Assembly (NCBI GenBank): GCA_022710775.1 | Contig: JAKLGH010000007.1 | Span: 9,184 to 62,133, forward strand | DNA length: 52,950 nucleotides | DNA from: Patescibacteria group bacterium | GTDB taxonomy: Bacteria; Patescibacteriota; Minisyncoccia; Minisyncoccales; UBA5738 | Direction of reading: 5' to 3' | In this document: piece by piece, positions 1 through 52,950 of the stretch | How positions within the stretch are numbered: position 1 is the first letter of the stretch | How the letters are laid out: each line of letters begins with the position of its first letter | The notes under the pieces: model-generated | The model's database searches: none | Told to the model about the DNA's origin: nothing | What the model saw: only the letters and a program-made list of their open reading frames with translations | Position numbers and translations under genes: made by a program

Positions 1-95
1 GTCTTGTCTGACCTGTCTTGTCTGACCTGTCTTGTCTGACCTGTCTTGTCTGACCTGTCTTGTCTGACCTGTCTTGTCTGACCTGTCTTGTCTTT
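1..95. repeat. Tandem repeat of the 14-nt unit GTCTTGTCTGACCT, about 6.8 copies
   Basis: Direct reading: units start at 1, 15, 29, 43, 57, 71, with a partial unit at 85. The reverse complement AGGTCAGACAAGAC is related to the coding repeat inside the downstream ORF (309-386). No start codon precedes it on the minus strand in any frame, so it is not an obvious CDS. Confidence 0.9.
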
Positions 96-279
96 GATTT
101 ATTGATTTACTTTGGGTATAATTTAGTTAAGCATTGAATACTTAAAAACGGTCGGCAAACCTGTTTGTCGCCGATTTCAAAGATTCAATACAAAATTAAA
201 ATAATAAATTGCGCCATCAACTTGTCCGGCCTGCAACTGTTAAAGGCGCTTCCGGCAACATGGTACGCATTTAAATTCT

Positions 280-1287
280 ATGGCGGAAGCTGAACAACGT
301 TATAATGACCAGACAGGACAAACATCGGAAGACAAGACAGGACAGACAAGACAAACATCGGAAGACAAGACAGGACAGACAAGACAAACTGATTTGTTGC
401 CTTCTTTCAGTCAGATTCTTGGCAGTTCGTGGCAGATCTACCGGCTTAAAATCAAGGCTTTGATCGGTATTACATTGATCCCGGTTTTAGCTTCTTTGTT
501 TTTTGTAATTATTGCGCTGCTTTGCGTCGCTTTATTTTCAGCATTAGGCGTTGTGACTGGCGGAGCGTATACCTCAATTATTGTTGTTATAGCGATCGTA
601 CTCGGGCTTATTGCCGTCATTGCTTTATTGTATTTGGCCTTTTGGGGCCAAATCGCGCTTTTATACAATATCGGCTCCGGGGAAGCGATAGGGGCGGTCG
701 AATCCTATAAAAAAACCAAAGGCAAGATTTGGGATTTTGCTTGGATAGCTTGTCTTGTTGGATTGATCGAATTATGCGGTTATTTGTTGCTTCTAGTGCC
801 GGGTATTATTTTTTCGATTTGGTTTTCCTTTGCCACGATCGTTTTTTTATTTGAAAATGAAAAGGGGATGAACGCCCTCTTAAAAAGCCGCGAATACGTA
901 AGAGGAAAGTGGTGGAACGTATTGATCCTTCTGTGGGCGATGAGCGGGCTTTTTCTTCTATTATCCTGGACGTTTTCGTTCCTCGGCGACGGGCTCAAGG
1001 CAGCCAATTCTCATGAAGCGATCCAGCTTTTGTTCGGCTTTGTTGAGCAAACCGCCTTATTCATCCTTGCCCCGCTGCAAACCGTATTCGTTTACCAAAC
1101 CTTTAAAAGCTTGAAAGCCGTGAAACCAGAGATGGTCTTTACACCCAGCAAAAGAACCAGGACGGCGGCTATTATTACCTGCGTTCTTGGCGGATTGGTG
1201 TTGGTTGCGCTTATCGCCTTAGCGGTAATCGGTATCGCGGCCCTGTCGCAAACAGGCATTGGCCTGGAAGCATTATTCAACCAATAA
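280..1287 (+). CDS. Polytopic membrane protein (about 8 predicted TM helices) with an N-terminal in-frame tandem repeat (TSEDKTGQTRQ x2.4, 33-nt unit at 309-386)
   Basis: ORF track. The hydrophobic segments are evident in the translation. The 33-nt period was read directly. No family could be assigned with confidence. Confidence 0.55.
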   Translation: MAEAEQRYNDQTGQTSEDKTGQTRQTSEDKTGQTRQTDLLPSFSQILGSSWQIYRLKIKALIGITLIPVLASLFFVIIALLCVALFSALGVVTGGAYTSIIVVIAIVLGLIAVIALLYLAFWGQIALLYNIGSGEAIGAVESYKKTKGKIWDFAWIACLVGLIELCGYLLLLVPGIIFSIWFSFATIVFLFENEKGMNALLKSREYVRGKWWNVLILLWAMSGLFLLLSWTFSFLGDGLKAANSHEAIQLLFGFVEQTALFILAPLQTVFVYQTFKSLKAVKPEMVFTPSKRTRTAAIITCVLGGLVLVALIALAVIGIAALSQTGIGLEALFNQ

Positions 1288-1380
1288 ACTACAACCTGCG
1301 GGCGGATAAATAAACTACGCCGGGGCAGAGCCCCGGAGTATTCTGCCAGTTAAATAAGGGGGTGCTTCGTAACGAAAAAC

Positions 1381-1402
1381 AGGACGCTAGGTCCTGTTTT
1401 TT
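1381..1402 (+). terminator. Rho-independent terminator-like hairpin (AGGACgctaGTCCT followed by a T-run) downstream of ORF 280-1287
   Basis: Stem-loop plus six Ts read directly. Confidence 0.5.
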
Positions 1403-1405
1403 CTT

Positions 1406-1479
1406 TGGTCGGGGCGCAGGGAATCGAACCCTGTCTGCATCCTCCCGAAGGATGTATACTACCGGCATATTCCGCCCCG
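1406..1479 (-). tRNA. tRNA-Pro (anticodon CGG), 74 nt with encoded CCA
   Basis: Cloverleaf built by hand: acceptor CGGGGCG/CGCCCCG with C1:G72 (typical of bacterial Pro), D-stem ATAT/GTAT, anticodon stem CATCC/GGATG with loop TTCGGGA, T-arm CAGGG-TTCGATT-CCCTG, discriminator A plus CCA. Position 8 is G rather than U. Confidence 0.8.
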
Positions 1480-1761
1480 CTAAGCGGGGCAATTGCCCCG
1501 CAGGTTGCGGGGCGCCCCGGATGATTTTTTCAATATCCAAATCTTAACCCAGTAACGATGTTTTGTAAATATAGCCAGCGATAAGAAAAATCCGCGCCAT
1601 GCTGCCGCGGCAAACTTTTTCGTCGCGGAGCCAAAACTATAATAACAATTTTTTCAAAAAAATTTCTGAATAGTTTTCAGAAACTTCGACAACTTATTTT
1701 TTTCATCGAACCTCCAACGGCGGGGGATAGGGAGGATTTTAATTTTGCGTCTTTTGCTTTT

Positions 1762-3282
1762 TTACGTAACCCAATATTTTTTCTTCGTCATTTTGTCGTT
1801 TTTCTCTTCCACATCTTCCTTCTTCTCTTCAGCCAGCCTTGCGGTTTCCGCCAGTTCTTTTTCGTTTAGCCGGCCAAGCTTCCGAACTTGGGAGGTTAAA
1901 AACGTTTTATCGTTTTTGTCCGGGTCTTCCAAAACAGTTCCGAGCAAAATATCCAGGATCGCCCCGACCTTTGGGCCGGGCGGAATATTTAAAATCTTCA
2001 TTACGTCCTGGCCGTTGACGCAGAGCATTTTTACCGAAATCGGATCTTTGGCTGTCTTCTCGATCAAATAGCGCATATGCCTCAATTTATAAGGTTCGGC
2101 TTTAGGGCAGCCCGAACCGATCCGGTCAGCCATTCTTACCTGGAGCAATTCATCCACGTTCTCCATGCCGACTTTCCGGACCAGCCGCCTCACCGAAGCT
2201 TCGCCGACCTCGCCCACATTGTAATAAAACAAATGATATCTCACTAAACGGGTGATTCTTTCCGCGTCGGTTTTTTTGAATTTAAGCCGGTTTAAAATTT
2301 GCTGAACCATTTTAGCTCCGATGACTTCGTGGTTATAGAAAGTCGAGTCCGGCCCGTTTCCTTGTTTGGCGCGCGGTTTGCCCACGTCGTGGAGCAGGGA
2401 GGCGATCTTTACATATATATTGAATTTGGAGCGGGCGGCAAATCGCAGCGAATATAAAGAATGCTTATAGATATCGTAGACATGATGCTTGTTCTGGCCG
2501 ACATCGTAGCCCTCTTCGAGCTCCGGAATAATATGCCCCAAAAGCCCCAATTCTCGCAGCAGCTCAATGCCTTCGTCGGCGCGGTCGGTAGCCATCATTT
2601 TCAGGAATTCATCGCGGATCCTTTCTTTGGAAATATTGCCCAGCAAGCGGGCGTTCTTTTTGACCGCCTCGGAGGTTTCGGCATCGATGATCCAGCCTTT
2701 GCCAAGAGTAATCGCAAACCTGGCTGCGCGCATCATCCGCAGCGCGTCCTCGGAAAACCTCTCGTTCGGGTCGCGCACGGCTTTGATGATCTTGGCTTGC
2801 AAATCGCTTTGTCCGCCAAACGGATCAATGATCTCAACCTCGGATTTGCCGCCGCCGGGATCATAGCTCAAGGCGATGGCATTGACCGTAAAATCCCGGC
2901 GCGCCAGATCCTCTTTGATGTTTTTTGCCCATGCCACGCTGTCGGGATGGCGCTGGTCGCTGTATTCCGATTCAATACGGTAGGGGGTTATTTCGATCTC
3001 AAAAATTTCTTCCTTTCCCAAACCGTCTTCACTTTTTCCGGGGGGGTCCATCCTTTCTATTCTGGCTGTAATCGTACCGAATTTATTGTCGGTATAACTA
3101 TTTAAAAAGGCTGCTTGGATCTGGTCAGGCAGCGCGCTGGTTGCAACGTCCCAATCTTCGGGCTCGGCCTTGCGCAACAGGTCGCGAACGCATCCGCCTA
3201 CTATATATGCTTCAAAACCGCGCCTTTTCAGCTCTTCAACCGCAAACTTCACCTCTGAAGGTATTTTTTTCAAAATTTCCAT
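1762..3282 (-). CDS. cca: CCA-adding tRNA nucleotidyltransferase with a C-terminal HD domain
   Basis: The N-terminus has the GGCVRDLLL pol-beta nucleotidyltransferase motif, followed by RxxRFxxxL and an HD motif (HDVGK). The start was moved to the internal ATG at 3282 (MEILKK...), which has an AAGGA RBS. The ORF track extends to 3348. Confidence 0.8.
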   Translation of the reverse strand: MEILKKIPSEVKFAVEELKRRGFEAYIVGGCVRDLLRKAEPEDWDVATSALPDQIQAAFLNSYTDNKFGTITARIERMDPPGKSEDGLGKEEIFEIEITPYRIESEYSDQRHPDSVAWAKNIKEDLARRDFTVNAIALSYDPGGGKSEVEIIDPFGGQSDLQAKIIKAVRDPNERFSEDALRMMRAARFAITLGKGWIIDAETSEAVKKNARLLGNISKERIRDEFLKMMATDRADEGIELLRELGLLGHIIPELEEGYDVGQNKHHVYDIYKHSLYSLRFAARSKFNIYVKIASLLHDVGKPRAKQGNGPDSTFYNHEVIGAKMVQQILNRLKFKKTDAERITRLVRYHLFYYNVGEVGEASVRRLVRKVGMENVDELLQVRMADRIGSGCPKAEPYKLRHMRYLIEKTAKDPISVKMLCVNGQDVMKILNIPPGPKVGAILDILLGTVLEDPDKNDKTFLTSQVRKLGRLNEKELAETARLAEEKKEDVEEKNDKMTKKKYWVT

Positions 3283-3487
3283 GATGTATCCTTTTTTAGC
3301 CGTTTTATACCGATTTTCCGACGGTTCTGCGGTAAAAGGCGTTAGCAAGGTCTTCGCGGCATGCCCGGCCGCACAGCATTTGGCCGGCCGCTTAAGTGAA
3401 TTCAGCTTACATTACAATTTGCTTTTTTTCAATAATTCTGGTATAAAAAGCTAGTGCTTGTTGCCAAAATCGCTCGTTGCGTTTTTT

Positions 3488-3559
3488 GGCCTCTGTAGCT
3501 TAATGGATAAAGTGCCGGTCTTCGGAACCGGCGATGGGGGTTCAATTCCCTCCAGAGGC
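3488..3559 (+). tRNA. tRNA-Arg (anticodon UCG), 72 nt, no encoded CCA
   Basis: Hand-built cloverleaf: acceptor GCCTCTG/CAGAGGC, D-stem GCTT/AAGT, anticodon stem CCGGT/ACCGG with loop CTTCGGA, T-arm GGGGG-TTCAATT-CCCTC. Confidence 0.75.
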
Positions 3560-3645
3560 ACAAGAAAGGAAAAACGGGCGTTAAAGCGTTATCGTCATAA
3601 GACGATAAGGAACGGAAGCGGTTAACAATAGAAAGCAAAAATAAC

Positions 3646-4140
3646 TTGGTCCCAGGGTTTAAAAAAATGAAAAAAACAATACTAAGTTCGTTCGTTATTG
3701 TTTTGTTTTTTGCGGCTGCCGCTCAAGTTTCCGCCTCGGGATTGGTTCCTTGCGGAGGCCCCGAAGAAGCGCCTTGCGATCTTTGTTTTTTGTTCTCGTT
3801 GGTAAAGTCAGCCGTCGATTTTATTCTTCTTACGGTTATTCCGCCCGTTGCCGCCTTGATTATCATCTTGTCGGGAATTAACTTGATGGCCAACAAGAAC
3901 AGCCCGGAAACAATAAATAAAACGAAAAAGGTGTTGTATTCAACGTTTTTCGGACTCGCTATTATTTTTACGGGCTGGGTGGTAATAAACACGGCTTTAT
4001 CGGCAATGAAAATCGCTGTTTGGGAAGCCAATGAAGGAAAATGGTGGAAATTTTCCTTGGTATGCGCCGGCCACGGCGGAGAATACGAGGAAAAAGATCT
4101 TGAAGTGTGCGAGGGAATGGAAAATGAGCAAAATAAGTAA
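3646..4140 (+). CDS. Secreted pilin-like protein: signal peptide, two TM helices separated by a short Lys-containing loop, and a Cys-containing C-terminal tail. Paralogous to the 2-TM domains at 17470-17741 and 18700-18890.
   Basis: The 2-TM module ...SGINLMANKNSPETINKTKKVLYSTFFGLAIIFTGWVVINTAL aligns by eye with the C-terminus of ORF 15381-17741 and the N-terminal part of ORF 18566-19492. It resembles the T4SS (TrbC/VirB2-type) pilins of CPR and Gram-positive bacteria. Confidence 0.55.
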   Translation: MVPGFKKMKKTILSSFVIVLFFAAAAQVSASGLVPCGGPEEAPCDLCFLFSLVKSAVDFILLTVIPPVAALIIILSGINLMANKNSPETINKTKKVLYSTFFGLAIIFTGWVVINTALSAMKIAVWEANEGKWWKFSLVCAGHGGEYEEKDLEVCEGMENEQNK

Positions 4141-4234
4141 AATAAGTACTATAAGTAAAATAAGTAAAGTAGAAAAACCAAGAAACCAAAGAAAAATATT
4201 AGAAAGAGCGGGAACAGGGCAATAAGCCCGTTGG

Positions 4235-4306
4235 GCCCCCATAACTCAACGGTAGAGTAACTGCCTCTTAAGCAGTGAGTTGCAGGTTCGAATCCTGCTG
4301 GGGGCA
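4235..4306 (+). tRNA. tRNA-Lys (anticodon CUU), 72 nt, no encoded CCA
   Basis: Hand-built cloverleaf: acceptor GCCCCCA/TGGGGGC, D-stem ACTC/GAGT, anticodon stem ACTGC/GCAGT with loop CTCTTAA, T-arm GCAGG-TTCGAAT-CCTGC. Confidence 0.8.
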
Positions 4307-4392
4307 CATCGAGTCGCGTTATCGGTAAAAAGCTTAAACGAAAATTAATTAAATAATACGTAATAATTTTCTGCGGAATTAAAAAGAAAAAT

Positions 4393-4659
4393 ATGTTAAC
4401 CAAAGAAGAGAAAACAAAATTGATAGAAAAGTATAAACTTCATAACGAAGATACGGGCTCTCCGGACGTCCAAGTGGCGATTTTAAGCGAGGAGATCGAA
4501 AGACTCCAGAGCCATTTAAAAAAGCACCAAAAAGACATCCACTCAAAACGCGGCCTGCTTAAAATGGTGTCAAAACGCCGCAAGTTTTTAAACTATCTGC
4601 GCGATATCGATGCAAGCCGATATGCCTCTGTTTTAAAAAAGATCGGGCTTAAGAAATAA
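4393..4659 (+). CDS. rpsO: 30S ribosomal protein S15
   Basis: Canonical S15 sequence (MLTKEEKTKLIEKYKLHNEDTGSPDVQVAILSEEIERLQSHLKKHQKDIHSKRGLLKMV...). It lies upstream of pnp, as in the conserved operon. Confidence 0.93.
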   Translation: MLTKEEKTKLIEKYKLHNEDTGSPDVQVAILSEEIERLQSHLKKHQKDIHSKRGLLKMVSKRRKFLNYLRDIDASRYASVLKKIGLKK

Positions 4660-4666
4660 ACCAACC

Positions 4667-4686
4667 ATTGCCGCTTAAGCGGCAAT
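4667..4686 (+). terminator. Perfect 20-nt palindrome ATTGCCGCTTAAGCGGCAAT after rpsO; possible attenuator or processing hairpin (no T-run)
   Basis: Read directly. The rpsO-pnp intergenic hairpins of other bacteria are RNase III / terminator sites. Confidence 0.4.
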
Positions 4687-4713
4687 TTAGTTGGAAAAAG
4701 CCGTTAGAATACA

Positions 4714-5223
4714 ATGAACACAGTTCCTCAACTAGTCGGCCAGAGGATAGCCGTTCTAATCGACGTTCAAAACCTTTATCATTCGGCCCGGAATCTTTAT
4801 CAAGCCCGGGTCAATTTTCGGGAAATCCTTAAAGTAGCGGTTGGCCGCCGGAATCTGATCAGGGCGTTCGCCTACGTGGTAAGAACGAAAACCGGGGAAG
4901 AAAAACCGTTTTTCGAAGCGTTAACCAAGCTTGGGATCGAAACGCGGATCAGAGATCTCCAGGAATTCTACGACGGGCTGAAAAAAGCCGATTGGGATGT
5001 AGGCATCACTGTAGACGCCATAAGGATCTCTCCCTCGATCGATACCATCGTGTTGGCTTCCGGAGACGGCGATTTCCTGCAACTCGTAGACTACCTGAAA
5101 AACCAGGGCAAGAGGGTAGAGGTAATCGCGTTCGGCCGGTCAGCTTCGTCGAAACTGAAAGAATCCGCCGATGAGTTCATCGACATCGAAAAATATCCGG
5201 ATAAGTTTTTATTAAGAAAATGA
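4714..5223 (+). CDS. NYN-domain (LabA/PIN-like) putative ribonuclease
   Basis: Acidic residues in the arrangement typical of NYN/LabA proteins (D17, ...ASGDGDF...). Located between rpsO and pnp. Confidence 0.55.
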   Translation: MNTVPQLVGQRIAVLIDVQNLYHSARNLYQARVNFREILKVAVGRRNLIRAFAYVVRTKTGEEKPFFEALTKLGIETRIRDLQEFYDGLKKADWDVGITVDAIRISPSIDTIVLASGDGDFLQLVDYLKNQGKRVEVIAFGRSASSKLKESADEFIDIEKYPDKFLLRK

Positions 5224-5450
5224 TTTTAGAGGCTGTCTGAAAACTCTGGTCAGAGCGAAATTTTGAGATTTCGAGCGAACCAAGTTAAGAAAAAGGAGGC
5301 ATGCTTAAAGCTAAGCCTGCCGACGATTGATGAATTCGGTGCAGCCGAAAAATCAAAATTGCAGTTGAATAGAGTTTTGAGGCAGTCTCTTAGAGATTCC
5401 GCCGAATCAAAAACCGGCAAAACATTCCGCCAGATAAATTTAGAAAGATT

Positions 5451-7589
5451 ATGGAAAAAGACAAGAATTTAAAAAACAACCAAGATAAACAAAGCAAACA
5501 TTTGCTAACCCTGGGCAGTGCCGAGCTAAGCGTTGAAATCAACGTTTTGGCCGAACAGGCCAACGGCGCGGCTTTAGTGCGTTACGGCGACACCATGATT
5601 TTAGCCACGGCAGTCATGTCGCAAGGAGAAAAAGCCAATATGGGATTCTTTCCCTTAATGGTGGACTATGAAGAAAAATATTACGCGTCCGGAAAAATAA
5701 AAGGCTCGCGGTACGTCAAAAGGGAAACGCGGCCAAGCGACGAGGCTATCCTCAACGCCCGGTTGATAGACCGGACCATCCGGCCGCTTTTCCCCGATTG
5801 GATCAAGAGAGAAGTCCAAACTGTCATCACGGTGCTTTCCTGGGACGCCCAAAACGAGCCTGATATTTTAGGGTTGCTCGGCGCGTCTCTGGCTTTAGGA
5901 GTTTCCAATATTCCCTGGAACGGACCGACGGCAGGAGTGAGGGTAGGGTTGGTGGATGGAAAATACATACTTAATCCAACCTATGAACAGCGTTTGAACA
6001 GCGAAGTCGATGTAGTCTTTACGGGAATAGAAAGAAAAGGTAAGGTGATCATCAATATGATCGAAGGAGGGTTCAAAGAAGTACAGGACGACATGATCAC
6101 TAAGGCGTATGATTTTGCCAAACCCTACATTAAGCAATTATTGGATTTCCAGGTCGAGATCATCAAGGAAGCCGGCAAAGCCAAAGAAGACATCGCAAAA
6201 CCGGCCCAGGATCTCGAGCTTGAAAAATTCATTACCGATTCAATCGGCGACTCCCTTGAAAAAGCGCTTTACCAGGAAGATAAAAGAATCCGTGCTGAAA
6301 AAATAAAAAACGTCCAGGATAATCTGGAAAAAGCCTTGTTGGAAAAATATCCCGATCAGGAAGACAAGATCCGCTATGCGAGCAATTTTGTAGATCAAGA
6401 AATCGAAAGGCTTCTCCACGAAAACGTTTTAAAAAGGGGGCTGCGCCCGGATGGACGGAAACTAGACCAAGTCCGCGGCATCAGCGCACTGATCGGATTG
6501 GTTCCCCGCGCCCACGGATCCGGATTTTTCACCAGGGGTGAAACAAAATGTCTGTCCATTTTAACGCTTGGAGCGCCTGGAGATTCGCAATTGCTGGAGG
6601 GCATGGAAATAGTCGGAAAAAAACGGTTCCTGCACCATTATAATTTTCCTCCATATTCCGTCGGCGAAGTAAGGCCCATGCGCGGACCGGGCCGAAGGGA
6701 AATCGGGCACGGGATGCTTGTTGAAAAAACTCTTCTTTCTTTGATGCCCAGCGTTGAAGACTTCCCTTACACCATCAGGGTCGTTTCGGAAATCCTTTCA
6801 TCCAACGGTTCGACTTCCCAGGCAGCACTATCAGCAGCTTCGCTGGCTTTGATGGACGCGGGCGTTCCTATTAAAACCCTGGCAACCGGCATATCTTTGG
6901 GGCTTATTACCGACGAACAGGGAAATTACAGAATATTGACCGATATCCAGGGACCTGAAGATCATTACGGCGACATGGATTTCAAAGTTGCCGGCACCCG
7001 GACGGGAATTACGGCAATCCAAATGGATGTTAAGATCGACGGTATCGACGAACGCATACTTAAAGAAACCCTACATCGCGGAAAGGAAGCCCGTTCTTAC
7101 ATCTTAGACGAAATGGAAAAAGTAATCTCTAAGCCCCGCCCGGAACTTTCACCGTACGCGCCGCGCATCCTGACCCTCCAGATCAATCCGGAGAAGATCC
7201 GCGAAGTGATCGGGCCGGGAGGAAAAATGATCAACGAAATCATAGACCAATGCGGCGTGCTGATCGATATCGAAGACGATGGAAAGATATTCATTACCGC
7301 CGAGAAGGAAGAATCCGGGAAAAAAGCCGTGGAGTGGATCGAAAGCATTACGCGTGAAGTCAAGGTAGGGGAGGTATTCCAGGGAAAAGTGAAAAGAATA
7401 CTCAACTTCGGCGCTTTTGTGGAAATCCTGCCCAACCAGGAGGGAATGATTCACATCTCCAAGCTATCCGACCACCGGGTCAATAAAGTGGAGGATGTTG
7501 TTAAAATCGGCGACATGGTCCAGGTAAAAGTGATTGGAATCGACGAGCTGGGCCGCATTGATCTTTCCTTGAAAGACGCGAAAAAGTAG
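5451..7589 (+). CDS. pnp: Polyribonucleotide nucleotidyltransferase (PNPase)
   Basis: Two RNase PH-like domains followed by KH (GPGGKMINEI) and S1 (GKVKRILNFGAFVEI) domains at the C-terminus. The exact start is uncertain. Confidence 0.92.
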   Translation: MEKDKNLKNNQDKQSKHLLTLGSAELSVEINVLAEQANGAALVRYGDTMILATAVMSQGEKANMGFFPLMVDYEEKYYASGKIKGSRYVKRETRPSDEAILNARLIDRTIRPLFPDWIKREVQTVITVLSWDAQNEPDILGLLGASLALGVSNIPWNGPTAGVRVGLVDGKYILNPTYEQRLNSEVDVVFTGIERKGKVIINMIEGGFKEVQDDMITKAYDFAKPYIKQLLDFQVEIIKEAGKAKEDIAKPAQDLELEKFITDSIGDSLEKALYQEDKRIRAEKIKNVQDNLEKALLEKYPDQEDKIRYASNFVDQEIERLLHENVLKRGLRPDGRKLDQVRGISALIGLVPRAHGSGFFTRGETKCLSILTLGAPGDSQLLEGMEIVGKKRFLHHYNFPPYSVGEVRPMRGPGRREIGHGMLVEKTLLSLMPSVEDFPYTIRVVSEILSSNGSTSQAALSAASLALMDAGVPIKTLATGISLGLITDEQGNYRILTDIQGPEDHYGDMDFKVAGTRTGITAIQMDVKIDGIDERILKETLHRGKEARSYILDEMEKVISKPRPELSPYAPRILTLQINPEKIREVIGPGGKMINEIIDQCGVLIDIEDDGKIFITAEKEESGKKAVEWIESITREVKVGEVFQGKVKRILNFGAFVEILPNQEGMIHISKLSDHRVNKVEDVVKIGDMVQVKVIGIDELGRIDLSLKDAKK

Positions 7590-7664
7590 GCAAAGCTGAT
7601 TTTAGCCTTCTTCAATACCAACAAACCAGTTGCAAAATTATCTCATAAAAAACGGCCGAAAAAA

Positions 7665-7692
7665 CAGGATGAATATTTTATCCTGCTTTTTT
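7665..7692 (+). terminator. Rho-independent terminator of pnp (CAGGAT-gaatatttt-ATCCTG followed by TTTTTTG)
   Basis: Read directly. Confidence 0.7.
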
Positions 7693-7885
7693 GTCCAAAT
7701 GGGCGATTATGCACTTTGAAAAGAAAAAATTAAGGTTTATGATAGAATAAACAACCTCGCTTTTGGGAGAATTGGTTGTTTATTGGTTCTCCGTATAATT
7801 GCGTACTAAAAAAACGCTATCGGAACCAATAATAGCGCAAAACCAAGCTTATGGCAGTTTTCTCAACAATTTATACGCTCCAACC

Positions 7886-10800
7886 ATGCTGAACCTAAAA
7901 CACGGCCAAATCAGAACAATGGCTCAGGATGTTGCGAGCCTCCAAGGAAAAAGCTCCAAGGAAAGCGCGGTGTTGGAAAAAAACACGATAGAAGGCGACT
8001 TGGAGAGCAGGCTGGCAAATACATTGTTAGAAATGGAAAGAAGAAATGCTTCTTCGGGTTTGAGCGTGGAACAGCCGCCGATACAGGCCCAAATTCCGCC
8101 GGCTCCCGGGTTGCCGAATATGCCGGTTCCTGCGCCAACTTCCGCCCCTCCGGACCCTGCGCCTAATCCGCCGCAGCCAGATCCGGCTCTGGCTGGAAAT
8201 TCTCTGGAAAAACAACTGGAAGAAAAAATCGCCAAAGAAATGATGGCTTCTTTGCCGGACTCGTTTGGCCTTCAGATGGAGAAGCCTCCGGCTCCGCCGC
8301 AACCGGCTGCCCAAGAAAACGAAAAAGAAGAAAAAAAGCCCGAATCCGAAAAAATCAAACTTAAGAAGCCGGAACCGGCTGCTTCCCTGAAAGACAATCC
8401 TCCCGCTTTCGAAATTATGCCCAAAAGCGAAGCGGAAATCGAGGAAAAAGTTAAAAAAGAGCTTGAAGAGGAAAGGGAAAAATTAAAATTGCAAAAGTTG
8501 GAATCGGCCGAAAAAGACATTGAGGAAGAAAAAAAGAAAAAACTTGAAGAAAAAACCGCCAAAGAAAAAGAAGATGCGGTAATTTCCGAAGAAGAAAAGA
8601 AAAGGCTGAAGAGAAAAGGGGAGCTTGAATTACCCGTTCTGCTGAAAGAAGCCAAAGAAAGGATTTGCATCGACAGATCCGAAGTGGAAAAACATCTTGC
8701 AGACCTTGCCACCAAAGATGAACCGCTGGAAAAGCAAAGGGCCCAATTGAAAGCCGAAGTGGAATTGGCAAAAAGCGGAGAGCTTGGATTGATCGTTGAG
8801 AAAGAAAAGGAAATTGAAGATAAAAAAGAACGCCTCGAGAAAACCGGCGCTGCCAACCTGACGCTGGCGGACGAAAAGTTGCTGTCCCAAAAGCTCTGGG
8901 ACATCGAAGACAAGAGAAAACAAATAGAAAGAAGAAGATGGGAAATAGAAGACCAAATTACCCGATCTGAGATCGAGATAAAAAAGATCGAATTGGAGCT
9001 GGCCGATAAAAACGAAGAAAGGAACAAGATCAGGGAGGTCGTCAGCAAATTAACCGCCAAGGAAAAACTCATTGATTTTGTCGAAAAGAAAAAAACATGG
9101 ATCAAAGAAATAACCAAGATCAGAGAAGAAAAAGACGGATTGCTCCCGGAGGCGGAGACAATCGCCTCCGAAAAACAGGATAATGAAGACACGCTGAAAG
9201 AATTGATCGAAAGCGAAAAGGCTATTACCGAGGAGCTGAAAATGGTTGAAGAAAAAGAAAAACAAGCGCTAACCTACGATGAGAAAAGAGTGATTGAAAA
9301 AATGCGCTGGAAGGTGGAAAGCGACATGAGAAGGACGATCAAGGAAAAATGGCAGCATGTGCTAGCCAGGGAAAAGATCGACGAAGCTGAAAAAAACATT
9401 CTTGCCAAGATCGAAAATACCGAAAACCGGCTAAAAACACTTGAGGACGAAATATCGGCCGAAGAGATAATTTTGGAAAAAGAAGGGCTCAACGTAAGAA
9501 AAATCCGCGAAGAAATCGGCACGATCTTTGAAGAAACTGGTTTTGATTTTGACGATTCTATTCTGGAAGAGATCGACCAATCGGATTTGGTTATAAGCGA
9601 TTACCATGAAGAAGAAACTGAAGCATGGGTCAAAAAACCGGAAACAAAAGAGCCTGAAGAGGAAACCGAACCGTCTTTCGCCAATCCGGAAAACCCGGTT
9701 CCCGAAAACAAACCGGCGGCCGCGTTTAGGGAAGACGGGGACTATAGAAAAAAAAGCAGCCTGATGGCGGCGGAACCGGCCCAGCCCGCAGAACAAGCGC
9801 CTGTTGATCCGCAAGCGAGGGTGGGCAGGGAACCTCTCGCAGAGGACGCCCGCCCTAATGGCTCGTTTCTGGAACCGATCGACGATAAAGGAATCGGATC
9901 CGCTCCGAAAACAAATTTAGGCTTTCGAGACGTCGGACCGGAACAACCGGCGCCGGCCCTTGACAATCGCTGGCCTCGCGAGAACGAATCTGCGGCTGAC
10001 AACCGAGACTTATCGGCATTATATCAATCGCCCAGGCCAATTAAAAAAGAGACGGAAGAGGAAGAACCGGATAATCCCTGGACGAACCGCTGGAGCCAAA
10101 CGCAAAAACCTTCTTTCCCCGATCCGGAAATAAATCCAATGGCCGCGGCAGCCGGCAGGAAAGAAAGAAATGAAACGAAACAGGATGATGAGCTTTCTTT
10201 ATCGGAAGACCTGCCCGCAAAATCATCGAGCGGGAAAAAACTGATGATCAGGATTTTAATCCTGCTTGTCAGTCTGGCGGTTATCGGCGGAATCGTGCTA
10301 ATCGTTTTCACAAAAAAATCAAACGATAAGCCAAACGAAGAAGAACCGAACACCGAAGAGCCGGCAGGGGACGATGACAGCACGGGGGATGATGACAACG
10401 ATGACAGCACGGGGGATGATGACAACGATGACAGCACGGGGGATGATGACTCTGAACCTCCCGCCGAACCGACCTCGCTGATCTCCACCGTCTCCACTTT
10501 AAACATCAAGGGCGATGGTACCGATATTCCGGATAAGCTGTCCGCTTATCTGGAGAGGAAGTTTGAAGGCGAAGGATATTACCGGATTTTGATCCAAAAT
10601 AAAGACGATGAGTATATCGGCGTCCGGGAATTTTTCGATTTATTCGATTCAAAAACTCCGGATAACCTGTTTGACCACTTATCCGGCAATTTTACGCTTT
10701 TCGTTTACGCCAGCAAGGGAGACAACCGGCTTGGCCTTATCGCAGAAATCTCTGATCCGGACGGATTTGAAAGCCTTATGAAAAAATGGGAGACAACTAT

Positions 10801-11035
10801 GGAAAAGGACTTGGGCGGATTTTTCAAGTTCCTGGGAAAAACAAAAAACGCCTCTCCGTCATTTTTCAAGACCGGATCCATTCCGAACAGTCAGACAAAA
10901 TTCCGGTATCTTTCTTTTCCGCTTCCGCCGTCAAACACGAATTCCGGTCTTTGCTACGCGTCAAACGATAAATATTTCATCCTTACCTCGTCGGGAGAAA
11001 GCTTGATCAAGATCTTTAACCAATTAGTAAACTAA
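7886..11035 (+). CDS. Giant (about 1050 aa) hypothetical protein. It has a Pro-rich N-terminus, a roughly 600-aa E/K-rich coiled coil, a single TM helix (LMIRILILLVSLAVIGGIVLIVF), an acidic DDSTGDDDN tandem repeat (27-nt unit x2.9 at 10374-10451) and a folded C-terminal domain of about 190 aa.
   Basis: ORF track 7799-11035. The TTG at 7799 lies inside a likely -10 element (TATAAT at 7794-7799), so the start was moved to the first ATG at 7886. The start remains uncertain. Composition and repeats were read directly. Confidence 0.5.
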   Translation: MLNLKHGQIRTMAQDVASLQGKSSKESAVLEKNTIEGDLESRLANTLLEMERRNASSGLSVEQPPIQAQIPPAPGLPNMPVPAPTSAPPDPAPNPPQPDPALAGNSLEKQLEEKIAKEMMASLPDSFGLQMEKPPAPPQPAAQENEKEEKKPESEKIKLKKPEPAASLKDNPPAFEIMPKSEAEIEEKVKKELEEEREKLKLQKLESAEKDIEEEKKKKLEEKTAKEKEDAVISEEEKKRLKRKGELELPVLLKEAKERICIDRSEVEKHLADLATKDEPLEKQRAQLKAEVELAKSGELGLIVEKEKEIEDKKERLEKTGAANLTLADEKLLSQKLWDIEDKRKQIERRRWEIEDQITRSEIEIKKIELELADKNEERNKIREVVSKLTAKEKLIDFVEKKKTWIKEITKIREEKDGLLPEAETIASEKQDNEDTLKELIESEKAITEELKMVEEKEKQALTYDEKRVIEKMRWKVESDMRRTIKEKWQHVLAREKIDEAEKNILAKIENTENRLKTLEDEISAEEIILEKEGLNVRKIREEIGTIFEETGFDFDDSILEEIDQSDLVISDYHEEETEAWVKKPETKEPEEETEPSFANPENPVPENKPAAAFREDGDYRKKSSLMAAEPAQPAEQAPVDPQARVGREPLAEDARPNGSFLEPIDDKGIGSAPKTNLGFRDVGPEQPAPALDNRWPRENESAADNRDLSALYQSPRPIKKETEEEEPDNPWTNRWSQTQKPSFPDPEINPMAAAAGRKERNETKQDDELSLSEDLPAKSSSGKKLMIRILILLVSLAVIGGIVLIVFTKKSNDKPNEEEPNTEEPAGDDDSTGDDDNDDSTGDDDNDDSTGDDDSEPPAEPTSLISTVSTLNIKGDGTDIPDKLSAYLERKFEGEGYYRILIQNKDDEYIGVREFFDLFDSKTPDNLFDHLSGNFTLFVYASKGDNRLGLIAEISDPDGFESLMKKWETTMEKDLGGFFKFLGKTKNASPSFFKTGSIPNSQTKFRYLSFPLPPSNTNSGLCYASNDKYFILTSSGESLIKIFNQLVN

Positions 11036-11092
11036 AAACAAAAATAAAAACAGAAAAAGCCAAAAAGTAAAACCGAAAATTAATTAATTTTT

Positions 11093-11509
11093 ATGGAAAA
11101 AAAGAAAAGCACGAAAACCGTTGAAAAAACCAAAGAAAGAGTCGGAAAAGGGCTGCTGGAAGAGTTAAGAATTAAGCTGGAAGGGGAGAAGGTTGCGGTT
11201 GAGCAAGAACTTCAAAAGATAGCCACGAAGAATGATAAGATCCCCGGAGATTGGAAAAGCAAATTTCCATTCGGTAATTCCGATTCGGGCAGCGCCTCCC
11301 TGGAACGGCAAGCGGATGAAGTGGAAGAATATACAACGCGACTTCCGATCGAACACAACCTGGAAATCAAGCTCCAAGACGTAAACTCCGCGCTGGAAAA
11401 AATTAAAAAAGGAAAATACGGGCTTTGCGAAAATTGCGGCCGTATGATCCCGATCGAACGGCTGAAGATCTACCCGGCCGCCAAACTTTGCCTGGATTGC
11501 CAAAAGTAA
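11093..11509 (+). CDS. DksA/TraR-family C4-type zinc-finger protein
   Basis: C-terminal CxxC-x17-CxxC (CENCGRMIPIERLKIYPAAKLCLDCQ) preceded by a coiled-coil region. Confidence 0.7.
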   Translation: MEKKKSTKTVEKTKERVGKGLLEELRIKLEGEKVAVEQELQKIATKNDKIPGDWKSKFPFGNSDSGSASLERQADEVEEYTTRLPIEHNLEIKLQDVNSALEKIKKGKYGLCENCGRMIPIERLKIYPAAKLCLDCQK

Positions 11510-11534
11510 AAAATCTGTTAATTTGCAGGCCCCG

Positions 11535-11611
11535 GGCCAGCCCCGGGAACAAAATTCCGATTTTAATCGAAAACTCCGCGCTTTACGCGGAGTTTTTGTT
11601 TTGGCCAGCCC
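11535..11611. repeat. Small repeat element: 9-bp direct repeat GGCCAGCCC (11535-11543 and 11603-11611) flanking a 59-nt insert. The insert begins with CGGGAACAAAAT and contains the dksA-like terminator hairpin (ACTCCGCG-cttta-CGCGGAGT plus T-run).
   Basis: Read directly. The core motif is shared with the repeats at 34934, 36896, 48495 and 51421. Confidence 0.4.
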
Positions 11612-11724
11612 GCTCTGGACATTTTTTTTGTTTTTGTTAGATTTTAGTATTTAAAATTACCGCCAGCCAGGCTAGCCGAACATTCCTGTTTTCAGCCTCG
11701 CCGCGATAAGACACAAGGAAAAAT

Positions 11725-13251
11725 ATGCCATCAAAAGTATTTTCGGCCGCAGTTATCGGACTGGACGCTCAAATCATCGAAGTTGAAGTGGACTCAACTT
11801 ACGGGTTAAGGCACTTTGAGATCGTCGGCTTGCCGGACAAATCGGTCCAGGAAGCCAAAGAGCGCGTCGCAACGGCAATCGACAGCGCGGGATTCCCGTC
11901 CCCGAACAACCAGCCTGTAAAAGTTTTGGTTTCTTTGGCTCCCGCCGATTTAAAAAAAGAAGGCGCTTTATATGACCTTCCAATAGCCCTCGGATATCTG
12001 CTGGCCGAAAAGATCATCAAATTCAACCCTTTGAGGAAAGTATTCATCGGAGAACTTGCCCTGGACGGAAAACTCCGGCCGGCAAAAGGCATAATATCCT
12101 TGGCTATTGCCTGTAAAGAAAAGGGGATTGAGGAGATCATTTTACCCAAGGAAAATGCCGCCGAAGGCGGTTTGATAAAAGGCGTTAAAATCATCGGCGT
12201 GGAAAGCTTAGACGAAACAATTGATTATTTAAATGGCAAAAAAATCATCGAACCGACAGTCACTGATACAAAAAATTACGTTTTTACCGGACATATCCCA
12301 GGAGACCTGGCTTTGATCTCCGGACAAGAATCGGCAAAAAGAGCCTTAGAAATCATTGCAGCGGGCGGACACAACCTGTTAATGTCGGGACCGCCGGGAA
12401 CCGGAAAAACTTTACTGGCTAAAGCTTTGCCTTCCATTATGCCGCCTTTATCATTCGAGGAATCATTGGAAGTCACTAAAGTTTACAGCGTTTGCGGCCT
12501 TCTGTCCGCAAATTCTCCTTTAATAACGCAACGGCCTTTCCGCGCCCCGCACCATACTTCATCGTGCGTCGCCCTGATCGGGGGAGGGAATCCGCCCAAG
12601 CCCGGAGAGATCACGCTGGCCCACCGGGGAGTTTTATTCCTTGATGAATTTCCGGAATTCCACCGCGACGTTCTGGAAGCGCTCCGCCAGCCGATCGAAG
12701 AGGGAAATATAAACTTATTGCGGGCGCGCCACGCTTTAACCCTTCCGGCCCGCTTTACCCTGATTTTAGCCGCCAATCCTTGTCCCTGCGGAAATTTCGG
12801 CAACCCCGACAAAAGGTGCGTCTGCGCCAGCTCCCAGATCAAAATGTACCAAAAAAAACTTTCCGGCCCGCTAATGGACCGGGTGGATCTTTTTATCACA
12901 GTGCCATCCGTTAAATACGAAAAGCTGGCGGCAACCGATAGCGACGCAAAAAGCAGCCAAGCCGCCCGGGAAAAAGTTCTGAAAGCGCGCCTCATACAGC
13001 AAATCCGTTTCAACAATTTTACCACTAACGCCGAAATGGGGATCGTTGAAATAAAAAAACACTGCCTTTTGGACGGCAGGTCGAAAACTTTGCTGAAAAA
13101 TTATGTGGATTCGGGCAAATTGTCGGCCCGGGGATACCACCGGGTTTTAAAAGTGGCGCGCACGATCGCCGACCTGGAAGGCGCAGAGAACATCCTATTT
13201 GACCATCTGGCCGAAGCCCTGATGTACCGACCCAAAGGCAGTATCGGCTAG
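11725..13251 (+). CDS. comM: YifB/ComM-family Mg-chelatase-like AAA+ ATPase
   Basis: N-terminal Lon-like domain, Walker A (MSGPPGTGKT), Walker B (LFLDEF), and the conserved C-terminal domain of the family. Confidence 0.85.
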   Translation: MPSKVFSAAVIGLDAQIIEVEVDSTYGLRHFEIVGLPDKSVQEAKERVATAIDSAGFPSPNNQPVKVLVSLAPADLKKEGALYDLPIALGYLLAEKIIKFNPLRKVFIGELALDGKLRPAKGIISLAIACKEKGIEEIILPKENAAEGGLIKGVKIIGVESLDETIDYLNGKKIIEPTVTDTKNYVFTGHIPGDLALISGQESAKRALEIIAAGGHNLLMSGPPGTGKTLLAKALPSIMPPLSFEESLEVTKVYSVCGLLSANSPLITQRPFRAPHHTSSCVALIGGGNPPKPGEITLAHRGVLFLDEFPEFHRDVLEALRQPIEEGNINLLRARHALTLPARFTLILAANPCPCGNFGNPDKRCVCASSQIKMYQKKLSGPLMDRVDLFITVPSVKYEKLAATDSDAKSSQAAREKVLKARLIQQIRFNNFTTNAEMGIVEIKKHCLLDGRSKTLLKNYVDSGKLSARGYHRVLKVARTIADLEGAENILFDHLAEALMYRPKGSIG

Positions 13252-14348
13252 CGTTTCGTGAATGGATTGACCGTGCCGATCACTTCGAAGTGCAGATGGC
13301 AGCCGGTGGACAATCCCGTATTGCCCATTAGGGCGATATTCTGTCCCTTGGAAACCGCCTGGCCCGATTTTACGAAGATCGTCTGTAAATGAAAATATTT
13401 AGTGACCGCTCCGCTCGGATGGAGAATGGTAATATAATTTCCCGCCCCCTTGTTCCAGCCATAAGCGACGCGCTGAACCGTGCCGGACGCAGACGCGTAA
13501 ATAGCATCGCCGCATTTACCGTTGGAAAGATCCACTGCGTTATTATAATGCAATCCTTGGGTCAAACGGCAAGGAAGGCTGATCGGGCACATGAAGTAAT
13601 CTCCCGGAAGGCTTAAGCCGCTTGTCAAACCCCCGTTAGGTTTAACCGTTGTGGCCGCGCCGGTTTTTGCCTTGGCAACGGCTTTCGGCATTTTTCCGCC
13701 GGGAATAATTAAAGTGTCTCCGATATAAACATCGGCTTCGTCTGAAAGTTTGTTAAAAGCCACCACATCGGCTGCTTTGGCTTGATATTTTTGCGCCACA
13801 ACCGATACCGTATCGCCGTTGGCTACGTTGTGGACAACGCCGGAAACCGGAAGAATAACCAAAATTTGGCCGGTTTTTATTTGCGCCGTCGCGGACAGAT
13901 CGTTGGCCCAAAGGATAGTGTCGGCGCTGATGCCAAACTTTTCCGCAACTCCCGCAACCGTATCTCCCTGTTCAACAATATATTCTATGATCGCTCTTTG
14001 GTCATCTTCCATTTTCAGGTTCTCTTGGTAATATTCATCTCCCCCGACCAGCGACCCGAGAACCTTGGTAGAAACCGTGATCGGGGGAGTGGAAGCCCTA
14101 ACGCAGGAGCTATCGATCAAAAGAAAATCCGGTGATTCAAGCCGGGTTTGTTTTAAGGCGTCAAGATAGGCATTTTGCGAGCTTTCGATACAAATTTGGC
14201 CATTTTCTTTGGTATTGGTAATCGTAGCCGAAAACGCCAAAGAAGCGCTAAACAAAACCGCTCCGACAAGGAGAAGTTTGGAAATATTTCTTAATTGGAC
14301 CTTAATAGACACGTATTCATTATATCGCGGCACAGGGCTAATTGTCAA
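13248..14348 (-). CDS. Secreted LysM-domain M23 metallopeptidase
   Basis: Signal peptide, two LysM-like repeats (GDTVAGVAEKFGISADTILWAN; GDTVSVVAQKYQAKAADVVAFN) and a C-terminal M23 motif (GNTGLSTGCHLHFEV). The true start may be the GTG at 14312, which gives a cleaner signal peptide. Confidence 0.75.
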   Translation of the reverse strand: MTISPVPRYNEYVSIKVQLRNISKLLLVGAVLFSASLAFSATITNTKENGQICIESSQNAYLDALKQTRLESPDFLLIDSSCVRASTPPITVSTKVLGSLVGGDEYYQENLKMEDDQRAIIEYIVEQGDTVAGVAEKFGISADTILWANDLSATAQIKTGQILVILPVSGVVHNVANGDTVSVVAQKYQAKAADVVAFNKLSDEADVYIGDTLIIPGGKMPKAVAKAKTGAATTVKPNGGLTSGLSLPGDYFMCPISLPCRLTQGLHYNNAVDLSNGKCGDAIYASASGTVQRVAYGWNKGAGNYITILHPSGAVTKYFHLQTIFVKSGQAVSKGQNIALMGNTGLSTGCHLHFEVIGTVNPFTKR

Positions 14349-14508
14349 GCAAGAAACATGTTAAAAACATGTTAGAATAAGATTGTGCTCACACCGCCGC
14401 ATTCGGCTGTTAAACAAGCAAAATCCAAGGCAAAACACGCTTAATTCGTAGCCCGAAGCCAAGCTCTCCGCCAGCCGCGGAAATCATCGCATAAAAAAAA
14501 CCATCCGG

Positions 14509-15339
14509 ATGGAAAAATCATCGATTAAAACAATATTGGCCGGACGCGGCGCTTTGCCGAAAAAAAGATTCGGACAGAACTTTCTTTGCGACCGCAACAT
14601 TACCGAAAAAATGGTTAAAGCCGCGAATCTCGAGCCGAAAGACGTTGTTTTAGAGATCGGACCGGGTACCGGAATCCTGACCAAAGAAATAGCTAAAAAA
14701 GCGAAAAAAGTGATTGCCGTGGAACTTGACCGCCGGATGGTTGCGGTTTTGCGGGATACTGTTCGCCTCGAAAACGTAAAGATCGTTGAAACCGATATCC
14801 TTAAGTTCGATGAAAAATCGTTGCCGCCCGCCTATAAGGTGGTGGCGAATCTGCCTTTCTATTTATCCGCGCCGGCCATTAGAAAATTCCTGGAAAGCGA
14901 AAACCAGCCGCAAAGCCTTACTCTTATATTGCAAAAAGAAGTCGCTCAAAGGATAGCAGCCAAGCCCGGAAAAATGAGCATTTTAGCGGTTTCCGTCCAA
15001 TTCTACTCTCATCCTTTGATCGTCTGCAGTATTCCCCGAAGCTGTTTCTGGCCCGTTCCCAGCGTCGACAGCGCTATTTTGAAGATTACGCCGAATAAAA
15101 ACAAACCGGAAAAAAATTTTTCCGCTCTATTTTTTAAAATCGTGAAGGCGGGATTTTCCCAGCCCCGAAAGCAGTTGGTAAATAATTTTTCAAAAAACCT
15201 TTTTGGGCCCGGCAACAGGAGAAGGGAAGAGATTGAGCTGTGGCTTAAGCAATCCGGCATTGGCCCGGCCCAAAGAGCCGAAACGCTGGCAGTCGACCAG
15301 TGGATAAGTCTGGCCAAGACCTATTCATTAATAGTTTAA
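14509..15339 (+). CDS. rsmA: 16S rRNA (adenine1518/1519-N6)-dimethyltransferase
   Basis: FGQNFL motif and SAM-binding motif LEIGPGTG, followed by NLPY. Confidence 0.9.
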   Translation: MEKSSIKTILAGRGALPKKRFGQNFLCDRNITEKMVKAANLEPKDVVLEIGPGTGILTKEIAKKAKKVIAVELDRRMVAVLRDTVRLENVKIVETDILKFDEKSLPPAYKVVANLPFYLSAPAIRKFLESENQPQSLTLILQKEVAQRIAAKPGKMSILAVSVQFYSHPLIVCSIPRSCFWPVPSVDSAILKITPNKNKPEKNFSALFFKIVKAGFSQPRKQLVNNFSKNLFGPGNRRREEIELWLKQSGIGPAQRAETLAVDQWISLAKTYSLIV

Positions 15340-15380
15340 AAGAACTTATAATATATTAAACATATTAACGAATATATAAC

Positions 15381-17741
15381 ATGCCAATGTTCGATTTTTT
15401 TCATCGAAACTTCATGGTCTGCAATAAAAATTTTTTGCGTTCCCTTGGCTTGTTATTATTTTTGTTGCTGGTTTTTTCGGGAACCAACGTTCAAGCGGAA
15501 GATGATGATGACGAATGCAATCCCTGTTGCCATCACGTTTATTACACTTGCTCAAGCTCCTGCGGCGGCACCTTAAGGGACATACATCAAGACACTTGTT
15601 GCGGCGAATCATGCAACAGCCCCACGTATGATTGCGAGGACTGGCAAAAATGCGACCCGAGCGAAGCGGTCGGCGGAAAATGTTATTGCGACGGTTCCTG
15701 CCTGGAAAAACCCAAGGATCCGGTCTATTACAACAATCCGGAATATGTCCACCAGCCCCAGCACACCGTTGGAGACAAAGACGTCAAGTTGCCGGTAAAG
15801 CTTGAATGGACCGACGTACCCGGATGGAAAAACAAAGGCGGCCCGGGCGCCCATAAAAAAGATCCCTACGGCCCCCAATCCTACGTGATCGCCCTTAAAA
15901 ATACTGCCGTACTGCCGAACGCAGAAGAAGAATACACCAAAGTCCTGCCCGAATCGGAGTTCAATTCGGTATCAGACGGCCAGCCTTGCCTTTTAAAATC
16001 GGCAGCTGAAGTTCCCTGGAACGTAAAGGCCTGTTGCAATACCGACGGCACCAATTGCGGGCCCACGGCTTATTTTTCTTTTACAACCAGCTCGGCTCCC
16101 GAACCGAAGGCGCCTTACGATCCGGACTGGGTAGGGGATAAAGCCGCCGAGAACCTGGGTGTCCATACCGACGTAAACACCTTAAAACTCGAATGGTGCC
16201 CTTTAAGAGACGTGATGGCTTACCGCCTGCTGGCTTACACTGTAGATGGCAAAGAAGAAAAATGCATTCACGCCCTATCGCAAGGCAAAGATTGCAAACC
16301 CTACGATATTATGACGGCGAATGGGGCAGGAATACCTCCAACCTCGTTAAAAAACAGCGACACCGGTTTTTTTACCAAAGATTTTACTTATTCCTGGACC
16401 GTGCAAGGATGCAAAGGTTTGGATGGAATAAATTGCACCGACTGGAGCCAAAAATGGAAATTCAAATTAAATGATTTTGCTTTAGAACCCCCCAGCCTTT
16501 ACGCCCCTCCCGACGATCCGGAAGGCAAAACACCGGTCGGTCTGCCCGTTAAATTCGCTTGGGACGGCAAAGCCGGAAGCAACTCATACATCTTTGACTT
16601 AACCGGCGTAGCCTTAACGAACGAGGAAAAAAACCGCAAGATATCAACAGTAACGATAGACTATCCAAAGCTCCAACTTGACAAAATCTATACTTGGCGC
16701 GTCAAACCTTGCTGGGATTATGAATCAAAAGAATGCGAAGACGCCGCCTGGTCCAAAACTTTCACTTTCCGGACAACCGGCCGGCCTCCGATCCCGGAAT
16801 CAATGAAACCGGAAGGCAGCAATGTCGGATTGCCGGCTATCTTTACCTGGGAAAACGTCCCGGGCGCGAAATCGTTTGTTTTTCAAATAGAAGGCAATGG
16901 GATAAATTTAGAAAGAACCGTAATCGATCCTAAAGTGGCGGATATCGGCTCTCCCGACCTGAAACCCGAAAAAACCTATGTCTGGAAAGTTAAAACCTGC
17001 GCCCGCGAAGCGGGGGAATTATGCGGCGAATGGAGCGAAACGAAAAGCATCACAATTTCCGCCATCGGCGCGCCGACCAATCCCAATCCTCCCGACGGAT
17101 CAACCATCTATTCCGACGAACTGCCTAAAGACCTCACCTGGGACAAAGTTGACGGAGCCGGCGCTTACAGAACAACCATTACCTACACGGCGAAAGACGC
17201 GGACGAAACCAGTGAATGCCCGACCGGAACGTCAAAAGAACAGATAGTTTTGGGCCCAGCCCATCAAATCAGCTCTTCCTGCCTGGGAACTTACGTTTGG
17301 CAGGTCCAGTCGTGCCTTGATACCGAATGCAAGTTATTGGGCGGCACCGGTCCGGAATGGACGCTTAACATCAAACAAAACCCCGATAACGCGAAAACAA
17401 CGGGAGGCCTGGTTATTTGCGGCCGGAATTACGACAATCCAGACACCTCTTGGAACGAAAGAAACGCCTGCAACATCGGCCATATTTTTCTTATGCTCCA
17501 GGTGATCTTCGAATTCTTTCTTTTCCGGCTGTCGATCGTTATTCTGGTAATACTGGTGCTGATCACCGGCGTGATCTTTTACACATCGCTAGGCGACGCG
17601 GCCACGATCCAGCGGGTGAAAAGCCTCTGGCGGGCGGCAGGATTAGGCTATCTTATCGTGCTGTTTGGCTGGGTGGTCGTATCGGTTCTGCTTACGGTTC
17701 TGGGCTTCCAGTTCGGTTCGTGGTGGAAAATTAAAAACTGA
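15381..17741 (+). CDS. Large surface protein. It has a signal peptide, an N-terminal Cys-rich module, five ~100-aa Fn3/Ig-like repeats (recurrent L.W...PGA.SY.....YxWxVxxC...C.EWS motif), and a C-terminal 2-TM pilin-like domain.
   Basis: The repeats were aligned by eye. The C-terminal TGVIFYTSLGDAATIQRVKSLWRAAGLGYLIVLFGWVVVSVLL matches the 2-TM modules of ORFs 3646-4140 and 18566-19492. Confidence 0.6.
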   Translation: MPMFDFFHRNFMVCNKNFLRSLGLLLFLLLVFSGTNVQAEDDDDECNPCCHHVYYTCSSSCGGTLRDIHQDTCCGESCNSPTYDCEDWQKCDPSEAVGGKCYCDGSCLEKPKDPVYYNNPEYVHQPQHTVGDKDVKLPVKLEWTDVPGWKNKGGPGAHKKDPYGPQSYVIALKNTAVLPNAEEEYTKVLPESEFNSVSDGQPCLLKSAAEVPWNVKACCNTDGTNCGPTAYFSFTTSSAPEPKAPYDPDWVGDKAAENLGVHTDVNTLKLEWCPLRDVMAYRLLAYTVDGKEEKCIHALSQGKDCKPYDIMTANGAGIPPTSLKNSDTGFFTKDFTYSWTVQGCKGLDGINCTDWSQKWKFKLNDFALEPPSLYAPPDDPEGKTPVGLPVKFAWDGKAGSNSYIFDLTGVALTNEEKNRKISTVTIDYPKLQLDKIYTWRVKPCWDYESKECEDAAWSKTFTFRTTGRPPIPESMKPEGSNVGLPAIFTWENVPGAKSFVFQIEGNGINLERTVIDPKVADIGSPDLKPEKTYVWKVKTCAREAGELCGEWSETKSITISAIGAPTNPNPPDGSTIYSDELPKDLTWDKVDGAGAYRTTITYTAKDADETSECPTGTSKEQIVLGPAHQISSSCLGTYVWQVQSCLDTECKLLGGTGPEWTLNIKQNPDNAKTTGGLVICGRNYDNPDTSWNERNACNIGHIFLMLQVIFEFFLFRLSIVILVILVLITGVIFYTSLGDAATIQRVKSLWRAAGLGYLIVLFGWVVVSVLLTVLGFQFGSWWKIKN

Positions 17742-17750
17742 TAATTTCAA

Positions 17751-18545
17751 ATGAGGCCGGCAAGCTTATCCATCATAATAATCTTCGCGATGATCCCGAT
17801 CCTGGCCATTTTGGCATACGGCCAGTTTAAAACCGCTTTCAGTTCGGAATTCGACGCCGGCGCGCCGGAACCGATCCTAACCAAATTTGACCCTGGCCAA
17901 AGCCTGGAAGGGTTAAAAAAGGAAAAAAATCCGGAACGGCTGGAATTCCGCGATCCTGCCGGCAAGCTGAAAATCAGCTACGATTCTTCCTGGACCAAGG
18001 CCGAAGACGATATCATCAAAAAAGCCGATAACCTAGCCCAATTGGAAAACGAAGATCTGCTGCTGCTGCTTTACAAAGTGGATTTTAACAGCTTCCAGCC
18101 GTCTTATCTGGCTGTCGAGCGCGTCAAAAATGGGAATTGGAACGACATAGTGGCAACAATGGAACAGGAAGCAAAAGCTAAAAACCAGGCAATGGAAGTC
18201 TTAAGATCGGACATCTCAAAAAACCGGGTAAGCCTGGAAATAAAATTCGTTTCGGCGGCTGATGCAAAAAATAAGATCACGACCCGCCAGTGGGCTGAAA
18301 TACTGGTCGACGGGGATGAAAGCTATATCGTTTTGCTGATGACCACGGAACAAAACTGGCCGGCATTCGAAAAAGAAGCTGGCGAGATCGCCGGCTCCAT
18401 AGAGTTCCTCGGCCAACCCTTAACCCCGGCGGTAGAAGAACAGCCAAATATTGATAACGATCCAGCCGCTGGCAACGGCGACAGTTCCAGCGATGCCGGC
18501 GTCATTAAAGCCATCGGCATCCCGGCGCCCGAACAAAACAATTAA
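17751..18545 (+). CDS. Hypothetical secreted or membrane-anchored protein (N-terminal signal-anchor), located inside the pilin locus
   Basis: ORF track. N-terminal hydrophobic helix. No family recognised. Confidence 0.5.
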   Translation: MRPASLSIIIIFAMIPILAILAYGQFKTAFSSEFDAGAPEPILTKFDPGQSLEGLKKEKNPERLEFRDPAGKLKISYDSSWTKAEDDIIKKADNLAQLENEDLLLLLYKVDFNSFQPSYLAVERVKNGNWNDIVATMEQEAKAKNQAMEVLRSDISKNRVSLEIKFVSAADAKNKITTRQWAEILVDGDESYIVLLMTTEQNWPAFEKEAGEIAGSIEFLGQPLTPAVEEQPNIDNDPAAGNGDSSSDAGVIKAIGIPAPEQNN

Positions 18546-18565
18546 AATATCAACCCGGAAAAAAC

Positions 18566-19492
18566 ATGGCCAAACCAATCAACAAAAAATTATTTTCCTT
18601 GCTGGCGGTTGCCGGATGTTTCGCGTTTTTCGCGCTGGCCTACGCCCTGGAAACTTCCTGGCCGGAATCTCCGATGAAAACCAAGGTTGACGACACAACC
18701 AACCTGGCTGTTTTCATCAAATACATTTACGAGTGGGGGATAGCGCTGGGCGGCGTGGCAACCTTTATCGCTTTTGTGATCGCCGGGTTCCAATACATCA
18801 CTTCTATCGGCGATCCGCAAACCATGAAGGACGCCGTCGACCGCATCAAATCGGCGATGTTTGGCCTGGTGTTGCTGTTATCGGCTTACGTTCTGTTGAA
18901 TACCATCAATCCCGAATTGGTAAGCTTCCGCCTCGACCCTTTTAATCCCCAGCTTAACGGAGAATTTTTTGAGTCTTGCCAGGCAAACAGCGGCACTTGC
19001 AGACCAGGATACGAATGTAAATTACTTGGCGAAAAAGGCATCTGCTGGCCAAAAGATTATGCCGGCCCGGTCTGTAAAGATGCCGAAATCTATTCGCAAA
19101 CCAATTTCAAAGGGACTAAAACCGTCCTTAGCGTCAACGAAACCCTTGAAGGCGGAGACAACATGCCCAAATCGGTCAGAGCCCGATACATAGACGATGA
19201 TTGCAAAGAATACCTGAAAAAAAATAAAGACAAAGTGGACGGCAGAACCAGCTGTTATTGCGATGAACGGGTTGCTCCCAGCGGCGGGGAGGAAGAAGAT
19301 TCGACTACGATGGTCGGAGAGAAAAACGGCTGCGGCTGCGTGCTCCGGCTTTATAACGAAGATGACGGCTGGCTTTGGTCCGATTGCGGGGATGTGATCA
19401 CGGACGTGCCGGCCTACGAAGCCGATCTGACCCAATGGTTCGACCGGGACGTATATTGCGTGGAGCTTCTGTCGCCCGGAGCCGATAAGTAA
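18566..19492 (+). CDS. Pilin-like protein: signal peptide plus a 2-TM pilin-like domain, followed by a C-terminal Cys-rich extracellular domain
   Basis: AGFQYITSIGDPQTMKDAVDRIKSAMFGLVLLLSAYVLLNTI is paralogous to the other two pilin-like modules. The C-terminus contains about 14 Cys. Confidence 0.6.
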   Translation: MAKPINKKLFSLLAVAGCFAFFALAYALETSWPESPMKTKVDDTTNLAVFIKYIYEWGIALGGVATFIAFVIAGFQYITSIGDPQTMKDAVDRIKSAMFGLVLLLSAYVLLNTINPELVSFRLDPFNPQLNGEFFESCQANSGTCRPGYECKLLGEKGICWPKDYAGPVCKDAEIYSQTNFKGTKTVLSVNETLEGGDNMPKSVRARYIDDDCKEYLKKNKDKVDGRTSCYCDERVAPSGGEEEDSTTMVGEKNGCGCVLRLYNEDDGWLWSDCGDVITDVPAYEADLTQWFDRDVYCVELLSPGADK

Positions 19493-19519
19493 ACCTGCGG
19501 CCGGAGCTAAACCAAAACT

Positions 19520-22294
19520 ATGGATAAAATTCCCAAAAAACCCAAATCGTTCCAAAGAGCCGTCATGGCTCTGGTTTCGGCTCTTACTATATTTACTTTA
19601 GTTATACCCGCATCTGCTGACGCCATCCTGCTCGACGATATTACCGGCATTTTCGAGAACGCTCTGGAAGCAAGCGACGAAGTAACATCGCCCCTTCTTT
19701 CCGTAGTTCCCAAGGTTGTCGTATATTATTCCCTTAGTCTGGTCTGTCTGGGTTTTTCAACCAGCACTTTAGAGTGGGTGATCAAAAACCCAAATTGGAT
19801 CAATCTTAGGGGAAAAGCGGTCACCAAGGGCTGGGCTCTGACCAGGGGAATGGCCAATATGTTCCTTTTGCTGATCTTTTTGGTCATCGCTTTCGGTTTC
19901 ATTTTAAGGCTCGAGTCGGTTGACGCGCCAAAGGCCCTGCCGCGGCTGATCATCGTCGCCCTTTTGATCAACTTCAGCAAGCTGTTTGTCGGCATGCTCG
20001 TTGATTTCGCGACAATCGCCAACAATACCATCATCTATGGCCACGAAGACTTGTTGAGAACGGTTGTAGATGGACTCGCTGGTTCTATATACGCTACTTT
20101 TGGCGTTATGCTTACGGGAGTGGTTAAATCCATCCTGGCCTATGCTGTTCCGCTGGCCGGTTTGCCTAAAGTTCTTATTACGGCCAGCTCCCTGCTTTTT
20201 AAAGGAGAATTTATCTCCCTTATGCCGATATGGGTAAGCCAGATCGTCGCCGCGTCGGCCCTGACGATGATTTTCTGCCTTTATATCATTTTGTTTGTCG
20301 CGCGCGTTTTTATTATCCAGATCTTGGCAATTTTGTCGCCCCTGGCCTTCCTGTGCCTTATTCTGCCGCAAACCCAAAAATACTGGGACGAGTGGCTTAA
20401 GCATCTCATCCAATGGACCTTTGTGGGAACAGTTTTGCTTTTCTTTTTAATGATCGGCTTAAGCGCCGGCAACGCGCTTTTGCCCAGCGCTAGCGATCCG
20501 GACCCGTTCACTTGGGGTAATTTGTTTCCCGTTCTCAACGTCCCCAAGTTTTTCATTTATTACATGTTTTTGTTCATTTATCTGGCGGTATCGTTCTGGA
20601 TGGTTGACCGCACCATGCCCATACTTGCCGTATCGATCATGGGCATGTCGCAAGGCCTGGCTTCCAAAGCCTGGAAAATGGGCGGCAAACAAGCCAAAGA
20701 TGACCTGTTCCAGCGCATAAACGAAAAAGCTGTGGCGCATCAAAAGCGGGACAAGGATTCTAGAGATGATAGCGGCAACCTTACGCTGGCCGGCAATGAC
20801 CGATTGATCCACCAGGCAAAAAGCTTTGCTTTTGCGCCAGTTCATGGTTTTCACCGCCTGAAACGAACCACGCCCAAACAGGCAGTCATCAAAGGCCAGA
20901 TGGCGGCTCGTGAACGGATGGAAAAGCTTTACGGAAAAGATGACGACGGCGTAGACCGGTTCATGGAAGCAATGGATGCCAATCCCAAGCTTCTCGGACA
21001 AATGGGCGCCACCGAACGGGTCGGCGCGCTTGAATACGGTTTAAAATATAAAGGTACTGAATTTGTTCAAAGCTTGCGCAAAAAAGGGGTACTCCATGAC
21101 ACCTTGCAACAAGCCGCCCCTTACAGCATGAGTAATGTTATCAAGGCGGTCGGATATGATCCGGCCAGTTTACAAGGCGCTAAAGGCCAAGCAATCGCCA
21201 GAACGATCGTAAAGGAAGATTCAAAAGGCAAAGAGAATCGTCATTTAGCCGAATACATCCATGGCAATATCGGCGACGCGGCACTCAACCAGAAAGCTGC
21301 CCTTTATACGGGCGCGGCAAAAATTATGGAGAAAAAAGATACCAGCGACAATTGGGATAGGGGCGTTTTCAAGATCAATCCCACCGATACGCCAGAAGAT
21401 CAACAAGCCACTCGCGATCTTCAGGAGGGTATTGCCTTTAAGGCAAGTAGCGGCCAGATCAGGAATATCGGCGATAAGCATGGCCAGGACGTTTTGGACG
21501 CAATTCAGGGGGAAATTGTTGAAAAGGATTATGGAAAATTCGCCGTTGCCAATCCTAAACTGGCCAACGCTCAAGCTATTAATTCCGGAACCGCGGAAGT
21601 TTTTCCGGCGCCTGACGATATCGCTTACATAACCGATCCGCAAACCGGCTTGGCTAAAAAACGGAAAAAAGAGCAGATGCAAGAAAGGATCCAAGGCGTC
21701 ATTAATGAAGAAAGGAACCGGCGGCCGGGACGTGGCCAACAAGCAGGCCAAAGAGCGCAGGGCGGCCGGCAACGCACCACCGGCCCTGGCCAGCAGCATT
21801 GGGGCAACCAGGGAGACGATACGGGCGATCAAGGCAATACGCCTCCTCCCGGCGGAGGGCCGGGACCGGGTACGCCGCCGCCTCCCGGAGGGCCGGGACC
21901 GGGCGGAGGAGCCGGAGGCGCAGGCGGTAGCAGGCGAGCCGGACAACGGACCGGCGCCGGCCCGGAATCGGGATTTGGCGGCGCGACGCGCAGGCAACAG
22001 GCCAGCCAAAGGCCGGGACAAGAAAACTTTGGCGATTTTGGCCGCAGCCGCCCGGGATCAGGCCGTAATCAGGACGCGCGCGACCAAGCCAACCAGACTA
22101 CATACCGCGAGCAAGAAGAAGAAAGGCAAGAAACCGAGCGTGCCGCGCAAGAAGCCGGGCGGCGCTATCCCAACGACGATCTGCGCGATCGCGACCGGCG
22201 GGACAGGGACGGCGGAACCACGCCCAGCGGCCGCACAACCGGCGTTTACCCGGACGACGTTAGTCGGCGCGGCGGAATCAACGGAAATCCTTAA
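19520..22294 (+). CDS. VirB6/TrbL-like polytopic membrane protein (signal peptide plus about 8 TM helices) with a roughly 330-aa low-complexity Gly/Pro/Arg/Gln/Asp-rich C-terminal tail
   Basis: TM-helix topology and size resemble VirB6/TrbL family proteins. The tail contains an imperfect tandem repeat at 21843-21910 (PPPGGGPGPGTPPPPGGPGPGGG). Confidence 0.55.
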   Translation: MDKIPKKPKSFQRAVMALVSALTIFTLVIPASADAILLDDITGIFENALEASDEVTSPLLSVVPKVVVYYSLSLVCLGFSTSTLEWVIKNPNWINLRGKAVTKGWALTRGMANMFLLLIFLVIAFGFILRLESVDAPKALPRLIIVALLINFSKLFVGMLVDFATIANNTIIYGHEDLLRTVVDGLAGSIYATFGVMLTGVVKSILAYAVPLAGLPKVLITASSLLFKGEFISLMPIWVSQIVAASALTMIFCLYIILFVARVFIIQILAILSPLAFLCLILPQTQKYWDEWLKHLIQWTFVGTVLLFFLMIGLSAGNALLPSASDPDPFTWGNLFPVLNVPKFFIYYMFLFIYLAVSFWMVDRTMPILAVSIMGMSQGLASKAWKMGGKQAKDDLFQRINEKAVAHQKRDKDSRDDSGNLTLAGNDRLIHQAKSFAFAPVHGFHRLKRTTPKQAVIKGQMAARERMEKLYGKDDDGVDRFMEAMDANPKLLGQMGATERVGALEYGLKYKGTEFVQSLRKKGVLHDTLQQAAPYSMSNVIKAVGYDPASLQGAKGQAIARTIVKEDSKGKENRHLAEYIHGNIGDAALNQKAALYTGAAKIMEKKDTSDNWDRGVFKINPTDTPEDQQATRDLQEGIAFKASSGQIRNIGDKHGQDVLDAIQGEIVEKDYGKFAVANPKLANAQAINSGTAEVFPAPDDIAYITDPQTGLAKKRKKEQMQERIQGVINEERNRRPGRGQQAGQRAQGGRQRTTGPGQQHWGNQGDDTGDQGNTPPPGGGPGPGTPPPPGGPGPGGGAGGAGGSRRAGQRTGAGPESGFGGATRRQQASQRPGQENFGDFGRSRPGSGRNQDARDQANQTTYREQEEERQETERAAQEAGRRYPNDDLRDRDRRDRDGGTTPSGRTTGVYPDDVSRRGGINGNP

Positions 22295-22320
22295 TTTCGT
22301 TTTCCATCAATATTTTAAAA

Positions 22321-22345
22321 GGCTTCGTTAAACGCGAAGCCTTTT
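22321..22345 (+). terminator. Terminator hairpin for ORF 19520-22294 (GGCTTCG-ttaaacg-CGAAGCC followed by TTTT)
   Basis: Read directly. Confidence 0.6.
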
Positions 22346-22377
22346 AGAAAAATAAAATAGGGATCTTGATATCCCTA
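22345..22377 (-). terminator. Terminator hairpin for the minus-strand SPFH gene (TAGGGAT-cttgat-ATCCCTA, T-rich on the minus strand). It overlaps the stop codon.
   Basis: Read directly. Confidence 0.5.
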
Positions 22378-23589
22378 TTCTTCCTCTTTATTTGATTTTC
22401 CTTTTTGTTGTGGCTGCCCTCCTTGCCTGGCCTGCATACCCCGCGACAATAAATGAAGCGGGGTAGTAAGACCCAACGGATCCTTGCCTTCGAGGCCAGA
22501 AACCTCTATTTGTTCCTGGTGCACATCTTTCTTGATAAGCTTGCGGAATAACAACCAGGTTTCCGTAGCTTTCTCCGGGTTCAGGCCGATTCTATCCCGC
22601 AACTCAATGATTGAATCGCGGAAATGCTCCCGCTCGGTCTTCTCGGACCTCTGCTCCAGTTCTTCTTTTGCCAGATCATCCCTGGCTTTCTGGATATAAT
22701 CCGGCAAGCCGATATCCGGTACCGTAATTTGCAGAATCTCGATACCGACAAGCCGAAGAACAAGGTGCCTGGAACCGTTATTAAAAGAACTGATCATTTC
22801 CGATTTCAAGGCTTCGTCTTCGACGTTGACAATCGTGCTGATGATCGCTTCGCGAAAACCCTTTTTATCTTTTAAGGCCTTTTCCATCTTTTTTGTAATG
22901 GCGTATTCACGAATCCCTTGATTAGTTGGATCGCTAATAATGTCTTCCACGCCTGCCGCTTGCCCGACATCCAGATAGCGAATGACGGAAAACGGATTCT
23001 TGTAATCAGGGTGCCAGGTCATGGAAGCTAAAACCCCGATTGTCCCATTCTTAACAGCAACTCTCACTTGGGACAAATCAGTGTTTTTATCCATCACATC
23101 GATCCGGATCACATCCCAAATAAAGGGGATCACCAGGCAGTATCCCTCTTGAACAAGATAAGGAATCCTGCCTCCCATCCAGGTACGAATGCCGATCTGT
23201 TTCGGCGTTGCCTGCACTTCCTTAATAAATAAAATTGCAAGCAAGCCGCTGGCCGCGAAACAACATAGAGCTTGGGTAAAATTTACCCAAACCCCGCCGG
23301 CCAGATAATAAAGGCCCAAAGCTAAGGGTAAGACCAGCAACAATCCGGCGAGCACATTCATGCGATGCTCAAGACTAGCCGCAGCAGCCATCTCTGTTTG
23401 CTGTTCTTCTGTATATTCAGAGCGCCCACTTGCTGTGGGTGCCGGCGTTTCTACCGCTGGTTCCGGTTCAGGCCTTGGTAGCCCATGTTCCGAACCTTCT
23501 GCCGGATTTTGATCTGTTCCGGCATTGCGCCCCGGCGTATCATCTTCGGAAGGTAGTACCGGGCCGTGCATTGGCCCAAAATTATCCAT
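22375..23589 (-). CDS. SPFH/band-7 (stomatin/prohibitin-like) membrane protein with a disordered N-terminal extension
   Basis: Two N-terminal hydrophobic helices are followed by a region with the flavour of an SPFH core (IRTWMGGRIPYLVQEGYCLVIPFIWDVIRIDVMDKNTDLSQVRVAVKNGTIGVLASMTWHP) and a coiled-coil C-terminus. Confidence 0.55.
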   Translation of the reverse strand: MDNFGPMHGPVLPSEDDTPGRNAGTDQNPAEGSEHGLPRPEPEPAVETPAPTASGRSEYTEEQQTEMAAAASLEHRMNVLAGLLLVLPLALGLYYLAGGVWVNFTQALCCFAASGLLAILFIKEVQATPKQIGIRTWMGGRIPYLVQEGYCLVIPFIWDVIRIDVMDKNTDLSQVRVAVKNGTIGVLASMTWHPDYKNPFSVIRYLDVGQAAGVEDIISDPTNQGIREYAITKKMEKALKDKKGFREAIISTIVNVEDEALKSEMISSFNNGSRHLVLRLVGIEILQITVPDIGLPDYIQKARDDLAKEELEQRSEKTEREHFRDSIIELRDRIGLNPEKATETWLLFRKLIKKDVHQEQIEVSGLEGKDPLGLTTPLHLLSRGMQARQGGQPQQKGKSNKEEE

Positions 23590-23669
23590 AGCTATTCACC
23601 TCTTCTTTTTGGTATTCATCAAGCTATACTTCAATCCATATGTGAAATATGACAAGGATCTGTTTTTAA

Positions 23670-23698
23670 ATTATAGCATACTTTACTATTTTTGTCAA
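23670..23698 (-). promoter_or_regulatory. Sigma70-like promoter for the SPFH gene: TTGACA, 17 nt, TATAAT on the minus strand
   Basis: The reverse complement of 23670-23698 reads TTGACAaaaatagtaaagtatgcTATAAT. A GAGGTG RBS lies ahead of the ATG at 23589. Confidence 0.6.
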
Positions 23699-23760
23699 TG
23701 AAAATTACAGCCGCCAGGCGGCTGCTTTTTGCCAATATATGCCAGCGCAAATCAATAACG

Positions 23761-23788
23761 TTGCCCCCGATTTTCCCCATGTTATAAT
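23761..23788 (+). promoter_or_regulatory. Sigma70-like promoter with extended -10 (TTGCCC, 16 nt, TGtTATAAT) for ORF 23867-24262
   Basis: Read directly. Confidence 0.5.
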
Positions 23789-23866
23789 ATATGAATGGTC
23801 AATGATCGCTCAGGCGGGTTTTTGGATTAATCCAAGCCTCGAATAAGCATCAATGATGCATAAAAT

Positions 23867-24262
23867 ATGCCTGAAAAAATCTCCAAACAAAAGTTTTGGG
23901 AGCTGTACCGTAAGCTTCCGACCGAACTTCAAGACGCGCTTTTCGACGACGATTTATGGAACAACGTTGCCGAAATTTGCAGCCGCTACCAAGCGAATGA
24001 TAGCCATGACCTGATATCGGACGGATTGTTCAATGTTTTGCTGGGCATCCTCCCTCCCAATATTTTCATCGACGGGCTGGCAAACGAGCTAAAAACCGAT
24101 AAAGCCACAACGAGCCGGATCATCCATGAGATCAACCGATTTGTCTTATTCCCCGTAAAAGAAGCCCTGGAGGATATTTATAATCTTCAAATGACCCCGC
24201 TTGCCGGAGCTCCTTCGCCCAACGCCACAAAAAGAAGCGCCTACCAGGAGCCGATAGGGTAG
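23867..24262 (+). CDS. Hypothetical soluble protein of 131 aa, first gene of the PrgI/VirB4 sub-cluster
   Basis: ORF track. No motifs recognised. Confidence 0.5.
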   Translation: MPEKISKQKFWELYRKLPTELQDALFDDDLWNNVAEICSRYQANDSHDLISDGLFNVLLGILPPNIFIDGLANELKTDKATTSRIIHEINRFVLFPVKEALEDIYNLQMTPLAGAPSPNATKRSAYQEPIG

Positions 24263-24372
24263 CTTTGGATGTCTGAGAACAAGCGGCTTTTATTTTTTCG
24301 TTTTGCGCGTTAATGAATTAGGGCATTTAAAAAGGTTCGACTGCTTTTCAAAGAGTTATATCCCGGTATCTT

Positions 24373-24810
24373 ATGAATTTCATCCTACCCCAATTCATCG
24401 ATATGGAAACCAAGGTGATCGGACCGCTCACTTTGAAGCAATTCATATACCTCGGGATCGGGGGCGGAGCGTCGCTCTTCCTTTACATGATGTCAACCTC
24501 CAATCCGGAGGGGTTTCCTTTAATAGCCTGCCTGGCTATAGTGATACTCATTATGCTGGTTTCGTTCGCCCTCGCCTTCGTTAAGGTGAACGGGATAACT
24601 CTGCCGGTACTGATAAAACATTCCTTCCTTTTTAACCTGGCGCCCAAAATTTATCTTTGGAAAAAATTCCCTAACGCCAAAATCGTCAACCCAAACCAGG
24701 GAGTGATTAAAATAGTAAAAGGACCGGCAAGCAAAAAAGCCGACCGGGTCACTACAAAAAAAAGCGAACTGAAAAAATTAAGGAACTTTATGGAAACGAA
24801 AGGCAATTGA
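24373..24810 (+). CDS. PrgI/VirB3-like small membrane protein of a Gram-positive-type T4SS
   Basis: A 145-aa protein with an N-terminal motif (IPQFIDMETKVIGPLTLKQFIYL) and two TM helices, lying immediately upstream of VirB4. This is the typical PrgI-PrgJ arrangement. Confidence 0.6.
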   Translation: MNFILPQFIDMETKVIGPLTLKQFIYLGIGGGASLFLYMMSTSNPEGFPLIACLAIVILIMLVSFALAFVKVNGITLPVLIKHSFLFNLAPKIYLWKKFPNAKIVNPNQGVIKIVKGPASKKADRVTTKKSELKKLRNFMETKGN

Positions 24811-24832
24811 AGCCTTAAGCCCAACGCACCAC

Positions 24833-25459
24833 ATGGCATTCACATCAACCCAACAATTCCTAGAGATCGACCAGATAAAAGAAGGCGTTATCGTCTTAAA
24901 AAACAAGGCTCTGCGCGGCCTCCTGATGGTTTCTTCGATCAATTTCGCTTTAAAAGCGGAAGACGAGCAAACCGCCATTATTTACCAATTCCAGAGTTTT
25001 CTCAATTCGCTGGATTTTTCGCTGGAAATTTTTATCCAAAGCCGGCAGCTGAATATCACGAATTACCTGGATAAGTTAAAAGACCTGGAAATAAGGCAAA
25101 CCAACGACCTTTTAAGGATCCAAACCGCCGAATACCGAAAGTTCATCAATGAGCTGATATCGTCGGGTTCGATCATGAATAAAACCTTTTACGTGGTCAT
25201 CCCTTTCACTTTGATGAATCTGCCTAACCTCCCGAAATCAAAAGAAGCGGCCAGGTCCGCCAGCGAGGAACAATTCCAGCGCGCCAAATCCCAGTTATGG
25301 CAGCGGATGGAATTCGTGGCGCTCGGCCTCCGGCGCTGCGGCCTTCAATGCGTTCCGTTGAACAGCCTGGAACTGGTTGAATTCTTTTGGAGCCTGTACC
25401 ATCCGCAGGAATCGGAAAGCGGTTATTATCCTGAAATCCCGCCGGAGCTGATAACTTGA
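24833..25459 (+). CDS. virB4: VirB4/TraC-family ATPase, N-terminal fragment (208 aa)
   Basis: ...IDQIKEGVIVLKNKALRGLLMVSSINFALKAEDEQTAIIYQFQSFLNSLDFSLEIFIQSRQLN resembles the extreme N-terminus of Gram-positive VirB4 (PrgJ/ConE-like) proteins. It terminates at a TGA at 25457-25459. Confidence 0.55.
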   Translation: MAFTSTQQFLEIDQIKEGVIVLKNKALRGLLMVSSINFALKAEDEQTAIIYQFQSFLNSLDFSLEIFIQSRQLNITNYLDKLKDLEIRQTNDLLRIQTAEYRKFINELISSGSIMNKTFYVVIPFTLMNLPNLPKSKEAARSASEEQFQRAKSQLWQRMEFVALGLRRCGLQCVPLNSLELVEFFWSLYHPQESESGYYPEIPPELIT

Positions 25460-25487
25460 TCCGCTCCGTTATCCAACGTTAAATTCT

Positions 25488-27278
25488 ATGGGTCTTTTCT
25501 CTTCCAAAAAAAAGCAAAAAAAACAGGATTTAGGCCAAAGCCTCGAGATCAACACGATCAATATCAAGGATATCATCGCGCCTTCTTCGATCGCTTTGTC
25601 CAGCGAATATCTTAAGCTGGGGGAAAAATTCGGAAAATCCTTCTTTATTTTTTCTTATCCGCGCTATTTGACGACGGGGTGGTTTGCGCCGATCATCAAT
25701 CTGGAAAGCCCGATGGATATTTCTTTCCATATCCATCCGATCGAGACAGGAACAACGTTGAAACAGCTGCGGAAAAAGCTCACTGAAGTGCAAGCCGAGC
25801 TGATGGAAAGGGAAGAAAAGGGGTTGGTGCGCGATCCCGCGCTGGAAATCGCTTACCAGGACCTTGAATCCCTCCGCGACAAGCTCCAAACCTCCCAAGA
25901 GCGCATGTTCAAGCTTGGAATATACCTTACGGTTTATGAAAATTCCTTGGAAAAATTGAAATCCGTTGAAACGACCCTCCGGTCGATACTTGAATCGAAA
26001 TTAATATATATCAAGCCGTCTCTTTACCAGCAAAAGGAGGGATTCACTTCAACCTGCCCTTACGGTTTAGACGAGATCAATGCGCATACTCCGATGAATA
26101 CCGGACCGCTTTCTTCAACTTTCCCCTTCATCTCCTTTGATTTAAGCGCCAACGACGGCATCCTCTACGGCGTGAACCTCCACAATAATTCTTTGATCCT
26201 GTTTGACCGGTTCAGCCTTGAAAACGCCAACAGCGTGATCTTCGCCAAATCCGGCGCCGGTAAGAGTTACGCCATCAAGCTGGAAGTCCTGCGCTCCATG
26301 ATGATGGGAGTTGAATCGATCATCGTCGATCCGGAAAACGAATACCGGGCCCTCGCGGAAGCGGCCGGAGGTTCATTCATCAACATCTCCCTTACGTCGC
26401 CAAACCATATCAATCCGTTCGATTTGCCGATCCCGCGAGACGACGAGGATCCGGAAAACGTGTTGCGCAGCAATATTATCAACCTGGTTGGCCTTGTCCG
26501 GATCATTTTAGGGGGCTTGTCGCCCGAGGAAGACGCGATCATCGACCGGGCCCTCACGGAAGTTTACGCCGCCAAAGACATCACGCCGGAAACCGACCCC
26601 AGCCTCTGGAAAGAAAGAACGCCGTTGATGCAAGATCTGGAAGCCGTGCTTGAAGGCATGGAAGGAACGGAATCGCTTGTAAGGAGAATCAGAAAATTCA
26701 CCAAGGGAACGTACGCGCAATTTTTCAACCAGCCAAGCAATATCTCAATGGATAAGCTGATGGTGGTTTTCGGCATCCGCGACATGGAGAACGAGTTGCG
26801 TACGGCAGCAATGTTTATTATTATGCGCCATATCTGGAACAAAGTAAGGATGACTTTGAAAAAAAGAATCTTGGTGGTCGACGAGGCTTGGTGGCTTATG
26901 CAAACCGAAGATGGAGCGTCTTTCCTGTACGGTCTTTGCAAAAGGGCCAGAAAATACTGGCTTGGCGTTACCACCATCACGCAAGACGTTGGCGATTTCA
27001 TGAAATCAACTTATGGCCAGCCGATTATTACCAACTCATCGATACAGTTTTTAATGAAGCAATCTCCGGCAACGATCGATATCCTCCAAAAAACTTTTAA
27101 CCTTACCGAAGGAGAAAAAAATCTTTTGCTCGAAGCCGAAGTGGGGGAGGGGCTTTTCTTTGCCGGCCAGAAACACGTTGCCATAAAAGGAATCGCTTCC
27201 TACGTGGAAGATCAAATCATCACCACCAGCCCCGAAGAGATCCAAAAGATCAAAAAGGCAAAAAGCGGCAACGAATGA
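25488..27278 (+). CDS. virB4: VirB4/TraC-family ATPase, main fragment (596 aa)
   Basis: Walker A FAKSGAGKSYAI and Walker B ILVVDEAWW, plus the VirB4 N-domain motif KFGKSFFIFSYPRYLTTGWFAPIIN. It is in a different reading frame from the upstream fragment. The two frames overlap over only about 5 nt around 25455. Confidence 0.85.
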   Translation: MGLFSSKKKQKKQDLGQSLEINTINIKDIIAPSSIALSSEYLKLGEKFGKSFFIFSYPRYLTTGWFAPIINLESPMDISFHIHPIETGTTLKQLRKKLTEVQAELMEREEKGLVRDPALEIAYQDLESLRDKLQTSQERMFKLGIYLTVYENSLEKLKSVETTLRSILESKLIYIKPSLYQQKEGFTSTCPYGLDEINAHTPMNTGPLSSTFPFISFDLSANDGILYGVNLHNNSLILFDRFSLENANSVIFAKSGAGKSYAIKLEVLRSMMMGVESIIVDPENEYRALAEAAGGSFINISLTSPNHINPFDLPIPRDDEDPENVLRSNIINLVGLVRIILGGLSPEEDAIIDRALTEVYAAKDITPETDPSLWKERTPLMQDLEAVLEGMEGTESLVRRIRKFTKGTYAQFFNQPSNISMDKLMVVFGIRDMENELRTAAMFIIMRHIWNKVRMTLKKRILVVDEAWWLMQTEDGASFLYGLCKRARKYWLGVTTITQDVGDFMKSTYGQPIITNSSIQFLMKQSPATIDILQKTFNLTEGEKNLLLEAEVGEGLFFAGQKHVAIKGIASYVEDQIITTSPEEIQKIKKAKSGNE

Positions 27279-27330
27279 TCTTGTTACCGCCCTTCAAAAC
27301 AGGATTTCGAACCAAAATATTACGGAAACA

Positions 27331-27356
27331 AAAAACGGGCAGTGCCCGTTTTTTTT
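27331..27356. terminator. Bidirectional terminator between convergent virB4 and jag (AAAAACGGGC-agt-GCCCGTTTTTTTT)
   Basis: Read directly. Confidence 0.7.
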
Positions 27357-27369
27357 GATCTTTTTTAGG

Positions 27370-27843
27370 CTATGCCGCCGGCCTCACTATCACTTTTCTT
27401 CTTGGCTCTTCCCCGACGCTGGCCGTCCTTATGTCCTGGCGTTGCGACAGCTCGACATGCACGATCCGTCTCTCATAAGGAGTCATTGGCGGCAGCAATT
27501 TTTCGCGGCGGCTTAATGACACCTCGTCAGCCGTCGACTTTGCCAGCTCCCTTAAATATTCCGCTTTCTTTTTTTTATAATTATTGATATCCAGATCAAC
27601 ATAGACGGTATCCGATATTTGGCGCTTCAGTACGATCTTTAAAAGATGCTGGATCTCGAAAAGAGTTTCCCCGTTCTGGCCGATCAAAGTCTGCGGCTCT
27701 TCCAGCTTTAACTCAACCGGAATCGTTGATTCTTTAACCGGCAAAACGTCCACCTTGGCTTCAAAGCCTAATTTTTGGAAAAACTCCTCAACCGTTTTCT
27801 TGATTTTTTTCGAATCGGTTTTGTTCATCATATTTTTTTGCAA
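27370..27843 (-). CDS. jag: Jag/KhpB RNA-binding protein (KH plus R3H domains)
   Basis: Domain order, and its position downstream of yidC in the conserved rpmH-rnpA-yidC-jag cluster. Confidence 0.8.
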   Translation of the reverse strand: MQKNMMNKTDSKKIKKTVEEFFQKLGFEAKVDVLPVKESTIPVELKLEEPQTLIGQNGETLFEIQHLLKIVLKRQISDTVYVDLDINNYKKKKAEYLRELAKSTADEVSLSRREKLLPPMTPYERRIVHVELSQRQDIRTASVGEEPRRKVIVRPAA

Positions 27844-27883
27844 TTAATAAAGATAAAAAAGAATAACCGCTTCTTTTGACAGC

Positions 27884-28627
27884 CTATACCCGGCTTACTG
27901 ACGCCCCAAGCTTGGCCGAAACCAAGCTTCTCAAAACCAAATATTGCTGGGCAATGGAAAAAACGCTTGATGTAATCCAATAAAGGCTAAGTGCGGACGG
28001 CAGTTTCCAAAAAATAAATACCGTAACAGCGGGAAAAAAGTAAAGCATATACTTCTGCATTTGGCTTTGCATCTCTTCCATCATGTCGGTTTCTCCGCCG
28101 TTGCGCGTAGCGCGGGGAGTCAGATCGGTGACCATTTTTGTCTGGAAGTATTGCAAAACACCGGCAATAATAGCCATAAATAAACTTCCTTTAGCCAAGT
28201 CAAAGCCAAAAAAATTGGAATCAATCATTCCGGGATTGGAAACCGAAGGATACAGTTTGGTTAATATTTCAGGGGTGATGCCGTAAAAAAATACGTAATA
28301 CAGCCCGATCATTATCGGAACCTGGATCAAAATCAGCAAAACTCCTTTTAACGGATTTAGCTTGTTCTCTTTGAAAAGATCCATCGTTAAAAGCGTCTGC
28401 TTTTCCTTGTCGTTCTTATATTTATTCTTGATCTCTTTGATCTTTGGCTGAAGATCGGATGTGATCTTTTGGATCCGGATAGATTCGGACGCCAAAGGAT
28501 AGAGCAAAAGCCTGATCAAAACAGTCAGCACGATAACCGCCAGGCCAAAACTATGGCTAGGCAGGTAATTATAAATGATGATCAGCGCGTTCAGCAGCGG
28601 CTGATAAAAGATTTGAAAGAAATTCAT
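27884..28627 (-). CDS. yidC: Membrane protein insertase YidC (short Gram-positive/CPR form, 247 aa)
   Basis: Multi-TM protein with the conserved YidC/Oxa1 core, in its canonical cluster position. Confidence 0.85.
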   Translation of the reverse strand: MNFFQIFYQPLLNALIIIYNYLPSHSFGLAVIVLTVLIRLLLYPLASESIRIQKITSDLQPKIKEIKNKYKNDKEKQTLLTMDLFKENKLNPLKGVLLILIQVPIMIGLYYVFFYGITPEILTKLYPSVSNPGMIDSNFFGFDLAKGSLFMAIIAGVLQYFQTKMVTDLTPRATRNGGETDMMEEMQSQMQKYMLYFFPAVTVFIFWKLPSALSLYWITSSVFSIAQQYLVLRSLVSAKLGASVSRV

Positions 28628-28977
28628 AGCTTGTCGCTCATAATTATTCCCGAACGCGCAAAACTCTTTTTCATGTCTTTTTCGATTCGCGGATAATCCA
28701 TTTTTTCCAATCCAGGCATGGCTATAAAGATCAAGTCATGACCGGGCTTAAGAAGGGGAAGGGCGGCTCTGGCTATTTCTCTCATCCGCCTTTTAATCAA
28801 ATTGCGGCCGACTGCGGTTTTGGAAACGCGCTTAGACACCACAAAACAAAAACGAACAGTTTCCAGCCGGCTCTTGGCTGTTTTTAATACCAAGAACCCT
28901 TCTTTAACGCTTTTCCCCCGCAAAAAAACGCCGTCAATCTCTTTTTTTTTACACAGACGGTTGATTTTTGGGAGCAT
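28624..28977 (-). CDS. rnpA: Ribonuclease P protein component
   Basis: RnpA-like sequence (…RLKKKEIDGVFLRGKS…FVVSKRVSKTAVGRNLIKRRMRE…). Located between rpmH and yidC. Confidence 0.85.
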   Translation of the reverse strand: MLPKINRLCKKKEIDGVFLRGKSVKEGFLVLKTAKSRLETVRFCFVVSKRVSKTAVGRNLIKRRMREIARAALPLLKPGHDLIFIAMPGLEKMDYPRIEKDMKKSFARSGIIMSDKL

Positions 28978-28980
28978 GGG

Positions 28981-29115
28981 TTAAGCTGAAAGCCGTTTTC
29001 TGCCTTTGGCGCGCCGCGCCTTTATAACTCTTTTGCCGCCGGTTGTTCGAGTTCTTTTCAGAAAACCATGGGTTTTTCTCCTTTTTTTCTTTTTTGGCTG
29101 GTATGTTGTGCTCAT
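28981..29115 (-). CDS. rpmH: 50S ribosomal protein L34 (44 aa). It is absent from the ORF track because it is under 60 aa.
   Basis: Hand translation of the minus strand gives [44 protein letters not shown], a canonical L34. Confidence 0.85.
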
Positions 29116-29921
29116 ATTATGGTTGTGTCGCGGCTAATTTTAAGCCGAAATTAATAGATTGCCTGGGAGCGGCGCGTTCTTTTTATTTTTTCGCTCCCAA
29201 TCAAAATTTTTAAAACTTTCTTGTTTTTTTAGGAACAAGAAAAACAAATATTATTTTGCTTTCGGACCACAAAATAATAAGTTTATTGTACATTTTTTTA
29301 GGATTTTGTAAACGCTGGCCCCGGAATTCCCGGAAATTCCGGGCGTTTCCCCGGTTATCCCCTCAAATATGCGCCTTTTCCACTGTTTTTCCACACTATT
29401 TAACGCTCTGGATATATTCTCTGCCGTTCAAATATCGCCTTTTGGATTTTTGCCGGCCGTTTTTCTTGCAATTTTAATTGTTTTTGACTATTTTAAATTT
29501 ATGATACTATGAGTTATAGCAAAATTCCCGACGGCCCGTTGTTCGGGAATTTTAGGGCCAAAAAATAAACTACCCCGGGGCAGAGCCCCGAGGTATTCCT
29601 ACCGCTCCGCTATCGCTTCGCGGATAGGAAAAGTATGTTTTTCCTCCGCTTCGCTCCGGGCTGACATTCATCCCCGCGGCAAAGCCGACGGGGTATTCTG
29701 TCAGATTAATAAAAAAGGCCTTTTGTCTTTTTGTGCTGTTTTTCCCGCTTTCATTAAGCTCGGTGCGCAAGACAGTCGACACGACCATAATCTATCCAAG
29801 CCTCTTTTTCGAATACTGGCTGTTCGAAAAGGTTTAAAACATCTACTGCCTATCTCCGCGAAACGCGAAGAATTTTACCTCGTTTCAAGGTATTAAGCGC
29901 GAAAGGCAACAATTTCCCATC
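29116..29921. promoter_or_regulatory. Putative oriC part 1 (rpmH-dnaA intergenic)
   Basis: Tandem DnaA-box-like sites TTTTCCACT (29365-29373) and TTTTCCACA (29376-29384), plus TTATCCCCT at about 29352. AT-rich tracts at 29170-29300. CCCCGGAAT(T) palindromic motifs at 29306-29345. Position between rpmH and dnaA. Confidence 0.55.
29563..29735 (+). ncRNA. Candidate structured small RNA or element inside the oriC region. It begins with the motif AAATAAACTAC-CCGGGGCAGAGCCCCG-GGTATTC (also present at 1308-1347). It contains a 9-bp bulged hairpin (CCCCGCGGC-aaa-GCCGaCGGGG) and ends in a terminator-like AAAAAAGGCCTTTTGTCTTTTTG.
   Basis: Read directly. Strand and RNA status are inferred only. Confidence 0.35.
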
Positions 29922-31286
29922 ATGACAAACGAAGAAGTTTGGCAAGCAGTCTTGGCCCAAATACAATTAACGGTCTCTCCGGCTAATTTCACCACTTGGT
30001 TCAAATCAACCAATATTGTTTCGATTAATGAAGGCGGAGTCGTAATATCGGTATCCAATTCGTTTGTCAAAGAATGGCTGGAACAAAAATACCAAAAACA
30101 GATCCTTAAAATTCTGCACACCATCAACGAAGATATCCGGGAAATCATTTTTTTGGTAAAAAAAGACGCGGTTAAAATCCAAAAAGATCCGGTTGTTGTC
30201 AGCGCCAAAAACAACACTCGGCTTGAGGGAGTGGGGCAGCTTGGCTTTGAAGAATTTAAAATAAGCAAAGAAAGCAATTTAAACCCAAAATATTGTTTTG
30301 ATAATTTTATCGTCGGGCCATATAATGAACTGGCCCACGCCGCTTCTTGGGCGGTGGCAAAAAACCCTGGTACGGCATACAACCCGTTGTTTATCTACGG
30401 CGGAGTCGGGCTTGGAAAAACCCACTTGCTACAGGCGGCAGGCAACGAGATTGCGAATAAATATCCGGACAAGAAAGTAAAATATATCCCGACCGAAAAA
30501 TTCACTTCCGAAATCATTTCGTCGATCAAGAACGGAGAAATGGAAAGCTTGAAGGCAAAATACCATGATATTTCCGTCTTGATCATCGACGATATCCAAT
30601 TTCTGGCCAATAAAGAAAAAACCCAAGAAGAGTTTTTTCATATTTTTAACAGCCTCTACAACAAAAATAAGCAGATCATTCTTTCCTCCGACCGCGCCCC
30701 GAAAGCCATACCGGCCCTAACCGAACGTTTGCGCTCCCGATTCGAAGGGGGAATGATAGCCGATGTCAGCCTGCCGGACTATGAAACAAGGCTGGCCATT
30801 CTTAAAGCCAAATGCCAGCAAATGTCCTTAAATTTCCCGGATGACGTCCTTTCTTTTATCGCTTCCAACGTCCAAAGCAACATTAGGGAGCTTGAAGGCG
30901 CTTTAACCAAGCTGGCCGCCCACGTAAAATTCCAAAACGTATCCCCCGACACTGAAATATGCAAGGCGGTTTTATTATCGCTTACTCCGAAGAAAGTAAT
31001 TAGCTTGAAAAAAGTAATTCAAGGCGTGACCGAATTTTACGATTTAAAAGAAAAAGACCTGATGTCCTCTTCAAGAAAGAAAGAAATCGTAAAGCCGCGC
31101 CAGGTAATCATGTATCTGTTAAGAGAAGAGCTAAAAGCGTCTTTTCCGTTCATCGGAAGGAAGCTGGGCGATAAAGACCATACTACCGTTATACATGCTT
31201 ACAAAAAAATTGCTTCCGAAATAAAACTTAACGAGGGGTTGCAGGAAGAGATAAACCTTTTAAAACAAAAAATTTATAATTCCTGA
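29922..31286 (+). CDS. dnaA: Chromosomal replication initiator DnaA
   Basis: AAA+ Walker A (GGVGLGKTHLLQA), sensor motifs, and a C-terminal DnaA-box-binding domain. Confidence 0.95.
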   Translation: MTNEEVWQAVLAQIQLTVSPANFTTWFKSTNIVSINEGGVVISVSNSFVKEWLEQKYQKQILKILHTINEDIREIIFLVKKDAVKIQKDPVVVSAKNNTRLEGVGQLGFEEFKISKESNLNPKYCFDNFIVGPYNELAHAASWAVAKNPGTAYNPLFIYGGVGLGKTHLLQAAGNEIANKYPDKKVKYIPTEKFTSEIISSIKNGEMESLKAKYHDISVLIIDDIQFLANKEKTQEEFFHIFNSLYNKNKQIILSSDRAPKAIPALTERLRSRFEGGMIADVSLPDYETRLAILKAKCQQMSLNFPDDVLSFIASNVQSNIRELEGALTKLAAHVKFQNVSPDTEICKAVLLSLTPKKVISLKKVIQGVTEFYDLKEKDLMSSSRKKEIVKPRQVIMYLLREELKASFPFIGRKLGDKDHTTVIHAYKKIASEIKLNEGLQEEINLLKQKIYNS

Positions 31287-31640
31287 GTTTTCAAACGAGC
31301 TTTGGTTTTGCTTTTTTCGCCGAAATTACAAAAACCACAAAACGTTTCAAATATTCGGCAATTGTTTAAAAGAGGTGGAAAACCAAGTGAAAAAGTCAAT
31401 AATTGGTTGAGCGTAGCTGGTTGATAAAATCACCCTTTATTGCCCGGCCCAATCATTCCTCTAACCATCCACAACAAATTATCATCCCTTATCCCCATTT
31501 ATTCCTACCGCGTTTGAATTCAAACCAACGGTTTTCCACAGCGCTAATAATAGTAATAATAAATAAAAATATTAAAAATTTAAAAAATAATATTATTAAA
31601 GAGGGTGAGGGTAAACTTTAAAAAACCGCCCAAACATTAA
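31287..31640. promoter_or_regulatory. Putative oriC part 2 / DNA-unwinding element (dnaA-dnaN intergenic)
   Basis: DnaA-box-like TTATCCCCA (31489-31497) and TTTTCCACA (31532-31540), followed by a 70-nt stretch that is over 90% A+T (31545-31615). Confidence 0.5.
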
Positions 31641-32774
31641 ATGAAAGTAACTATTTTGCAAGAAAAACTAAAAGAAGGGCTGATGAATGTTGAGAAAGTA
31701 ACGGGAAAGGAATCAACTTTGCCGATTTTAAACAACGTTTTAATGAAAACGGATAAAAATTTCCTTGATCTTGTGGCCACCAATTTAGAAACAGGAATTT
31801 TATGGAAAATCCTGTCCAAAACCGAACAAGAGGGGGTCGCTGTTCTTCCGGCCGGGGTTTTTTCTGGTTTTATCGGCTCCTTGCCCGGCAAGTCGATCGA
31901 AATAGATTCGGATAATTCTCAAATTACGGTTTTAAGCGAAAAGCATAAATCGGTTTTTAAGGGATTTAATGCGGAGGATTTTCCAACCTTGCCGTTTAAT
32001 ACCGAGGGTGAATCTGTAGAAGTTAAGGCTGGCGCTTTTTGTGAAATGCTGAGCCAGGTGGCTAATTTTGCCAGCATTTCAACCATTAAACCGGAAATTG
32101 CCGGAGTCTATCTTGTTTTTAAGAAAGACCTGATAAAGGCTGTTGCTACCGATGGTTTCCGGCTGGGCGAAAAGACGATATATCTGGCTAAAAAACAGGA
32201 ACTGTCTAAAGATTATTCCTTGATTTTACCGCAACGCGCCGTAAAAGAGATTGTAGGCGTTTTTTCCGGGCATGACAAAAACATTAAAATCTATTTTTCG
32301 CCAAACCAAATAACCGTTGAGTCTGTTTCCGGCGATATGGATTTTCCTCAAATCCAATACGTATCAAGGTTGATTGAGGGGGAATTTCCGAATTACGAAG
32401 AGATTATCCCCAAGGCGTATAAAACAACCGCTGTTTTTCCAAGGAAGGAGTTTTTAGGCAACGTTAAATCAGCAAGCTTGTTCAGCGGAAAAATCAATGA
32501 AATTAATTTAAGGATATCGATAGAAGAATCAAAGGCAGAAATATTCAGCCAAACAACCGAGCTGGGGGAATGTCAAAGCGAGATTAAATTATCGAAGGCC
32601 GAGGGCAATGATCTGAAAATATCGTTTAATTACAAGTTTTTGATCGATGGTTTGAGCGCGATCAAAAGCGATAATTGCGCCTTTGATTTTTCCGGAGAAG
32701 ATAGCGCCGGCGTGTTGAAGCCGGAAGGAGACGGAACTTTTATATATATTTTGATGCCGATCAAAAAAAATTAG
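31641..32774 (+). CDS. dnaN: DNA polymerase III beta sliding clamp
   Basis: Three-domain clamp of 377 aa, in the canonical position after dnaA. Confidence 0.9.
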   Translation: MKVTILQEKLKEGLMNVEKVTGKESTLPILNNVLMKTDKNFLDLVATNLETGILWKILSKTEQEGVAVLPAGVFSGFIGSLPGKSIEIDSDNSQITVLSEKHKSVFKGFNAEDFPTLPFNTEGESVEVKAGAFCEMLSQVANFASISTIKPEIAGVYLVFKKDLIKAVATDGFRLGEKTIYLAKKQELSKDYSLILPQRAVKEIVGVFSGHDKNIKIYFSPNQITVESVSGDMDFPQIQYVSRLIEGEFPNYEEIIPKAYKTTAVFPRKEFLGNVKSASLFSGKINEINLRISIEESKAEIFSQTTELGECQSEIKLSKAEGNDLKISFNYKFLIDGLSAIKSDNCAFDFSGEDSAGVLKPEGDGTFIYILMPIKKN

Positions 32775-32782
32775 TTTCTGTG

Positions 32783-32813
32783 AAAAAAAAGGGGGGGCAC
32801 CCCCCTTTTTTTT
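32783..32813. terminator. Bidirectional terminator between dnaN and the PBP gene (A8-G7-ca-C6-T8 perfect hairpin)
   Basis: Read directly: aaaaaaaagggggggcaccccccttttttttt. Confidence 0.8.
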
Positions 32814-32827
32814 GCGGCTGCGTGCTT

Positions 32828-34771
32828 TCAATTTGGCGCGGCAAAAGCTTCTTTTCCGTATTTGGGGAGTATTTTATTCATAAAAGAGCGGAATATCGGC
32901 CCGGCAACCACAACGCCGGGCTCTTTTTTTAATGGCGCGTTGTTGTTGTTTCCAGCCCAGATGCCGACAACGATCTGCGGGGTATAACCCATAACCCAGC
33001 CATCTTTGTAGTCGCTGGTTGTTCCGGTTTTTGCCGCCACCTGGTAGTTGGGAAAATAAATCGGGGAATTATAACCAAAGATCGGGGCTCTTGCGTTGTT
33101 GTCAGAAAGAATGCTGTTGACCATATAGGCGCTTCGGGAGCTTAACACTCTTCGCGGCGTTTTGCTATTTTCGTAAACTAAGTTGCCGTTGTTGTCGGTT
33201 ATTTTTAATATTGATACGACCGGCATTCTCATTCCGTTTGCCGCAAACACGCCGTAAGCGTTGACCATGTCGATCAGCTTTACTTCGCCGCCACCCAAAA
33301 CCAGCGACAAGCCGTAAAAAGTTGAAGGATTGTGCAGGGTTGTGATACCCATGTCGGTTGCCTTGTCGATGCTTTTTTGGAGACCGGCAAGCGAGTTCAG
33401 GACTTTTACCGCCGGAACGTTTAAGGAGCAGCCGAGAGCTTGTCTTAAGGTGATCGGGCCGCGATAACTTAAATCAAAATTCTTCGGGCAATATTCTTTT
33501 CCGCCCCAAACGCCGAAACACGTTGGCTCATCAACCACTACCGTAGTATCGCTGTAGCCGTTTTCGAAGGCTGTGGCGTAAACAAAGGGCTTAAATGACG
33601 ATCCTGGCTGCCTTCCCGGGTTTTCAACAGCCACGTTGTATTGCGGGTCGAACAGGCAATTGACTCCGGGCGTGCAATCTTTTGGATAAGGTTCGTCGTA
33701 GTAATTCCCGCTGCCCAAGGTCATTGCCAGGATTTCCCCGGTTTTCGGATCGGACGCAACCAGGGCGGCATTATGGGCGTAGTAGGCGTAATTTCTTTTA
33801 ACGCCGGTCCTCACTTCTTCTTCCGCCGCCATTTGGAGTTCCCAGTCAAGGGTTGTGTAGATGGTTAATCCGCTTTTTTCCAAAGCTTCCTTTCCATATT
33901 GTTCCTCAAGCTGTTGTTTGACCCAAAGGGTGAAATAAGGCGCCTTAAACTCATTTTTTCTCTCAACGAATTTTATTTCTATCCCTTTAGCCGTTTCTGC
34001 TTCTTCTTTCGATAAATAACCGGTTTCCGCCATCCGGTCGAGGATGTAATTTTTTCTGACAAAAAGATCTTCCTTGTGGCTGGCATAATAACTAGGCGAT
34101 TGGATGAAGGCGATTAGCGTGGCTGCTTCTCCAAGGTTTACTTCTTTTGTCGGCTTATTGAAATAAGTTTGGCTGGCCGCCCCAACTCCATATGCGTTTT
34201 GGCCGAACGGAACTTGGTTTAAATACCATTCCAATATTTGATCTTTGGAATAGCGGCGATCCAGTTCGATGGCCATTACCACTTCCCGTATTTTTCTTTC
34301 CCCGGTTTTTTCGTTTGTTAAAAAGGTTGAACGAATAAGCTGCTGGGGTATCGTTGATCCTCCGACCGAGGCTTTTTTAATCTTAAGATCCATCCAAATG
34401 GCCCGAAGTATACCTCTCGGATCGATTCCGAAATGCTTGTAAAAGTTGGCGTCTTCCGTTGCAACCGCCATTTGCTTAAGGTAGGTTGGCATCGCGTCGA
34501 GCGGCACCCAGCTTCTTTTCTCTTCGCCATATATTTCGTAAAGAAGGATCTGGCCGGTCCGGTCGTATATTTTAGTTGATTGAACCAGGTTTTTTTCGGT
34601 GAATTTTTCCGGTCTCGGCATATCTTTAGTGTAATAAATAAACAAAATGCCGACAGTTACCGCGCCTAAAAGAAACAGCACGGCCAGAAAGCCGAATATT
34701 TTAATAAAAAAAGACGATACCCTGGAAAAAAATCTTTTCTCTTTGGTTTTTTTATTGTAATCTTTTGACAT
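32828..34771 (-). CDS. Class A penicillin-binding protein (glycosyltransferase plus transpeptidase)
   Basis: N-terminal TM helix, GT51 motifs (TEDANFYKHFGIDPRG; GGSTIPQQL), and transpeptidase SxxK / SxN / KTG motifs (KTGTTSD). Confidence 0.9.
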   Translation of the reverse strand: MSKDYNKKTKEKRFFSRVSSFFIKIFGFLAVLFLLGAVTVGILFIYYTKDMPRPEKFTEKNLVQSTKIYDRTGQILLYEIYGEEKRSWVPLDAMPTYLKQMAVATEDANFYKHFGIDPRGILRAIWMDLKIKKASVGGSTIPQQLIRSTFLTNEKTGERKIREVVMAIELDRRYSKDQILEWYLNQVPFGQNAYGVGAASQTYFNKPTKEVNLGEAATLIAFIQSPSYYASHKEDLFVRKNYILDRMAETGYLSKEEAETAKGIEIKFVERKNEFKAPYFTLWVKQQLEEQYGKEALEKSGLTIYTTLDWELQMAAEEEVRTGVKRNYAYYAHNAALVASDPKTGEILAMTLGSGNYYDEPYPKDCTPGVNCLFDPQYNVAVENPGRQPGSSFKPFVYATAFENGYSDTTVVVDEPTCFGVWGGKEYCPKNFDLSYRGPITLRQALGCSLNVPAVKVLNSLAGLQKSIDKATDMGITTLHNPSTFYGLSLVLGGGEVKLIDMVNAYGVFAANGMRMPVVSILKITDNNGNLVYENSKTPRRVLSSRSAYMVNSILSDNNARAPIFGYNSPIYFPNYQVAAKTGTTSDYKDGWVMGYTPQIVVGIWAGNNNNAPLKKEPGVVVAGPIFRSFMNKILPKYGKEAFAAPN

Positions 34772-34933
34772 TTTCTCCTTTTTTGATAATTTAGCTGATA
34801 AGGCTTTTAAGGGGTTGAAGCGGGAATGGGGGATTTATCCCCAATTTATCCACATCATGCCCATATATTATTTATATATTATTTTCCGTTTTGTTCCAAA
34901 AGAAGCTTAGCTTAACAAAGGATGTTTATTTAT

Positions 34934-35098
34934 GGGCCGAGGGCAAACCCTGGGAACAAAAGGAAAAAAGAGGGCCTTGGCATACCGCTTCTAATTCTAC
35001 AGACAAGAAATCATTTCTAACGACGCCAAGGTGTTGATTTCGGGGCTAAGCTCGCCTGCATTGTTTATGCCGCGCCGGGCGGTTTGCCGGGTTCAAAG
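34934..35098 (+). repeat. Intergenic repeat element R1 (165 nt). 5' end GGGCAAACCCTGGGAACAAAA. 3' end GCCGCGCCGGGCGGTTTGCCGGGTTCAAAG.
   Basis: Shares both ends with R2 at 36896-37028. The 5' GGCAAACC and 3' GGTTTGCC can pair. Confidence 0.6.
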
Positions 35099-35139
35099 AT
35101 GATAACATCCGGAGAATAATCGGCTAAATCGGGGGATAT

Positions 35140-36390
35140 TTGAAGATAATCCCTTTGGAAAACGAACATTTTGATTTAAAATCAAACTATATGGAAATAA
35201 ACACAAACCCGCAAAAAATACAAGAGGTATTGCAGAGAGGGGTAAAAGATATTGTTGAAAGGGAGCATCTTGAAGAACAGATGAAGTCGGGGAAGCAACT
35301 TCGGATCAAGCTGGGCATAGATCCAACCGCGGCTGATCTGCATCTTGGCCATTCGGTTGTTTTAAGGAAATTAGCGCAATTTCAGGAGCTTGGCCACAAG
35401 GCGGTTTTAATTATCGGGGATTTTACTACCCGCATTGGAGATCCGTCCGGCCGGACCAATACCCGTAAGCCTCTGACGGAGGAGGAAATAAAGCAAAACA
35501 TGAAAAGCTATATCGATCAGGCTTCGATGGTGATCGACATAAAATCGGCGGAGATACATTATAATGGCGAATGGTACGAACAAAAACCAATGTCTTTTTT
35601 AATGGATCTGGCGGGTCGTTTTACGGTTGCCCGGATGCTGGATCGGGAAGATTTTCAAAACAGGATCAAGCAAGGGCTGGACGTAAGCCTGCTTGAACTG
35701 CTTTATCCTTTGTTGCAGGGATATGATTCCGTTGCGTGCAAGGCCGATGTTGAGCTTGGCGGTTATGACCAGCGGCTGAATGTTTTGTTTGCCCGGCGCG
35801 TGCAGAAAAAATTTAATATGGAAGAGCAGGATGTATTAACTGTTCCTCTATTGGTCGGAACGGACGGGGAAAAGAAAATGAGCAAGTCGGTTGGAAATTA
35901 TATCCGTTTGACGGAAGAGCCCAAAAAGATGTATGCCCAGCTGATGACTATTCCCGATTCTTTGATGTGGAATTATTTTGAATTGCTGACCGTTAAGCCA
36001 AAATCCGAGATTGATTGCCTAAAAACCGAGGTTGCCGATTCAAAAAAACATCCAAGAGACGTAAAAATGGCTCTTGCCGGAGAAATAGTTGCCGGTTACC
36101 GCAATCAGGGCGCAGCAGAAGAGGCTAAAGAGGAATTCATAAACGTAGCCCAATTGGGCGCGCTTCCGTCGGATATCCCGGTTGTAAAAGCGCCGTATGG
36201 CGAAGCCAATATCCTTGATTTTTTAGTATCGATCTCAGCCGCCCCGTCGAAATCAGAGGCCAAGAGGCTGGTTATCCAGAACGGAGTGAGAATTGACGAT
36301 GTTGTCAGAAATGAATGGAGGGATGTTGTTGCGGTTAAAAGAGGGCAGGTTGTCCAAATTGGAAAAAACAAGTTCTTCCGGATCGGTTAA
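35140..36390 (+). CDS. tyrS: Tyrosyl-tRNA synthetase
   Basis: HIGH-type motif (HLGH), KMSKS, and a C-terminal S4-like domain. Putative TTG start at 35140 with GGGGGA upstream. Confidence 0.9.
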   Translation: MKIIPLENEHFDLKSNYMEINTNPQKIQEVLQRGVKDIVEREHLEEQMKSGKQLRIKLGIDPTAADLHLGHSVVLRKLAQFQELGHKAVLIIGDFTTRIGDPSGRTNTRKPLTEEEIKQNMKSYIDQASMVIDIKSAEIHYNGEWYEQKPMSFLMDLAGRFTVARMLDREDFQNRIKQGLDVSLLELLYPLLQGYDSVACKADVELGGYDQRLNVLFARRVQKKFNMEEQDVLTVPLLVGTDGEKKMSKSVGNYIRLTEEPKKMYAQLMTIPDSLMWNYFELLTVKPKSEIDCLKTEVADSKKHPRDVKMALAGEIVAGYRNQGAAEEAKEEFINVAQLGALPSDIPVVKAPYGEANILDFLVSISAAPSKSEAKRLVIQNGVRIDDVVRNEWRDVVAVKRGQVVQIGKNKFFRIG

Positions 36391-36878
36391 GCCGTTTTCT
36401 CTTGCCTTATCAAATAAGTTGCCGCAACCGATAGAGCATCGGCGGCATCATCGGGTTTAGGTATCGCGTCAAGATTTAAGATGCGTTTAATTTCGTTTTG
36501 AATGTCTTTTTTTTCAGCCCGCCCGAATCCGGTAATGGTCATTTTTACTTCCAAAGGGGTAAAGCGGTAGACAGGCATTCTTTTTTTTGCCGCGGCAAGA
36601 AGGATGACTCCTTGCGCCTGGCTGACGGGAACTATTGTTTTAGCGTTCTTAAAAAAGAATACGTTTTCCATAACCAAAGCTTCCGGAGAATATTCCTTGA
36701 TTATCTTGGTTAACTGTTGGTTGATTTTTTTCAGACGATAGGGGAGCGCCATATCCGGTTCCGTCAAAATCGTTCCGTAAGACACACATTCAATAAAAGA
36801 CCTGTTTTTTGCTTTGCTGTGTTTTATAATCCCAAATCCGGTGGTAGCCAGTCCGGGGTCTATGCCGATTATTATCAT
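36387..36878 (-). CDS. ruvC: Holliday junction resolvase RuvC
   Basis: MIIIGIDPGLATTGFGII N-terminus. The start was moved to the ATG at 36878. The ORF track extends to 37067, through repeat R2. Confidence 0.85.
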   Translation of the reverse strand: MIIIGIDPGLATTGFGIIKHSKAKNRSFIECVSYGTILTEPDMALPYRLKKINQQLTKIIKEYSPEALVMENVFFFKNAKTIVPVSQAQGVILLAAAKKRMPVYRFTPLEVKMTITGFGRAEKKDIQNEIKRILNLDAIPKPDDAADALSVAATYLIRQEKTA

Positions 36879-36895
36879 ATTGTTTTTATTGCTTT

Positions 36896-37028
36896 GCGGG
36901 CTACGGGCAAGCCCTGGGAACAAGCTAAGGAAGATGGCTTGTCTGCCCCACAAGCACTCTTCGAGGAAGCAATGTTTGGCTGCCTGCGTGGTTATGTGCC
37001 GCTCCGGGCGGGTTTGCCGGATCCAAAG
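36896..37028 (+). repeat. Intergenic repeat element R2 (133 nt), a paralogue of R1. 5' end GGGCAAGCCCTGGGAACAAG. 3' end GCCGCTCCGGGCGGGTTTGCCGGATCCAAAG.
   Basis: The ends are conserved with R1 and the interior has diverged. The A-to-G change in the 5' arm keeps pairing with the 3' arm as a G-U wobble. Confidence 0.6.
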
Positions 37029-37162
37029 CAATAACGCGCGGTTATTGTTTTGCGGAACACGGAGCAACCATACGGAAAATCATATTTGATTATACCTTAT
37101 TCGGAAAAATTCCTAAACCTAAAAAAATCCCCCGCAAGAATGCGGGGGGAGCCTGTACTGCT

Positions 37163-37897
37163 TTAGTCTTTTAAATTGGAGTAAACATCCTGAACGGCGT
37201 CGTTGTCGTCTAAGAGATCAAACAATTTTTCGCATTGGGCCCGAACCTTCTCGTCAGTTTCTAATTCTTCTTTTGGAATCCAGCCGATGGAGAAAGATTC
37301 AACTTTCACTCCTTTTTCTTCCAATCCCTTTTTTACAGCTTCTGGTTTTTCCGGTTCGGTGTAAACTTCCAAGATATTTTCGTACCAATGGACGTCGCTG
37401 GCTCCTACCTCAATGGCAGCCATTTCCAGATTATCTTTGTTTTTCAGTTCCGGCGTTTGATTGTTTAAATCAACATCCACGATGCCTTTTCTTTCAAACA
37501 TCCACTGAATTGCTCCTTCGCCCACCATTTTTCCGCCGTTTTGATTCAGGATTGTTTTTATTTCTGCCAGCGCCCGGTTCCGGTTTTCCGTGATTCCCGA
37601 TATCAGGACAGCTACGTTTCCCGGCCCGTAAGCCTCAAACAGGAACTCCACAAAAGCCTCGCTGCCGTCGGCTCCCGATGCCCGCGAGATCGCCCTTTCA
37701 ATGTTGTCTTTGGGCATGTTCACCGTTCTGGCCAGATCGATAGCCATTCTTAACTTGTTGTTGGTTTCCGGATTTGATCCGCCTTCTTTGACGGCCACAG
37801 TGATCACTCTGATCATCTTGGAAAAGGCCGCCCCCCTCTTTTTATCCGCGAGATCTTTCTGATGTTTGATTGTTTTTGCGTGAGAATGTCCAGACAT
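37163..37897 (-). CDS. yebC: YebC/PmpR-family transcriptional regulator
   Basis: Conserved YebC N-terminus (MSGHSHAKTIKHQKDLADKKRGAAFSKMIRVITVAVKEGGSNPETNNKLR). Located upstream of ruvC, as is typical. Confidence 0.9.
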   Translation of the reverse strand: MSGHSHAKTIKHQKDLADKKRGAAFSKMIRVITVAVKEGGSNPETNNKLRMAIDLARTVNMPKDNIERAISRASGADGSEAFVEFLFEAYGPGNVAVLISGITENRNRALAEIKTILNQNGGKMVGEGAIQWMFERKGIVDVDLNNQTPELKNKDNLEMAAIEVGASDVHWYENILEVYTEPEKPEAVKKGLEEKGVKVESFSIGWIPKEELETDEKVRAQCEKLFDLLDDNDAVQDVYSNLKD

Positions 37898-38317
37898 GGT
37901 AATGATTTATATTTTTTGAATTATTTTTATTTAACTGGCAGAATGCCTCGGGGCTCTTTCCAGGGGTAGATTATTGGTATATTTTTGCCAATTTGGCTTG
38001 GGGGAAGGCCGCAATGTTTGGTATTTACGATCCAAGAACGAAAAATCGCCATAAACAATGCGAACAACATTATATTAATCAAAAAAACGATTTAGTCAAG
38101 GGTATTTCCGTTAATTATAACAAAATTCGTCAATTTATAACAAAATATGAAGCGAAATAATAATACACCTGTTGCAATTAAGACTGATATATTATAAAAT
38201 ATAAGTCTTCGCAAAAAACAGCGTTTTTCAAAGAAAAAACAGGGTGGTTGGTTATAAACCCGGCCTACCCCTTGACAAAACTTACTAAAAATATTAAAAT
38301 AAGGGATACTTACGAAA

Positions 38318-38442
38318 ACCCCGGAATTGGGGGTCTGGAATTTTTATTTGACGGGTAATCTGGTTGCGACTGGAATATACCTCGTGAAATTCCAAAAATT
38401 GGGCGCAGAACCAATTTGACCCCCGATTCCGGGGTTTTTGCT
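38318..38442. repeat. Inverted-repeat element: 21-bp arms AAAACCCCGGAATTGGGGGTC / GACCCCCGATTCCGGGGTTTT (1 mismatch) enclosing about 80 nt that carry internal TGGAAT repeats
   Basis: Read directly. Located downstream of the PilB-like gene and upstream of the yebC promoter region. Confidence 0.6.
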
Positions 38443-38501
38443 GTAAAATCCCTTCTCAGGCGATAACAAAACTTAAACTATTTTTAGCAATTTATTTTGC
38501 T

Positions 38502-39830
38502 TTATTTTTCCGCAACGCGCTCGACTTCGTCGATTGTTGTAATCCCTTGGATCACTTTGACCAATCCGTCTTGGTACATCGTGAGCATGCCTTTTTTCCG
38601 GGCTTCTTCTTTTATGGCGACTATTGATGTTTCTCCTAATATTAATTTTTGGATATCGCTGTCAATCAGAAAAGCTTCATAAATACCGATCCGGCCGCGA
38701 TAGCCGGTGTTGCTGCAGTTCTCGCACCCTTTGGCGTGGTAAATTTTTAAATTTTCGTCGATGTCCGGCATTTCCACTCCTTTTTGCCGTAAAGGCGGTA
38801 TTATGCTTTGGATGGATTCTTTCAGCTTGGCCATTTCTTCCGAAGTAGGGGGTTCCAAAACGCCGCAAGCGGGGCAAACCCGGCGCAGCAAGCGCTGGGC
38901 CACGGCCATATTTGTAGCGGGACCGATATTGAAGGGCTTGGCCCCAAGGCTTACCAAGCGGGCGATGGTGCCGGCAGCATCGTTGGTATGGAGGGTTGAC
39001 AGAACAAGGTGTCCGGTGAGCGCTGCCTGGAGCGCGATATCAACGGTTTCCAGATCGCGGATCTCTCCGACCAAGATAACATCCGGGTCTTGCCGGACGA
39101 TTGCGCGCAAACCTGAAGCAAAATCGTAACCCTTATCCGGCTCGACCTGGGTTTGTGATATGCCCGCTAGGTGGTATTCGATCGGATCTTCAATGGTGAT
39201 GATCTTGATTTCAGGATTGGCGATTTTCTTCATGAAGGCGTACAGAGTGGTTGTCTTTCCGGAGCCGGTCGGGCCAGTGACAATAATCATTCCGTTGGGC
39301 CGGTTTATTTCTTTTATAAAGGTGTCGTAAAGATCCTTTCTTAAGCCGGCTTGGTCCAAGCTTATCAGGCTTTTCGGATTCAAGATTCTCATCACAACAG
39401 ATTCTCCATATTCGGCGGGGAGGATGGATGCTCTGATTTCAATGGAAACTCCTTCGACTAAAATGGAAAATCGTCCGTCTTGAGGCCGGTCTCCGACATT
39501 TAGCTTCATTTCCGAAAGCAGCTTTATCCTGGAGAGAATCGATTCGTAGGATTTGCGGTTGAAAGTCATTACGTCCTGCAAAACTCCATCCAAGCGGATT
39601 CGGAGTTTTGAATCGCTTTCCTCGGGTTCGATATGGATATCAGAGGAGTCCAAAATGATCGATCCGGCCAGAATAATCTCGATGACCTTAGTAATTGTTA
39701 ATGATGAATCGGCGAGGTATTTTTCAATAACGGCGCTGAATGACGGAATGCTGCTGATTTCCTGCTTCAGCACTGCGTTTAATTCGTCGGGAATGCCTAC
39801 TTTTTGCGTTATCTTTTTTGATACCTCCAT
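38502..39830 (-). CDS. Type II/IV secretion-family ATPase (PilB/GspE-like) with a C-terminal tetracysteine motif
   Basis: Walker A GPTGSGKTTT, Asp box, Walker B, His box, and CPACG...CENC near the C-terminus. Confidence 0.85.
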   Translation of the reverse strand: MEVSKKITQKVGIPDELNAVLKQEISSIPSFSAVIEKYLADSSLTITKVIEIILAGSIILDSSDIHIEPEESDSKLRIRLDGVLQDVMTFNRKSYESILSRIKLLSEMKLNVGDRPQDGRFSILVEGVSIEIRASILPAEYGESVVMRILNPKSLISLDQAGLRKDLYDTFIKEINRPNGMIIVTGPTGSGKTTTLYAFMKKIANPEIKIITIEDPIEYHLAGISQTQVEPDKGYDFASGLRAIVRQDPDVILVGEIRDLETVDIALQAALTGHLVLSTLHTNDAAGTIARLVSLGAKPFNIGPATNMAVAQRLLRRVCPACGVLEPPTSEEMAKLKESIQSIIPPLRQKGVEMPDIDENLKIYHAKGCENCSNTGYRGRIGIYEAFLIDSDIQKLILGETSIVAIKEEARKKGMLTMYQDGLVKVIQGITTIDEVERVAEK

Positions 39831-40017
39831 GGATTCGGATTATAATTTATGATTAAGCCAGAATAAACAATGCCGGGCAGCTTGTGTTGTTTAAAAGAGA
39901 TTGTTTCAAGTTATCCCAGTTCGCCAAAAAAGTCAATTAAAGATTGCCATAAGAAATCCACAGCATGCCGGGTTTACATTAGCCGCCAGACATTTCTAAC
40001 ATAATGCCCAAAAACGC

Positions 40018-40545
40018 ATGGAAAAACAGACATTTTTCAGCAAATCAACCAAAGAAACTCAAAAAATCGGCCGGGATTTGGCAGAGACTTGCTTTAAAAG
40101 GAAGAAAAACCGGGAAGGCGCTTTGGTCGTGGGGTTAAGCGGCGATCTCGGGGGAGGAAAAACCAATTTTACCAAAGGGTTTGCCAAAGGGTTGGGACTG
40201 AAAGCAACGATTACGAGTCCAACGTTCGTGATTCAAAAGATTTATGAAATAAATTTGGAAAACGGCGGATCGGAAACCAAAAAAAACACAGGCAAAGAAA
40301 AAAAACCTAAAAAGCCGAAATTCAGCAAATTTTTCCATATCGACGCTTACCGCATTCGCGGCGAAGGGGAAATGGAAACGATCGATTTCCCGAAAGCCTT
40401 AAAAGATCCGTCAAACATAATCGTTATTGAATGGGTTGAAAATATTCCTAAAGCCGTTTTAAAGAACTTTTTGAAGAATTTTATTAAGGTTTTGTTTGAG
40501 TACGCCGGCAGGAATGAGCGTAAAATAACAATCGAAGGTCTTTAA
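40018..40545 (+). CDS. tsaE: tRNA threonylcarbamoyladenosine biosynthesis protein TsaE
   Basis: P-loop GDLGGGKT, a Lys-rich insertion, and a C-terminal motif of the YjeE family. Confidence 0.75.
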   Translation: MEKQTFFSKSTKETQKIGRDLAETCFKRKKNREGALVVGLSGDLGGGKTNFTKGFAKGLGLKATITSPTFVIQKIYEINLENGGSETKKNTGKEKKPKKPKFSKFFHIDAYRIRGEGEMETIDFPKALKDPSNIIVIEWVENIPKAVLKNFLKNFIKVLFEYAGRNERKITIEGL

Positions 40546-40608
40546 CGGCTCATTATTTCCATTGATCCGTGCTAACATTATAGAAACCGCATCGGCGGAT
40601 ATCCTTTC

Positions 40609-41556
40609 ATGGAAACAGAAAAGAAATTCATCATCATCGACGGAAATTCCGTCGTCCATCGCGCTTATCATGCCTTACCCGATCTTACCGACAAAAATGG
40701 GGAAGCTGTCGGGGCTATTTACGGGTTTATTCTCGCGCTGTTTAAAATAGTTAAGGATTTTGAGCCCGATTACCTCGCAGCCTGTTTTGATACCCCAAAA
40801 CCGACTTTCCGCCATCTCGAATTCAAGGAATATAAAGCTAAAAGGCCGGCTACGCCCGAAAATCTTAAATCCCAACTTGGCAGGGTAAGGTCGCTGCTTG
40901 GCGATCTTGACGTCGCTTTTTTCGAAAAAGAAGGTTTCGAGGCCGATGACTTGTTAGCGACTATAATAAAAAAAACCCGCGAGGAGGCTGCCGGCCGGGA
41001 ACTTATGGTTTATGTTTTGACCGGAGACCGCGACAGTTTACAGCTTGTAAACGAGCGGACTAAAATGTATATTTTAAATAGAGGGGTTAAAAACAGCTTT
41101 ATTTATGACCGTGAAAAAATCCTCAATGATTACGGAATCGAGCCCGAACAAGTTGTTGCCTTAAAGGCTCTGGCAGGCGATACGTCCGATAACATTCCGG
41201 GAGTCCCCGGCATAGGAGAGAAAGGAGCCTTGGAATTGCTGAAGAAATATAAAACGTTGCGCAACATATACGAATGCGCCGAAAACGAACCGGCAAATTT
41301 TTTGGACGGCTCCAAGGCGAAGTCGGCTAAGATAAGGGACCTTCTGCTGGCCAATAAAGAAAAAGTTTTTTTCTTTGAAAAAATGGTTCGGATGCGGGAT
41401 GATGCGCCGATAGATTATTGCCTTAAAAAGTGTTTTTTTACCGATTTCGATAAGCTAAAAACCGAAACGGCGCTTGCCAAGCTCGGATTTATGAGCCTGG
41501 TAAAACGCATTCCGTTCAAAACGCACTTGGTGATCCAAACACTGTTTAAAATCTAA
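40609..41556 (+). CDS. Stand-alone 5'-3' exonuclease (Pol I N-terminal / FEN-like domain)
   Basis: IIDGNSVVHRAYHALP N-terminus and an H3TH motif region (GIPGVPGIGEKGA). Confidence 0.85.
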   Translation: METEKKFIIIDGNSVVHRAYHALPDLTDKNGEAVGAIYGFILALFKIVKDFEPDYLAACFDTPKPTFRHLEFKEYKAKRPATPENLKSQLGRVRSLLGDLDVAFFEKEGFEADDLLATIIKKTREEAAGRELMVYVLTGDRDSLQLVNERTKMYILNRGVKNSFIYDREKILNDYGIEPEQVVALKALAGDTSDNIPGVPGIGEKGALELLKKYKTLRNIYECAENEPANFLDGSKAKSAKIRDLLLANKEKVFFFEKMVRMRDDAPIDYCLKKCFFTDFDKLKTETALAKLGFMSLVKRIPFKTHLVIQTLFKI

Positions 41557-41624
41557 GATCCGAGAGTTTTTTAAGAAGCGTGTTTCTTAAAGGAGTTTAT
41601 CATTAGCGGTTTGATCCGCAACTT

Positions 41625-42848
41625 ATGTCGCTAGATATCACAACCTGGCTGGTGATCAATAAAGTGATCATCGTTCTAGTGAATATCGTCGGGTTTTGGC
41701 TGGCCGGTACGAGCCTGTTTGGATCTTTAGGCCAAAAAACGAACAAATATTTCTTCATTTTCGCTACTTGCTTGCTCGTCTGGATCGATCTTCAGTTTGT
41801 TATTACCTTCTCATCTTTTTTATTCCCCCTGCCTTTTAATATTCTTGGCGCATTATGGGCGAAAAGGCTGACTTACGCCGTTTTAGCGCTTTTTTTTATT
41901 TCTTTTTATTATTTTACTTTGTATTTTCCGCGCGAAGGCCAGCGTTCCCGGGCGTTTGATATCGGTTTTGTTTCGGCGTGGGTGGTTCTTTTCCTCCTGT
42001 CTTTTTCCCCCTGGATGGTATCCGAGGTTTTTTCCCCTAATATGATAACGGGAGCGGGGGATGCCGTCTATTATTACGCCATCATTATTTCCATCTTTGT
42101 CTGCTTGTTTAACGTCTTAAGCAAAAACCGTTATCTTACCAGCCAGGAAAAGGAAAAGGTCAATAACTTGATGCGAGGCGTCATTATTTTTGGCGCTTTC
42201 AAATCTTGGCCGCTCACAACGGTAGCTTACGGCAGCATTCTAAGCCAGTATTCCTTGATTTTTTTATTGGGGTTTGTCGCTTATGCGGTAAACCAGAAAG
42301 AGATCTTCGAAATGAAAGTGATCCTGGTCGAATTGCTGCTGGGCACCATCGGGGCGATTCTGCTCATTCTGCCTTTTGTGACGGAAAATATTTGGCTGAA
42401 AGCCGCGCACTACGTTCTTTTCATCTTATTTTGCGTTTTTTTTGACATCATAATGAAAAGCGTAATTAAGGAGTTCCAGGAGAAAGAGATATTGGAAAAA
42501 AAGGTGGAGCAGCGGACAGGCGAATTGGAAGCGGCCAAAAAAAACCTGGAAGAGACCAATGCCGTCCTTGAAGTAAGGGTAAGAGCGCGTACGCTGGAAT
42601 TGCAAAAATTAAACCAAACCTTGGAAGAAAAGGTGGAAGAAAGAACTGTCGACCTTCAGGAGAAAATGAGAGAATTGGAAAGGTTTAACCGGCTTTCCGT
42701 CGGCCGGGAATTAAAAATGATCGAGTTGAAAAAAAAGATCGCGGATATGGAAGATGAGCAAAAGAAAAAACCGAAAAGGCTTTTAGGCGACAAAATGGAG
42801 AATAAGGGGGCGGAACCGTCTTCTGCCAGCCAGTTAAAAGCGGATTAA
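41625..42848 (+). CDS. Multi-TM (about 8 helices) membrane protein with a C-terminal coiled coil carrying two signalling-helix motifs (…ERT.EL / ERTVDL…). It has no kinase domain.
   Basis: Tandem paralogue of ORF 42852-44102. The coiled-coil motif is shared with the N-terminus of the histidine kinase at 44140. Confidence 0.6.
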   Translation: MSLDITTWLVINKVIIVLVNIVGFWLAGTSLFGSLGQKTNKYFFIFATCLLVWIDLQFVITFSSFLFPLPFNILGALWAKRLTYAVLALFFISFYYFTLYFPREGQRSRAFDIGFVSAWVVLFLLSFSPWMVSEVFSPNMITGAGDAVYYYAIIISIFVCLFNVLSKNRYLTSQEKEKVNNLMRGVIIFGAFKSWPLTTVAYGSILSQYSLIFLLGFVAYAVNQKEIFEMKVILVELLLGTIGAILLILPFVTENIWLKAAHYVLFILFCVFFDIIMKSVIKEFQEKEILEKKVEQRTGELEAAKKNLEETNAVLEVRVRARTLELQKLNQTLEEKVEERTVDLQEKMRELERFNRLSVGRELKMIELKKKIADMEDEQKKKPKRLLGDKMENKGAEPSSASQLKAD

Positions 42849-42851
42849 AAA

Positions 42852-44102
42852 ATGTTAGAAAACATAGCTCAGCATTTCGTATTGATAAACAAATTAACGG
42901 TTTTTTTGATAAATGCGATCGGCTTAGAGCTGGCTTTTTGGGTTTATTTTATCAACCGGAAACAAAGGGTCAATAAACTTTTTTTATTTTTCACTCTTTG
43001 CTTGATAGTCTGGGTCGATTTTGATTTTTTAGGCACATTCGCGCCGTTTCTTTTCGCGGAAGCCGATGTTGTGTGGGTGACGCTGATAGCCACCAGGATT
43101 ATTTTTGCTTTTCTGTGCCCGTTTTTTCTTTTTTTATATTTTTTCTCGGTTCATACCTTAAACCCCGACAGAAAGCCTAAAATAATGGAAGTTATTCAGT
43201 CGGTAGCATGGACCGTGCTGCTTGCCCTTTCGTTTACCGACTTGATTGTTGCCGACGTTGCGATCAATCCTATCGATCCGATAGCGACACAGGTAATTCC
43301 CGGCCGCTTTCTAATCTTTTATTTAATTTTTGCGGTTTTCTCTTTCGCGATATCTTTGCTCAATCTGGCCAAAAAATACGCAAAGATGTCTTCAGCCACG
43401 AAAAAGAAATTTTCTTACATCCTTGCGGCTTTAAGTCTATTTGGGATTTTTAACATAATATTCAACGTTGTCATTCCGGCATATTGGAATGTTTATCCGG
43501 GGCAAATATCCCTTATCGGGGATTATTCGATCATTCTGCTTCTCGCTTTCGCCGGCTACTTAATCATAAAAGAGAGGTTGTTTGGCATAAAAATAATTCT
43601 AACAGAGATTCTGATAGGTTTGATGGGCGCCATTCTGGCCATCATGCCATTTTTAATCGATGTGCTGTGGCAGCGCATCCTTCTTGCCCTGCTTTTTTTC
43701 CTTTTTTGCATTTTTAGCTACCTGCTCATCAAAAGCACCATTAGGGAATACCGAGAGAAAGAATTGTTGGAACATCAAGTAAGGAAAAGGACGCAAGAAT
43801 TGGAAAGCGCCAAGAAAAACCTTGAAGAATTAAATACCGTTTTGGAAATCAGAGTGGCGGCTCGGACGGCGGAATTGGAAAAATTAAATCAAACCCTCGA
43901 GGAAAAAGTGAAAGAAAGAACTACCGATCTCAGGCAAAAGATCAGCGACCTGGAAAAATTCCAAAAACTAACTGTTGGACGGGAATTAAAAATGATAGAA
44001 TTAAAAAAGGAAATAGAAACGCAAAAGACGCGAGTCAAACAGCTGGAAGCTAAAAAAGGAAAAAGCGATTTGAAGCTGAAGGCGGCTGTGGCGCACGGTT
44101 GA
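42852..44102 (+). CDS. Paralogous multi-TM membrane protein with a C-terminal signalling-helix coiled coil
   Basis: Same architecture as 41625-42848. The C-terminal …LNQTLEEKV.ERT.DL..K...LE.F..L.VGRELKMIELKK segment is about 70% identical between the two. Confidence 0.6.
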   Translation: MLENIAQHFVLINKLTVFLINAIGLELAFWVYFINRKQRVNKLFLFFTLCLIVWVDFDFLGTFAPFLFAEADVVWVTLIATRIIFAFLCPFFLFLYFFSVHTLNPDRKPKIMEVIQSVAWTVLLALSFTDLIVADVAINPIDPIATQVIPGRFLIFYLIFAVFSFAISLLNLAKKYAKMSSATKKKFSYILAALSLFGIFNIIFNVVIPAYWNVYPGQISLIGDYSIILLLAFAGYLIIKERLFGIKIILTEILIGLMGAILAIMPFLIDVLWQRILLALLFFLFCIFSYLLIKSTIREYREKELLEHQVRKRTQELESAKKNLEELNTVLEIRVAARTAELEKLNQTLEEKVKERTTDLRQKISDLEKFQKLTVGRELKMIELKKEIETQKTRVKQLEAKKGKSDLKLKAAVAHG

Positions 44103-44139
44103 CGGCAAGCGGCGACTTTATTGTCTCAAAAAAGCGACA

Positions 44140-45573
44140 ATGGAAAAAAACGATAAAAAATTAAACCAAAAAGACGAATTTGGGCCAGCATTCAGCTTTT
44201 CCAAAGAAGAGCTGTTGCTGGAGCTTGAAAACCTCAATCGGATGATGGCAGCAAAGGACATGCAGATCATCCAATTAAAGGAAAAAAGAGGGGAGGAGAT
44301 CAAAGAACTCCAAGCCATTAAAGCCCAGCTTGAAGAGGCCAAGGGAATTTTGGAGATCAAAGTGGAAGCTAAAACGAAAGAGTTGAGGAATTTAACCGAA
44401 AGCCTCGAAAAGCAAATTAAGGAGCGGACTAAAGAATTGCAGGAAAAAGTGGAGGAATCGGAAAATTCCAGAGTTGCTTTGATGAATATGCTGGAGGATA
44501 TGGAAGAATTGCGCCGGCGCACCGAACAGGAAAAAGAGAAAACTTTAGCCATTATTACCACTTTCTCCGACGGCCTCCTTTTTTTTGATCCGCTGAACAA
44601 GCTGACATTAATCAATCCTCAAGCCGAGAGCTATTTCGAGATTGATCTGAATGCCAGCAAGCAGCTTATCGGGGAAAAGATCGGCGATTTGAGAAAAAAT
44701 CCGAAATTCGAGTATCTCGCGGATCTTTTGGGGCCGAAAATGAAAAAAATCTTCCGGAAAGAGATTCCAATGAAACAAAATTTAACTTTGGAAGTCAGCA
44801 CAGTTGCTGTTGGGAATGAACAGAGCAAAGTGGGCACTTTAGTTATTCTCCACGATATTACGCGTGAAAAAACAGTTGAAAGGATGAAAACCGAATTTGT
44901 ATCTATTGCCGCGCACCAGCTGCGGACGCCGATGTCGGCAATCAAATGGACGCTGCGCATGATTTTGGACGGCGACCTCGGGCCTATTACGAGCGAGCAG
45001 AAAGATTTTTTGGACAAGAGCTACGTTTCCAACGAGAGGATGATCAGCCTTATCAACGACTTGCTTAATGTTACGCGAATAGAAGAGGGCAGGCATTTAT
45101 ATAACCTGATCCTGGTAAATCTTGAAGACTTAACCAGCAATATCGTAAGCTCTTACACGGAAATCGCAAAAAGGAAAAGCCTCGCGCTTGAATACGTCAA
45201 GCCGGAGCAAAAATTACCGCAAGTTAAGGTTGATGTTGAAAAGATCAGGCTGGTAATTTCCAACTTGATCGAGAATGCCATCAAATATACTCCGGTCAAA
45301 GGAAGCATTGCCGTAAAAGTGTCGGTTGAAGAAGGCCGGGTGCAAGTAGCCGTAAAGGACACCGGTGTTGGAATCTTGAAAGACCAGCAGGAAAGGATTT
45401 TTACGAAGTTTTTCCGGGGAACCAACGTAATGAGGATGGAAACCGAAGGCACCGGGCTCGGTCTCTTTATTGCCAAGAATATTGTTGAAACCCATGGCGG
45501 GAAAATATGGTTCGAGTCCGAAGAGGGGAAAGGAACTACGTTTTTGTTCAATTTGCCGACAGCGGCTGTTTAA
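44140..45573 (+). CDS. Soluble sensor histidine kinase: N-terminal coiled coil with a signalling-helix motif, a PAS-like region, HisKA (IAAHQLRTPMSAI) and HATPase_c (GTGLGL)
   Basis: Motifs read directly. No TM helix. Confidence 0.8.
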   Translation: MEKNDKKLNQKDEFGPAFSFSKEELLLELENLNRMMAAKDMQIIQLKEKRGEEIKELQAIKAQLEEAKGILEIKVEAKTKELRNLTESLEKQIKERTKELQEKVEESENSRVALMNMLEDMEELRRRTEQEKEKTLAIITTFSDGLLFFDPLNKLTLINPQAESYFEIDLNASKQLIGEKIGDLRKNPKFEYLADLLGPKMKKIFRKEIPMKQNLTLEVSTVAVGNEQSKVGTLVILHDITREKTVERMKTEFVSIAAHQLRTPMSAIKWTLRMILDGDLGPITSEQKDFLDKSYVSNERMISLINDLLNVTRIEEGRHLYNLILVNLEDLTSNIVSSYTEIAKRKSLALEYVKPEQKLPQVKVDVEKIRLVISNLIENAIKYTPVKGSIAVKVSVEEGRVQVAVKDTGVGILKDQQERIFTKFFRGTNVMRMETEGTGLGLFIAKNIVETHGGKIWFESEEGKGTTFLFNLPTAAV

Positions 45574-45694
45574 GCGCCGGTTTGCTCCGAGATCAAAGAG
45601 GTGTTCCTTATTTATTGTAAATTTCGGAAAAAAATTCTAAAATAGCCTTATACCCGCGGGTATGGAGCGCGGCTGTGCAAGCATATAAACGTTT

Positions 45695-46066
45695 ATGGCA
45701 AAAAAAATCCTGCTAGTTGAAGATGAAGACCTGATCATAAAATTATTGCAAAAGAAGCTGGTCAGCGAAGGATACGATGTAACGATAGCCAGCGACGGGG
45801 AAGAGGGAATGAAAGCTCTCAGGCAAAACAAGCCGGAACTCGTTTTGCTTGATATTGTTATGCCGAAAAAAGGCGGATTCGAAGTTCTAGAAGAGATCAA
45901 TCAGGATGCCGATCTTAGAAATATCCCTGTGATTATAATATCCAATTCCGGGCAGCCGATGGAGCTGGACCGCGCCCAAAGGCTGGGAGTTAAGGACTGG
46001 CTTATTAAAACGGAATTTGACCCCAAGGAGGTGCTGGAAAAAGTTATTAAACAGATCGGAAAATAA
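45695..46066 (+). CDS. Single-domain response regulator (REC only, CheY-like)
   Basis: LLVEDED…D(58)IVMP…K motif pattern. 123 aa. Confidence 0.8.
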   Translation: MAKKILLVEDEDLIIKLLQKKLVSEGYDVTIASDGEEGMKALRQNKPELVLLDIVMPKKGGFEVLEEINQDADLRNIPVIIISNSGQPMELDRAQRLGVKDWLIKTEFDPKEVLEKVIKQIGK

Positions 46067-46123
46067 AATTATTTGTAAAAATAAGAACGGCCCCAAAAGG
46101 CCTGTGTAAATTAATTTAATCAT

Positions 46124-46492
46124 ATGGCAAAAAGAATCTTAATTGTCGAGGACGACCGGTTTTTAAGAGAGCTAATCGTAAAGAAGCTGTCCAATGAAGC
46201 TTACGACGTATTGGAGGCTGTCGACGGGGAACAGGGATTGCAAAAAACAAAAGAAACCAAACCTGATTTGATTCTTTTGGATTTAATTCTTCCCGGAATA
46301 GACGGTTTTGAGGTTTTAACGCGGAAAAAAGACGATCCGACAATCGCATCCATTCCCGTTATTGTTTTATCGAATCTCGGCCAAAAAGAGGATGTTGAAA
46401 AGGGGCTGGGATTGGGAGCCGTTGATTATCTGATTAAGGCTCATTTTACGCCGGGCGAAATCATTGAAAAAGTAAGAAACATTTTAAAGTAA
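46124..46492 (+). CDS. Second single-domain response regulator (REC only)
   Basis: ILIVEDD…LLDLILPGIDGFEVL…K. 122 aa. Confidence 0.8.
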   Translation: MAKRILIVEDDRFLRELIVKKLSNEAYDVLEAVDGEQGLQKTKETKPDLILLDLILPGIDGFEVLTRKKDDPTIASIPVIVLSNLGQKEDVEKGLGLGAVDYLIKAHFTPGEIIEKVRNILK

Positions 46493-46557
46493 AACGCCGT
46501 TCGAAACCGAGAGGCTCTTTGCTGGTAAAAAAGATACGCAGTAATCGTCGGATGATC

Positions 46558-47442
46558 ATGCCTGAGCTTCCAGAAGTTGAAACAACCGTCCGCGATCTAA
46601 ATCAAGAAGTCCGCAATCGGACTTTTGTTGATGTATGGACCGATTTCGAGAAAATGATTAAAAGTCCGGGAGGCTTCGCGGAATTTAAAAAAAACCTGCG
46701 AGGAAAAATTATTTTGTCCGTGCGTCGCAGGGGAAAGAATATCTTGTTTGAACTTACCGACGGATATACGCTGCTTGTCCATCAAAAGTTAACCGGCCAT
46801 CTTCTTTATGGTAATTGGGTTTATGACGGGAAGAGCTGGATATCGCCAGCTAAAGGCGATTTAGCCGATCCGATGAACCGATACATCCATCTGGTTTTGT
46901 CGCTGGACAATAAAAAACAGATTGCTCTTTCGGATTTGAGAAAATTCGCCAAAACTGGTTTATGGAAGACGGTTGATTTATTTGAAACCAAAGATATTAA
47001 AGAACTTGGGCCAGAACCGTTGGATCCCGGTTTTTCTTTCGAGAAATTCCGCGAAGCGATAGGGGCAAAAAAGGGGAAAATAAAGCAGGTTCTTATGGAC
47101 CAGAGCGCGGTCGTTGGAATTGGGAATATATATTCCGATGAAATATTGTGGGCGTCTAGGATCCATCCGGCGCGTCCGGTCCAAAGCCTTGGAAGGAAAG
47201 AGCTAAAAGCGATATACGAGAATTCCCTTCGGATTCTGGCTGAAGCGGTCAAGCTTAGGGGGACGACAGTTATTTCCAACACCGAGGAGTACCGCGGCAT
47301 CGGCGGCCGGCGGGGGAAGTACCAGGAGAAACTCAATGTTTACCGTCTTAACGGTACGCCATGCCCTGCCTGCGGCAGGAAGGTGGAGCGCGTCAAAGTT
47401 AACCAAAGAAGCTGGCATTTCTGCTCCAAGTGCCAAACATAG
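46558..47442 (+). CDS. mutM: Formamidopyrimidine-DNA glycosylase (Fpg/MutM)
   Basis: N-terminal MPELPEVE with catalytic Pro2 and Glu3, an H2TH region, and a C-terminal CPACG…C..C zinc finger. The start was moved to the ATG at 46558. Confidence 0.85.
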   Translation: MPELPEVETTVRDLNQEVRNRTFVDVWTDFEKMIKSPGGFAEFKKNLRGKIILSVRRRGKNILFELTDGYTLLVHQKLTGHLLYGNWVYDGKSWISPAKGDLADPMNRYIHLVLSLDNKKQIALSDLRKFAKTGLWKTVDLFETKDIKELGPEPLDPGFSFEKFREAIGAKKGKIKQVLMDQSAVVGIGNIYSDEILWASRIHPARPVQSLGRKELKAIYENSLRILAEAVKLRGTTVISNTEEYRGIGGRRGKYQEKLNVYRLNGTPCPACGRKVERVKVNQRSWHFCSKCQT

Positions 47443-47482
47443 CCAAAAACCGCAGCCTAGCCATAATTTCAAAGAATTACCG

Positions 47483-48421
47483 ATGATCATTTTCTTATAC
47501 GGCGAAGATACCTACCGCCTGAATAAAAAATTGAACGAAATTATACAGCAATACAAAAACCAAAAAAAAGGGTTGAATTTTGTTTCATTCGATGCCGCAG
47601 TTTCTCCGTACGAAGAATTTTCCCGGGAAATCAGACAAAAGTCCATATTCGGGGAAAAAAAGTTCGCAATTGCCAGAAACGTAATTTCAAACAAGAATTT
47701 CAAAGAGGACCTGCTAAAAGATATTGATAGTTTAGCCGGATCCGGAGACGTGATTGTGGCTTGCCAGGAAGGCCATGTTTTAAAAACCGACCGGTTGCTT
47801 TCCGCATTTAAAAAAAGCGCCAAATGCCAGGAATTCGAACTGCTTAGCCCAATAAAACTGAATGCATGGGCTCAGAAGGAAGCTGAAAGCCTTGGTTTAA
47901 AAATTTCGAAAGCCGCATTGGACAAGCTGGTTCTGTTCATCGGCAATGACTTATGGCGATTATCGAACGAAATCCAAAAGCTGGCTAATTACCGTTACGG
48001 AAAAAATGGAGAAGCTCAAGAAGAAGATGTCGTATTGCTGGTCAAACCCACGGTTGAAACCGATATCTTTAAAACCGTAGATGCTTTGGCCAAGAAAAAC
48101 AAAAAACTGGCTCTTTTGCTGGTTCATGAGCACTTGGAAGCCGGAGATTCCCATTTTTATATCCTTTCGATGATCAATTACCAATTCCGAAACTTGGTCA
48201 TCGTAAAAGCTGAATCAGAAAGGGTAGGCGGCAGCCAGGGATTGGCTAAGGACTTTGGTATTCATCCTTACGTTATTCGTAAATCGTTAGAGTTGAGCCG
48301 CGCCTTTACCTCGGCTGATTTAAAGAGGATATACTTAAAGATTTTTCAAATAGACTTGGACGTAAAAACCGGAAAATTAAATGCCGAAGTTGCGCTGGAC
48401 CTGCTGATTTCTGAAATTTAA
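47483..48421 (+). CDS. holA: DNA polymerase III delta subunit
   Basis: MIIFLYGEDTYRLNKKLNEI N-terminus and a three-domain architecture of about 310 aa. The start was moved to the ATG at 47483. The upstream extension overlaps mutM. Confidence 0.7.
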   Translation: MIIFLYGEDTYRLNKKLNEIIQQYKNQKKGLNFVSFDAAVSPYEEFSREIRQKSIFGEKKFAIARNVISNKNFKEDLLKDIDSLAGSGDVIVACQEGHVLKTDRLLSAFKKSAKCQEFELLSPIKLNAWAQKEAESLGLKISKAALDKLVLFIGNDLWRLSNEIQKLANYRYGKNGEAQEEDVVLLVKPTVETDIFKTVDALAKKNKKLALLLVHEHLEAGDSHFYILSMINYQFRNLVIVKAESERVGGSQGLAKDFGIHPYVIRKSLELSRAFTSADLKRIYLKIFQIDLDVKTGKLNAEVALDLLISEI

Positions 48422-48440
48422 CCAACGTTAAGGCGAACAA

Positions 48441-48467
48441 AAAACCGCAGTTTGATGCGGTTTTTTG
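48441..48467 (+). terminator. Rho-independent terminator of holA (CCGCA-gtttga-TGCGG followed by TTTTTTG)
   Basis: Read directly. Confidence 0.65.
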
Positions 48468-48494
48468 TTCGGTTTCAAGATTTATTATTTTGCA

Positions 48495-48812
48495 AACCCA
48501 AGGGTACCCTGGGAACAAAATATCGACGATTCCAAAGGAGGCTACTCCTTTGACCCCGCAGGCTGCGGGGAATACCACAGGAAAATCGAATTTATATTTT
48601 TCTATCGGTATTTCGCCTCCCGGGGTACGAACCCCCGGCGGTGACCGAAGGAAATCCCGAAGCATTGAGGGGCGACCAGAGGATGTTTCCTCCCCCGCAG
48701 GATGCGGGGCGGAGTACCTAAGTCCTCCTCATTTCTCCCCGCTTTTTGCGGGCAGGAAGCCTAAGGCTTCATTTTGTTCCAAGGGCTTGTCCCGGGGTCT
48801 ACAAATTAATAA
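48495..48812 (+). repeat. Repeat element R3 (about 318 nt). It carries terminal inverted repeats CCCTGGGAACAAAAT / ATTTTGTTCCAAGGG at 48507-48521 and 48771-48785. Its right 220 nt are an inverted copy of R4 (51421-51620).
   Basis: Alignment by eye of R4 against the reverse complement of R3. There is high identity across about 200 nt, with a 37-nt indel. Confidence 0.7.
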
Positions 48813-48817
48813 ATATT

Positions 48818-49102
48818 TTACTTCTTTTTGGCTTTTAATGCTACCGGTTTGGATAGGAATTTTGTGATTCTTGATTTTTTGCGGGAAGCGGTGTTTTTTT
48901 TGATCACGCCGGCTTTAGCCGCTTTATCCAGAGCTTTATAGATCGCAGAAAGGCTTTTTTTCGCTTCGGCAACTTTTTCCTGCCCGACAAGAGCTTTTGC
49001 TTCCTTTAAAAGGCTCTTCGCTTTTTGTTTATAAGCGGTATTGCGGATCTTTCTTTTTTGGCTTTGGCGAAGCGCTTTTTTTGCTGATTTTATTATAGGC
49101 AT
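48818..49102 (-). CDS. rpsT: 30S ribosomal protein S20
   Basis: MPIIKSAKKALRQSQKRKIRNTAYK… a canonical S20. Confidence 0.9.
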   Translation of the reverse strand: MPIIKSAKKALRQSQKRKIRNTAYKQKAKSLLKEAKALVGQEKVAEAKKSLSAIYKALDKAAKAGVIKKNTASRKKSRITKFLSKPVALKAKKK

Positions 49103-49337
49103 TTTTTTCTTTTACAAGACTTACGCAGTCGCCCCATTTTCTGCGTTAAAGTATCCGGGTGCTAGTCGCCCAAGCCGTACGGCTCCGGCGCACCCTCGCG
49201 CTTTGCCTTGAATCTGTGCCAACCGCGTAAGTCTTGATTTTAATATGGTTGAATTCAACAATAGTCATCAGTATAACACTATTCCAAATTTTTGCAATAA
49301 AAAAGAGGCGGAATGCCTCTTTAAACGCCTGGTTTCG

Positions 49338-49883
49338 TCAACAACCGCAATCCTTGCGCGAGCTAACATAGGCCATGAAAGTTAAAATGATAGCGAATAT
49401 CACCAGAAAATAATTTTTGCCGAAATGATAGCCGCTGCCATCTTCTTTCACGCCATAAGAAAAAGGCGAGGGCGGCGGTTCGTAAGTTTCGACATACCTG
49501 TAGGCCTTTTGCGTATTATTTGCAGGCAAAAAGGAGAATTCGCGCAGAATATTGCTTTCTTTGTCGATCAGCCGGGAAAGAACCACGCCGGTTGTCGCGT
49601 TTCTGATAAATTCGGCGGCATTGGCGTTAAATTCCATTTCTGTGCTATCAAAGCGGGTACTGCGCTGGATATTGTTAAAGCCGTCCATCTTATAGATCTG
49701 GATGCCTTTCTGGGCCATGGCGTTTGGTATCGTTTGGTCCCAAGCGATCGGCTGGTCGGGCGCCGGATAAAGGGTCCAAATCCATATAACAGCCAGAAGA
49801 ATTATCGCTACAGCTTTTACGATTTTGGCAATTATCTCGCGTTTTCCAAGCATTTTAGCACCTCTTAAAGTACTAGGCTGCAT
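49338..49883 (-). CDS. Hypothetical membrane protein (N-terminal and C-terminal TM helices)
   Basis: ORF track. No family recognised. The start is uncertain. Confidence 0.45.
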   Translation of the reverse strand: MQPSTLRGAKMLGKREIIAKIVKAVAIILLAVIWIWTLYPAPDQPIAWDQTIPNAMAQKGIQIYKMDGFNNIQRSTRFDSTEMEFNANAAEFIRNATTGVVLSRLIDKESNILREFSFLPANNTQKAYRYVETYEPPPSPFSYGVKEDGSGYHFGKNYFLVIFAIILTFMAYVSSRKDCGC

Positions 49884-49979
49884 TATAAATAAAATTTTTG
49901 ATAAGTCAATTTTAAATTAAGCTATTGAACCCGGCGGTTCTTTAGGTAAAATGGAGGATAACGTTAAATTATTCATATT

Positions 49980-51284
49980 ATGGCGATACGTTTAAAAAAA
50001 ACAGTTAAAAGGTTAATGCCTAAATTTGCCCTCGGCTGGTATCATTACGGCCTGGCTCTGACCGGCGCGCTGATCTATGGGTTTCCGGCGCGCAAATTGT
50101 TAGTGATAGGGATTACGGGAACCAATGGCAAATCAAGCACCGTAGAGCTGGCGTCGAAAATAATGGAAGAATCCGATATTCCGTCAGCGTCATTATCGTC
50201 AATCCAGTTTAGGATCAAAGAGAAGGTAGAGCCAAATATCCTAAAAATGACAATGCCGGGCCGCTGGACCATCCAAGGCTTTTTTAGACGGGCAGCCCAG
50301 GCTGAATGCATTACCGCTCTTTTAGAGGTTACGTCGGAGGGTATCAAACAGTATCGCCACCGGTTCATTGGATTCGACACCGCGGTTTTTACGAATCTTA
50401 CGCCCGAGCATATCGAGGCGCACGGAAATTTCGAAAACTATAAGCTGGCCAAGGGTGAATTGTTCGCCGTTGTAAAAAACCGGCATATTATTAATCTGGA
50501 CGATCCCAATGCCGCTTATTTTCTGAGTTTTCCTTCAAAAGAAACTTATGGGTACGGTATAAAAGGGGAGAAAAGGGAGATCGCGGATGTAAAAAAAGAG
50601 CTTAAAATTTTTGAAGCAGAAAATATTAAAATCGGGATAAAAAATATTGGTTTCCAGGTAAAAGGCGTTGATTTCTCGATAAGGCTGGACGGTGCGTTTA
50701 ATATATACAATGCTTTGGCCGCCATTTGCGTTGGCTTTTCCCAAGGGGTGAGCTTGGAGGGATGCAGTGCCGCTTTAGCCAAATTCGAAGGCCTGGCGGG
50801 CCGGATGGAAGAAGTGCAGGATAAGCCCTTCCGCGTTGTAGTGGATTACGCGTTTACTCCTAACGCCCTTCAGAAGGTTTATGAGACGTTAAAAGGCCAG
50901 GTTGGCGCCAAGGGCGGCAAACTGATTTGTCTTTTGGGGGCGTGCGGAGGCGGCCGCGACAAATGGAAACGGCCGGTTTTAGGCGGCATTGCCGGGAAAT
51001 ATTGTAAAGAAATAATAATTACTAACGAGGATCCTTATGATGAAGATCCCCAAGAGATCATTGACCAGGTAGCCAAAGGAGCCGGAGTGGGCGCTCTGGG
51101 AATAATGGACAGGCGGGAAGCGATAAAAAAGGCATTAAGCTTGGCCGGGCCTGGCGATGTTGTAGTAATGACCGGCAAGGGCTGCGAGCCCTGGATTTGC
51201 TTAAAAAACGGCGAGAAAATTCCTTGGAACGAGAAAAAAATAGCGGTTGAAGAGTTGGAAAAACTGGGTAAAACCGAGGGATAA
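49980..51284 (+). CDS. Mur-ligase family protein (MurE/MurT-like) of 434 aa
   Basis: ATP-binding P-loop GITGTNGKSST, Mur-ligase middle-domain motifs (VFTNLTPEHIEAHGNFENYKLAKGELF) and a C-terminal domain. The exact substrate cannot be assigned. Confidence 0.7.
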   Translation: MAIRLKKTVKRLMPKFALGWYHYGLALTGALIYGFPARKLLVIGITGTNGKSSTVELASKIMEESDIPSASLSSIQFRIKEKVEPNILKMTMPGRWTIQGFFRRAAQAECITALLEVTSEGIKQYRHRFIGFDTAVFTNLTPEHIEAHGNFENYKLAKGELFAVVKNRHIINLDDPNAAYFLSFPSKETYGYGIKGEKREIADVKKELKIFEAENIKIGIKNIGFQVKGVDFSIRLDGAFNIYNALAAICVGFSQGVSLEGCSAALAKFEGLAGRMEEVQDKPFRVVVDYAFTPNALQKVYETLKGQVGAKGGKLICLLGACGGGRDKWKRPVLGGIAGKYCKEIIITNEDPYDEDPQEIIDQVAKGAGVGALGIMDRREAIKKALSLAGPGDVVVMTGKGCEPWICLKNGEKIPWNEKKIAVEELEKLGKTEG

Positions 51285-51420
51285 AACGGTTGAAAAACAG
51301 TGGATATTGTTCTTGGCTTATTCTTGACAATTTAAAGCTAACAAGCTAAACTTTAATCTAATAGAACAGTTGCCGGAGGAGCCCCCTTAATCGGGGATTT
51401 TAAAGTTGTTATATAAGTTT

Positions 51421-51620
51421 ATTAATTTGTAGACCCGGGCGAATTCTGGGAACAAAATGAAGCCTTAGGCTTCCTGCCCGCGAAAAGCGGGCAGAAATGA
51501 GGATTCCAAAGGAAGCATCCTTTGGTCGCCCCTCAATGCTTCGGGATTTCCTTCGGTCACCGCCGGGTGTTCGCACCCCGGGAGGCGAAATTCCTATGAA
51601 AAATATAAATTCGATGAGTA
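51421..51620 (-). repeat. Repeat element R4, an inverted partial copy of R3. It contains the TCTGGGAACAAAAT core at 51444-51458 and overlaps the RBS and start of the downstream 3D-domain gene.
   Basis: See R3. Confidence 0.7.
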
Positions 51621-52165
51621 TTTATCTGAAATATCCCGTTTGGGGAAAAAGTTTACTGATTTTTGTGCTTGGCTTTAGCGGCCTTTGGCTGGTTTTAAGC
51701 GATGGTTTGGTTGAGGCGGAAAGCCTGGCTAAAACCCAGACCCCCGAGGCCGTTTTGGAGGCAGTTGAAGAATTGGACGATTTGCCTATGGCCGAAGACA
51801 ACAGCGTTGTTGCTCTGGCCGATAATACGGCTGCCGCAAGCCGCGAAATAAGCGATGCCGAAGCCAAACAGGCTAAAAGGATACCGGTAGTGGTTACCGC
51901 TTATTCCAGTACGCCTTGGGAGACCGATGATACGCCTTTTATCACCGCGTCCGGAACAGAGGTCAGGGACGGGGTTGTGGCCAATAATTTATTGCCTTTT
52001 GGGACTCGCATCATGATCCCGGATCTTTACGGAGAAAAAATCTTTACCGTTGAAGACCGGATGCATTGGAAAAAAAGCATATACCAAGTGGATATTTGGT
52101 TTCCCTACACCAGCGATGCGATTAATTTCGGAGTTAAAAGCGCTTCTATCGTAGTTGTCGACTAG
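51596..52165 (+). CDS. 3D-domain (MltA/YuiC-like) secreted cell-wall-binding protein
   Basis: Signal peptide, then a C-terminal region with conserved Asp residues (…WETDDTPFITASGTEVRDGVVANN…TVEDRMHWKK…IYQVDIWF). The start was moved to the ATG at 51596, which has a GGGAGG RBS. The ORF-track extension lies inside repeat R4. Confidence 0.7.
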   Translation: MKNINSMSIYLKYPVWGKSLLIFVLGFSGLWLVLSDGLVEAESLAKTQTPEAVLEAVEELDDLPMAEDNSVVALADNTAAASREISDAEAKQAKRIPVVVTAYSSTPWETDDTPFITASGTEVRDGVVANNLLPFGTRIMIPDLYGEKIFTVEDRMHWKKSIYQVDIWFPYTSDAINFGVKSASIVVVD

Positions 52166-52308
52166 CCTGGGAGAAAATAATTAAGACGCGAGCAGCGTTT
52201 TTTCAGTTAAGAATAACAACTGGAAAACAAGAAAACAGGATCAAAGACGCCGGAAACGTTTTTTTGTGCCGGAAAACTGCTATCTAGTCGCAATAAAAGA
52301 GCTGTTGT

Positions 52309-52791
52309 CTAACAGCTCTTGTCGCCTTTAACTCCGCTAACAACTGTCCCGGAAATTACATAACAGCTTGGTGCACTTCCTCTTACGATCGCAGACAGCC
52401 ATTCTTTGTAGCTAGCCGGCATGTCGGCGAAAGCAGGCGTTCGATTATCGGCGAGCCAGCGGGCCAGCGCTTCCTCGGATTCCATTACCGGAGAAACCGG
52501 TCGTCCGTCAGACACTGTTTCGTACATCTGGTAATGGGTTTTTTCTGCTTCCGGCCAGTCCGGCATATAGCTGCCTTGGCACTCGCTTGGCCGCGGGCCG
52601 GCAAATTCTTCGTATGTCCCAACGAGAAATAATTCGCTTTTTTTAATCCTGTGCTTGCCGCAACAGGCAATACCTTTTCGCCATTGCTCTGCACCTTCCT
52701 CCCAAGCCGCGATATTTTCCTTAAGGCTGCCGCGACGGATCGGGATGTGGCCGCCTTTTTCATCTTTCGGATGAACCCAGTTTTTGGACAC
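52309..52791 (-). CDS. Hypothetical protein of 160 aa (GTG start, not certain)
   Basis: ORF track. The minus strand has a strong upstream promoter-like TTGACA, 17 nt, TATAAA (plus-strand coordinates 52837-52865), but no well-placed SD. Confidence 0.45.
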   Translation of the reverse strand: MSKNWVHPKDEKGGHIPIRRGSLKENIAAWEEGAEQWRKGIACCGKHRIKKSELFLVGTYEEFAGPRPSECQGSYMPDWPEAEKTHYQMYETVSDGRPVSPVMESEEALARWLADNRTPAFADMPASYKEWLSAIVRGSAPSCYVISGTVVSGVKGDKSC

Positions 52792-52950
52792 CCGGCGAAC
52801 TTCTCTGCTTATGTAAATACCTCCGTCTTTTAATTTTTTATATAATATTTAAATTATTTTGTCAAATATCTTTGGTAATGTATACATACTTTTTGCACTC
52901 TTCTGGTAATCTGGGGGCGTATGAAAACCATGCCCAATTCCACTCAGGAA

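Follow-up and report, generated by a model that had tools for sequence, protein, structure and literature searches.

An origin-proximal type IV secretion locus of a Patescibacteria bacterium, probably derived from monoderm conjugation machinery, carries VirB2-like pilin modules fused to large extracellular domains

The closest described relatives of the locus studied here are the type IV secretion systems (T4SS) of Patescibacteria (Quinonero-Coronel et al. 2025, Microb Genom, PMC12102498), including that encoded by SEML1_0006-0019 of Southlakia epibionticum (Wang et al. 2023, Cell, PMC10633639). Such systems pair VirB4 with a neighbouring TrsD homologue and also encode PrgI/VirB3, VirB6 and several VirB2-like pilins that differ widely from one another; they have no relaxase or coupling protein (T4CP) nearby, and lie beside dnaA, dnaN, rnpA and ksgA, as reported for Paceibacteria. 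VirD4-like genes are distant from virB4 in many Patescibacteria, and relaxases, known from only 103 of their genomes, are rarely close to it (PMC12102498). In Southlakia the T4SS genes and the pilin array are essential for epibiotic growth (PMC10633639), and comEC is dispensable for growth (PMC12857230).

All of these components and neighbours were found in the 52,950-nucleotide stretch analysed here (the window, about 53 kb), which encodes a split VirB4 (a TrsD-like piece and a 596-aa body), a PrgI/VirB3 protein, an extended VirB6-like protein, a soluble helical protein and three VirB2-like two-TM modules. Every open reading frame listed in the original prediction exists at its coordinates, and its view of a minimal CPR-type set of VirB3, VirB4, VirB6 and pilins is in line with PMC12102498 and PMC10633639; the assignment to a reduced CPR-type T4SS is supported. 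The comparison drew on 80 genomes at species level, whose VirB4 proteins share 57-96% identity with this one, and on 83 loci. The neighbourhood check proposed at the outset showed that the order ksgA, pilins/VirB6, helical protein, PrgI, TrsD-like protein, VirB4, jag, yidC, rnpA, dnaA is kept in 80 related Paceibacteria genomes, and revealed an origin-proximal position that had been missed: the locus is flanked by ksgA and jag-yidC-rnpA-dnaA both here and in relatives, and in the window dnaA lies 2.6 kb downstream of virB4. The same order and flanks across related Paceibacteria genomes indicate that the system belongs to the chromosome and is passed on vertically, and is no mobile element. In all of this the locus agrees with the two published accounts of the Patescibacteria T4SS cited above, and its kind is therefore known; the window copy is a typical member of this origin-proximal cluster of ultrasmall Patescibacteria (CPR), already described in 2023-2025, and what sets it apart is chiefly that two of the three pilin-like modules are joined to large extracellular domains. 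From its gene content we consider it probable that the locus is a chromosomal Patescibacteria-type T4SS derived from monoderm (MPF-FATA, pCF10/CTn2-like) conjugation machinery minus the DNA-processing parts, and serving contact-dependent exchange with a host.

The kinship with monoderm conjugation systems (pCF10 prgD-pcfC, CTn2 CD1110, pGO1 trs) is seen in the ATPase. The 596-aa protein encoded at 25488-27278 (plus strand) had been named VirB4, and this holds: it matches PDB 4ag5 (E=6.4e-45) and the NCBIfam CD1110-type VirB4 model over positions 179-734 with 376 bits, above the cutoff of 325, and its Walker A (residues 253-260) and Walker B (461-466) motifs are intact and invariant in 80 homologues. 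The lineage profile aligns to residues 221-773 of pCF10 PrgJ (E=3.6e-58), leaving residues 1-220 of PrgJ uncovered by the 596-aa family. These matches relate the protein to the MPF-FATA class, and 80 Patescibacteria genomes carry a VirB4 at the identity given above. Directly before it, at 24833-25459 (plus strand), lies a soluble TrsD-like protein of 208 aa; the original prediction omitted it, and its claim that no other channel components were recognisable is inaccurate. This protein matches positions 2-171 of the CD1110 VirB4 model (E=3.1e-8), positions 104-233 of the Mbov_0397 VirB4 model (7.6e-10) and TrsD (1.4e-4) in NCBIfam, carries a precomputed Pfam assignment to PF26593 (TraC-like), and its gene adjoins virB4 in 80 of the 83 loci. 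By these profile matches it is the counterpart of the first ~175 residues of a full-length monoderm VirB4 of PrgJ/CD1110 type. Since the two reading frames cover the CD1110 model contiguously and without overlap (2-171 and 179-734), virB4 is, on the same evidence, a conserved split gene, in such a way that the preceding frame would supply the extreme N-terminal segment missing from the 596-aa body. No similarity between the TrsD-like family and the N-terminus of the lineage's own VirB4 was detectable by hhalign, as expected if both are complementary pieces, a result that gives no positive support.

The small membrane protein of 145 aa encoded at 24373-24810 (plus strand), originally read as PrgI/VirB3-like, matches Pfam PrgI above the cutoff (E=1e-9; 39.3 bits, cutoff 27), with a further weak match to the VirB3-like N-terminus of a mycoplasma VirB3-VirB4 fusion model, and in 71 of 83 loci its gene immediately precedes that of the TrsD-like protein. 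The assignment of the 924-aa polytopic protein at 19520-22294 (plus strand) to VirB6/TrbL stands with modest support. About nine hydrophobic segments lie in residues 1-370, followed by a soluble region (371-720) and a low-complexity tail rich in Gly, Arg, Gln and Pro (721-924). The TrbL match (E=8.5e-4) is below the cutoff, 8 of 49 family members match TrbL and no other family recurs, and the top PDB match of the family profile is TrwI/VirB6 of R388 (E=3e-4; next match 0.14). E values for VirB6 lie at about 1e-3 to 1e-5; the position of the gene is conserved in 50-56 loci. The statement that pilin genes outnumber machinery genes does not hold, with three pilins against PrgI, the TrsD-like protein, VirB4, VirB6 and possibly the helical protein.

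Homology of VirB4, the TrsD-like protein and PrgI to MPF-FATA conjugation proteins, together with a slightly raised GC content at 16-22 kb (0.50-0.52, against 0.40-0.47 in the flanks), could also suggest a remnant or active integrated conjugative element with its relaxase and coupling protein outside the window. We regard this as highly improbable, as the chromosomal position between ksgA and jag-yidC-rnpA-dnaA is constant in dozens of species-level genomes, the rise in GC falls where the Gly/Pro/Arg-rich tail of VirB6 is encoded, the window's reading frames yielded no integrase, relaxase, T4CP or repeat boundary, and the scarcity of Patescibacteria relaxases and their distance from virB4, cited above, also argue against it. 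Pfam scans of the window's reading frames detected no relaxase, T4CP, VirB8 or SLT-type VirB1, supporting the original view that relaxase, coupling protein and VirB8 are absent from the window and, in agreement with the published T4SS description, that conjugation is unlikely. The locus shares with the monoderm systems a VirB4 of the CD1110 family by the NCBIfam cutoff and a homologue of PrgI, and like pGO1 it has a TrsD-like protein. It differs from them in lacking, within the 53-kb window, a relaxase, a T4CP (PcfC), a VirB8-like (NTF2-fold) bitopic protein such as PrgL and a PrgB adhesin and, within the operon, a PrgK-type hydrolase, in its split VirB4 and extended VirB6, and in residing not on a plasmid or ICE, as pCF10-type systems do, but in a chromosomal backbone conserved on both sides in dozens of genomes.

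In the T4SS_pilin family of Pfam (PF18895) one pilin module of the window scores above the cutoff, that of the 308-aa protein at 18566-19492 (plus strand; E=5.8e-9, 36.3 bits, cutoff 26.6), which also matches the NCBIfam Mbov_0395 pilin-like protein (2.1e-5). It has a signal peptide, an N-terminal two-TM VirB2-like module (residues 45-119, nt 18698-18922) and an extracellular, Cys-rich C-terminal domain of 185 aa (12 Cys), a fold without a recognised match for which no sequence relative was found in the PDB. Modules homologous to this one are present in 70 of 83 loci. A lineage pilin profile of 75 positions, iterated from this module over related loci and searched against all window reading frames of at least 40 aa, found exactly three proteins even at E<=10, the seed and two others, in agreement with the three modules originally proposed. 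One is the 786-aa protein at 15381-17741 (plus strand), composed of a signal peptide, a Cys-rich extracellular region of ~650 aa (33 Cys) in which at least two Ig/FN3-like repeats are clear and, at the C-terminus, a two-TM VirB2-like module (residues 705-768, nt 17493-17684; E=1.4e-10). It showed no pilin match in Pfam, only weak matches to Ig_Rha78A_N and purple-acid-phosphatase-N (FN3-like), and no sequence relative in the PDB; its architecture recurs in 8 of the 121 modules of relatives. The other is a stand-alone VirB2-like pilin of 164 aa at 3646-4140 (plus strand), 11 kb upstream of the main locus, with a signal peptide, a GLVPCG motif, a two-TM hairpin (residues 57-116, nt 3814-3993; lineage profile E=1.1e-9 over these residues) and a short Cys-containing tail, and with Pfam matches under the cutoff to T4SS_pilin (3e-4) and TrbC (4.5e-4). 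All three modules therefore combine the signal peptide, hairpin and profile match of VirB2/TrbC-type pilins, the first through Pfam and the other two only through the lineage profile; each hairpin follows the signal peptide and has a basic loop, the three-way alignment gives 19-23% identity to the first sequence, and topology prediction places all Cys-rich regions outside. As a small hairpin alone, like that of PrgF of pCF10, only the 164-aa protein qualifies, and the 786-aa and 308-aa proteins do not.

Fusion to large passenger domains is usual for the pilin modules of this clade: module-bearing proteins of relatives have a median length of 523 aa and reach 2095 aa, with adhesin-type folds and cell-wall hydrolases within single reading frames. 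Together with the distance of 11 kb between the 3646-4140 gene and the machinery, these sizes would fit modules that are mere membrane anchors for surface proteins, with VirB4, VirB3 and VirB6 working independently, for instance as a protein translocase. We find this quite unlikely: the 121 modules counted in 80 loci nearly all adjoin the machinery directly and share its strand, the passengers vary around a conserved module sequence, suggesting that the module itself is recognised, and the pilin array of Southlakia is essential along with the machinery (PMC10633639). Compared with the published Patescibacteria T4SS, the pilin genes of the window lie upstream of VirB6 and not downstream of virB4, a placement shared by only 16 of 121 modules in relatives, and of the three modules two carry large Cys-rich passengers. 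The vir T4SS of Rickettsiales also sits on the chromosome and is inherited vertically, and it too has multiple, divergent VirB2 copies and extended VirB6 paralogues with a large hydrophilic part, but it belongs to the diderm P-type systems, having VirB8-11 and VirD4, and no large domains are attached to its pilins.

Other genes accompany the machinery. Between VirB6 and the helical protein, the minus strand encodes an SPFH/Band-7 membrane protein of 404 aa with two TM segments (22375-23589; Pfam Band_7, 1.2e-12), with a perfect sigma-70-like promoter match at 23698-23670. The gene was correctly recognised in the original prediction and taken as a mere interruption, but 22 of 55 related loci likewise have a minus-strand SPFH gene in the 5 kb preceding virB4, the copy of one relative being confirmed as Band_7, and the protein is possibly a membrane scaffold of the locus. 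Next to it, the conserved soluble protein of 131 aa at 23867-24262 (plus strand; hyp23867, of an unnamed family) forms a six-helix bundle (residues 7-105), after which a disordered tail closes with a conserved xY(R/H/Q)E motif, AYQEPIG in this copy; the protein may serve the T4SS as a cytoplasmic accessory or adaptor. The 264-aa membrane-anchored or secreted protein at 17751-18545 (plus strand) is lineage-restricted; residues 61-220 form a PsbP/Mog1/DcrB-like alpha/beta domain, its tail is acidic, and it is not a canonical T4SS part. No VirB1/PrgK-type hydrolase lies inside the operon; a LysM-M23 peptidase (13248-14348, minus strand; Peptidase_M23 3.6e-24, LysM 9.7e-18) is encoded two genes upstream on the opposite strand, with ksgA in between, and is syntenic in 23 loci, and relatives fuse hydrolase domains to pilins. 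PMC12102498 reports VirB1-type matches with M23/LysM domains and VirB1 homologues associated with virB4 in Paceibacteria. The peptidase could be a cell-wall-remodelling partner with a VirB1-like role, or may equally be unrelated backbone. Separately, a GspE/PilB-type ATPase is confirmed by profile matches at 38502-39830 on the minus strand.

Three genes upstream of the locus lies comM, syntenic in 15 loci, which fits DNA import. ComB of Helicobacter pylori shows that a T4SS-derived VirB2/3/4/6-like set can work without relaxase or coupling protein, and gene content alone (VirB2/3/4/6, no T4CP or relaxase in the window) is compatible here with such DNA uptake, possibly a machine importing DNA as a nucleotide source for a cell unable to make nucleotides. 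Import is favoured by the authors of PMC12102498 and PMC11665869, and the original preference for DNA uptake or cell-cell attachment is a reasonable reading of the genes, already speculated on in the literature. As the main role we consider import unlikely. Unlike ComB, which has a diderm core (ComB7-10), the locus bears no sign of DNA handling, none of its products binding or processing DNA, and its pilin modules carry adhesin-like passengers; import alone leaves these and the hydrolase domains unexplained, and comM-M23-ksgA may be plain conserved backbone. In Southlakia, deletion of comEC abolishes transformation and is not lethal; since the cells cannot do without the T4SS, its essential role lies elsewhere than in classical transformation (PMC12857230, PMC11665869).

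In VirB2 proteins both termini lie outside the cell, so that Cys-rich passengers at either end would be displayed on the surface. Large passengers on every subunit would pack poorly into a canonical VirB2 helical filament, and the fusions may occur as minor or tip subunits or be no more than membrane-anchored proteins. Passenger-fused pilins, the xY(R/H/Q)E protein and the SPFH gene are three details that do not appear in the available text of PMC12102498 and PMC10633639. In the contact-dependent T4SS that we favour, PrgI and the TrsD-like piece would keep VirB4 at the membrane, with VirB6 as its platform, and the use of ATP by VirB4 would pull pilin modules from the membrane into a pilus-like or stalk-like surface structure. 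The displayed passengers, Ig/FN3-like repeats in the 786-aa protein and the Cys-rich domain in the 308-aa protein, could bind the host cell, those of relatives could cut its wall, and the structure would thus serve contact-dependent exchange with the host and not conjugation.

The 53-kb window covers an origin-proximal stretch of the chromosome of a Patescibacteria (CPR) member of the Paceibacteria/Nealsonbacteria type. The T4SS locus is embedded there among housekeeping genes on both sides: a CCA-adding enzyme, rpsO, an NYN-domain protein, PNPase, a DksA-type zinc finger, comM, a LysM-M23 peptidase and ksgA upstream, and jag, yidC, rnpA, dnaA, dnaN, a class A PBP, tyrS, ruvC and others downstream. 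All the ORFs listed in the original prediction are present where it placed them. One genome per species was scanned for relatives, and the best 80 of more than 531 VirB4 matches, with VirB4 identities of 57-96%, were retained, all of them from Patescibacteria MAGs. Mapping of the window proteins onto these loci gave the conserved order comM - M23(-) - ksgA - [pilin fusion] - VirB6 - [SPFH(-)] - hyp23867 - PrgI - TrsD-like - VirB4 - [1-4 pilin-module genes] - jag(-) - yidC(-) - rnpA(-) - dnaA - dnaN, so that the locus is a vertically inherited chromosomal feature beside the replication origin, and not a mobile element. The pilin-module genes lie 3' of virB4 in most relatives (105 modules) and 5' of VirB6 in the sub-lineage of the window (16 modules).

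Other features of this neighborhood were also recorded. The GC content reaches 0.50-0.52 between 16000 and 22000, versus 0.40-0.47 in the flanks, and this stretch overlaps the Gly/Pro/Arg-rich tail of VirB6 and the Cys/Gly-rich domains fused to the pilin modules; the increase is probably compositional and not a mark of recent transfer. Just 3' of virB4, the relatives carry three conserved families that the window lacks, a 143-aa multi-TM protein (27 loci, e.g., L036:2974-3405), a 331-aa secreted protein (22 loci, e.g., L067:11798-12793) and a 436-aa secreted or anchored protein (20 loci, e.g., L082:14339-15661), none of them with a Pfam match. A 1078-aa protein encoded in the window at 7799-11035 (+) begins with a Pro-rich N-terminus and ends in a C-terminal domain of around 170 aa; it also has a long Glu/Lys-rich region, coiled-coil-like by eye, an acidic DDSTGDDDND repeat and, near residue 850, one TM segment. 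It gave no Pfam match, and phmmer found homologues in just two related loci.

The VirB4 assignment of the 596-aa product of 25488-27278 was fully upheld, with a match to PDB 4ag5 (E = 6.4e-45), a score of 376 bits against a cutoff of 325 for the NCBIfam CD1110-family VirB4, and intact ATPase motifs, Walker A AKSGAGKS (residues 253-260) and Walker B ILVVDE (461-466), invariant across 80 homologues. The claim that the locus holds no other recognisable channel components overlooked, by contrast, a 208-aa TrsD-like ORF located between PrgI and VirB4 (24833-25459, +). In NCBIfam, this ORF aligns to positions 2-171 of the 752-position CD1110-type VirB4 model (E = 3.1e-8), of which the 596-aa VirB4 covers positions 179-734, and it also matches TrsD (1.4e-4) and, in the mycoplasma ICE VirB3-VirB4 fusion model, positions 104-233 (7.6e-10); its precomputed Pfam call is PF26593 "TraC-like", and a sequence search against the PDB gave no match. 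The lineage VirB4 profile, for its part, reaches PrgJ of the conjugative MPF-FATA plasmid pCF10 from residue 221 on only. Given this complementary coverage, both ORFs jointly make up a full-length monoderm VirB4 split in two genes, and the split is conserved because both genes adjoin in 80 of 83 loci. That the 208-aa ORF could be a duplicate of an N-domain retained by VirB4 was ruled out with hhalign, which gave a probability <1% against the N-terminal 235 residues and the C-terminal part of the lineage VirB4. The 208-aa ORF is the "TrsD" component of Quinonero-Coronel et al. (2025; PMC12102498).

Regarding the remaining machinery, the PrgI-like protein (24373-24810) scores over the Pfam cutoff, as anticipated. 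The VirB6 assignment of 19520-22294 is the weakest of the locus: the TrbL match of the protein (E = 8.5e-4) falls under the cutoff, but TrbL is the sole family matched repeatedly within the VirB6 family (8 of 49 members, best 1.2e-5), the top PDB match of the family profile is the R388 VirB6 protein TrwI (E = 3e-4, with the runner-up at 0.14), and the gene has a fixed place within the locus across relatives, all of which is consistent with a VirB6. It would be an "extended" VirB6, in which around nine hydrophobic segments precede a soluble region of 350 aa and, last, a Gly/Arg/Gln/Pro-rich tail of 200 aa. Lineage profiles of the pilin, VirB6, PrgI and TrsD-like families found no significant match among pCF10 proteins, the VirB4-PrgJ pair being the one exception.

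Pfam scans of the ORFs within the window detected no relaxase, coupling protein, VirB8, VirB11, SLT-type VirB1 or integrase, in agreement with the predicted lack of VirD4, relaxase, VirB8 and VirB1. The product of 17751-18545 was considered as a cryptic VirB8 and rejected, as its fold is PsbP/DcrB-like. The ATPase encoded at 38502-39830 (-) is of the GspE/PilB type and, as proposed, separate from the locus, belonging to a type IV pilus or T2SS-like function. At 1.8 kb from its gene there are two adjoining ORFs of around 410 aa each (41625-42848 and 42852-44102, +) without Pfam matches, located 5' of a histidine kinase and two single-domain response regulators (44140-46492), for which a link to type IV pili is possible.

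Three paralogous two-TM pilin modules had been proposed, and only one of them was recognized by Pfam over the gathering score, that of the 308-aa protein (18566-19492; T4SS_pilin PF18895, E = 5.8e-9); the 164-aa protein (3646-4140) scored under the cutoff and the 786-aa protein (15381-17741) gave no pilin match, so that both required a lineage profile. This profile, of 75 positions, was seeded with the 18566 module alone, iterated over the ORFs of the 80 related loci (121 modules) and searched against every window ORF of at least 40 aa. Even at E ≤ 10 it returned just three. Besides the seed, these were the 786-aa protein, matched at residues 705-768 (E = 1.4e-10), and the 164-aa protein, matched at residues 57-116 (E = 1.1e-9), which bears out the three modules and no further ones among these ORFs. 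All three proteins have predicted topology signals: their signal peptides look cleavable, and each has a two-TM hairpin whose short loop is basic (consensus TS-GDP-T). The 786-aa and 164-aa proteins share a GLVxCG motif ahead of the hairpin and GxWWK behind it. The 18566-19492 module also shows a weak match (E = 2e-5) to NCBIfam Mbov_0395, a pilin-like conjugal transfer protein of mycoplasma ICEs. PrgF of pCF10 (19545-19772 in L084) is itself a 75-aa two-TM hairpin whose loop, DDPRT, resembles the pilin loop GDPQT, and its E-value against the pilin profile, 0.19 with 14 proteins searched, lacks significance. The Mbov_0395 match and the PrgF hairpin hint that monoderm MPF-FATA systems may already own a VirB2-like protein, which would bear on whether Patescibacteria took their pilin from diderms.

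Pilin modules in this clade lie mostly within large proteins, with a median of 523 aa and a maximum of 2095 aa; 78 of the 121 are N-terminal and followed by a large C-terminal domain, 29 are internal and 8 C-terminal. In a Pfam survey of 60 pilin-fusion proteins, the fused (passenger) domains included the hydrolase types VanY (3), NlpC/P60 (3), M23 (2), SLT (2), SLT_2 (1), Amidase_2 (1) and 3D (1), together with Ig-like, InlB B-repeat, SpaA-like and lamin-tail domains. Single ORFs of related loci join the module to SLT_2 (L077:12848-14686, residues 300-368 and 412-547, respectively), to Amidase_2 (L065:5080-6876, 290-356 and 434-585), to VanY (L081:11768-13609, 357-430 and 499-613), and to a C-terminal M23 (L020:12324-13952 and L027:12208-13137). 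L078:14484-16295 likewise joins it to a peptidoglycan hydrolase domain, the types in these six ORFs being SLT, SLT_2, Amidase_2, VanY and M23. No description of such hydrolase fusions in Paceibacteria was found in the available portions of two published accounts of the Patescibacteria T4SS (PMC12102498, PMC10633639). In the window, the passenger of the 786-aa protein is Cys-rich (33 Cys), with weak Ig_Rha78A_N and FN3-like matches and Ig/FN3-like repeats seen by motif inspection only, self-BLAST finding none, and that of the 308-aa protein is a 12-Cys domain; neither had a match in PDB sequence searches. As the VirB2 topology places both termini outside the cell, all pilin-fused passengers would be extracellular, which suggests that the machine may display adhesins and wall-cutting enzymes toward the host.

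Between PrgI and the SPFH gene lies hyp23867 (23867-24262), a 131-aa soluble protein confidently predicted as a six-helix bundle with a disordered tail. The AF2 alignments of this analysis were shallow, as the word-indexed homologue search gave only 10 and 6 close relatives. Sequence searches of Pfam, NCBIfam and the PDB found no match. Its homologues retain a C-terminal D-x-Y-R/H/Q-E-x-I motif, and in 44 of 64 loci a protein with this tail is encoded no more than 3.5 kb upstream of virB4; across all the loci, 46 proteins carry such a tail and 44 of them are in that position. An exhaustive search extended the family to 970 cluster representatives at E ≤ 1e-3, and some relatives carry the helical domain in two copies. 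Its identification with the "PrgF" reported near virB4 was discarded, as pCF10 PrgF is a two-TM hairpin; the hyp23867 profile had no match among 14 pCF10 proteins (prgC-pcfC).

The SPFH/Band-7 gene (22375-23589, -) had been taken as a mere intervening gene. Yet it is no random interruption: an opposite-strand SPFH gene occupies the same place, between VirB6 and PrgI, in 22 of the 55 loci with enough upstream sequence. In the window it has a perfect -35/-10 promoter match at 23698-23670, and bidirectional hairpins lie on either side of it, at 22354-22381 and 23707-23725. The consensus promoter and terminator matches fit, in an only suggestive way, two plus-strand units (15381-22294 and 23867-27278) split by a monocistronic convergent/divergent SPFH gene.

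The component set is exactly that described by Quinonero-Coronel et al. for Patescibacteria: a VirB4 clade sister to MPF-FATA, PrgI/VirB3, VirB6, TrsD, more abundant there than any other T4SS-associated protein, and divergent VirB2-like pilins in arrays of 2-11, with rare relaxases and, in Paceibacteria, a location near dnaA, dnaN, rnpA, ksgA and rpmH (PMC12102498). The same survey reports T4CP genes distant from virB4 in many Patescibacteria; the window covers 53 kb of the genome, and such genes may lie elsewhere in it. Wang et al. (2023; PMC10633639) showed by Tn-seq that epibiotic growth of Southlakia epibionticum requires a T4SS cluster with a pilin array, and noted that it lacks coupling protein and relaxase. 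In a 2025 FEMS review (PMC12857230), these systems figure among the new members of the T4SS superfamily. On function, PMC12102498 and PMC11665869 offer speculation only, namely that the machine imports DNA or other macromolecules, or delivers effectors. Thus, the original prediction is largely confirmed in its observations and partly supported in its interpretation, which is essentially the published one for an already described system.

By analogy with the R388 and F systems, VirB4 would dock as hexamers to VirB3 and VirB6, draw pilin from the membrane and feed it to a growing filament. The TrsD-like piece would complete the VirB4 N-domain in trans, passengers would be carried to the surface on pilin modules, hyp23867 may act as a cytoplasmic accessory protein and SPFH could scaffold the membrane complex. 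A bolder proposal, which we consider rather unlikely as a whole, is that the Paceibacteria VirB2-like hairpin is a portable module read by VirB4-VirB3-VirB6 that mounts varied passengers on the surface or on the T4SS filament (Ig/FN3 adhesins in the window; in relatives, hydrolases such as SLT, amidase, VanY, NlpC/P60 and M23). It would serve to grip and open the wall of a host bacterium, as a "VirB1-VirB2 fusion" weapon or grappling device, with hyp23867, through its C-terminal xY(R/H/Q)E, as a cytoplasmic adaptor replacing the coupling protein.

The Patescibacteria T4SS is the first shown to be essential to the bacterium carrying it, and the window provides a clean Paceibacteria example of the published system. 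The locus itself belongs to a recently described kind, and the pilin-passenger fusions are a moderately interesting, unproven lead. Together with the large unnamed soluble family tied to virB4 and the recurrent SPFH partner, they suggest what the machine may present to its host, and they single out proteins for interaction tests.

Follow-up and report, generated by a model that had tools for sequence, protein, structure and literature searches.

Pilins and contact proteins of type IV secretion systems

In Paceibacteria the genes for VirB2-like proteins adjoin those for VirB6, VirB3 and VirB4 near dnaA, and M23/LysM-bearing VirB1 homologues accompany virB4 (PMC12102498). The same 2025 survey reports no adhesins in the type IV secretion systems (T4SS) of Patescibacteria. 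Southlakia epibionticum has an essential array of VirB2-like pilins; growth on the host requires both the T4SS and the pilin array in the only Patescibacterium that can be manipulated genetically (PMC10633639; review PMC12857230). In PMC10936435, genes labelled “T4SS pilin” are highly expressed. The papers searched treat the VirB2 of CPR bacteria as a small protein, and in them there is no mention of fusions of it to large ectodomains and no demonstration of filament assembly for any CPR pilin.

Several other T4SS and pilus proteins bear on the comparison made here. PrgB of pCF10 and the thioester-domain adhesin of pLS20 are large surface proteins with Ig-like stalks that are encoded with monoderm T4SS, anchored to the wall via sortase/LPXTG, and serve cell-cell contact (PMC12102498, PMC8092201). 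VirB5/TrwJ, the pilus-tip protein of Gram-negative T4SS, is proposed to sit in few copies on VirB6 and to be carried distally by growth of the pilus at its base; in this base-growth model the first-mounted pentamer ends at the pilus tip (PMC9259494). For monoderm T4SS, models place VirB2-like proteins, among them PrgF, a two-helix protein, on VirB6 pentamers; that survey covers proteins of 50–150 aa only and reports no ectodomain fusions (bioRxiv 10.64898/2025.12.18.695078). In the type IV pilus (T4P) proteins PilB and PilC of Streptococcus sanguinis, a functional module is grafted onto the pilin and the filament itself is adhesive (PMC8179133).

The window, i.e., the whole stretch of 52,950 nt that was analysed, comes from a Paceibacteria (CPR) bacterium whose chromosomal T4SS is of monoderm type. 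It encodes a 786-aa protein (the target), a modular VirB2-type pilin of this system. The target is homologous to the CPR pilins of Pfam family PF18895 (T4SS_pilin) over the full length of the mature pilin, from the GLVPCG...C loop through both helices and the basic loop to the aromatic tail, and like them is encoded with VirB6, VirB3 and VirB4 genes near dnaA; however, those pilins typically have 115–283 aa, whereas the target carries a 630-aa ectodomain between signal peptide and mature pilin. It shares a large Ig-like stalk and an association with a monoderm T4SS with PrgB and the pLS20 adhesin, but is held by a pilin hairpin, has no LPXTG, and lacks a polymer-adhesin or thioester domain (Pfam). 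The proposed position is that of VirB5/TrwJ, in few copies on VirB6 and with a distal end that would contact the target cell. However, there is no sequence relationship to VirB5 and no VirB5-family match in the target or its neighbours (Pfam, NCBIfam); VirB5 is a helical protein, whereas the target is a pilin fused to fibronectin type III (Fn3) domains. By description the target is also like PrgF. The modular T4P pilins are a non-homologous class with a prepilin-peptidase signal, a single N-terminal helix and a C-terminal module; in contrast, the target has a Sec-type signal and its module lies N-terminal to a two-helix VirB2-type pilin.

The target gene, its neighbours and its ectodomain

The features of the locus are collected in Table 1. 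The 786-aa ORF described in an earlier note on this DNA was confirmed exactly, on the + strand, and a protein identical to the target (P0001) is present on 7 public contigs.

Table 1. Features of the target gene and of the surrounding T4SS locus (window coordinates).
Feature	aa	Position	Strand	Basis and remarks
Whole gene	1–786	15381..17741	+	ATG start; ORF list, AF2 model
Sec-type signal peptide	1–39	15381..15497	+	Hydropathy, basic n-region, VQA↓ED c-region
Cys-rich beta-strand head	46–117	15516..15731	+	13 Cys, orphan domain; AF2, Cys conservation
Fn3-like R1	135–238	15783..16094	+	AF2, Foldseek
Fn3-like R2	265–363	16173..16469	+	AF2, Foldseek; conserved C273, C295, C305, C344, C352
Fn3-like R3	380–467	16518..16781	+	AF2, pLDDT >90
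Fn3-like R4	476–562	16806..17066	+	AF2, likeness to R3
Fn3-like R5	570–668	17088..17384	+	AF2; conserved C613, C634, C645, C650
Mature VirB2-like (PF18895) pilin module	672–786	17394..17738	+	HHalign, AF2 hairpin, hydropathy
Bare small pilin paralogue		3646..4140	+	~157 aa from ATG at 3667; signal peptide then SGLVPCGG
LysM + Peptidase_M23 cell-wall hydrolase, candidate VirB1 analogue		13248..14348	-	Pfam
264-aa conserved protein, N-terminal TM		17751..18545	+	Between target and second pilin; ORF list
Second pilin, 308 aa		18566..19492	+	PF18895 at aa 46–114, 36.3 bits, above cut-off
VirB6/TrbL-like polytopic membrane protein		19520..22294	+	Pfam TrbL E 8.5e-4, sub-threshold
PrgI (VirB3-like)		24373..24810	+	Pfam PF12666, 39.3 bits
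TraC-like T4SS protein		24833..25459	+	Precomputed Pfam PF26593 on identical contig
VirB4-type ATPase		25488..27278	+	Pfam P-loop_TraG 86 bits, AAA_10 48 bits

The target gene opens a co-directional T4SS block that adjoins dnaA. It is followed by an unknown ORF, the second pilin and the VirB6-like gene, and then by the PrgI/VirB3, TraC-like and VirB4 genes. Gaps of 9–27 nt separate the first four genes, and a terminator-like hairpin (22356..22379) ends the run from the target to the VirB6-like gene. A promoter scan gave 16 promoter-like sites versus 12.4 +/- 3.0 in shuffled sequence, i.e., no excess, with only one weak 9/12 site just upstream of the target gene. The 264-aa protein has no family match in Pfam, NCBIfam or PHROGs; seven related loci reach beyond the family gene on its downstream side (L009 stops at the family gene), and six of them have an equivalently placed gene of 205–264 aa, the exception being L005. 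The second pilin has a Cys-rich C-terminal extension of ~190 aa and matches a pilin-like conjugal transfer protein of NCBIfam (E 2e-5). The VirB6/TrbL-like protein has a long low-complexity tail, and its position is conserved in related loci. Matches of the bare pilin to PF18895 (E 3.2e-4) and to TrbC/VirB2, PF04956 (E 4.5e-4), are both sub-threshold in Pfam; a bare pilin holds the same position in L003, L005, L009 and L011 and is found in every locus that reaches there. Pfam and NCBIfam searches of the locus revealed neither a VirB5 nor a PrgB-like protein.

The arrangement of the T4SS block recurs in all nine related loci checked (29–100% identity). It should be noted that conserved gene order extends to the housekeeping genes ksgA, pnp and rpsO; thus part of the synteny reflects the general collinearity of related genomes.

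The AlphaFold2 (AF2) model of the target has a mean pLDDT of 81.5. From the N-terminus, the protein comprises a Sec-type signal peptide, a Cys-rich beta head, five Fn3-like domains and the 115-aa pilin module. Hydropathy reveals three hydrophobic segments only. The first is the h-region of the signal peptide (~aa 20–33, with a peak at aa 26–30 and pLDDT <50), which is probably cleaved after VQA; the other two lie in the pilin module. The predicted topology places both module termini outside, and the N-terminal signal peptide puts the ectodomain outside as well. Thus, while the earlier note had called the protein secreted, the prediction is of a protein anchored in the membrane, with its ectodomain exposed at the surface, rather than one freely secreted. 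Readings of the target as a lipoprotein (no lipobox), a type IV prepilin (prepilin motif absent), an LPXTG protein (no LPXTG near the C-terminus) or a phage protein (no match of the full target in PHROGs) were dropped.

The target has 33 Cys residues, 28 of which are kept in at least 80% of 40 homologues; its five Fn3-like domains are disulfide-rich. Thirteen lie within aa 46–107, as expected from the Cys-dense N-terminal module proposed earlier, and nine head Cys are kept in at least 80% of the homologues. The head is modelled with strands at aa 50–57, 61–71, 82–92, 100–103 and 112–117 (pLDDT 70–89). It has no sequence match in Pfam, NCBIfam, PHROGs or PDB, and a search of PDB sequences with head plus R1 (aa 40–240) was also without a match.

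The model supports an Fn3-like fold for the repeats, as the earlier note had anticipated: all five are beta-sandwiches, with the tandem FnIII ectodomains of gp130, IL-12/23 receptors, RPTP-sigma/LAR, contactins and fibronectin FN10-12 as best Foldseek matches in the PDB (E 3e-14 to 1e-8, probability 1.00). The number of repeats proposed there holds for the structure but not for the sequence: R3 and R4 are the only significantly alike pair (E 2.5e-12), and the remaining repeats have in common a Y.W.V..C...C motif only. Pfam scores of the target are under cut-off (Ig_Rha78A_N, 21.7 vs 27.4 bits, with the match at aa 423–465 of R3; Pur_ac_phosph_N, 16.8 vs 30 bits). Matches to fn3, Pur_ac_phosph_N or Ig_Rha78A_N are found in up to 27 of the 40 family members, with Ig_Rha78A_N in 27/40 and fn3 in 3/40.

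The pilin module and its family

The module consists, in order, of a GLV(P/I)CG...C loop, TM helix 1, a basic loop, TM helix 2 and a G.WW.I tail. The conserved pre-membrane Cys loop, C680...C697, belongs to it. AF2 folds aa 699–734 and 740–773 into a helical hairpin; hydropathy peaks at aa 705–734 and 758–771, and the loop has three K/R and one D/E (net +2).

The last 106 aa of the target were compared with all ORFs of the window by phmmer. The bare pilin (E 6.7e-9) and the second pilin (E 7.8e-4) were retrieved, with the next-best match at E 0.058, and by this comparison the likeness of the target C-terminus to the window pilins exceeds chance. The earlier note had aligned the C-terminal 90 aa with two other pilin-like modules; the similarity stands, but the module is longer, ~115 aa.

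A generic membrane anchor with no pilin similarity, which that note had weighed against its own proposal, is not what the profiles point to. HHalign of the module against 14 bare pilins gave 99.9% probability (E 1.4e-31) over 113 columns, and 20 of 40 full-length homologues match PF18895 at E<=0.01 (best E 2.3e-9). The alignment with the bare pilins begins at GLVPCG, the first residues past their signal peptide cleavage site. A C-terminal profile of the family aligned with the bare pilin of the window at 98.7% (E 4.7e-16); with E values of 1e-22 to 1e-4 it also retrieves bare PF18895 (and PF04956) proteins of 130–190 aa. For the target itself the family match is faint: the C-terminus alone reaches E 0.11 against PF18895 (13.0 bits, under the 26.6 cut-off), the full-length protein has no match to it at E<=0.1, and PF04956 TrbC/VirB2 is not matched. 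There is an indirect link to PF04956 in the bare relatives P0077, P0094 and P0096, which carry it together with PF18895.

Against the PDB, the module profile gave noise only, with no significant match to a solved VirB2 or TraA, and a bare-pilin profile reached VirB2 (8exh_A) at E 5.3 only; PsaF matches in the PDB profile search were dropped as due to the signal peptide and a chance GLTPCG. Structure searches with the helical hairpin return generic hairpins only and do not distinguish it from them.

Conservation adds to the profile evidence. Mean pairwise identity is 57% in the pre-TM loop, 48% in the hairpin and 58% in the tail, versus 35–44% in the ectodomain; thus the pilin module is the most conserved part of the target. 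Conserved positions coincide between the module and the bare pilins (Spearman 0.37, p 6e-5), and on these alignments the constraint on the module is that of a pilin rather than of an anchor. Together, the comparisons support the target C-terminus as a true member of the CPR T4SS pilin family rather than a generic anchor.

The same fusion was sought in metagenomes, a check proposed in the earlier note, and was abundant: 135 of the 150 best 50%-identity representatives carry the pilin module. A scan of GTDB genomes with the single protein gave one close locus only. By NCBI names the family taxa are Paceibacterota, Nealsonbacteria and Parcubacteria. The earlier note knew of no described architecture of this kind; no description of a pilin-ectodomain fusion was found in the literature searched, but the family is large and some relatives are already named “pilin” by NCBI.

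Possible roles of the modular pilin

We give an even chance to a mechanism in which the target is a minor pilus subunit whose distal stalk and head touch the host envelope. After Sec export and signal peptide cleavage the hairpin would lie in the membrane with both ends outside, in VirB2 fashion, so that the ectodomain would project outward from its N-terminal end. Since the module keeps the family-specific conserved positions, the VirB6-like platform would probably recruit it just as it would the bare pilin. The fused pilin would then become a minor subunit of a short pilus or conduit, most likely in the first, hence distal, layer of a base-growing filament, where a stalk of ~20 nm would keep the head in contact with the host envelope as a stand-in for VirB5 or the sortase-anchored T4SS adhesins. 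A role as pilus-tip adhesin is plausible, and the target may be the missing host-contact part of the T4SS, a role that we infer. The fullest form of the proposal is tentative: the target would be the first modular VirB2-type pilin, with an adhesive ectodomain at the distal, host-touching end of the filament, supplying the adhesin/VirB5 function and linking episymbiont and host.

In some relatives R1 is interrupted by M23 or C39-like peptidases; in P0008, P0022, P0057 and P0060 an insert of 250–330 aa splits R1 into two halves (BLASTP, Pfam). The presence of peptidases in R1, the outermost of the Fn3 domains, suggests an action of the distal end on a cell wall. In the tentative fullest form, the ectodomain would be peptidoglycan-cleaving in some relatives, and the envelope of the host perhaps breached.

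These inserts can also be read otherwise. The pilin-derived hairpin may be the membrane anchor of a non-polymerising T4SS accessory, perhaps docked beside VirB6, with an Fn3 stalk that spans the cell's own wall and S-layer; this we consider unlikely, and likewise that the stalk would be a scaffold or a carrier of wall-remodelling activity, nearer to VirB1/PrgK/CwlT or a VirB8-type protein than to a tip. Besides the peptidases in the stalk of relatives, the LysM-M23 gene fits such an accessory, being directly upstream of the family gene in every locus that reaches that position. An Fn3 domain is usually 3.5–4 nm long, and five of them would measure ~18–20 nm, roughly the thickness of a monoderm envelope. 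The head, with a mean pairwise identity of 35%, is about as conserved as the stalk and not hypervariable; thus a strain-specific host receptor fits less well than a ligand that is conserved, or than the wall of the cell itself, and a self ligand such as peptidoglycan is consistent with it. However, the target itself has no hydrolase domain (Pfam, NCBIfam), and conservation is highest in the pre-TM loop, hairpin and tail, where the signature positions of bare pilins are retained, which would be needless in a mere anchor. Moreover, M23-bearing relatives retain a separate LysM-M23 gene beside them, so the fusion is no replacement for it. A Rosetta-stone idea, that M23-bearing relatives would be without the separate LysM-M23 gene, was dropped, as both are present in L009 and L011.

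That the target is instead a major structural pilin, with a stalk on every subunit of a bottle-brush pilus, is very improbable. The module is complete, and in the F-, T- and R388-pilus structures the two termini of VirB2-type pilins lie on the outside of the pilus, so outward display is geometrically allowed. However, each five-subunit layer of F-like pili rises ~1.2–1.5 nm, which would leave roughly one Fn3 cross-section per subunit, a very crowded arrangement. A bare pilin and the C-terminally extended second pilin are co-conserved in the same genomes, and PF18895 proteins are typically small (115–283 aa, median 144, in 116 bare relatives).

A precursor cut before GLVPCG would yield an ordinary small pilin and a released Fn3 protein. 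The junction of the fusion falls exactly where the mature bare pilins begin, and VirB2, TrbC and TraA pilins are known for unusual processing. At the junction, ...NPDNAKTTGG↓LVICG, there is, however, neither a preceding hydrophobic h-region nor an AXA motif, and a cut by signal peptidase I is thus unlikely; the linker before the module is short and variable, and Pfam points to no dedicated protease among the operon's genes. We hold such a precursor to be scarcely probable. Least probable of all is an ordinary surface adhesin unrelated to the T4SS, with a two-helix anchor and near the T4SS genes through genome collinearity: the synteny does cover housekeeping neighbours such as ksgA and pnp, but profile-level homology to T4SS pilins extends over the entire 115-aa module, and the gene is tightly packed and co-directional with another pilin and a VirB6-like gene.

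The modular pilin has practical as well as biological implications. A conserved, abundant family that joins a pilin to a 70-kDa Fn3 stalk and head is a concrete candidate for the contact element. The fused pilin could serve as an antigen or tag for locating the T4SS by cryo-ET or immunolabelling, and its ectodomain as a binding module for trials against host envelopes; the peptidase-bearing variants hint at local wall cleavage. If the proposal is true, VirB2-type pilins, like type IV pilins, can have a modular build, and searches limited to small proteins overlook such members. The fused protein would then physically link episymbiotic Paceibacteria to their hosts, serving attachment to the host envelope and perhaps its breaching.

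Domain composition of the fused protein

The 786-aa open reading frame proposed in the earlier note is real, and a protein identical to its product is called on 7 public metagenome contigs; a near-identical protein bears the NCBI name "hypothetical protein [Ca. Paceibacterota bacterium]". The protein has an N-terminal signal peptide (basic n-region, VQA|ED) and only three hydrophobic segments, namely the signal-peptide core, aa 705-734 and aa 758-771, the latter two joined by a loop of net charge +2. No lipobox, prepilin motif or LPXTG was found in the sequence. Of its 33 cysteines, 13 lie within aa 46-107, in keeping with the Cys-dense N-terminal module first noted.

An AlphaFold2 model built on a 40-sequence family alignment (mean pLDDT 81.5) displays a Cys-rich beta-strand head (aa ~46-117), five beta-sandwich domains (R1-R5, R1 outermost; aa ~135-238, 265-363, 380-467, 476-562, 570-668) and a helical hairpin (aa 699-734 and 740-773). 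Searches of Pfam, NCBIfam, PHROGs and PDB sequences gave no match for the head. A Foldseek search of the PDB matched tandem fibronectin-III ectodomains (E 3e-14 to 1e-8), i.e., gp130, IL-12/23 receptors, RPTP-sigma/LAR, contactins and fibronectin 10-12; thus the repeats are Fn3-like, as had been suggested. Their mutual likeness is narrower than described, since R3 and R4 are the sole pair significantly alike by sequence (E ~1e-12), and the remaining repeats have the Y.W.V..C...C motif in common. A near-invariant Cys pair is kept in each repeat and 28 Cys positions reach at least 80% conservation among homologues, which suggests disulfide-stapled extracellular domains.

Homology of the C-terminal module

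The last 106 aa were compared by phmmer with all window ORFs of 60 aa or more. Only the bare small pilin, which has no ectodomain (E 6.7e-9), and the second pilin (E 7.8e-4) were found, the third-ranked other match being at E 0.058; these are the two pilin-like modules to which the earlier note had likened the C-terminus. Alone, the protein scores 13 bits against PF18895 (E 0.11), under the Pfam cut-off of 26.6. Support from its homologues is far stronger: 20 of 40 full-length homologues match this family (best E 2.3e-9), and a profile built from the C-terminal 115 aa of the homologues recovers bare PF18895 proteins of 130-190 aa (E 1e-22 to 1e-4), some of which also have PF04956. With HHalign the same C-terminal profile aligns to the small pilin of the window (98.7%, E 4.7e-16) and to an alignment of 14 bare pilins (99.9%, E 1.4e-31, 113 columns). 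The latter alignment starts at GLVPCG, directly after the signal peptide of the bare pilins. Thus, judged from its sequence, the fused protein has a 630-aa ectodomain inserted between its signal peptide and a complete mature pilin.

The best-conserved regions are the pre-membrane Cys loop, the hairpin and the G.WW.I tail (mean pairwise identity 57%, 48% and 58%, versus 35-44% in the ectodomain), and C680 and C697 of the loop are both invariant. Conserved positions coincide with those of the bare pilins (Spearman 0.37, p 6e-5), the shared ones being LVPCG, C, F.L, P, G, K, G, W.I and W. A generic anchor would lack such constraint.

Kinship with classical VirB2/TraA is only indirect. There is no significant PDB match by sequence, VirB2 8exh being at E 5.3. 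A separate hairpin model (pLDDT 79.8) gave nothing below E 2 in Foldseek; the fold is so simple that superposition on VirB2, the check put forward in the earlier note, is uninformative. The bare-pilin profile matched photosystem I PsaF in the PDB (E ~0.002), a spurious result caused by the PsaF signal peptide and a GLTPCG motif, and rejected. Pipelines that annotate such T4SS pilins of Patescibacteria (CPR) automatically could fall into this trap.

The T4SS locus and the spread of the family

Features of the fused-pilin locus
Coordinates	Strand	Feature	Basis or position
3646..4140	+	Bare small pilin; PF18895 E 3.2e-4, TrbC/VirB2 PF04956 E 4.5e-4, both sub-threshold	Pfam
15381..17741	+	Fused pilin, 786 aa, ATG start	ORF listing
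17751..18545	+	264-aa protein, N-terminal membrane helix, no family match	Between fused and second pilin
18566..19492	+	Second pilin, 308 aa; PF18895 T4SS_pilin 36.3 bits (cut-off 26.6), aa 46-114	Pfam
19520..22294	+	VirB6/TrbL-like, 924 aa; TrbL E 8.5e-4, below cut-off	Pfam
22356..22379		Bidirectional terminator-like hairpin, 9-11 bp stem, T-runs on both strands	Between VirB6-like end and Band_7/SPFH gene
22375..23589	-	Band_7/SPFH gene	Convergent with VirB6-like gene
27370..32774		jag (R3H), yidC, rnpA, dnaA, dnaN: replication-origin region	Adjoins T4SS block

The genes for the fused pilin, the 264-aa protein, the second pilin and the VirB6/TrbL-like protein are co-directional with gaps of 9-27 nt, and the terminator-like hairpin is probably the end of an operon starting at or before the fused-pilin gene. 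The VirB6/TrbL-like protein has a ~330-aa Gly/Pro/Arg/Gln-rich low-complexity C-terminal tail. Downstream of the block are PrgI/VirB3 (39 bits), TraC-like and VirB4 ATPase (86 bits) genes; upstream are ksgA and a divergent LysM-M23 hydrolase. Also in the window, 7799..11035 (+) encodes a Glu/Lys-rich, coiled-coil-like protein of 1,078 aa that has a single membrane helix at ~aa 800, DDSTGDDDND repeats and no Pfam match above noise; in relatives the genes at the equivalent place vary widely in length (329-1,117 aa).

Nine related loci, with family proteins at 29-100% identity to the one here, share the gene order ksgA, family gene, (unknown), pilin, VirB6-like, ..., PrgI, TraC-like, VirB4. Conservation extends to housekeeping neighbours, so some of the synteny simply reflects collinearity. 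A 205-264-aa gene is in the position of the 264-aa gene in 6 of the 7 related loci extending downstream of the family gene, and its product could be a T4SS component that has gone unrecognised. Near rpsO, every related locus extending that far has a bare pilin of 135-164 aa. The second pilin is a mirror-image fusion, with the PF18895 module N-terminal and then a ~190-aa Cys-rich extension without a family match. Since the genes for its counterparts (292-367 aa) directly precede the VirB6-like gene in most related loci, the lineage maintains pilins of three architectures: bare, N-extended and C-extended. The arrangement, including the replication-origin neighbourhood, is the Paceibacteria type of Quinonero-Coronel et al. 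2025 (PMC12102498), an MPF-FATA-like T4SS beside dnaA, ksgA and rnpA, with VirB2-like pilins nearby, M23/LysM "VirB1" homologues and mostly no relaxase.

A full-length family profile searched against 1.84 billion 50%-identity representatives gave 1,749 matches at E<=1e-30. The fusion that the earlier note proposed to look for in metagenomes is common: the pilin module is present in 135 of the best 150 (356-1668 aa, median 836), in 134 at the extreme C-terminus. By comparison, bare relatives of the small pilin (116 proteins) measure 115-283 aa (median 144). The other 15 of the best 150, which lack the pilin module, are giants of 1,240-3,818 aa with 6-21 R3/R4-type repeat copies (P0101, P0140, P0143, P0200, P0208 and ten others); they may represent CPR surface fibres of a related class, anchored in another way. 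Within the family, 250-330-aa inserts in R1 carry a peptidoglycan-type peptidase, Peptidase_M23 in P0022, P0057 and P0060 and Peptidase_C39_2 in P0008; stalk and pilin are kept and the members are otherwise collinear. Peptidase-variant loci L009 and L011 retain the separate LysM-M23 gene as well, and in locus L010 two paralogues lie in tandem, each with M23.

The closest family is thus PF18895, the CPR VirB2-like pilins, with which homology, topology and genomic context are shared; size architecture differs and the protein falls under the Pfam threshold. That the architecture was undescribed holds for the CPR T4SS and VirB2 literature searched, where no VirB2-type pilin fused to a large ectodomain was found; one survey of monoderm VirB2-like proteins covered 50-150 aa only (bioRxiv 10.64898/2025.12.18.695078). 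The family itself is already plentiful in public data, some long members (Ca. Nealsonbacteria, Ca. Paceibacterota) being automatically named "pilin" at NCBI. A conceptual parallel in a non-homologous pilus system is offered by PilB and PilC, modular type IV pilins of Streptococcus sanguinis (PMC8179133).

Possible role as a distal adhesin

Domain composition, pilin homology, predicted topology and the conserved place in the T4SS block are observations, and the anatomy and family assignment are held with high confidence. That the protein is an accessory or scaffold of the T4SS which does not polymerise and spans the wall of its own cell is unlikely but deserves weight, as the family has peptidase-bearing variants and the head is not hypervariable. 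It is improbable that the protein is the major pilin of a bottle-brush filament, which would be sterically crowded and at odds with the co-conserved bare pilins. A precursor cleaved at GLVPCG is marginally less probable again, with no signal-peptidase-like site at the junction, and an unrelated adhesin is the least credible reading.

For the reading as a whole, a fused VirB2-type pilin that would act as a distal T4SS adhesin, belief and doubt are evenly balanced; the step to a distal adhesin taken separately is tentative, somewhat below that balance. The protein would be exported by Sec, its hairpin inserting with both ends outside, and a VirB6-like platform would recognise it in the same way as a bare pilin; VirB2-like proteins of monoderm T4SS have been modelled on VirB6 pentamers (bioRxiv 10.64898/2025.12.18.695078). 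A conjugative pilus is extended at its base, on a VirB6 pentamer, so that the first-mounted part reaches the tip (Mace et al. 2022, PMC9259494), and a few fused copies would therefore form a distal crown whose ~20-nm stalks would bring the head, or in relatives a peptidase, up to the envelope of the partner. In surveyed Paceibacteria T4SS "no adhesins ... detected" was reported (PMC12102498). The fused pilin may act like VirB5 or like PrgB-type adhesins, though it is a member of neither family, and would fill the role of these proteins, neither of which was found in the locus.

Follow-up and report, generated by a model that had tools for sequence, protein, structure and literature searches.

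We suggest that the open reading frame (ORF) at positions 18566–19492 probably encodes the conserved second pilin of a type IV secretion system (T4SS) encoded close to oriC on the Paceibacteria chromosome, a protein whose core would anchor or polymerise and whose ectodomain would be displayed for host contact. The stretch of DNA that was analysed (52,950 nucleotides; hereafter the window) is part of a Paceibacteria (Patescibacteria) chromosome adjoining dnaA. It contains T4SS genes for a VirB6-like protein, PrgI/VirB3 and a split VirB4 of the CD1110 family together with a pilin array, and jag-yidC-rnpA-dnaA stand after these genes. An HMM search of the whole window located the pilin module in three ORFs only, encoding proteins of 786, 308 and 157 residues with three different decorations, as an earlier note on this DNA had described. 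Two of the three genes flank a single non-pilin gene, and virB4 follows at 25488:

15381–17741, + strand: 786-aa pilin gene; signal peptide, N-terminal Cys-rich β domain (aa 50–117), about six FN3-like modules (aa 140–665) and a GLVxCG-type pilin hairpin (aa 699–773), from AF2 and Foldseek; public entry HOX30367.1.
17751–18545, + strand: conserved non-pilin gene between the two pilin genes; 264 aa, one N-terminal transmembrane (TM) segment, no Cys, weakly PsbP-like; same slot in the relatives' loci L005–L009.
18566–19492, + strand: 308-aa decorated T4SS pilin gene with an ATG start (ORF list, translation; PF18895); identical to public entry HOX30365.1, named "pilin".
19520–22294, + strand: VirB6/TrbL-like polytopic membrane protein with multiple TM segments and a low-complexity C-terminal tail; PF04610 under the cut-off (E 8.5e-4); position conserved in relatives.
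24373–24810, + strand: PrgI (VirB3-like); PF12666, 39.3 bits against a cut-off of 27.
24833–25459, + strand: VirB4 N-terminal domain/TrsD-like protein of the split VirB4; NCBIfam matches to TrsD and to the N-terminal portions of VirB4 models; PF26593 (TraC-like) in relatives.
25488–27278, + strand: VirB4-like ATPase of the CD1110 (monoderm MPF-FATA) family; NCBIfam NF045971, 376 bits against a cut-off of 325; PF19044.

The 786-aa and 308-aa pilin genes and the VirB6-like gene form a single operon-like string, with gaps of 9–27 nt at the pilin genes, and the two pilin genes are 5–6 kb from the genes for PrgI and VirB4. The order ksgA / pilin-1 / one-TM protein / pilin-2 / VirB6 ... PrgI / TraC-like / VirB4 ... 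dnaA is retained in relatives at only 31–36% identity. The interposed 264-aa protein gave weak PsbP or PsbP_2 matches in three of six relatives, and ywmB at E 0.025.

Judged by its sequence, the 308-aa protein is a T4SS (VirB2/TrbC-like) pilin and not a type IV pilus pilin. Pfam, hydropathy and the AF2 model all bear out the signal peptide and following N-terminal pilin module that the earlier note had read from the ORF: PF18895 (T4SS_pilin, VirB2/TrbC-like) matches aa 46–114 with 36.3 bits, above the gathering cut-off of 26.6, and a helical hairpin spans aa 47–79 and 84–114 in both hydropathy and the AF2 model. The N-terminal part of the protein is thus composed of two segments (arrow, putative cleavage site):

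18566–18646, + strand: signal peptide, aa 1–27, ending AYA↓LETSWP; hydrophobic segment aa 7–31, AF2 helix aa 7–27.
18647–18922, + strand: pilin core, aa 28–119 (Pfam; AF2); it comprises the LExxWPxSP motif and two hydrophobic helices and has K/R residues at a G-D-P turn.

The A-x-A↓LExxWPxSP motif is conserved throughout the 308-aa pilin family. A lipoprotein reading of VAGC in the signal peptide was considered and is unlikely, since this Cys is confined to the ten closest relatives and is followed by the conserved A-x-A↓LE..WP.SP motif. The class III signal peptide of type IV pilus pilins (G↓F/M-x-x-x-E) was in none of the three N-termini. Instead, all three carry Sec-type signal peptides, and each protein has a two-helix hairpin with a short polar/basic interhelix loop (TSIGDPQTMKDAVDRIK, ANKNSPETINKTKK and TSLGDAATIQRVK). 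Signal peptide, two hydrophobic helices, basic loop and weak TrbC Pfam matches are shared with the diderm VirB2/TraA/TrbC pilins (T-pilus, F-pilus). However, the VirB2-type pilins known so far are small and undecorated, whereas pilins described here bear folded domains of 190–650 aa, and in contrast to diderm conjugative T4SSs, the present system belongs to a monoderm host and has no VirB5, VirB7, VirB9 or VirB10. A structural search with the pilin hairpin returned only generic helical hairpins, with no VirB2/TraA chain among the top matches, and the hairpin had no sequence match to any PDB chain. The cores also show a weak profile similarity (E 2e-5 and 7e-3) to the "Mbov_0395 family pilin-like conjugal transfer protein" of Mycoplasma ICEs (NCBIfam NF045849), which shares the monoderm MPF-FATA context; the match scores of 24 and 16 bits are far under the 40-bit cut-off, and the Mycoplasma proteins are bare hairpins of ~80 aa.

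The pilin cores are homologous. Family profiles of the 308-aa and 786-aa cores aligned in hhalign with a probability of 95.6% (E 1.2e-8), the two locus cores being ~25% identical, and an HMM of the 786-aa family pilin module matched the 157-aa pilin with E 1.8e-16, the latter two proteins sharing the same core subtype. The 786-aa protein by itself did not match PF18895, and 14 of the 28 members of its family did (best E 2.3e-9). Its AF2 model has the hairpin helices at aa 699–735 and 740–773 and matched FN3 arrays in Foldseek at E 1e-14; among relatives, the number of FN3 modules in the pilin-1 slot ranges from one (242 aa) up to about six (786 aa). Recent paralogy does not describe the three genes, which form old, separately conserved orthologous groups, all of them under purifying selection.

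Past the core, the 308-aa protein carries a Cys-rich region (aa 120–308). Its length was correctly put at ~190 aa in the earlier note (189 aa), but its "roughly 14" cysteines are in fact 12, a thirteenth lying in the signal peptide. Cys density in this region is 6.3%, compared with 0.68% across the remaining 39 ORFs of the window, an enrichment that is not due to chance (binomial P = 1e-8). Two parts can be distinguished:

18923–19051, + strand: flexible linker (aa 121–132, pLDDT <50) and a 4-Cys β-hairpin mini-module (C138, C145, C151, C160), from AF2.
19052–19489, + strand: βγ-crystallin-like β-sandwich, aa 163–308, with conserved C170, C232, C256, C258, C274 and C298.

Six ectodomain cysteines are kept in 26–30 of 30 family sequences. 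The four cysteines of the mini-module occur together in 25 of these sequences and are jointly missing in the other five, C213 and C230 form a lineage-specific pair, and 29 of the 30 have an even number of cysteines. We infer that the ectodomain contains disulfides; CPR show an enrichment of VKOR and of MdbA-like oxidoreductases (bioRxiv 10.1101/335083). The fold predicted by the AF2 model and a structural search is a double Greek-key β-sandwich, with pLDDT values of 83–95 in the core strands. The first βγ-crystallin motif is present and conserved (Y176..F181.G183, corresponding to Y-x4-F-x-G, together with S203; ≥90% of sequences). Predicted double Greek key, first-motif signature and extracellular setting are common to microbial βγ-crystallins (Protein S, Clostrillin, Nitrollin, Spherulin 3a, N. 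crassa APP and DdCAD-1, the last a cell-adhesion molecule). Unlike in these proteins, however, the second Greek-key signature is degenerate (LRLYNEDDGWLWSDCGD), with a conserved Cys (C298) at the Ser position, and the calcium motif N/D-N/D-x-x-S/T-S is replaced by D198-N-M-P-K-S203, with Lys at the S/T position and the two acidic/amide positions not conserved in the family (consensus xxxPKS). The ectodomain further differs from them in three conserved, predicted disulfides, a 40-aa variable insertion and the fusion to a pilin, and there is no match at the sequence level. Indeed, Pfam gave no match on aa 120–308 at E ≤0.01, Crystall models included, and the 308-aa family profile found no PDB sequence at E ≤10. 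A single-sequence search with the ectodomain against 1.84 billion representatives yielded only nine matches, all of them pilin fusions except P0158; the latter, a repeat protein aligned across a 39-residue motif alone, was judged spurious as a homologue.

The ectodomain is under purifying selection, yet evolves much faster than the core. Compared with close relatives, amino acid identity is 89% in the core and 50–61% in the ectodomain, with dN values of 0.07–0.09 and 0.30–0.45, respectively, and 25 of the 27 invariant columns in the family alignment (n=30) fall inside the core.

The earlier note had perceived in this region an echo of the Cys-rich domain of the 786-aa protein and had offered phase- or condition-specific alternatives as one role of the pilins. 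A scenario in which the two Cys-rich domains are copies of one module and the pilins alternate in this way would suit the finding that no other protein of the window is as rich in Cys as the three pilins, as well as the link between divergent VirB2 paralogues and antigenic variation in other bacteria (discussed in PMC12102498), but we regard it as very improbable. The resemblance turned out to be compositional only, with a best BLASTP E of 0.2 and 0.2–0.3% in hhalign of the Cys-rich family profiles, which was also run against the whole 786-aa ectodomain, and the predicted folds differ, being βγ-crystallin-like in one protein and a small β domain plus an FN3 array in the other. Phase variation likewise found no support: there are no inverted, direct or long repeats able to drive switching and no simple sequence repeats (SSRs) in promoters. 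All that the repeat and SSR search returned were short repeats at chance level, one A8 tract within the 308-aa pilin gene (19217) and one CTG x4. Moreover, each gene represents a separate orthologous group in a fixed slot across distant relatives, and the two locus pilins share the same operon-like string.

Cores of the 308-aa type occur in 113 ORFs in 78 species genomes. Nearly all of these ORFs extend C-terminally by ~80–860 aa past the core, 25 of them with the crystallin-like domain seen here, and the same core is also joined to Ig-like (Kre9_KNH), He_PIG, TIG, extra Cys-repeat or other domains. Ectodomains are, in other words, swapped among relatives, and the idea of modular subunits put forward in the earlier note fits this pattern of one core with many different ectodomains. 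C-terminal processing of TrbC-type pilins, such as TrbC of RP4, is established. This precedent, along with the 12-residue disordered linker between core and domain, would be compatible with a pro-pilin whose C-terminal 190-aa domain is cleaved off during maturation and then either broken down or secreted as a factor of its own, so that a conventional pilin of small size remains. We consider such processing quite improbable, however, as Pfam and NCBIfam profile searches found no TraF-like or other dedicated peptidase in the T4SS locus, the linker is not conserved as a cleavage motif in the family alignment, and the ectodomain is folded (as predicted), disulfide-rich and under purifying selection. 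In addition, decorations in relatives are also found between the signal peptide and the core, on the N-terminal side, and a domain in that place cannot be a tail that is trimmed off.

The third pilin gene lies outside the main T4SS locus, 11.2 kb upstream of it. Its position between two tRNA genes had been recognised in the earlier note, with tRNA coordinates that differ by 1–2 nt from ours:

3419–3447, + strand: promoter-like TTGCTT-17 nt-(TGG)TATAAA upstream of tRNA-Arg, from sequence; conserved in L001, partly in L010.
3489–3561, + strand: tRNA-Arg (anticodon TCG), directly upstream of the small pilin gene; ARAGORN, Rfam 70.5 bits; same arrangement in L001, L004 and L010.
3667–4140, + strand: small near-bare pilin gene, 157 aa (homologue starts, family profile matches); public entry HOX30376.1, "hypothetical protein".
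4235–4307, + strand: tRNA-Lys (anticodon CTT), directly after the small pilin gene and followed by rpsO; ARAGORN, Rfam 73.6 bits; same arrangement in L001, L004 and L010.

The ORF does encode a minimal pilin with a Cys-containing tail, but it had been drawn from a TTG at 3646, while homologues and annotation start at the ATG at 3667. The mature N-terminus reads GLVPCG...C..C, and three of the five cysteines are near it, the other two residing in the 45-aa tail. By itself, the 157-aa protein gives weak PF18895 and TrbC matches (E 3e-4; PF18895 21.1 bits, below the cut-off), whereas in its family PF18895 is matched by 12 of 12 members at E ≤0.01 (best 5e-11) and TrbC by 6 of 12. The gene is real, conserved and under purifying selection (dN/dS 0.09–0.14). 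The order cca (− strand) / tRNA-Arg / pilin / tRNA-Lys / rpsO / NYN / pnp, including the same two tRNAs, is retained in relatives at 85%, 67% and ~35% identity, so that lack of conservation, raised in the earlier note as an argument against the gene, does not apply.

Genes for tRNAs are common integration sites, and a gene next to tRNAs and 11 kb from the T4SS locus might be the remnant of a mobile element. We give this origin next to no probability and reject it because of the conserved synteny, the tRNA-flanked order being identical at all three degrees of divergence; furthermore, no integrase and no repeats were found, and dN/dS is ~0.1. The small pilin is probably co-transcribed with the flanking tRNAs and rpsO, with 3419–3447 as a candidate promoter of this transcript. 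Consensus scans, in which promoter and terminator counts were at or below shuffle expectation, reported no promoter at 3419–3447 and no terminator-like site between 3489 and 4393. The corresponding string in L010 contains a 24-nt gap. A perfect 8-bp hairpin at 3589–3608 has a fold z-score of −1.67 and no clear conservation.

Based on these results, we propose how the 308-aa pilin might work. The protein would be exported by Sec and inserted in the membrane as a VirB2/TrbC-like hairpin, its short basic loop facing inwards and its two termini outwards, a predicted topology that would therefore also place the C-terminal appendage (flexible linker, 4-Cys mini-module and disulfide-stapled βγ-crystallin-like sandwich) outside. 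At the VirB6/VirB3/VirB4 machine, the conserved core would anchor or polymerise. Contact with the outside world would be made by the ectodomain, which evolves fast and is exchangeable, its target most likely being a ligand on the host-cell surface. The 786-aa protein would display from the other terminus, with its Cys-rich tip domain and FN3-like stalk preceding the hairpin. The strongest candidate for an abundant (major) subunit is the 157-aa pilin, which is near-undecorated, fixed between tRNAs ahead of rpsO and probably co-transcribed with them; the two decorated pilins may then be minor or tip adhesin subunits. Modular pilins of type IV pili, for example PilB and PilC of Streptococcus sanguinis, carry grafted adhesive modules. 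The concept of a conserved polymerising module with a grafted globular adhesive module as a minor subunit would be shared, but the type IV pilus is a different machine of unrelated fold, whose pilins have a class III signal peptide and one N-terminal helix instead of the T4SS hairpin seen here.

In the solved T-pilus, both VirB2 termini are on the outer face and the loop is in the lumen (bioRxiv 10.1101/2022.09.25.509369), and therefore N- or C-terminal fusions would be displayed in such a geometry. From the T-pilus parameters of the same study, we computed an outer surface of ~6.4 nm2 per subunit of a VirB2-type filament, such that heavily decorated subunits would be short of space in a homopolymer. 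According to reviews, a Patescibacteria T4SS pilus has never been visualised (PMC11665869, PMC12857230), and the term "pilin" in this group goes back to the name of the family and to essentiality by Tn-seq in a single species of Saccharimonadia (PMC10633639, PMC12857230). The two-helix core might merely be a membrane anchor or T4SS-channel element that forms no filament; the 308-aa and 786-aa proteins would then be surface receptors/adhesins or wall-spanning T4SS parts, and the small protein a channel or stalk component. We view this as rather unlikely, while noting that ectodomains of 80–860 aa on nearly every member of the core subtype are hard to pack at ~6.4 nm2 per subunit, that no pilus has been observed in Patescibacteria (PMC12857230, PMC10633639) and that monoderm MPF-FATA systems normally lack one (PMC12102498). 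On the other hand, the VirB2/TrbC hallmarks are kept (signal peptide, hairpin, basic G-D-P loop), the core is conserved beyond what an anchor would need (89% identity; 25 of 27 invariant columns, n=30), the family includes a near-bare pilin, and pilin arrays are essential in S. epibionticum (PMC10633639). Returning to a core that polymerises, we tentatively raise the possibility that these proteins are modular T4SS pilins, the first such, forming a Paceibacteria filament or stalk from a bare major subunit encoded in a tRNA-punctuated housekeeping transcript and from minor subunits whose outward-facing termini bear large, swappable, disulfide-rich ectodomains (βγ-crystallin-like, FN3 stalks, Ig-like and others) that would set which host cell the epibiont can attach to and tap.

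VirB2 pilin arrays of Patescibacteria comprise 2 to 11 genes of low mutual identity, in tandem or one non-pilin gene apart, near virB4 (PMC12102498). The arrays described by Quinonero-Coronel et al. 2025 (PMC12102498) and Wang et al. 2023 (PMC10633639) are, like the present one, chromosomal near dnaA, ksgA, rnpA and rpmH, and the window likewise has an MPF-FATA-type VirB4, PrgI/VirB3 and VirB6, without relaxase or coupling protein. The arrangement of two pilin genes around one non-pilin gene and the low identity of the paralogues also agree. In contrast, we found pilins fused to folded ectodomains mentioned in neither paper, while here both locus pilins are decorated, one with a C-terminal βγ-crystallin-like domain and the other with an N-terminal FN3 array, and a third pilin gene resides outside the locus between two tRNAs.

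The T4SS is essential in the one Patescibacterium tested, and a perspective has called its role "completely unknown" (PMC11665869); VirB2-like pilins are singled out in reviews as an oddity of monoderm T4SSs (PMC12857230). The three pilins analysed here look like surface-display subunits for host contact, not copies of one Cys-rich module. If pilins of the 308-aa core subtype are mostly display scaffolds for ectodomains that evolve fast, can be exchanged and are rich in disulfides, they would provide a concrete handle on the role of the Patescibacteria T4SS, and their ectodomains would be soluble, expressible candidate host-surface ligands, whose diversity could be explored in thousands of MAGs. 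The small near-bare pilin in its tRNA/ribosomal-protein context is a testable candidate structural subunit, and two "hypothetical protein" annotations in the genome are corrected. If no filament exists, a large family of surface proteins anchored via a pilin-derived hairpin would still be defined. If the modular-pilin reading is true, the hypervariable ectodomain repertoire would constitute a readable host-range code for uncultured Patescibacteria.

Three proteins encoded in the window are T4SS (VirB2/TrbC-like) pilins. The 308-aa protein (pilin-2; ORF 18566-19492) carries a pilin module behind a signal peptide, as the earlier note had described, and matches PF18895 (T4SS_pilin) at residues 46-114 (36.3 bits; cut-off 26.6). 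The signal peptide is of the Sec type (residues 1-27, ending in AYA ahead of LETSWP) and is followed by two hydrophobic helices; the core hairpin displays a G-D-P turn and basic residues. HMMs of the two larger families' pilin modules matched exactly three ORFs in a six-frame translation of the window, with no further pilin-module ORF beyond those for the 308-aa protein, the 786-aa protein (pilin-1; ORF 15381-17741) and a small pilin. TrbC (Pfam) was matched by six of the 12 members of the small pilin's family, and the 308-aa protein weakly matched a Mycoplasma ICE pilin-like family. An identity as type IV pilus pilins was rejected, as a class III signal peptide is absent and the fold is a helical hairpin. 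A lipobox-like VAGC lies within the signal peptide of the 308-aa protein (18608-18619; residues 15-18); since its Cys is confined to the 10 closest relatives, a role as lipoprotein signal is improbable. The 308-aa protein corresponds to public entry HOX30365.1, "MAG TPA: pilin [Candidatus Paceibacterota bacterium]" (100% match), and its gene is the only one in this MAG to be named pilin; HOX30376.1 (3667-4140) and HOX30367.1 (15381-17741) are annotated as "hypothetical protein", and some homologues of the 786-aa protein are named pilin in other MAGs.

The window represents the replication-origin neighbourhood of a Patescibacteria (Candidatus Paceibacterota) chromosome, with dnaA at 29922, dnaN at 31641, rnpA, yidC and jag directly upstream of these, and housekeeping genes (cca, rpsO, pnp, comM-like, ksgA) around the locus. 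Genes for the 786-aa pilin, a 264-aa single-TM protein, the 308-aa pilin and a VirB6-like protein form a string with gaps of 9-27 nt; then follow an SPFH gene in reverse orientation and genes for a 131-aa protein, PrgI/VirB3, a VirB4 N-terminal or TrsD-like protein and VirB4.

17751-18545, + strand: 264-aa single-TM, Cys-free protein, always between the two locus pilins
19520-22294, + strand: VirB6-like protein
22375-23589, - strand: SPFH/Band 7 gene
24833-25459, + strand: VirB4 N-terminal or TrsD-like protein, 208 aa
25488-27278, + strand: CD1110-family ATPase, 596 aa

This locus is the T4SS described by Quinonero-Coronel et al. 2025, and its VirB4 belongs to the CD1110 family (376 bits). VirB4 is split in two, identically in all relatives examined. 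The VirB6-like protein ends in a G/P/R/Q-rich, low-complexity tail of ~200 aa, which includes a 33-nt tandem duplication (21838-21903). The SPFH/Band 7 gene sits between two T4SS operons, and a bidirectional terminator-like hairpin is found at 22356-22379; among the relatives' loci, the same slot holds an SPFH/Band 7 gene in L007, small ORFs in L005 and L006, and a 418-aa gene with no family match on record in L009. The gene for the 264-aa protein evolves fastest in the operon (42-47% identity between close relatives); its product matches PDB ywmB (E 0.025), and three of six relatives show weak matches to PsbP and PsbP_2 (Pfam).

Elsewhere in the window, a 1078-aa ORF (7799-11035, +), E/K/P/A-rich with only 2 Cys and lying in a region of strong AT skew (0.41 at 8001-10000), has no Pfam or NCBIfam match; its counterparts in close relatives (1072 and 1062 aa) lie at the corresponding position, with a GH3 protein instead in L005. 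A solitary PilB/PilT-like T2SSE ATPase (38502-39830, -; PF00437, E 2e-117) stands without further recognisable genes of a type IV pilus in its vicinity within the window. ARAGORN places a tRNA-Pro(cgg) at 1406-1479 (-), conserved in L001 and L004 and missing from the window's Rfam gathering-threshold scan. In the mechanical ORF list, the Fpg-like (46519-47442, +) and HolA-like (47336-48421, +) ORFs share 107 nt; the latter's true start is probably further downstream.

Gene order from ksgA to dnaA is retained in relatives with a pilin-2 identity of only 31-36%, and orthologues of all three pilin genes (62-85% identity) lie on contigs whose genes are ordered as in the window. Pairwise dN/dS was 0.08-0.18 in the pilins, against 0.01-0.02 in the neighbouring genes rpsO and NYN, rough values with dS near saturation. 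When the 308-aa gene was compared with close relatives, the core showed 89% identity and the C-terminal domain only 50-61%, with dN of 0.07-0.09 versus 0.30-0.45.

The C-terminal region of the 308-aa protein comprises 189 aa, in agreement with the ~190 aa first proposed, and contains 12 Cys rather than roughly 14 (a 13th resides in the signal peptide), a density of 6.3% versus a window background of 0.68% (nine times; P = 1e-8). An AF2 model based on an alignment of 30 full-length homologues (30-71% identity) had a mean pLDDT of 80.5 (83-95 in the β core) and consisted of the hairpin, a disordered 12-residue linker, a small 4-Cys β-hairpin and a β-sandwich. In the latter domain a first Greek-key signature is present (Y176-x4-F181-x-G183, with S203 conserved). 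As the second motif is degenerate, its Ser replaced by a conserved Cys, as sequence profiles gave no crystallin match for the C-terminal domain, and as the Ca2+-binding motif of crystallins is not conserved in the family, we call the domain only βγ-crystallin-like, an assignment we consider likely. The Cys positions show a pattern: C170, C232, C256, C258, C274 and C298 are found in 26-30 of the 30 sequences, C138, C145, C151 and C160 are jointly present in 25 and jointly missing in five, C213 and C230 form a pair only in the window's own sequence, and the Cys number after the core is even in 29/30. Judged from sequence, this pattern has the look of fully disulfide-bonded extracytoplasmic domains; MdbA-like oxidoreductases and VKOR are enriched across CPR genomes (bioRxiv 10.1101/335083).

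The 308-aa and 786-aa families share a homologous pilin core (hhalign 95.6%, E 1.2e-8). Modelled with AF2 (pLDDT 80.6), the 786-aa protein contains the following parts:

aa 50-117: small Cys-rich β domain
aa 140-665: about six β-sandwich modules (Foldseek to FN3 arrays, E 1e-14)
C-terminal: pilin hairpin

It had been suggested that the Cys-rich regions of the two proteins echo each other. When the C-terminal domain of the 308-aa family was compared with the 786-aa family, no relation was detectable, whether to the latter's N-terminal Cys-rich region or to its ectodomain as a whole (hhalign probability 0.2-0.3%), and the best BLASTP E between the Cys-rich regions was 0.2. Because profile-profile and BLASTP comparisons were negative and the AF2 models differ, the echo reflects the common composition of extracellular domains, not common ancestry.

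The proposal of differently decorated pilin modules holds, and it extends to relatives. Partial matches from the first search shared the core at 50-60% identity and carried other decorations, namely extra Cys-rich repeats (homologues P0032, P0056), N-terminal Kre9_KNH, He_PIG or TIG Ig-like domains (P0053, P0058, P0077) or other C-terminal β domains (P0017, P0021, P0042). In a scan for the core subtype across one genome per species, 386 loci encoded the core; the best 78 of these contained 113 core-bearing ORFs, nearly all with 80-860 aa beyond the core, often Cys-rich, and 25 with the crystallin-like domain, while several of the 78 had 2-4 core-bearing genes in tandem. In the pilin-1 slot, FN3-like modules range from one (242 aa; L005, L006) to about six (window), and the family reaches 1333 aa.

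The small pilin ORF is likewise real and lies between two tRNA genes, with its start moved to ATG 3667, most likely the correct one since all homologues and the public annotation begin there.

3489-3561: tRNA-Arg(tcg)
3667 (start ATG): small pilin gene, 157 aa
4235-4307: tRNA-Lys(ctt)

Its core is of the 786-aa subtype (GLVPCG...C start; HMM E 1.8e-16) and farther from the 308-aa core (HMM E 2.6e-5). The position is conserved: L001 (67% identity) and L004 (85%) have the same series cca (-), tRNA-Arg(tcg), small pilin, tRNA-Lys(ctt), rpsO, NYN, pnp; L010 shares it from tRNA-Arg on, with a ~35% identical pilin beginning 24 nt past the tRNA, and the gene list of a contig with 51% identity retains the order of the protein-coding genes. 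Neither integrase nor repeats were found at this site, nor terminator-like sites from tRNA-Arg to rpsO, and a TG-extended TTGCTT-17-TATAAA element 40 nt upstream of tRNA-Arg is kept in L001 and in part in L010; it may reasonably be inferred that the small pilin and the tRNAs are co-transcribed. In the gap that separates tRNA-Arg from the small pilin gene is a perfect 8-bp hairpin, TTATCGTC-ATAA-GACGATAA (3589-3608, +), lacking a T-run, with a fold z-score of -1.67 and without clear conservation in relatives.

The observations of the earlier note are confirmed with small corrections, and its interpretation is partly supported. Earlier work had already described the Patescibacteria pilin array, essential in Southlakia epibionticum (PMC10633639; PMC12857230), together with its genomic context. 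We found no mention of pilins fused to folded domains in published accounts of this T4SS (Quinonero-Coronel et al. 2025; PMC10633639; PMC12857230), and neither the decorated architecture nor the crystallin-like domain appears to have been described before; the same goes for the deeply conserved third pilin between its tRNA genes.

Solved VirB2 filaments (T-pilus) are built from U-shaped subunits that place their loop in the lumen and their two termini on the outer face (bioRxiv 10.1101/2022.09.25.509369); the termini of the membrane precursor likewise lie outside. Because both VirB2 termini face outside, a domain fused at either terminus would be displayed outward; this termini-out geometry fits both the C-terminal fusion of the 308-aa protein and the N-terminal fusion of the 786-aa protein. 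The main rival explanation, which we regard as less likely, dispenses with a filament and sees in the hairpin an anchor that holds surface proteins in the membrane or at the T4SS. With the pilins read as filament subunits, the conserved core would anchor and polymerise at the VirB6/VirB3/VirB4 machine, and the variable disulfide-rich ectodomains may bind host-surface structures. The near-bare small pilin, in its housekeeping and probably highly expressed context, would most naturally be the candidate bulk subunit, and the decorated pilins would be better suited as minor or tip components, since the outer surface of the T-pilus offers only ~6.4 nm2 per subunit.

What the first reader, a model, noticed from the sequence alone, without database searches (positions are those of the whole stretch)
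24833..27278. VirB4 ATPase encoded as two ORFs in different frames (+1 shift near 25455)
ORF 24833-25459 encodes what looks like the extreme N-terminus of a Gram-positive-type VirB4, and ORF 25488-27278 encodes the rest. The rest comprises the VirB4 N-domain motif FxFSYPR..W..I and the Walker A/B ATPase. Together they total 804 aa, which is the normal VirB4 length. The second frame opens at 25455, exactly where the first ends (TGA at 25457). So this is either a genuine split, a programmed or tolerated frameshift, a recent pseudogenisation, or an assembly indel. The rest of the locus looks intact.
Basis: seen in the sequence. Interest (0 to 1): 0.6.

Follow-up and report, generated by a model that had tools for sequence, protein, structure and literature searches.

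The report
Natural two-gene VirB4 (TrsD plus ATPase)
The "frameshifted" VirB4 is two intact neighbouring genes, a small TrsD-like protein with the VirB4 N-terminal fold followed by a short VirB4 ATPase; this arrangement is conserved across Patescibacteria, shared with staphylococcal conjugative plasmids and already published, so it is ordinary.

Summary
ORF 24833-25459 (208 aa) and ORF 25488-27278 (596 aa) lie in different frames. They match positions 2-171 and 179-734 of one full-length VirB4 profile.

It is not a frameshift, pseudogene or assembly error.
- In 78 of 78 testable loci from different species, the same ~200-220 aa protein ends in a stop. The ATPase then starts at its own start codon (an ATG in 76).
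- The relative frame takes all three values (19/24/35). Spacing runs from a 4-nt ATGA overlap to 173 nt.
- The termini are conserved as termini: ...GYYPEIPPEL-stop, and M..PFFKKKK...KDIIAPSS.
- dN/dS is about 0.02-0.03 for both genes.
- The exact two proteins recur in 6-7 contigs held by several public sources.
- Plasmid pSK41 has the same gene order (VirB3-like, TrsD, TrsE), and the break point coincides to within about 20 residues.
- The predicted fold of ORF1 best matches TrwK/VirB4 of plasmid R388.

A 2025 paper (PMC12102498) already reports TrsD homologues next to virB4 as the most abundant T4SS component in Patescibacteria, and the homologue is listed as essential in one cultured strain.

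Verdict: already known, low interest.

The parts
23761..23788 (+). Promoter-like site (TTGCCC-16-TATAAT with TG) upstream of the four-gene block. Possible operon start.
   Evidence: Consensus scan only. This is an inference, not evidence of function.
23867..24262 (+). 131-aa ORF of unknown function, conserved in this position upstream of the PrgI-like gene.
   Evidence: ORF. No Pfam hit. A 131-132 aa gene sits at the same position in the close relatives L081-L086.
24373..24810 (+). PrgI family (VirB3-like) small membrane protein, 145 aa.
   Evidence: Pfam PF12666 PrgI, E 1e-9, 39.3 bits against a cutoff of 27. Same position as the VirB3-like gene before trsD in pSK41.
24833..25459 (+). TrsD-like protein, 208 aa. 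It is a stand-alone homologue of the extreme N-terminal domain of VirB4 (Pfam PF26593 'TraC-like').
   Evidence: NCBIfam hits: CD1110 VirB4 profile positions 2-171 (E 3e-8), Mbov_0397 VirB4 (E 7.6e-10), TrsD/TraD family (E 1.4e-4). There are 5,842 homologues, and the best 120 are all 192-221 aa. AF2 model pLDDT is 87, and its top 14 PDB matches are all TrwK/VirB4 of R388. dN/dS is 0.017-0.031.
25460..25487 (+). 28-nt intergenic spacer between the two genes.
   Evidence: The spacer is 28 nt in the 97%-identical relatives and 129-130 nt in the 93%-identical relatives. Across species it ranges from -4 to +173 nt.
25488..27278 (+). Short-form VirB4 ATPase, 596 aa. It carries the rest of the N-domain (FIFSYPR at 25644-25664), Walker A (26244-26267) and Walker B (26868-26885).
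   Evidence: NCBIfam CD1110 VirB4 376 bits against a cutoff of 325, profile positions 179-734. Pfam P-loop_TraG, AAA_10 and DUF87. BLASTP against pSK41 TrsE gives E 8e-37, aligned from residue 4. Motif coordinates.
25506..25523 (+). A8-GC-A8 tract encoding the Lys-rich N-terminus (KKKQKK) of the ATPase.
   Evidence: The Lys-rich N-terminal motif (FFKKKK) is conserved in orthologues and in pSK41 TrsE (FLKKKKQ), so it is coding sequence and not a slippage artefact.
27330..27354 (+). Terminator-like hairpin (11-pair stem followed by a T run) after the ATPase gene.
   Evidence: Consensus scan. Only short, weak terminator-like matches (5-pair stems) lie inside the PrgI-like gene (24497-24511) and ORF1 (25363-25379), and none lies in the 28-nt spacer.
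18566..19492 (+). T4SS pilin-domain protein (308 aa), part of the same T4SS neighbourhood.
   Evidence: Pfam PF18895 T4SS_pilin, E 5.8e-9.
19520..22294 (+). Large VirB6/TrbL-like membrane protein (924 aa).
   Evidence: Pfam PF04610 TrbL, E 8.5e-4, below the curated cutoff. Weak.

Best explanation
These are two separate, functional, probably co-transcribed genes of the chromosomal type IV secretion system typical of Patescibacteria (here a Nealsonbacteria/Paceibacterota genome). ORF1 is a TrsD-like protein. It is the free-standing equivalent of the first ~200 residues of a monoderm VirB4. ORF2 is a short VirB4 with the remainder of the N-domain and the Walker A/B ATPase. Each gene is translated from its own ATG and ends at its own stop codon.

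Inferred mechanism: the two polypeptides assemble non-covalently into a VirB4-equivalent unit. The TrsD-like subunit supplies the N-terminal surface that, in the R388 T4SS, connects VirB4 to the inner-membrane complex that also contains VirB3, VirB6 and VirB8. It would therefore dock the ATPase hexamer to the PrgI/VirB3-like protein encoded just upstream and to the membrane translocon. The ATPase would then power assembly and substrate or pilin movement.

Shown here: the gene boundaries, their conservation, purifying selection on both genes, homology to the two parts of VirB4, and homology and synteny with pSK41 TrsD/TrsE. Inferred: the physical TrsD-VirB4-PrgI interaction, co-transcription, and what the system transports.
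For: - Profile colinearity: ORF1 covers positions 2-171 and ORF2 covers positions 179-734 of the CD1110 VirB4 model.
- Homologues: 5,842 for ORF1, and the best 120 are all stand-alone proteins of 192-221 aa. In the search of 1.84 billion representatives, 149 of the best 150 are 125-443 aa and only one is 797 aa.
- Species survey: 80 loci from distinct species were fetched, and 78 of 78 testable loci have the split. ORF1 stop codons are TAA 53, TGA 16, TAG 9. The relative frame is 0 in 19 loci, +1 in 24 and +2 in 35. The gap runs from -4 (ATGA overlap) to +173 nt.
- Termini are conserved as termini...GYYPEIPPELxx-stop, and M..PFFKKKK...KDIIAPSS.
- Closest relatives keep the TGA, but the spacer is 28, 129 or 130 nt.
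- The exact ORF1 and ORF2 proteins occur on 6-7 contigs in NCBI (three accession numbers each), JGI, ENA and Logan.
- dN/dS is 0.017-0.031 for ORF1 and 0.024 for ORF2.
- pSK41 has the same order: a 135-aa VirB3-like gene, trsD (227 aa), then a 672-aa VirB4. ORF2 residue 4 aligns to TrsE residue 5 (E 8e-37). ORF1 aligns to TrsD up to residue 215 of 227 (E 6e-6; hhalign E 1.2e-4).
- The AF2 model of ORF1 (pLDDT 87) has TrwK/VirB4 chains of R388 as its top 14 PDB matches, with TM up to 0.60.
- PMC12102498 reports 2,272 TrsD homologues in Patescibacteria, 1,664 of them adjacent to virB4. The homologue in Ca. Southlakia epibionticum ML1 is listed as essential.
Against: - No direct evidence here that the two proteins interact, or that ORF1 contacts PrgI.
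- The match of ORF1 to the curated TrsD/TraD model is far below its cutoff (21.8 against 200 bits). The hhalign probability against pSK41 TrsD is only 55%.
- Foldseek E-values for the VirB4 matches are marginal (about 2e-3), although probability is 0.96-1.00 and no other protein ranks among the top 14.
- No Shine-Dalgarno-like sequence is evident by eye before either ATG, so initiation signals are not defined. This was not scanned.
- A fused 797-aa form exists in Ca. Colwellbacteria, so the split is not obligatory for function.
Confidence: 0.93

Rival explanations
1. Programmed (or tolerated) +1 ribosomal frameshift at ACU-UGA-U (25454-25460). This would produce a fused 804-aa VirB4, as at the prfB or antizyme stop-codon shift sites.
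For: The ORF2 frame opens at 25455, two bases before the ORF1 stop codon. A +1 slip exactly at the stop would therefore join the frames. The codon context xxU-UGA-U superficially resembles the antizyme UCC-UGA-U site (own knowledge). A fused form is viable in Ca. Colwellbacteria.
Against: - The 11 codons between 25455 and the ATG are not conserved. Relatives at 93% identity carry a 129-130 nt insert with stop codons at that point.
- The codon before the stop differs even in the closest relatives (ACT against GTC).
- Across 78 species the frame relation is 0, +1 or +2, and 19 loci are in the same frame separated by a stop.
- The downstream gene has a start codon preceding a conserved N-terminal motif in every locus, an ATG in 76 of 78.
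- No Shine-Dalgarno-like stimulator is seen upstream by eye (not scanned).
- tRNA-Thr on ACU cannot re-pair on CUU (own knowledge).
Confidence: 0.02
2. Recent pseudogenisation: a single-base indel or nonsense mutation broke an intact virB4 in this lineage.
For: Two adjacent ORFs in different frames that add up to a normal VirB4 length. Full-length fused relatives exist (P0249, 797 aa).
Against: - The split is present in all 78 testable species loci, with ORF1 identity of 61-73%.
- dN/dS of ORF1 is 0.017-0.031, as low as the ATPase at 0.024.
- The lengths and termini of both proteins are conserved.
- The same break point occurs in pSK41 TrsD/TrsE.
- The TrsD homologue is reported essential in Ca. 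S. epibionticum.
Confidence: 0.01
3. Assembly or sequencing indel, for example in a homopolymer, that artificially splits one ORF.
For: The metagenome-derived sequence has two A8 runs just downstream of the junction, at 25506-25523.
Against: - The A-runs lie inside ORF2, downstream of its ATG. They encode a conserved Lys-rich motif.
- The exact 208-aa and 596-aa proteins occur on 6-7 contigs from several public sources, with three NCBI accession numbers each.
- Relatives at 97% and 93% identity have the same 208-aa ORF and the same TGA.
Confidence: 0.01
4. ORF1 is an independent T4SS accessory protein that merely shares ancestry with the VirB4 N-terminus. It now does something other than complete the VirB4 unit, for example acting as a regulator or adaptor for other partners.
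For: [quoted passage not shown]
- In Gracilibacteria, TrsD homologues are not adjacent to virB4.
- Many homologues carry long low-complexity C-terminal tails, with total lengths of 300-443 aa.
Against: - Adjacency and frequent translational-coupling-like overlaps (ATGA) with virB4 in the Paceibacteria-type loci.
- The fused Colwellbacteria protein shows the two parts work in one polypeptide.
- The fold matches the VirB4 N-domain of R388.
Confidence: 0.03

Closest known systems
TrsD-TrsE (TraD-TraE) pair of staphylococcal conjugative plasmids pGO1/pSK41 (MPF_FATA, pGO1 subclass)
   Same: Same gene order: VirB3-like small membrane protein, then a ~200-230 aa TrsD, then a short VirB4 ATPase. The break point coincides to within about 20 residues: ORF2 residue 4 aligns with TrsE residue 5, both with a Lys-rich N-terminus, and the ORF1 alignment ends 12 residues before the TrsD C-terminus and 19 before its own. 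Both TrsD proteins are remote homologues of the VirB4 N-terminus.
   Different: Sequence similarity is low: 21% identity for ORF1/TrsD and 23% for ORF2/TrsE. ORF1 scores far below the curated TrsD/TraD cutoff. The plasmid system is a conjugation machine with a relaxase and a VirD4-like coupling protein nearby. The window locus is chromosomal, lies beside rnpA-yidC-jag and dnaA-dnaN, and no relaxase or coupling protein was found in the ORFs scanned.
Patescibacteria chromosomal T4SS as described by Quinonero-Coronel et al. 2025 (PMC12102498), and the Ca. Southlakia epibionticum ML1 system
   Same: Same component set: VirB4, TrsD, PrgI/VirB3, VirB6 and a VirB2-like pilin. Same chromosomal context near dnaA, dnaN, rnpA and ksgA. 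TrsD is adjacent to virB4.
   Different: Nothing substantive. This window is another member, from a Nealsonbacteria/Paceibacterota genome.
Full-length monoderm VirB4 (CD1110 family; pCF10 PrgJ and ICEBs1 ConE from own knowledge) and the fused 797-aa VirB4 of Ca. Colwellbacteria (P0249)
   Same: The domain content is colinear. ORF1 matches P0249 residues 8-213 (37% identity). ORF2 residues 25-594 match P0249 residues 229-797 (55% identity). Both sit next to a PrgI/VirB3-like gene.
   Different: The parts form one polypeptide there and two here. The ~15-residue linker of the fused form is replaced by a conserved C-terminus, a stop codon, a spacer and a Lys-rich N-terminus.
TrwK/VirB4 of plasmid R388 (PDB 7O41/7O43/8RTB/8RTD)
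   Same: The predicted fold of ORF1 best matches this protein (top 14 hits, TM up to 0.60). This supports the N-domain identity and the docking role inferred from that structure.
   Different: That system is diderm and its VirB4 is one polypeptide. Sequence identity is 10-15%.

Membership tests
VirB4 ATPase, CD1110 family (NCBIfam NF045971) | Whole-protein score above the curated cutoff | tested here: met
   ORF2 scores 376.4 bits against a cutoff of 325, E 2.7e-112.
VirB4 ATPase, CD1110 family (NCBIfam NF045971) | Walker A and Walker B NTPase motifs | tested here: met
   AKSGAGKS at residues 253-260 and ILVVDE at residues 461-466 of ORF2. Pfam P-loop_TraG, E 2.8e-24.
VirB4 ATPase, CD1110 family (NCBIfam NF045971) | The first ~170 profile positions (extreme N-domain) lie in the same polypeptide | tested here: not met
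   ORF2 starts at profile position 179. Positions 2-171 are matched by the separate ORF1.
TrsD/TraD family conjugative transfer protein (NCBIfam NF041427; MPF_FATA TrsD) | Score above the curated family cutoff | tested here: not met
   21.8 bits against a cutoff of 200, E 1.4e-4. ORF1 is a remote homologue, not a member by the NCBI criterion.
TrsD/TraD family conjugative transfer protein (NCBIfam NF041427; MPF_FATA TrsD) | Detectable homology to a prototype TrsD over most of its length | tested here: inconclusive
   BLASTP against pSK41 TrsD gives E 6e-6 over 178 colinear residues at 21% identity. hhalign of a 49-sequence profile against TrsD gives E 1.2e-4 with probability 55%. PMC12102498 assigns these proteins to TrsD using its own HMMs.
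TrsD/TraD family conjugative transfer protein (NCBIfam NF041427; MPF_FATA TrsD) | A stand-alone ~200-230 aa protein encoded between a VirB3-like gene and a short VirB4 gene | tested here: met
   Window order is PrgI (145 aa), ORF1 (208 aa), ORF2 (596 aa). pSK41 order is 135 aa, TrsD (227 aa), 672 aa.
Pfam PF26593 'TraC-like' domain | Match to the Pfam model | tested here: inconclusive
   The precomputed annotation lists PF26593 for all 120 best homologues, including those 97% and 93% identical. The local Pfam copy gave no hit for ORF1 itself at E <= 0.1, probably because of a version difference.
VirB4 N-terminal domain fold | Predicted structure superposes on the N-domain of a solved VirB4 | tested here: met
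   AF2 pLDDT 87.2 and pTM 0.74. Foldseek PDB ranks 1-14 are all TrwK/VirB4 of R388, with probability 0.96-1.00, TM(query) 0.31-0.60 and E 2e-3 to 2.5e-2. The region matched in the target was not printed.
Programmed +1 frameshift genes (prfB/antizyme type) | Shift site and frame relation conserved among orthologues, with no independent start for the downstream frame | tested here: not met
   Frame relations are 0:19, +1:24 and +2:35. Gaps run from -4 to +173 nt. A start codon precedes a conserved N-terminal motif in every locus, an ATG in 76 of 78. The codon before the stop varies.
Pseudogene (disrupted virB4) | Relaxed selection and lineage-restricted disruption | tested here: not met
   dN/dS is 0.017-0.031 for ORF1. 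The split is present in 78 of 78 species loci, and there are thousands of stand-alone homologues.

The most novel reading that the evidence does not exclude
The most novel reading not excluded has two parts.

First, the break point is shared to within about 20 residues by Patescibacteria and the pGO1/pSK41 plasmid lineage. This may mark one ancient fission, or an ancestral two-subunit state that re-fused in lineages such as Ca. Colwellbacteria.

Second, the free N-domain subunit may be functionally significant. It could be a dissociable adaptor whose stoichiometry or binding regulates docking of the VirB4 hexamer to PrgI/VirB3 and VirB6, which would make assembly of this essential T4SS a controllable step.

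A much less likely reading (about 2%) is a low-level +1 frameshift at ACU-UGA-U in this strain that yields some fused protein.
Probability: 0.2. Interest if true: 0.4.

Novelty: already known. Interest (0 to 1): 0.12.

Why it matters
The main value is for annotation. Adjacent TrsD-like and short VirB4 genes in Patescibacteria, and in pGO1/pSK41-type plasmids, should not be flagged as frameshifted or pseudogenised virB4. TrsD-like ORFs labelled 'hypothetical protein' (as in the public records seen here) can be named.

Biologically, it adds one more example of the chromosomal, oriC-proximal T4SS that is reported essential for epibiotic growth in a cultured patescibacterium. The function of TrsD is still unassigned. 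The observations that it is the detached VirB4 N-domain with a conserved break point, and that a fused form exists in Colwellbacteria, give a simple testable hypothesis: it docks the ATPase to VirB3.

Tried and rejected
- The local Pfam scan of ORF1 gave no family at E <= 0.1, although the precomputed tables list PF26593 'TraC-like' for its homologues. I treated this as a version difference.
- A sequence-profile search of the PDB with the ORF1 family found nothing meaningful. The only hit was a ketoacyl-ACP reductase at E 0.85. The link to solved VirB4 came only from the fold comparison.
- Recoding of TGA (as in Gracilibacteria and Absconditabacteria, own knowledge) was considered. I rejected it because orthologues end ORF1 with TAA (53), TAG (9) and TGA (16), and reading through TGA stays in the wrong frame and hits TAA about 50 codons later, at 25611-25613.
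- The A8-GC-A8 tract was considered as a slippage or indel site. I rejected it because it lies downstream of the ORF2 ATG and encodes a conserved Lys-rich motif.
- The promoter and terminator scan gives only consensus matches, so the operon structure remains an inference.
- I did not attempt a complex prediction of PrgI with ORF1 and ORF2, because the structure tool takes single chains only.
- Two of the 80 loci (L022, L074) could not be tested because the contig ends just after the ORF1 homologue.
Full report
**Observation**

ORF1 is 24833-25459 (208 aa, stop TGA at 25457). ORF2 is 25488-27278 (596 aa, ATG start). ORF2 is +1 relative to ORF1. The ORF2 frame is closed by TAA at 25452-25454 and opens at 25455.

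Against the NCBIfam full-length monoderm VirB4 model NF045971 (CD1110 family, 752 positions), ORF1 matches positions 2-171 (E 3e-8). ORF2 matches positions 179-734 (E 2.7e-112, 376 bits against a cutoff of 325). The statement that the two ORFs together equal one VirB4 is therefore correct.

ORF1 also gives a weak hit to the TrsD/TraD family (NF041427, E 1.4e-4). The ORF just upstream (24373-24810) is a PrgI/VirB3-like protein.

**Is the split real and conserved?**

- **Stand-alone homologues.** ORF1 has 5,842 homologues in the 5.8-billion-protein collection. The best 120 are all stand-alone proteins of 192-221 aa from Nealsonbacteria, Paceibacterota and other Patescibacteria. In an exhaustive HMMER search of 1.84 billion representatives, 1,948 proteins match. 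Of the best 150, 149 are 125-443 aa and one is 797 aa.
- **Species survey.** I fetched 80 loci from different GTDB species and located the homologues of both ORFs in each. Two loci end too early to test. In the other 78, the ORF1 homologue (198-221 aa) ends in a stop codon (TAA 53, TGA 16, TAG 9). The ATPase homologue then starts at its own start codon just downstream (an ATG in 76 loci).
- **Frames and spacing.** The relative frame is 0 in 19 loci, +1 in 24 and +2 in 35. The spacing ranges from a 4-nt ATGA overlap to 173 nt.
- **Conserved termini.** ORF1 homologues end ...GYYPEIPPEL-x-x-stop. The ATPases begin M..PFFKKKK...KDIIAPSS.
- **Closest relatives.** At 93-97% protein identity the TGA is kept, but the spacer is 28 nt, 129 nt or 130 nt.
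- **Independent recovery.** The exact 208-aa and 596-aa proteins of the window occur on 6-7 contigs in NCBI (three accession numbers each), JGI, ENA and Logan.
- **Selection.** Nei-Gojobori dN/dS against the close relatives is 0.017-0.031 for ORF1 and 0.024 for ORF2.

Together these results exclude an assembly indel, a recent pseudogene and a programmed frameshift.

**What it is**

Staphylococcal plasmid pSK41 has the same three genes in the same order: a 135-aa VirB3-like gene, trsD (227 aa) and a 672-aa VirB4 (TrsE).

- ORF2 aligns to TrsE from residue 4 to residue 5 onward (E 8e-37). Both begin with a Lys-rich stretch, FSSKKKQKK and FLKKKKQEQ.
- ORF1 aligns colinearly to TrsD up to residue 215 of 227 (BLASTP E 6e-6). 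A 49-sequence profile gives hhalign E 1.2e-4 with probability 55%.

The break point therefore falls at essentially the same place in both systems, to within about 20 residues.

An AlphaFold2 model of ORF1 built from that alignment is confident (pLDDT 87, pTM 0.74). Its 14 best Foldseek matches in the PDB are all TrwK/VirB4 chains of the R388 T4SS (probability 0.96-1.00, TM up to 0.60, E 2e-3 to 2.5e-2). A sequence-profile search of the PDB found nothing.

One patescibacterial lineage, Ca. Colwellbacteria, has the fused state. P0249 is 797 aa and its cluster has three members from three contigs. ORF1 matches its residues 8-213 (37% identity). ORF2 residues 25-594 match its residues 229-797 (55% identity). 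The fused protein confirms that the two window genes are the two halves of one VirB4 architecture.

**Context**

The locus is chromosomal and housekeeping-flanked.

- Upstream on the + strand: PNPase, a ComM-like ATPase, KsgA, an Ig-like 786-aa protein, a T4SS-pilin protein and a VirB6/TrbL-like 924-aa protein. An M23/LysM peptidase and an SPFH protein lie among them on the opposite strand.
- Then: the 131-aa ORF, PrgI, the TrsD-like gene and VirB4.
- Downstream: jag-yidC-rnpA on the opposite strand, followed by dnaA, dnaN, PBP1, TyrRS and others.
- No relaxase or VirD4-like protein was found among the ORFs scanned.
- A promoter-like site at 23761-23788 and a strong terminator-like hairpin at 27330-27354 bracket the four-gene block. 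Between them only short, weak terminator-like matches (5-pair stems) occur, inside the PrgI-like gene and ORF1, and none in the 28-nt spacer. These are consensus scans only.

**Comparison with the literature**

Quinonero-Coronel et al. 2025 (PMC12102498) describe this situation directly.

- It was the most abundant T4SS component found in Patescibacteria, with 2,272 homologues in 2,221 assemblies. Of these, 1,664 are adjacent to virB4.
- The homologue in Ca. Southlakia epibionticum ML1 is listed as essential.
- The paper also reports the dnaA/dnaN/rnpA/ksgA neighbourhood seen in this window.

**Mechanism (inferred)**

ORF1 and ORF2 are made as separate polypeptides and assemble into a VirB4-equivalent unit. 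By analogy with R388, ORF1 supplies the N-terminal surface that connects VirB4 to the inner-membrane complex, which also contains VirB3, VirB6 and VirB8. It would therefore dock the ATPase hexamer to PrgI and the membrane translocon.

The gene boundaries, conservation, selection and homologies are shown here. The interaction and the operon structure are inferred.

**Verdict**

The frameshift, pseudogene and assembly-error readings are rejected. This is a new instance of an already described arrangement, and its interest is low.

Noticed in passing
L001:4661-8434 (CP179887.1, Ca. Nealsonbacteria complete genome); L011:1682-5032; also L007 (ORF of 1263 aa): In three other species the VirB4 ATPase gene is 1117-1263 aa. 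In the two scanned with Pfam (L001, L011) it carries an intein with a LAGLIDADG homing-endonuclease domain, inserted before or within the P-loop domain (Pfam Intein_splicing E ~1e-20, LAGLIDADG_3 E ~1e-16). The window gene has no intein.
   Followed up: partly
P0249 / P0271 / P0272 (Ca. Colwellbacteria, 797 aa): A fused TrsD-VirB4 single polypeptide exists in one patescibacterial lineage, with three cluster members on three contigs. It is the only full-length protein among the best 150 representatives. Fission and fusion states therefore coexist within the phylum.
   Followed up: partly
L085:3845-3850 (JGI 3300037067 contig, 97% relative of the window): The conserved Trp codon of the VirB4 motif SYPRYLTTGW is TGA instead of TGG, so the gene was called as 64 aa plus a second ORF. 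It could be a nonsense variant, a sequencing error or a strain-level pseudogene. The window has TGG.
   Followed up: partly
P0156 (432 aa), P0187 (443 aa) and about 30 other representatives of 300-443 aa: Many TrsD-like homologues carry a 100-230 aa low-complexity C-terminal tail rich in Pro, Ala, Gln and Thr after the conserved ~200-aa domain. Its function is unknown.
   Followed up: no
window 25506-25523: Two A8 runs separated by GC encode KKKQKK at the N-terminus of the ATPase. The Lys-rich N-terminus is conserved in orthologues and in pSK41 TrsE. The homopolymers make this spot prone to indel errors in other assemblies.
   Followed up: yes
window 7799-11035 (+): A 1078-aa ORF with no Pfam hit lies in a stretch with a very strong A-over-T skew (AT skew 0.41 at 8001-10000). 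It may be a low-complexity or surface protein.
   Followed up: no
window 15381-17741, 17751-18545, 41625-42848, 42852-44102 (+): Large ORFs without a family assignment. 15381-17741 has only a sub-threshold Ig-like hit. The first two lie immediately upstream of the T4SS pilin and VirB6-like genes and may be further T4SS or surface components.
   Followed up: no
window 27370-32774: The cluster jag(KhpB)-yidC-rnpA on the minus strand, followed by dnaA and dnaN on the plus strand, places the T4SS block right beside the probable replication origin. This matches what is reported for Paceibacteria in PMC12102498.
   Followed up: partly
window 38502-39830 (-): A T2SSE/PilB-type ATPase (Pfam T2SSE, E 2e-117) is encoded about 11 kb from the T4SS block. 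It belongs to the type IV pilus or type II secretion family of machines.
   Followed up: no
window 22375-23589 (-): An SPFH/Band 7 protein with a long disordered N-terminus is encoded divergently between the VirB6-like gene and the PrgI block. The same gene sits at this position in the close relatives L081-L084.
   Followed up: no
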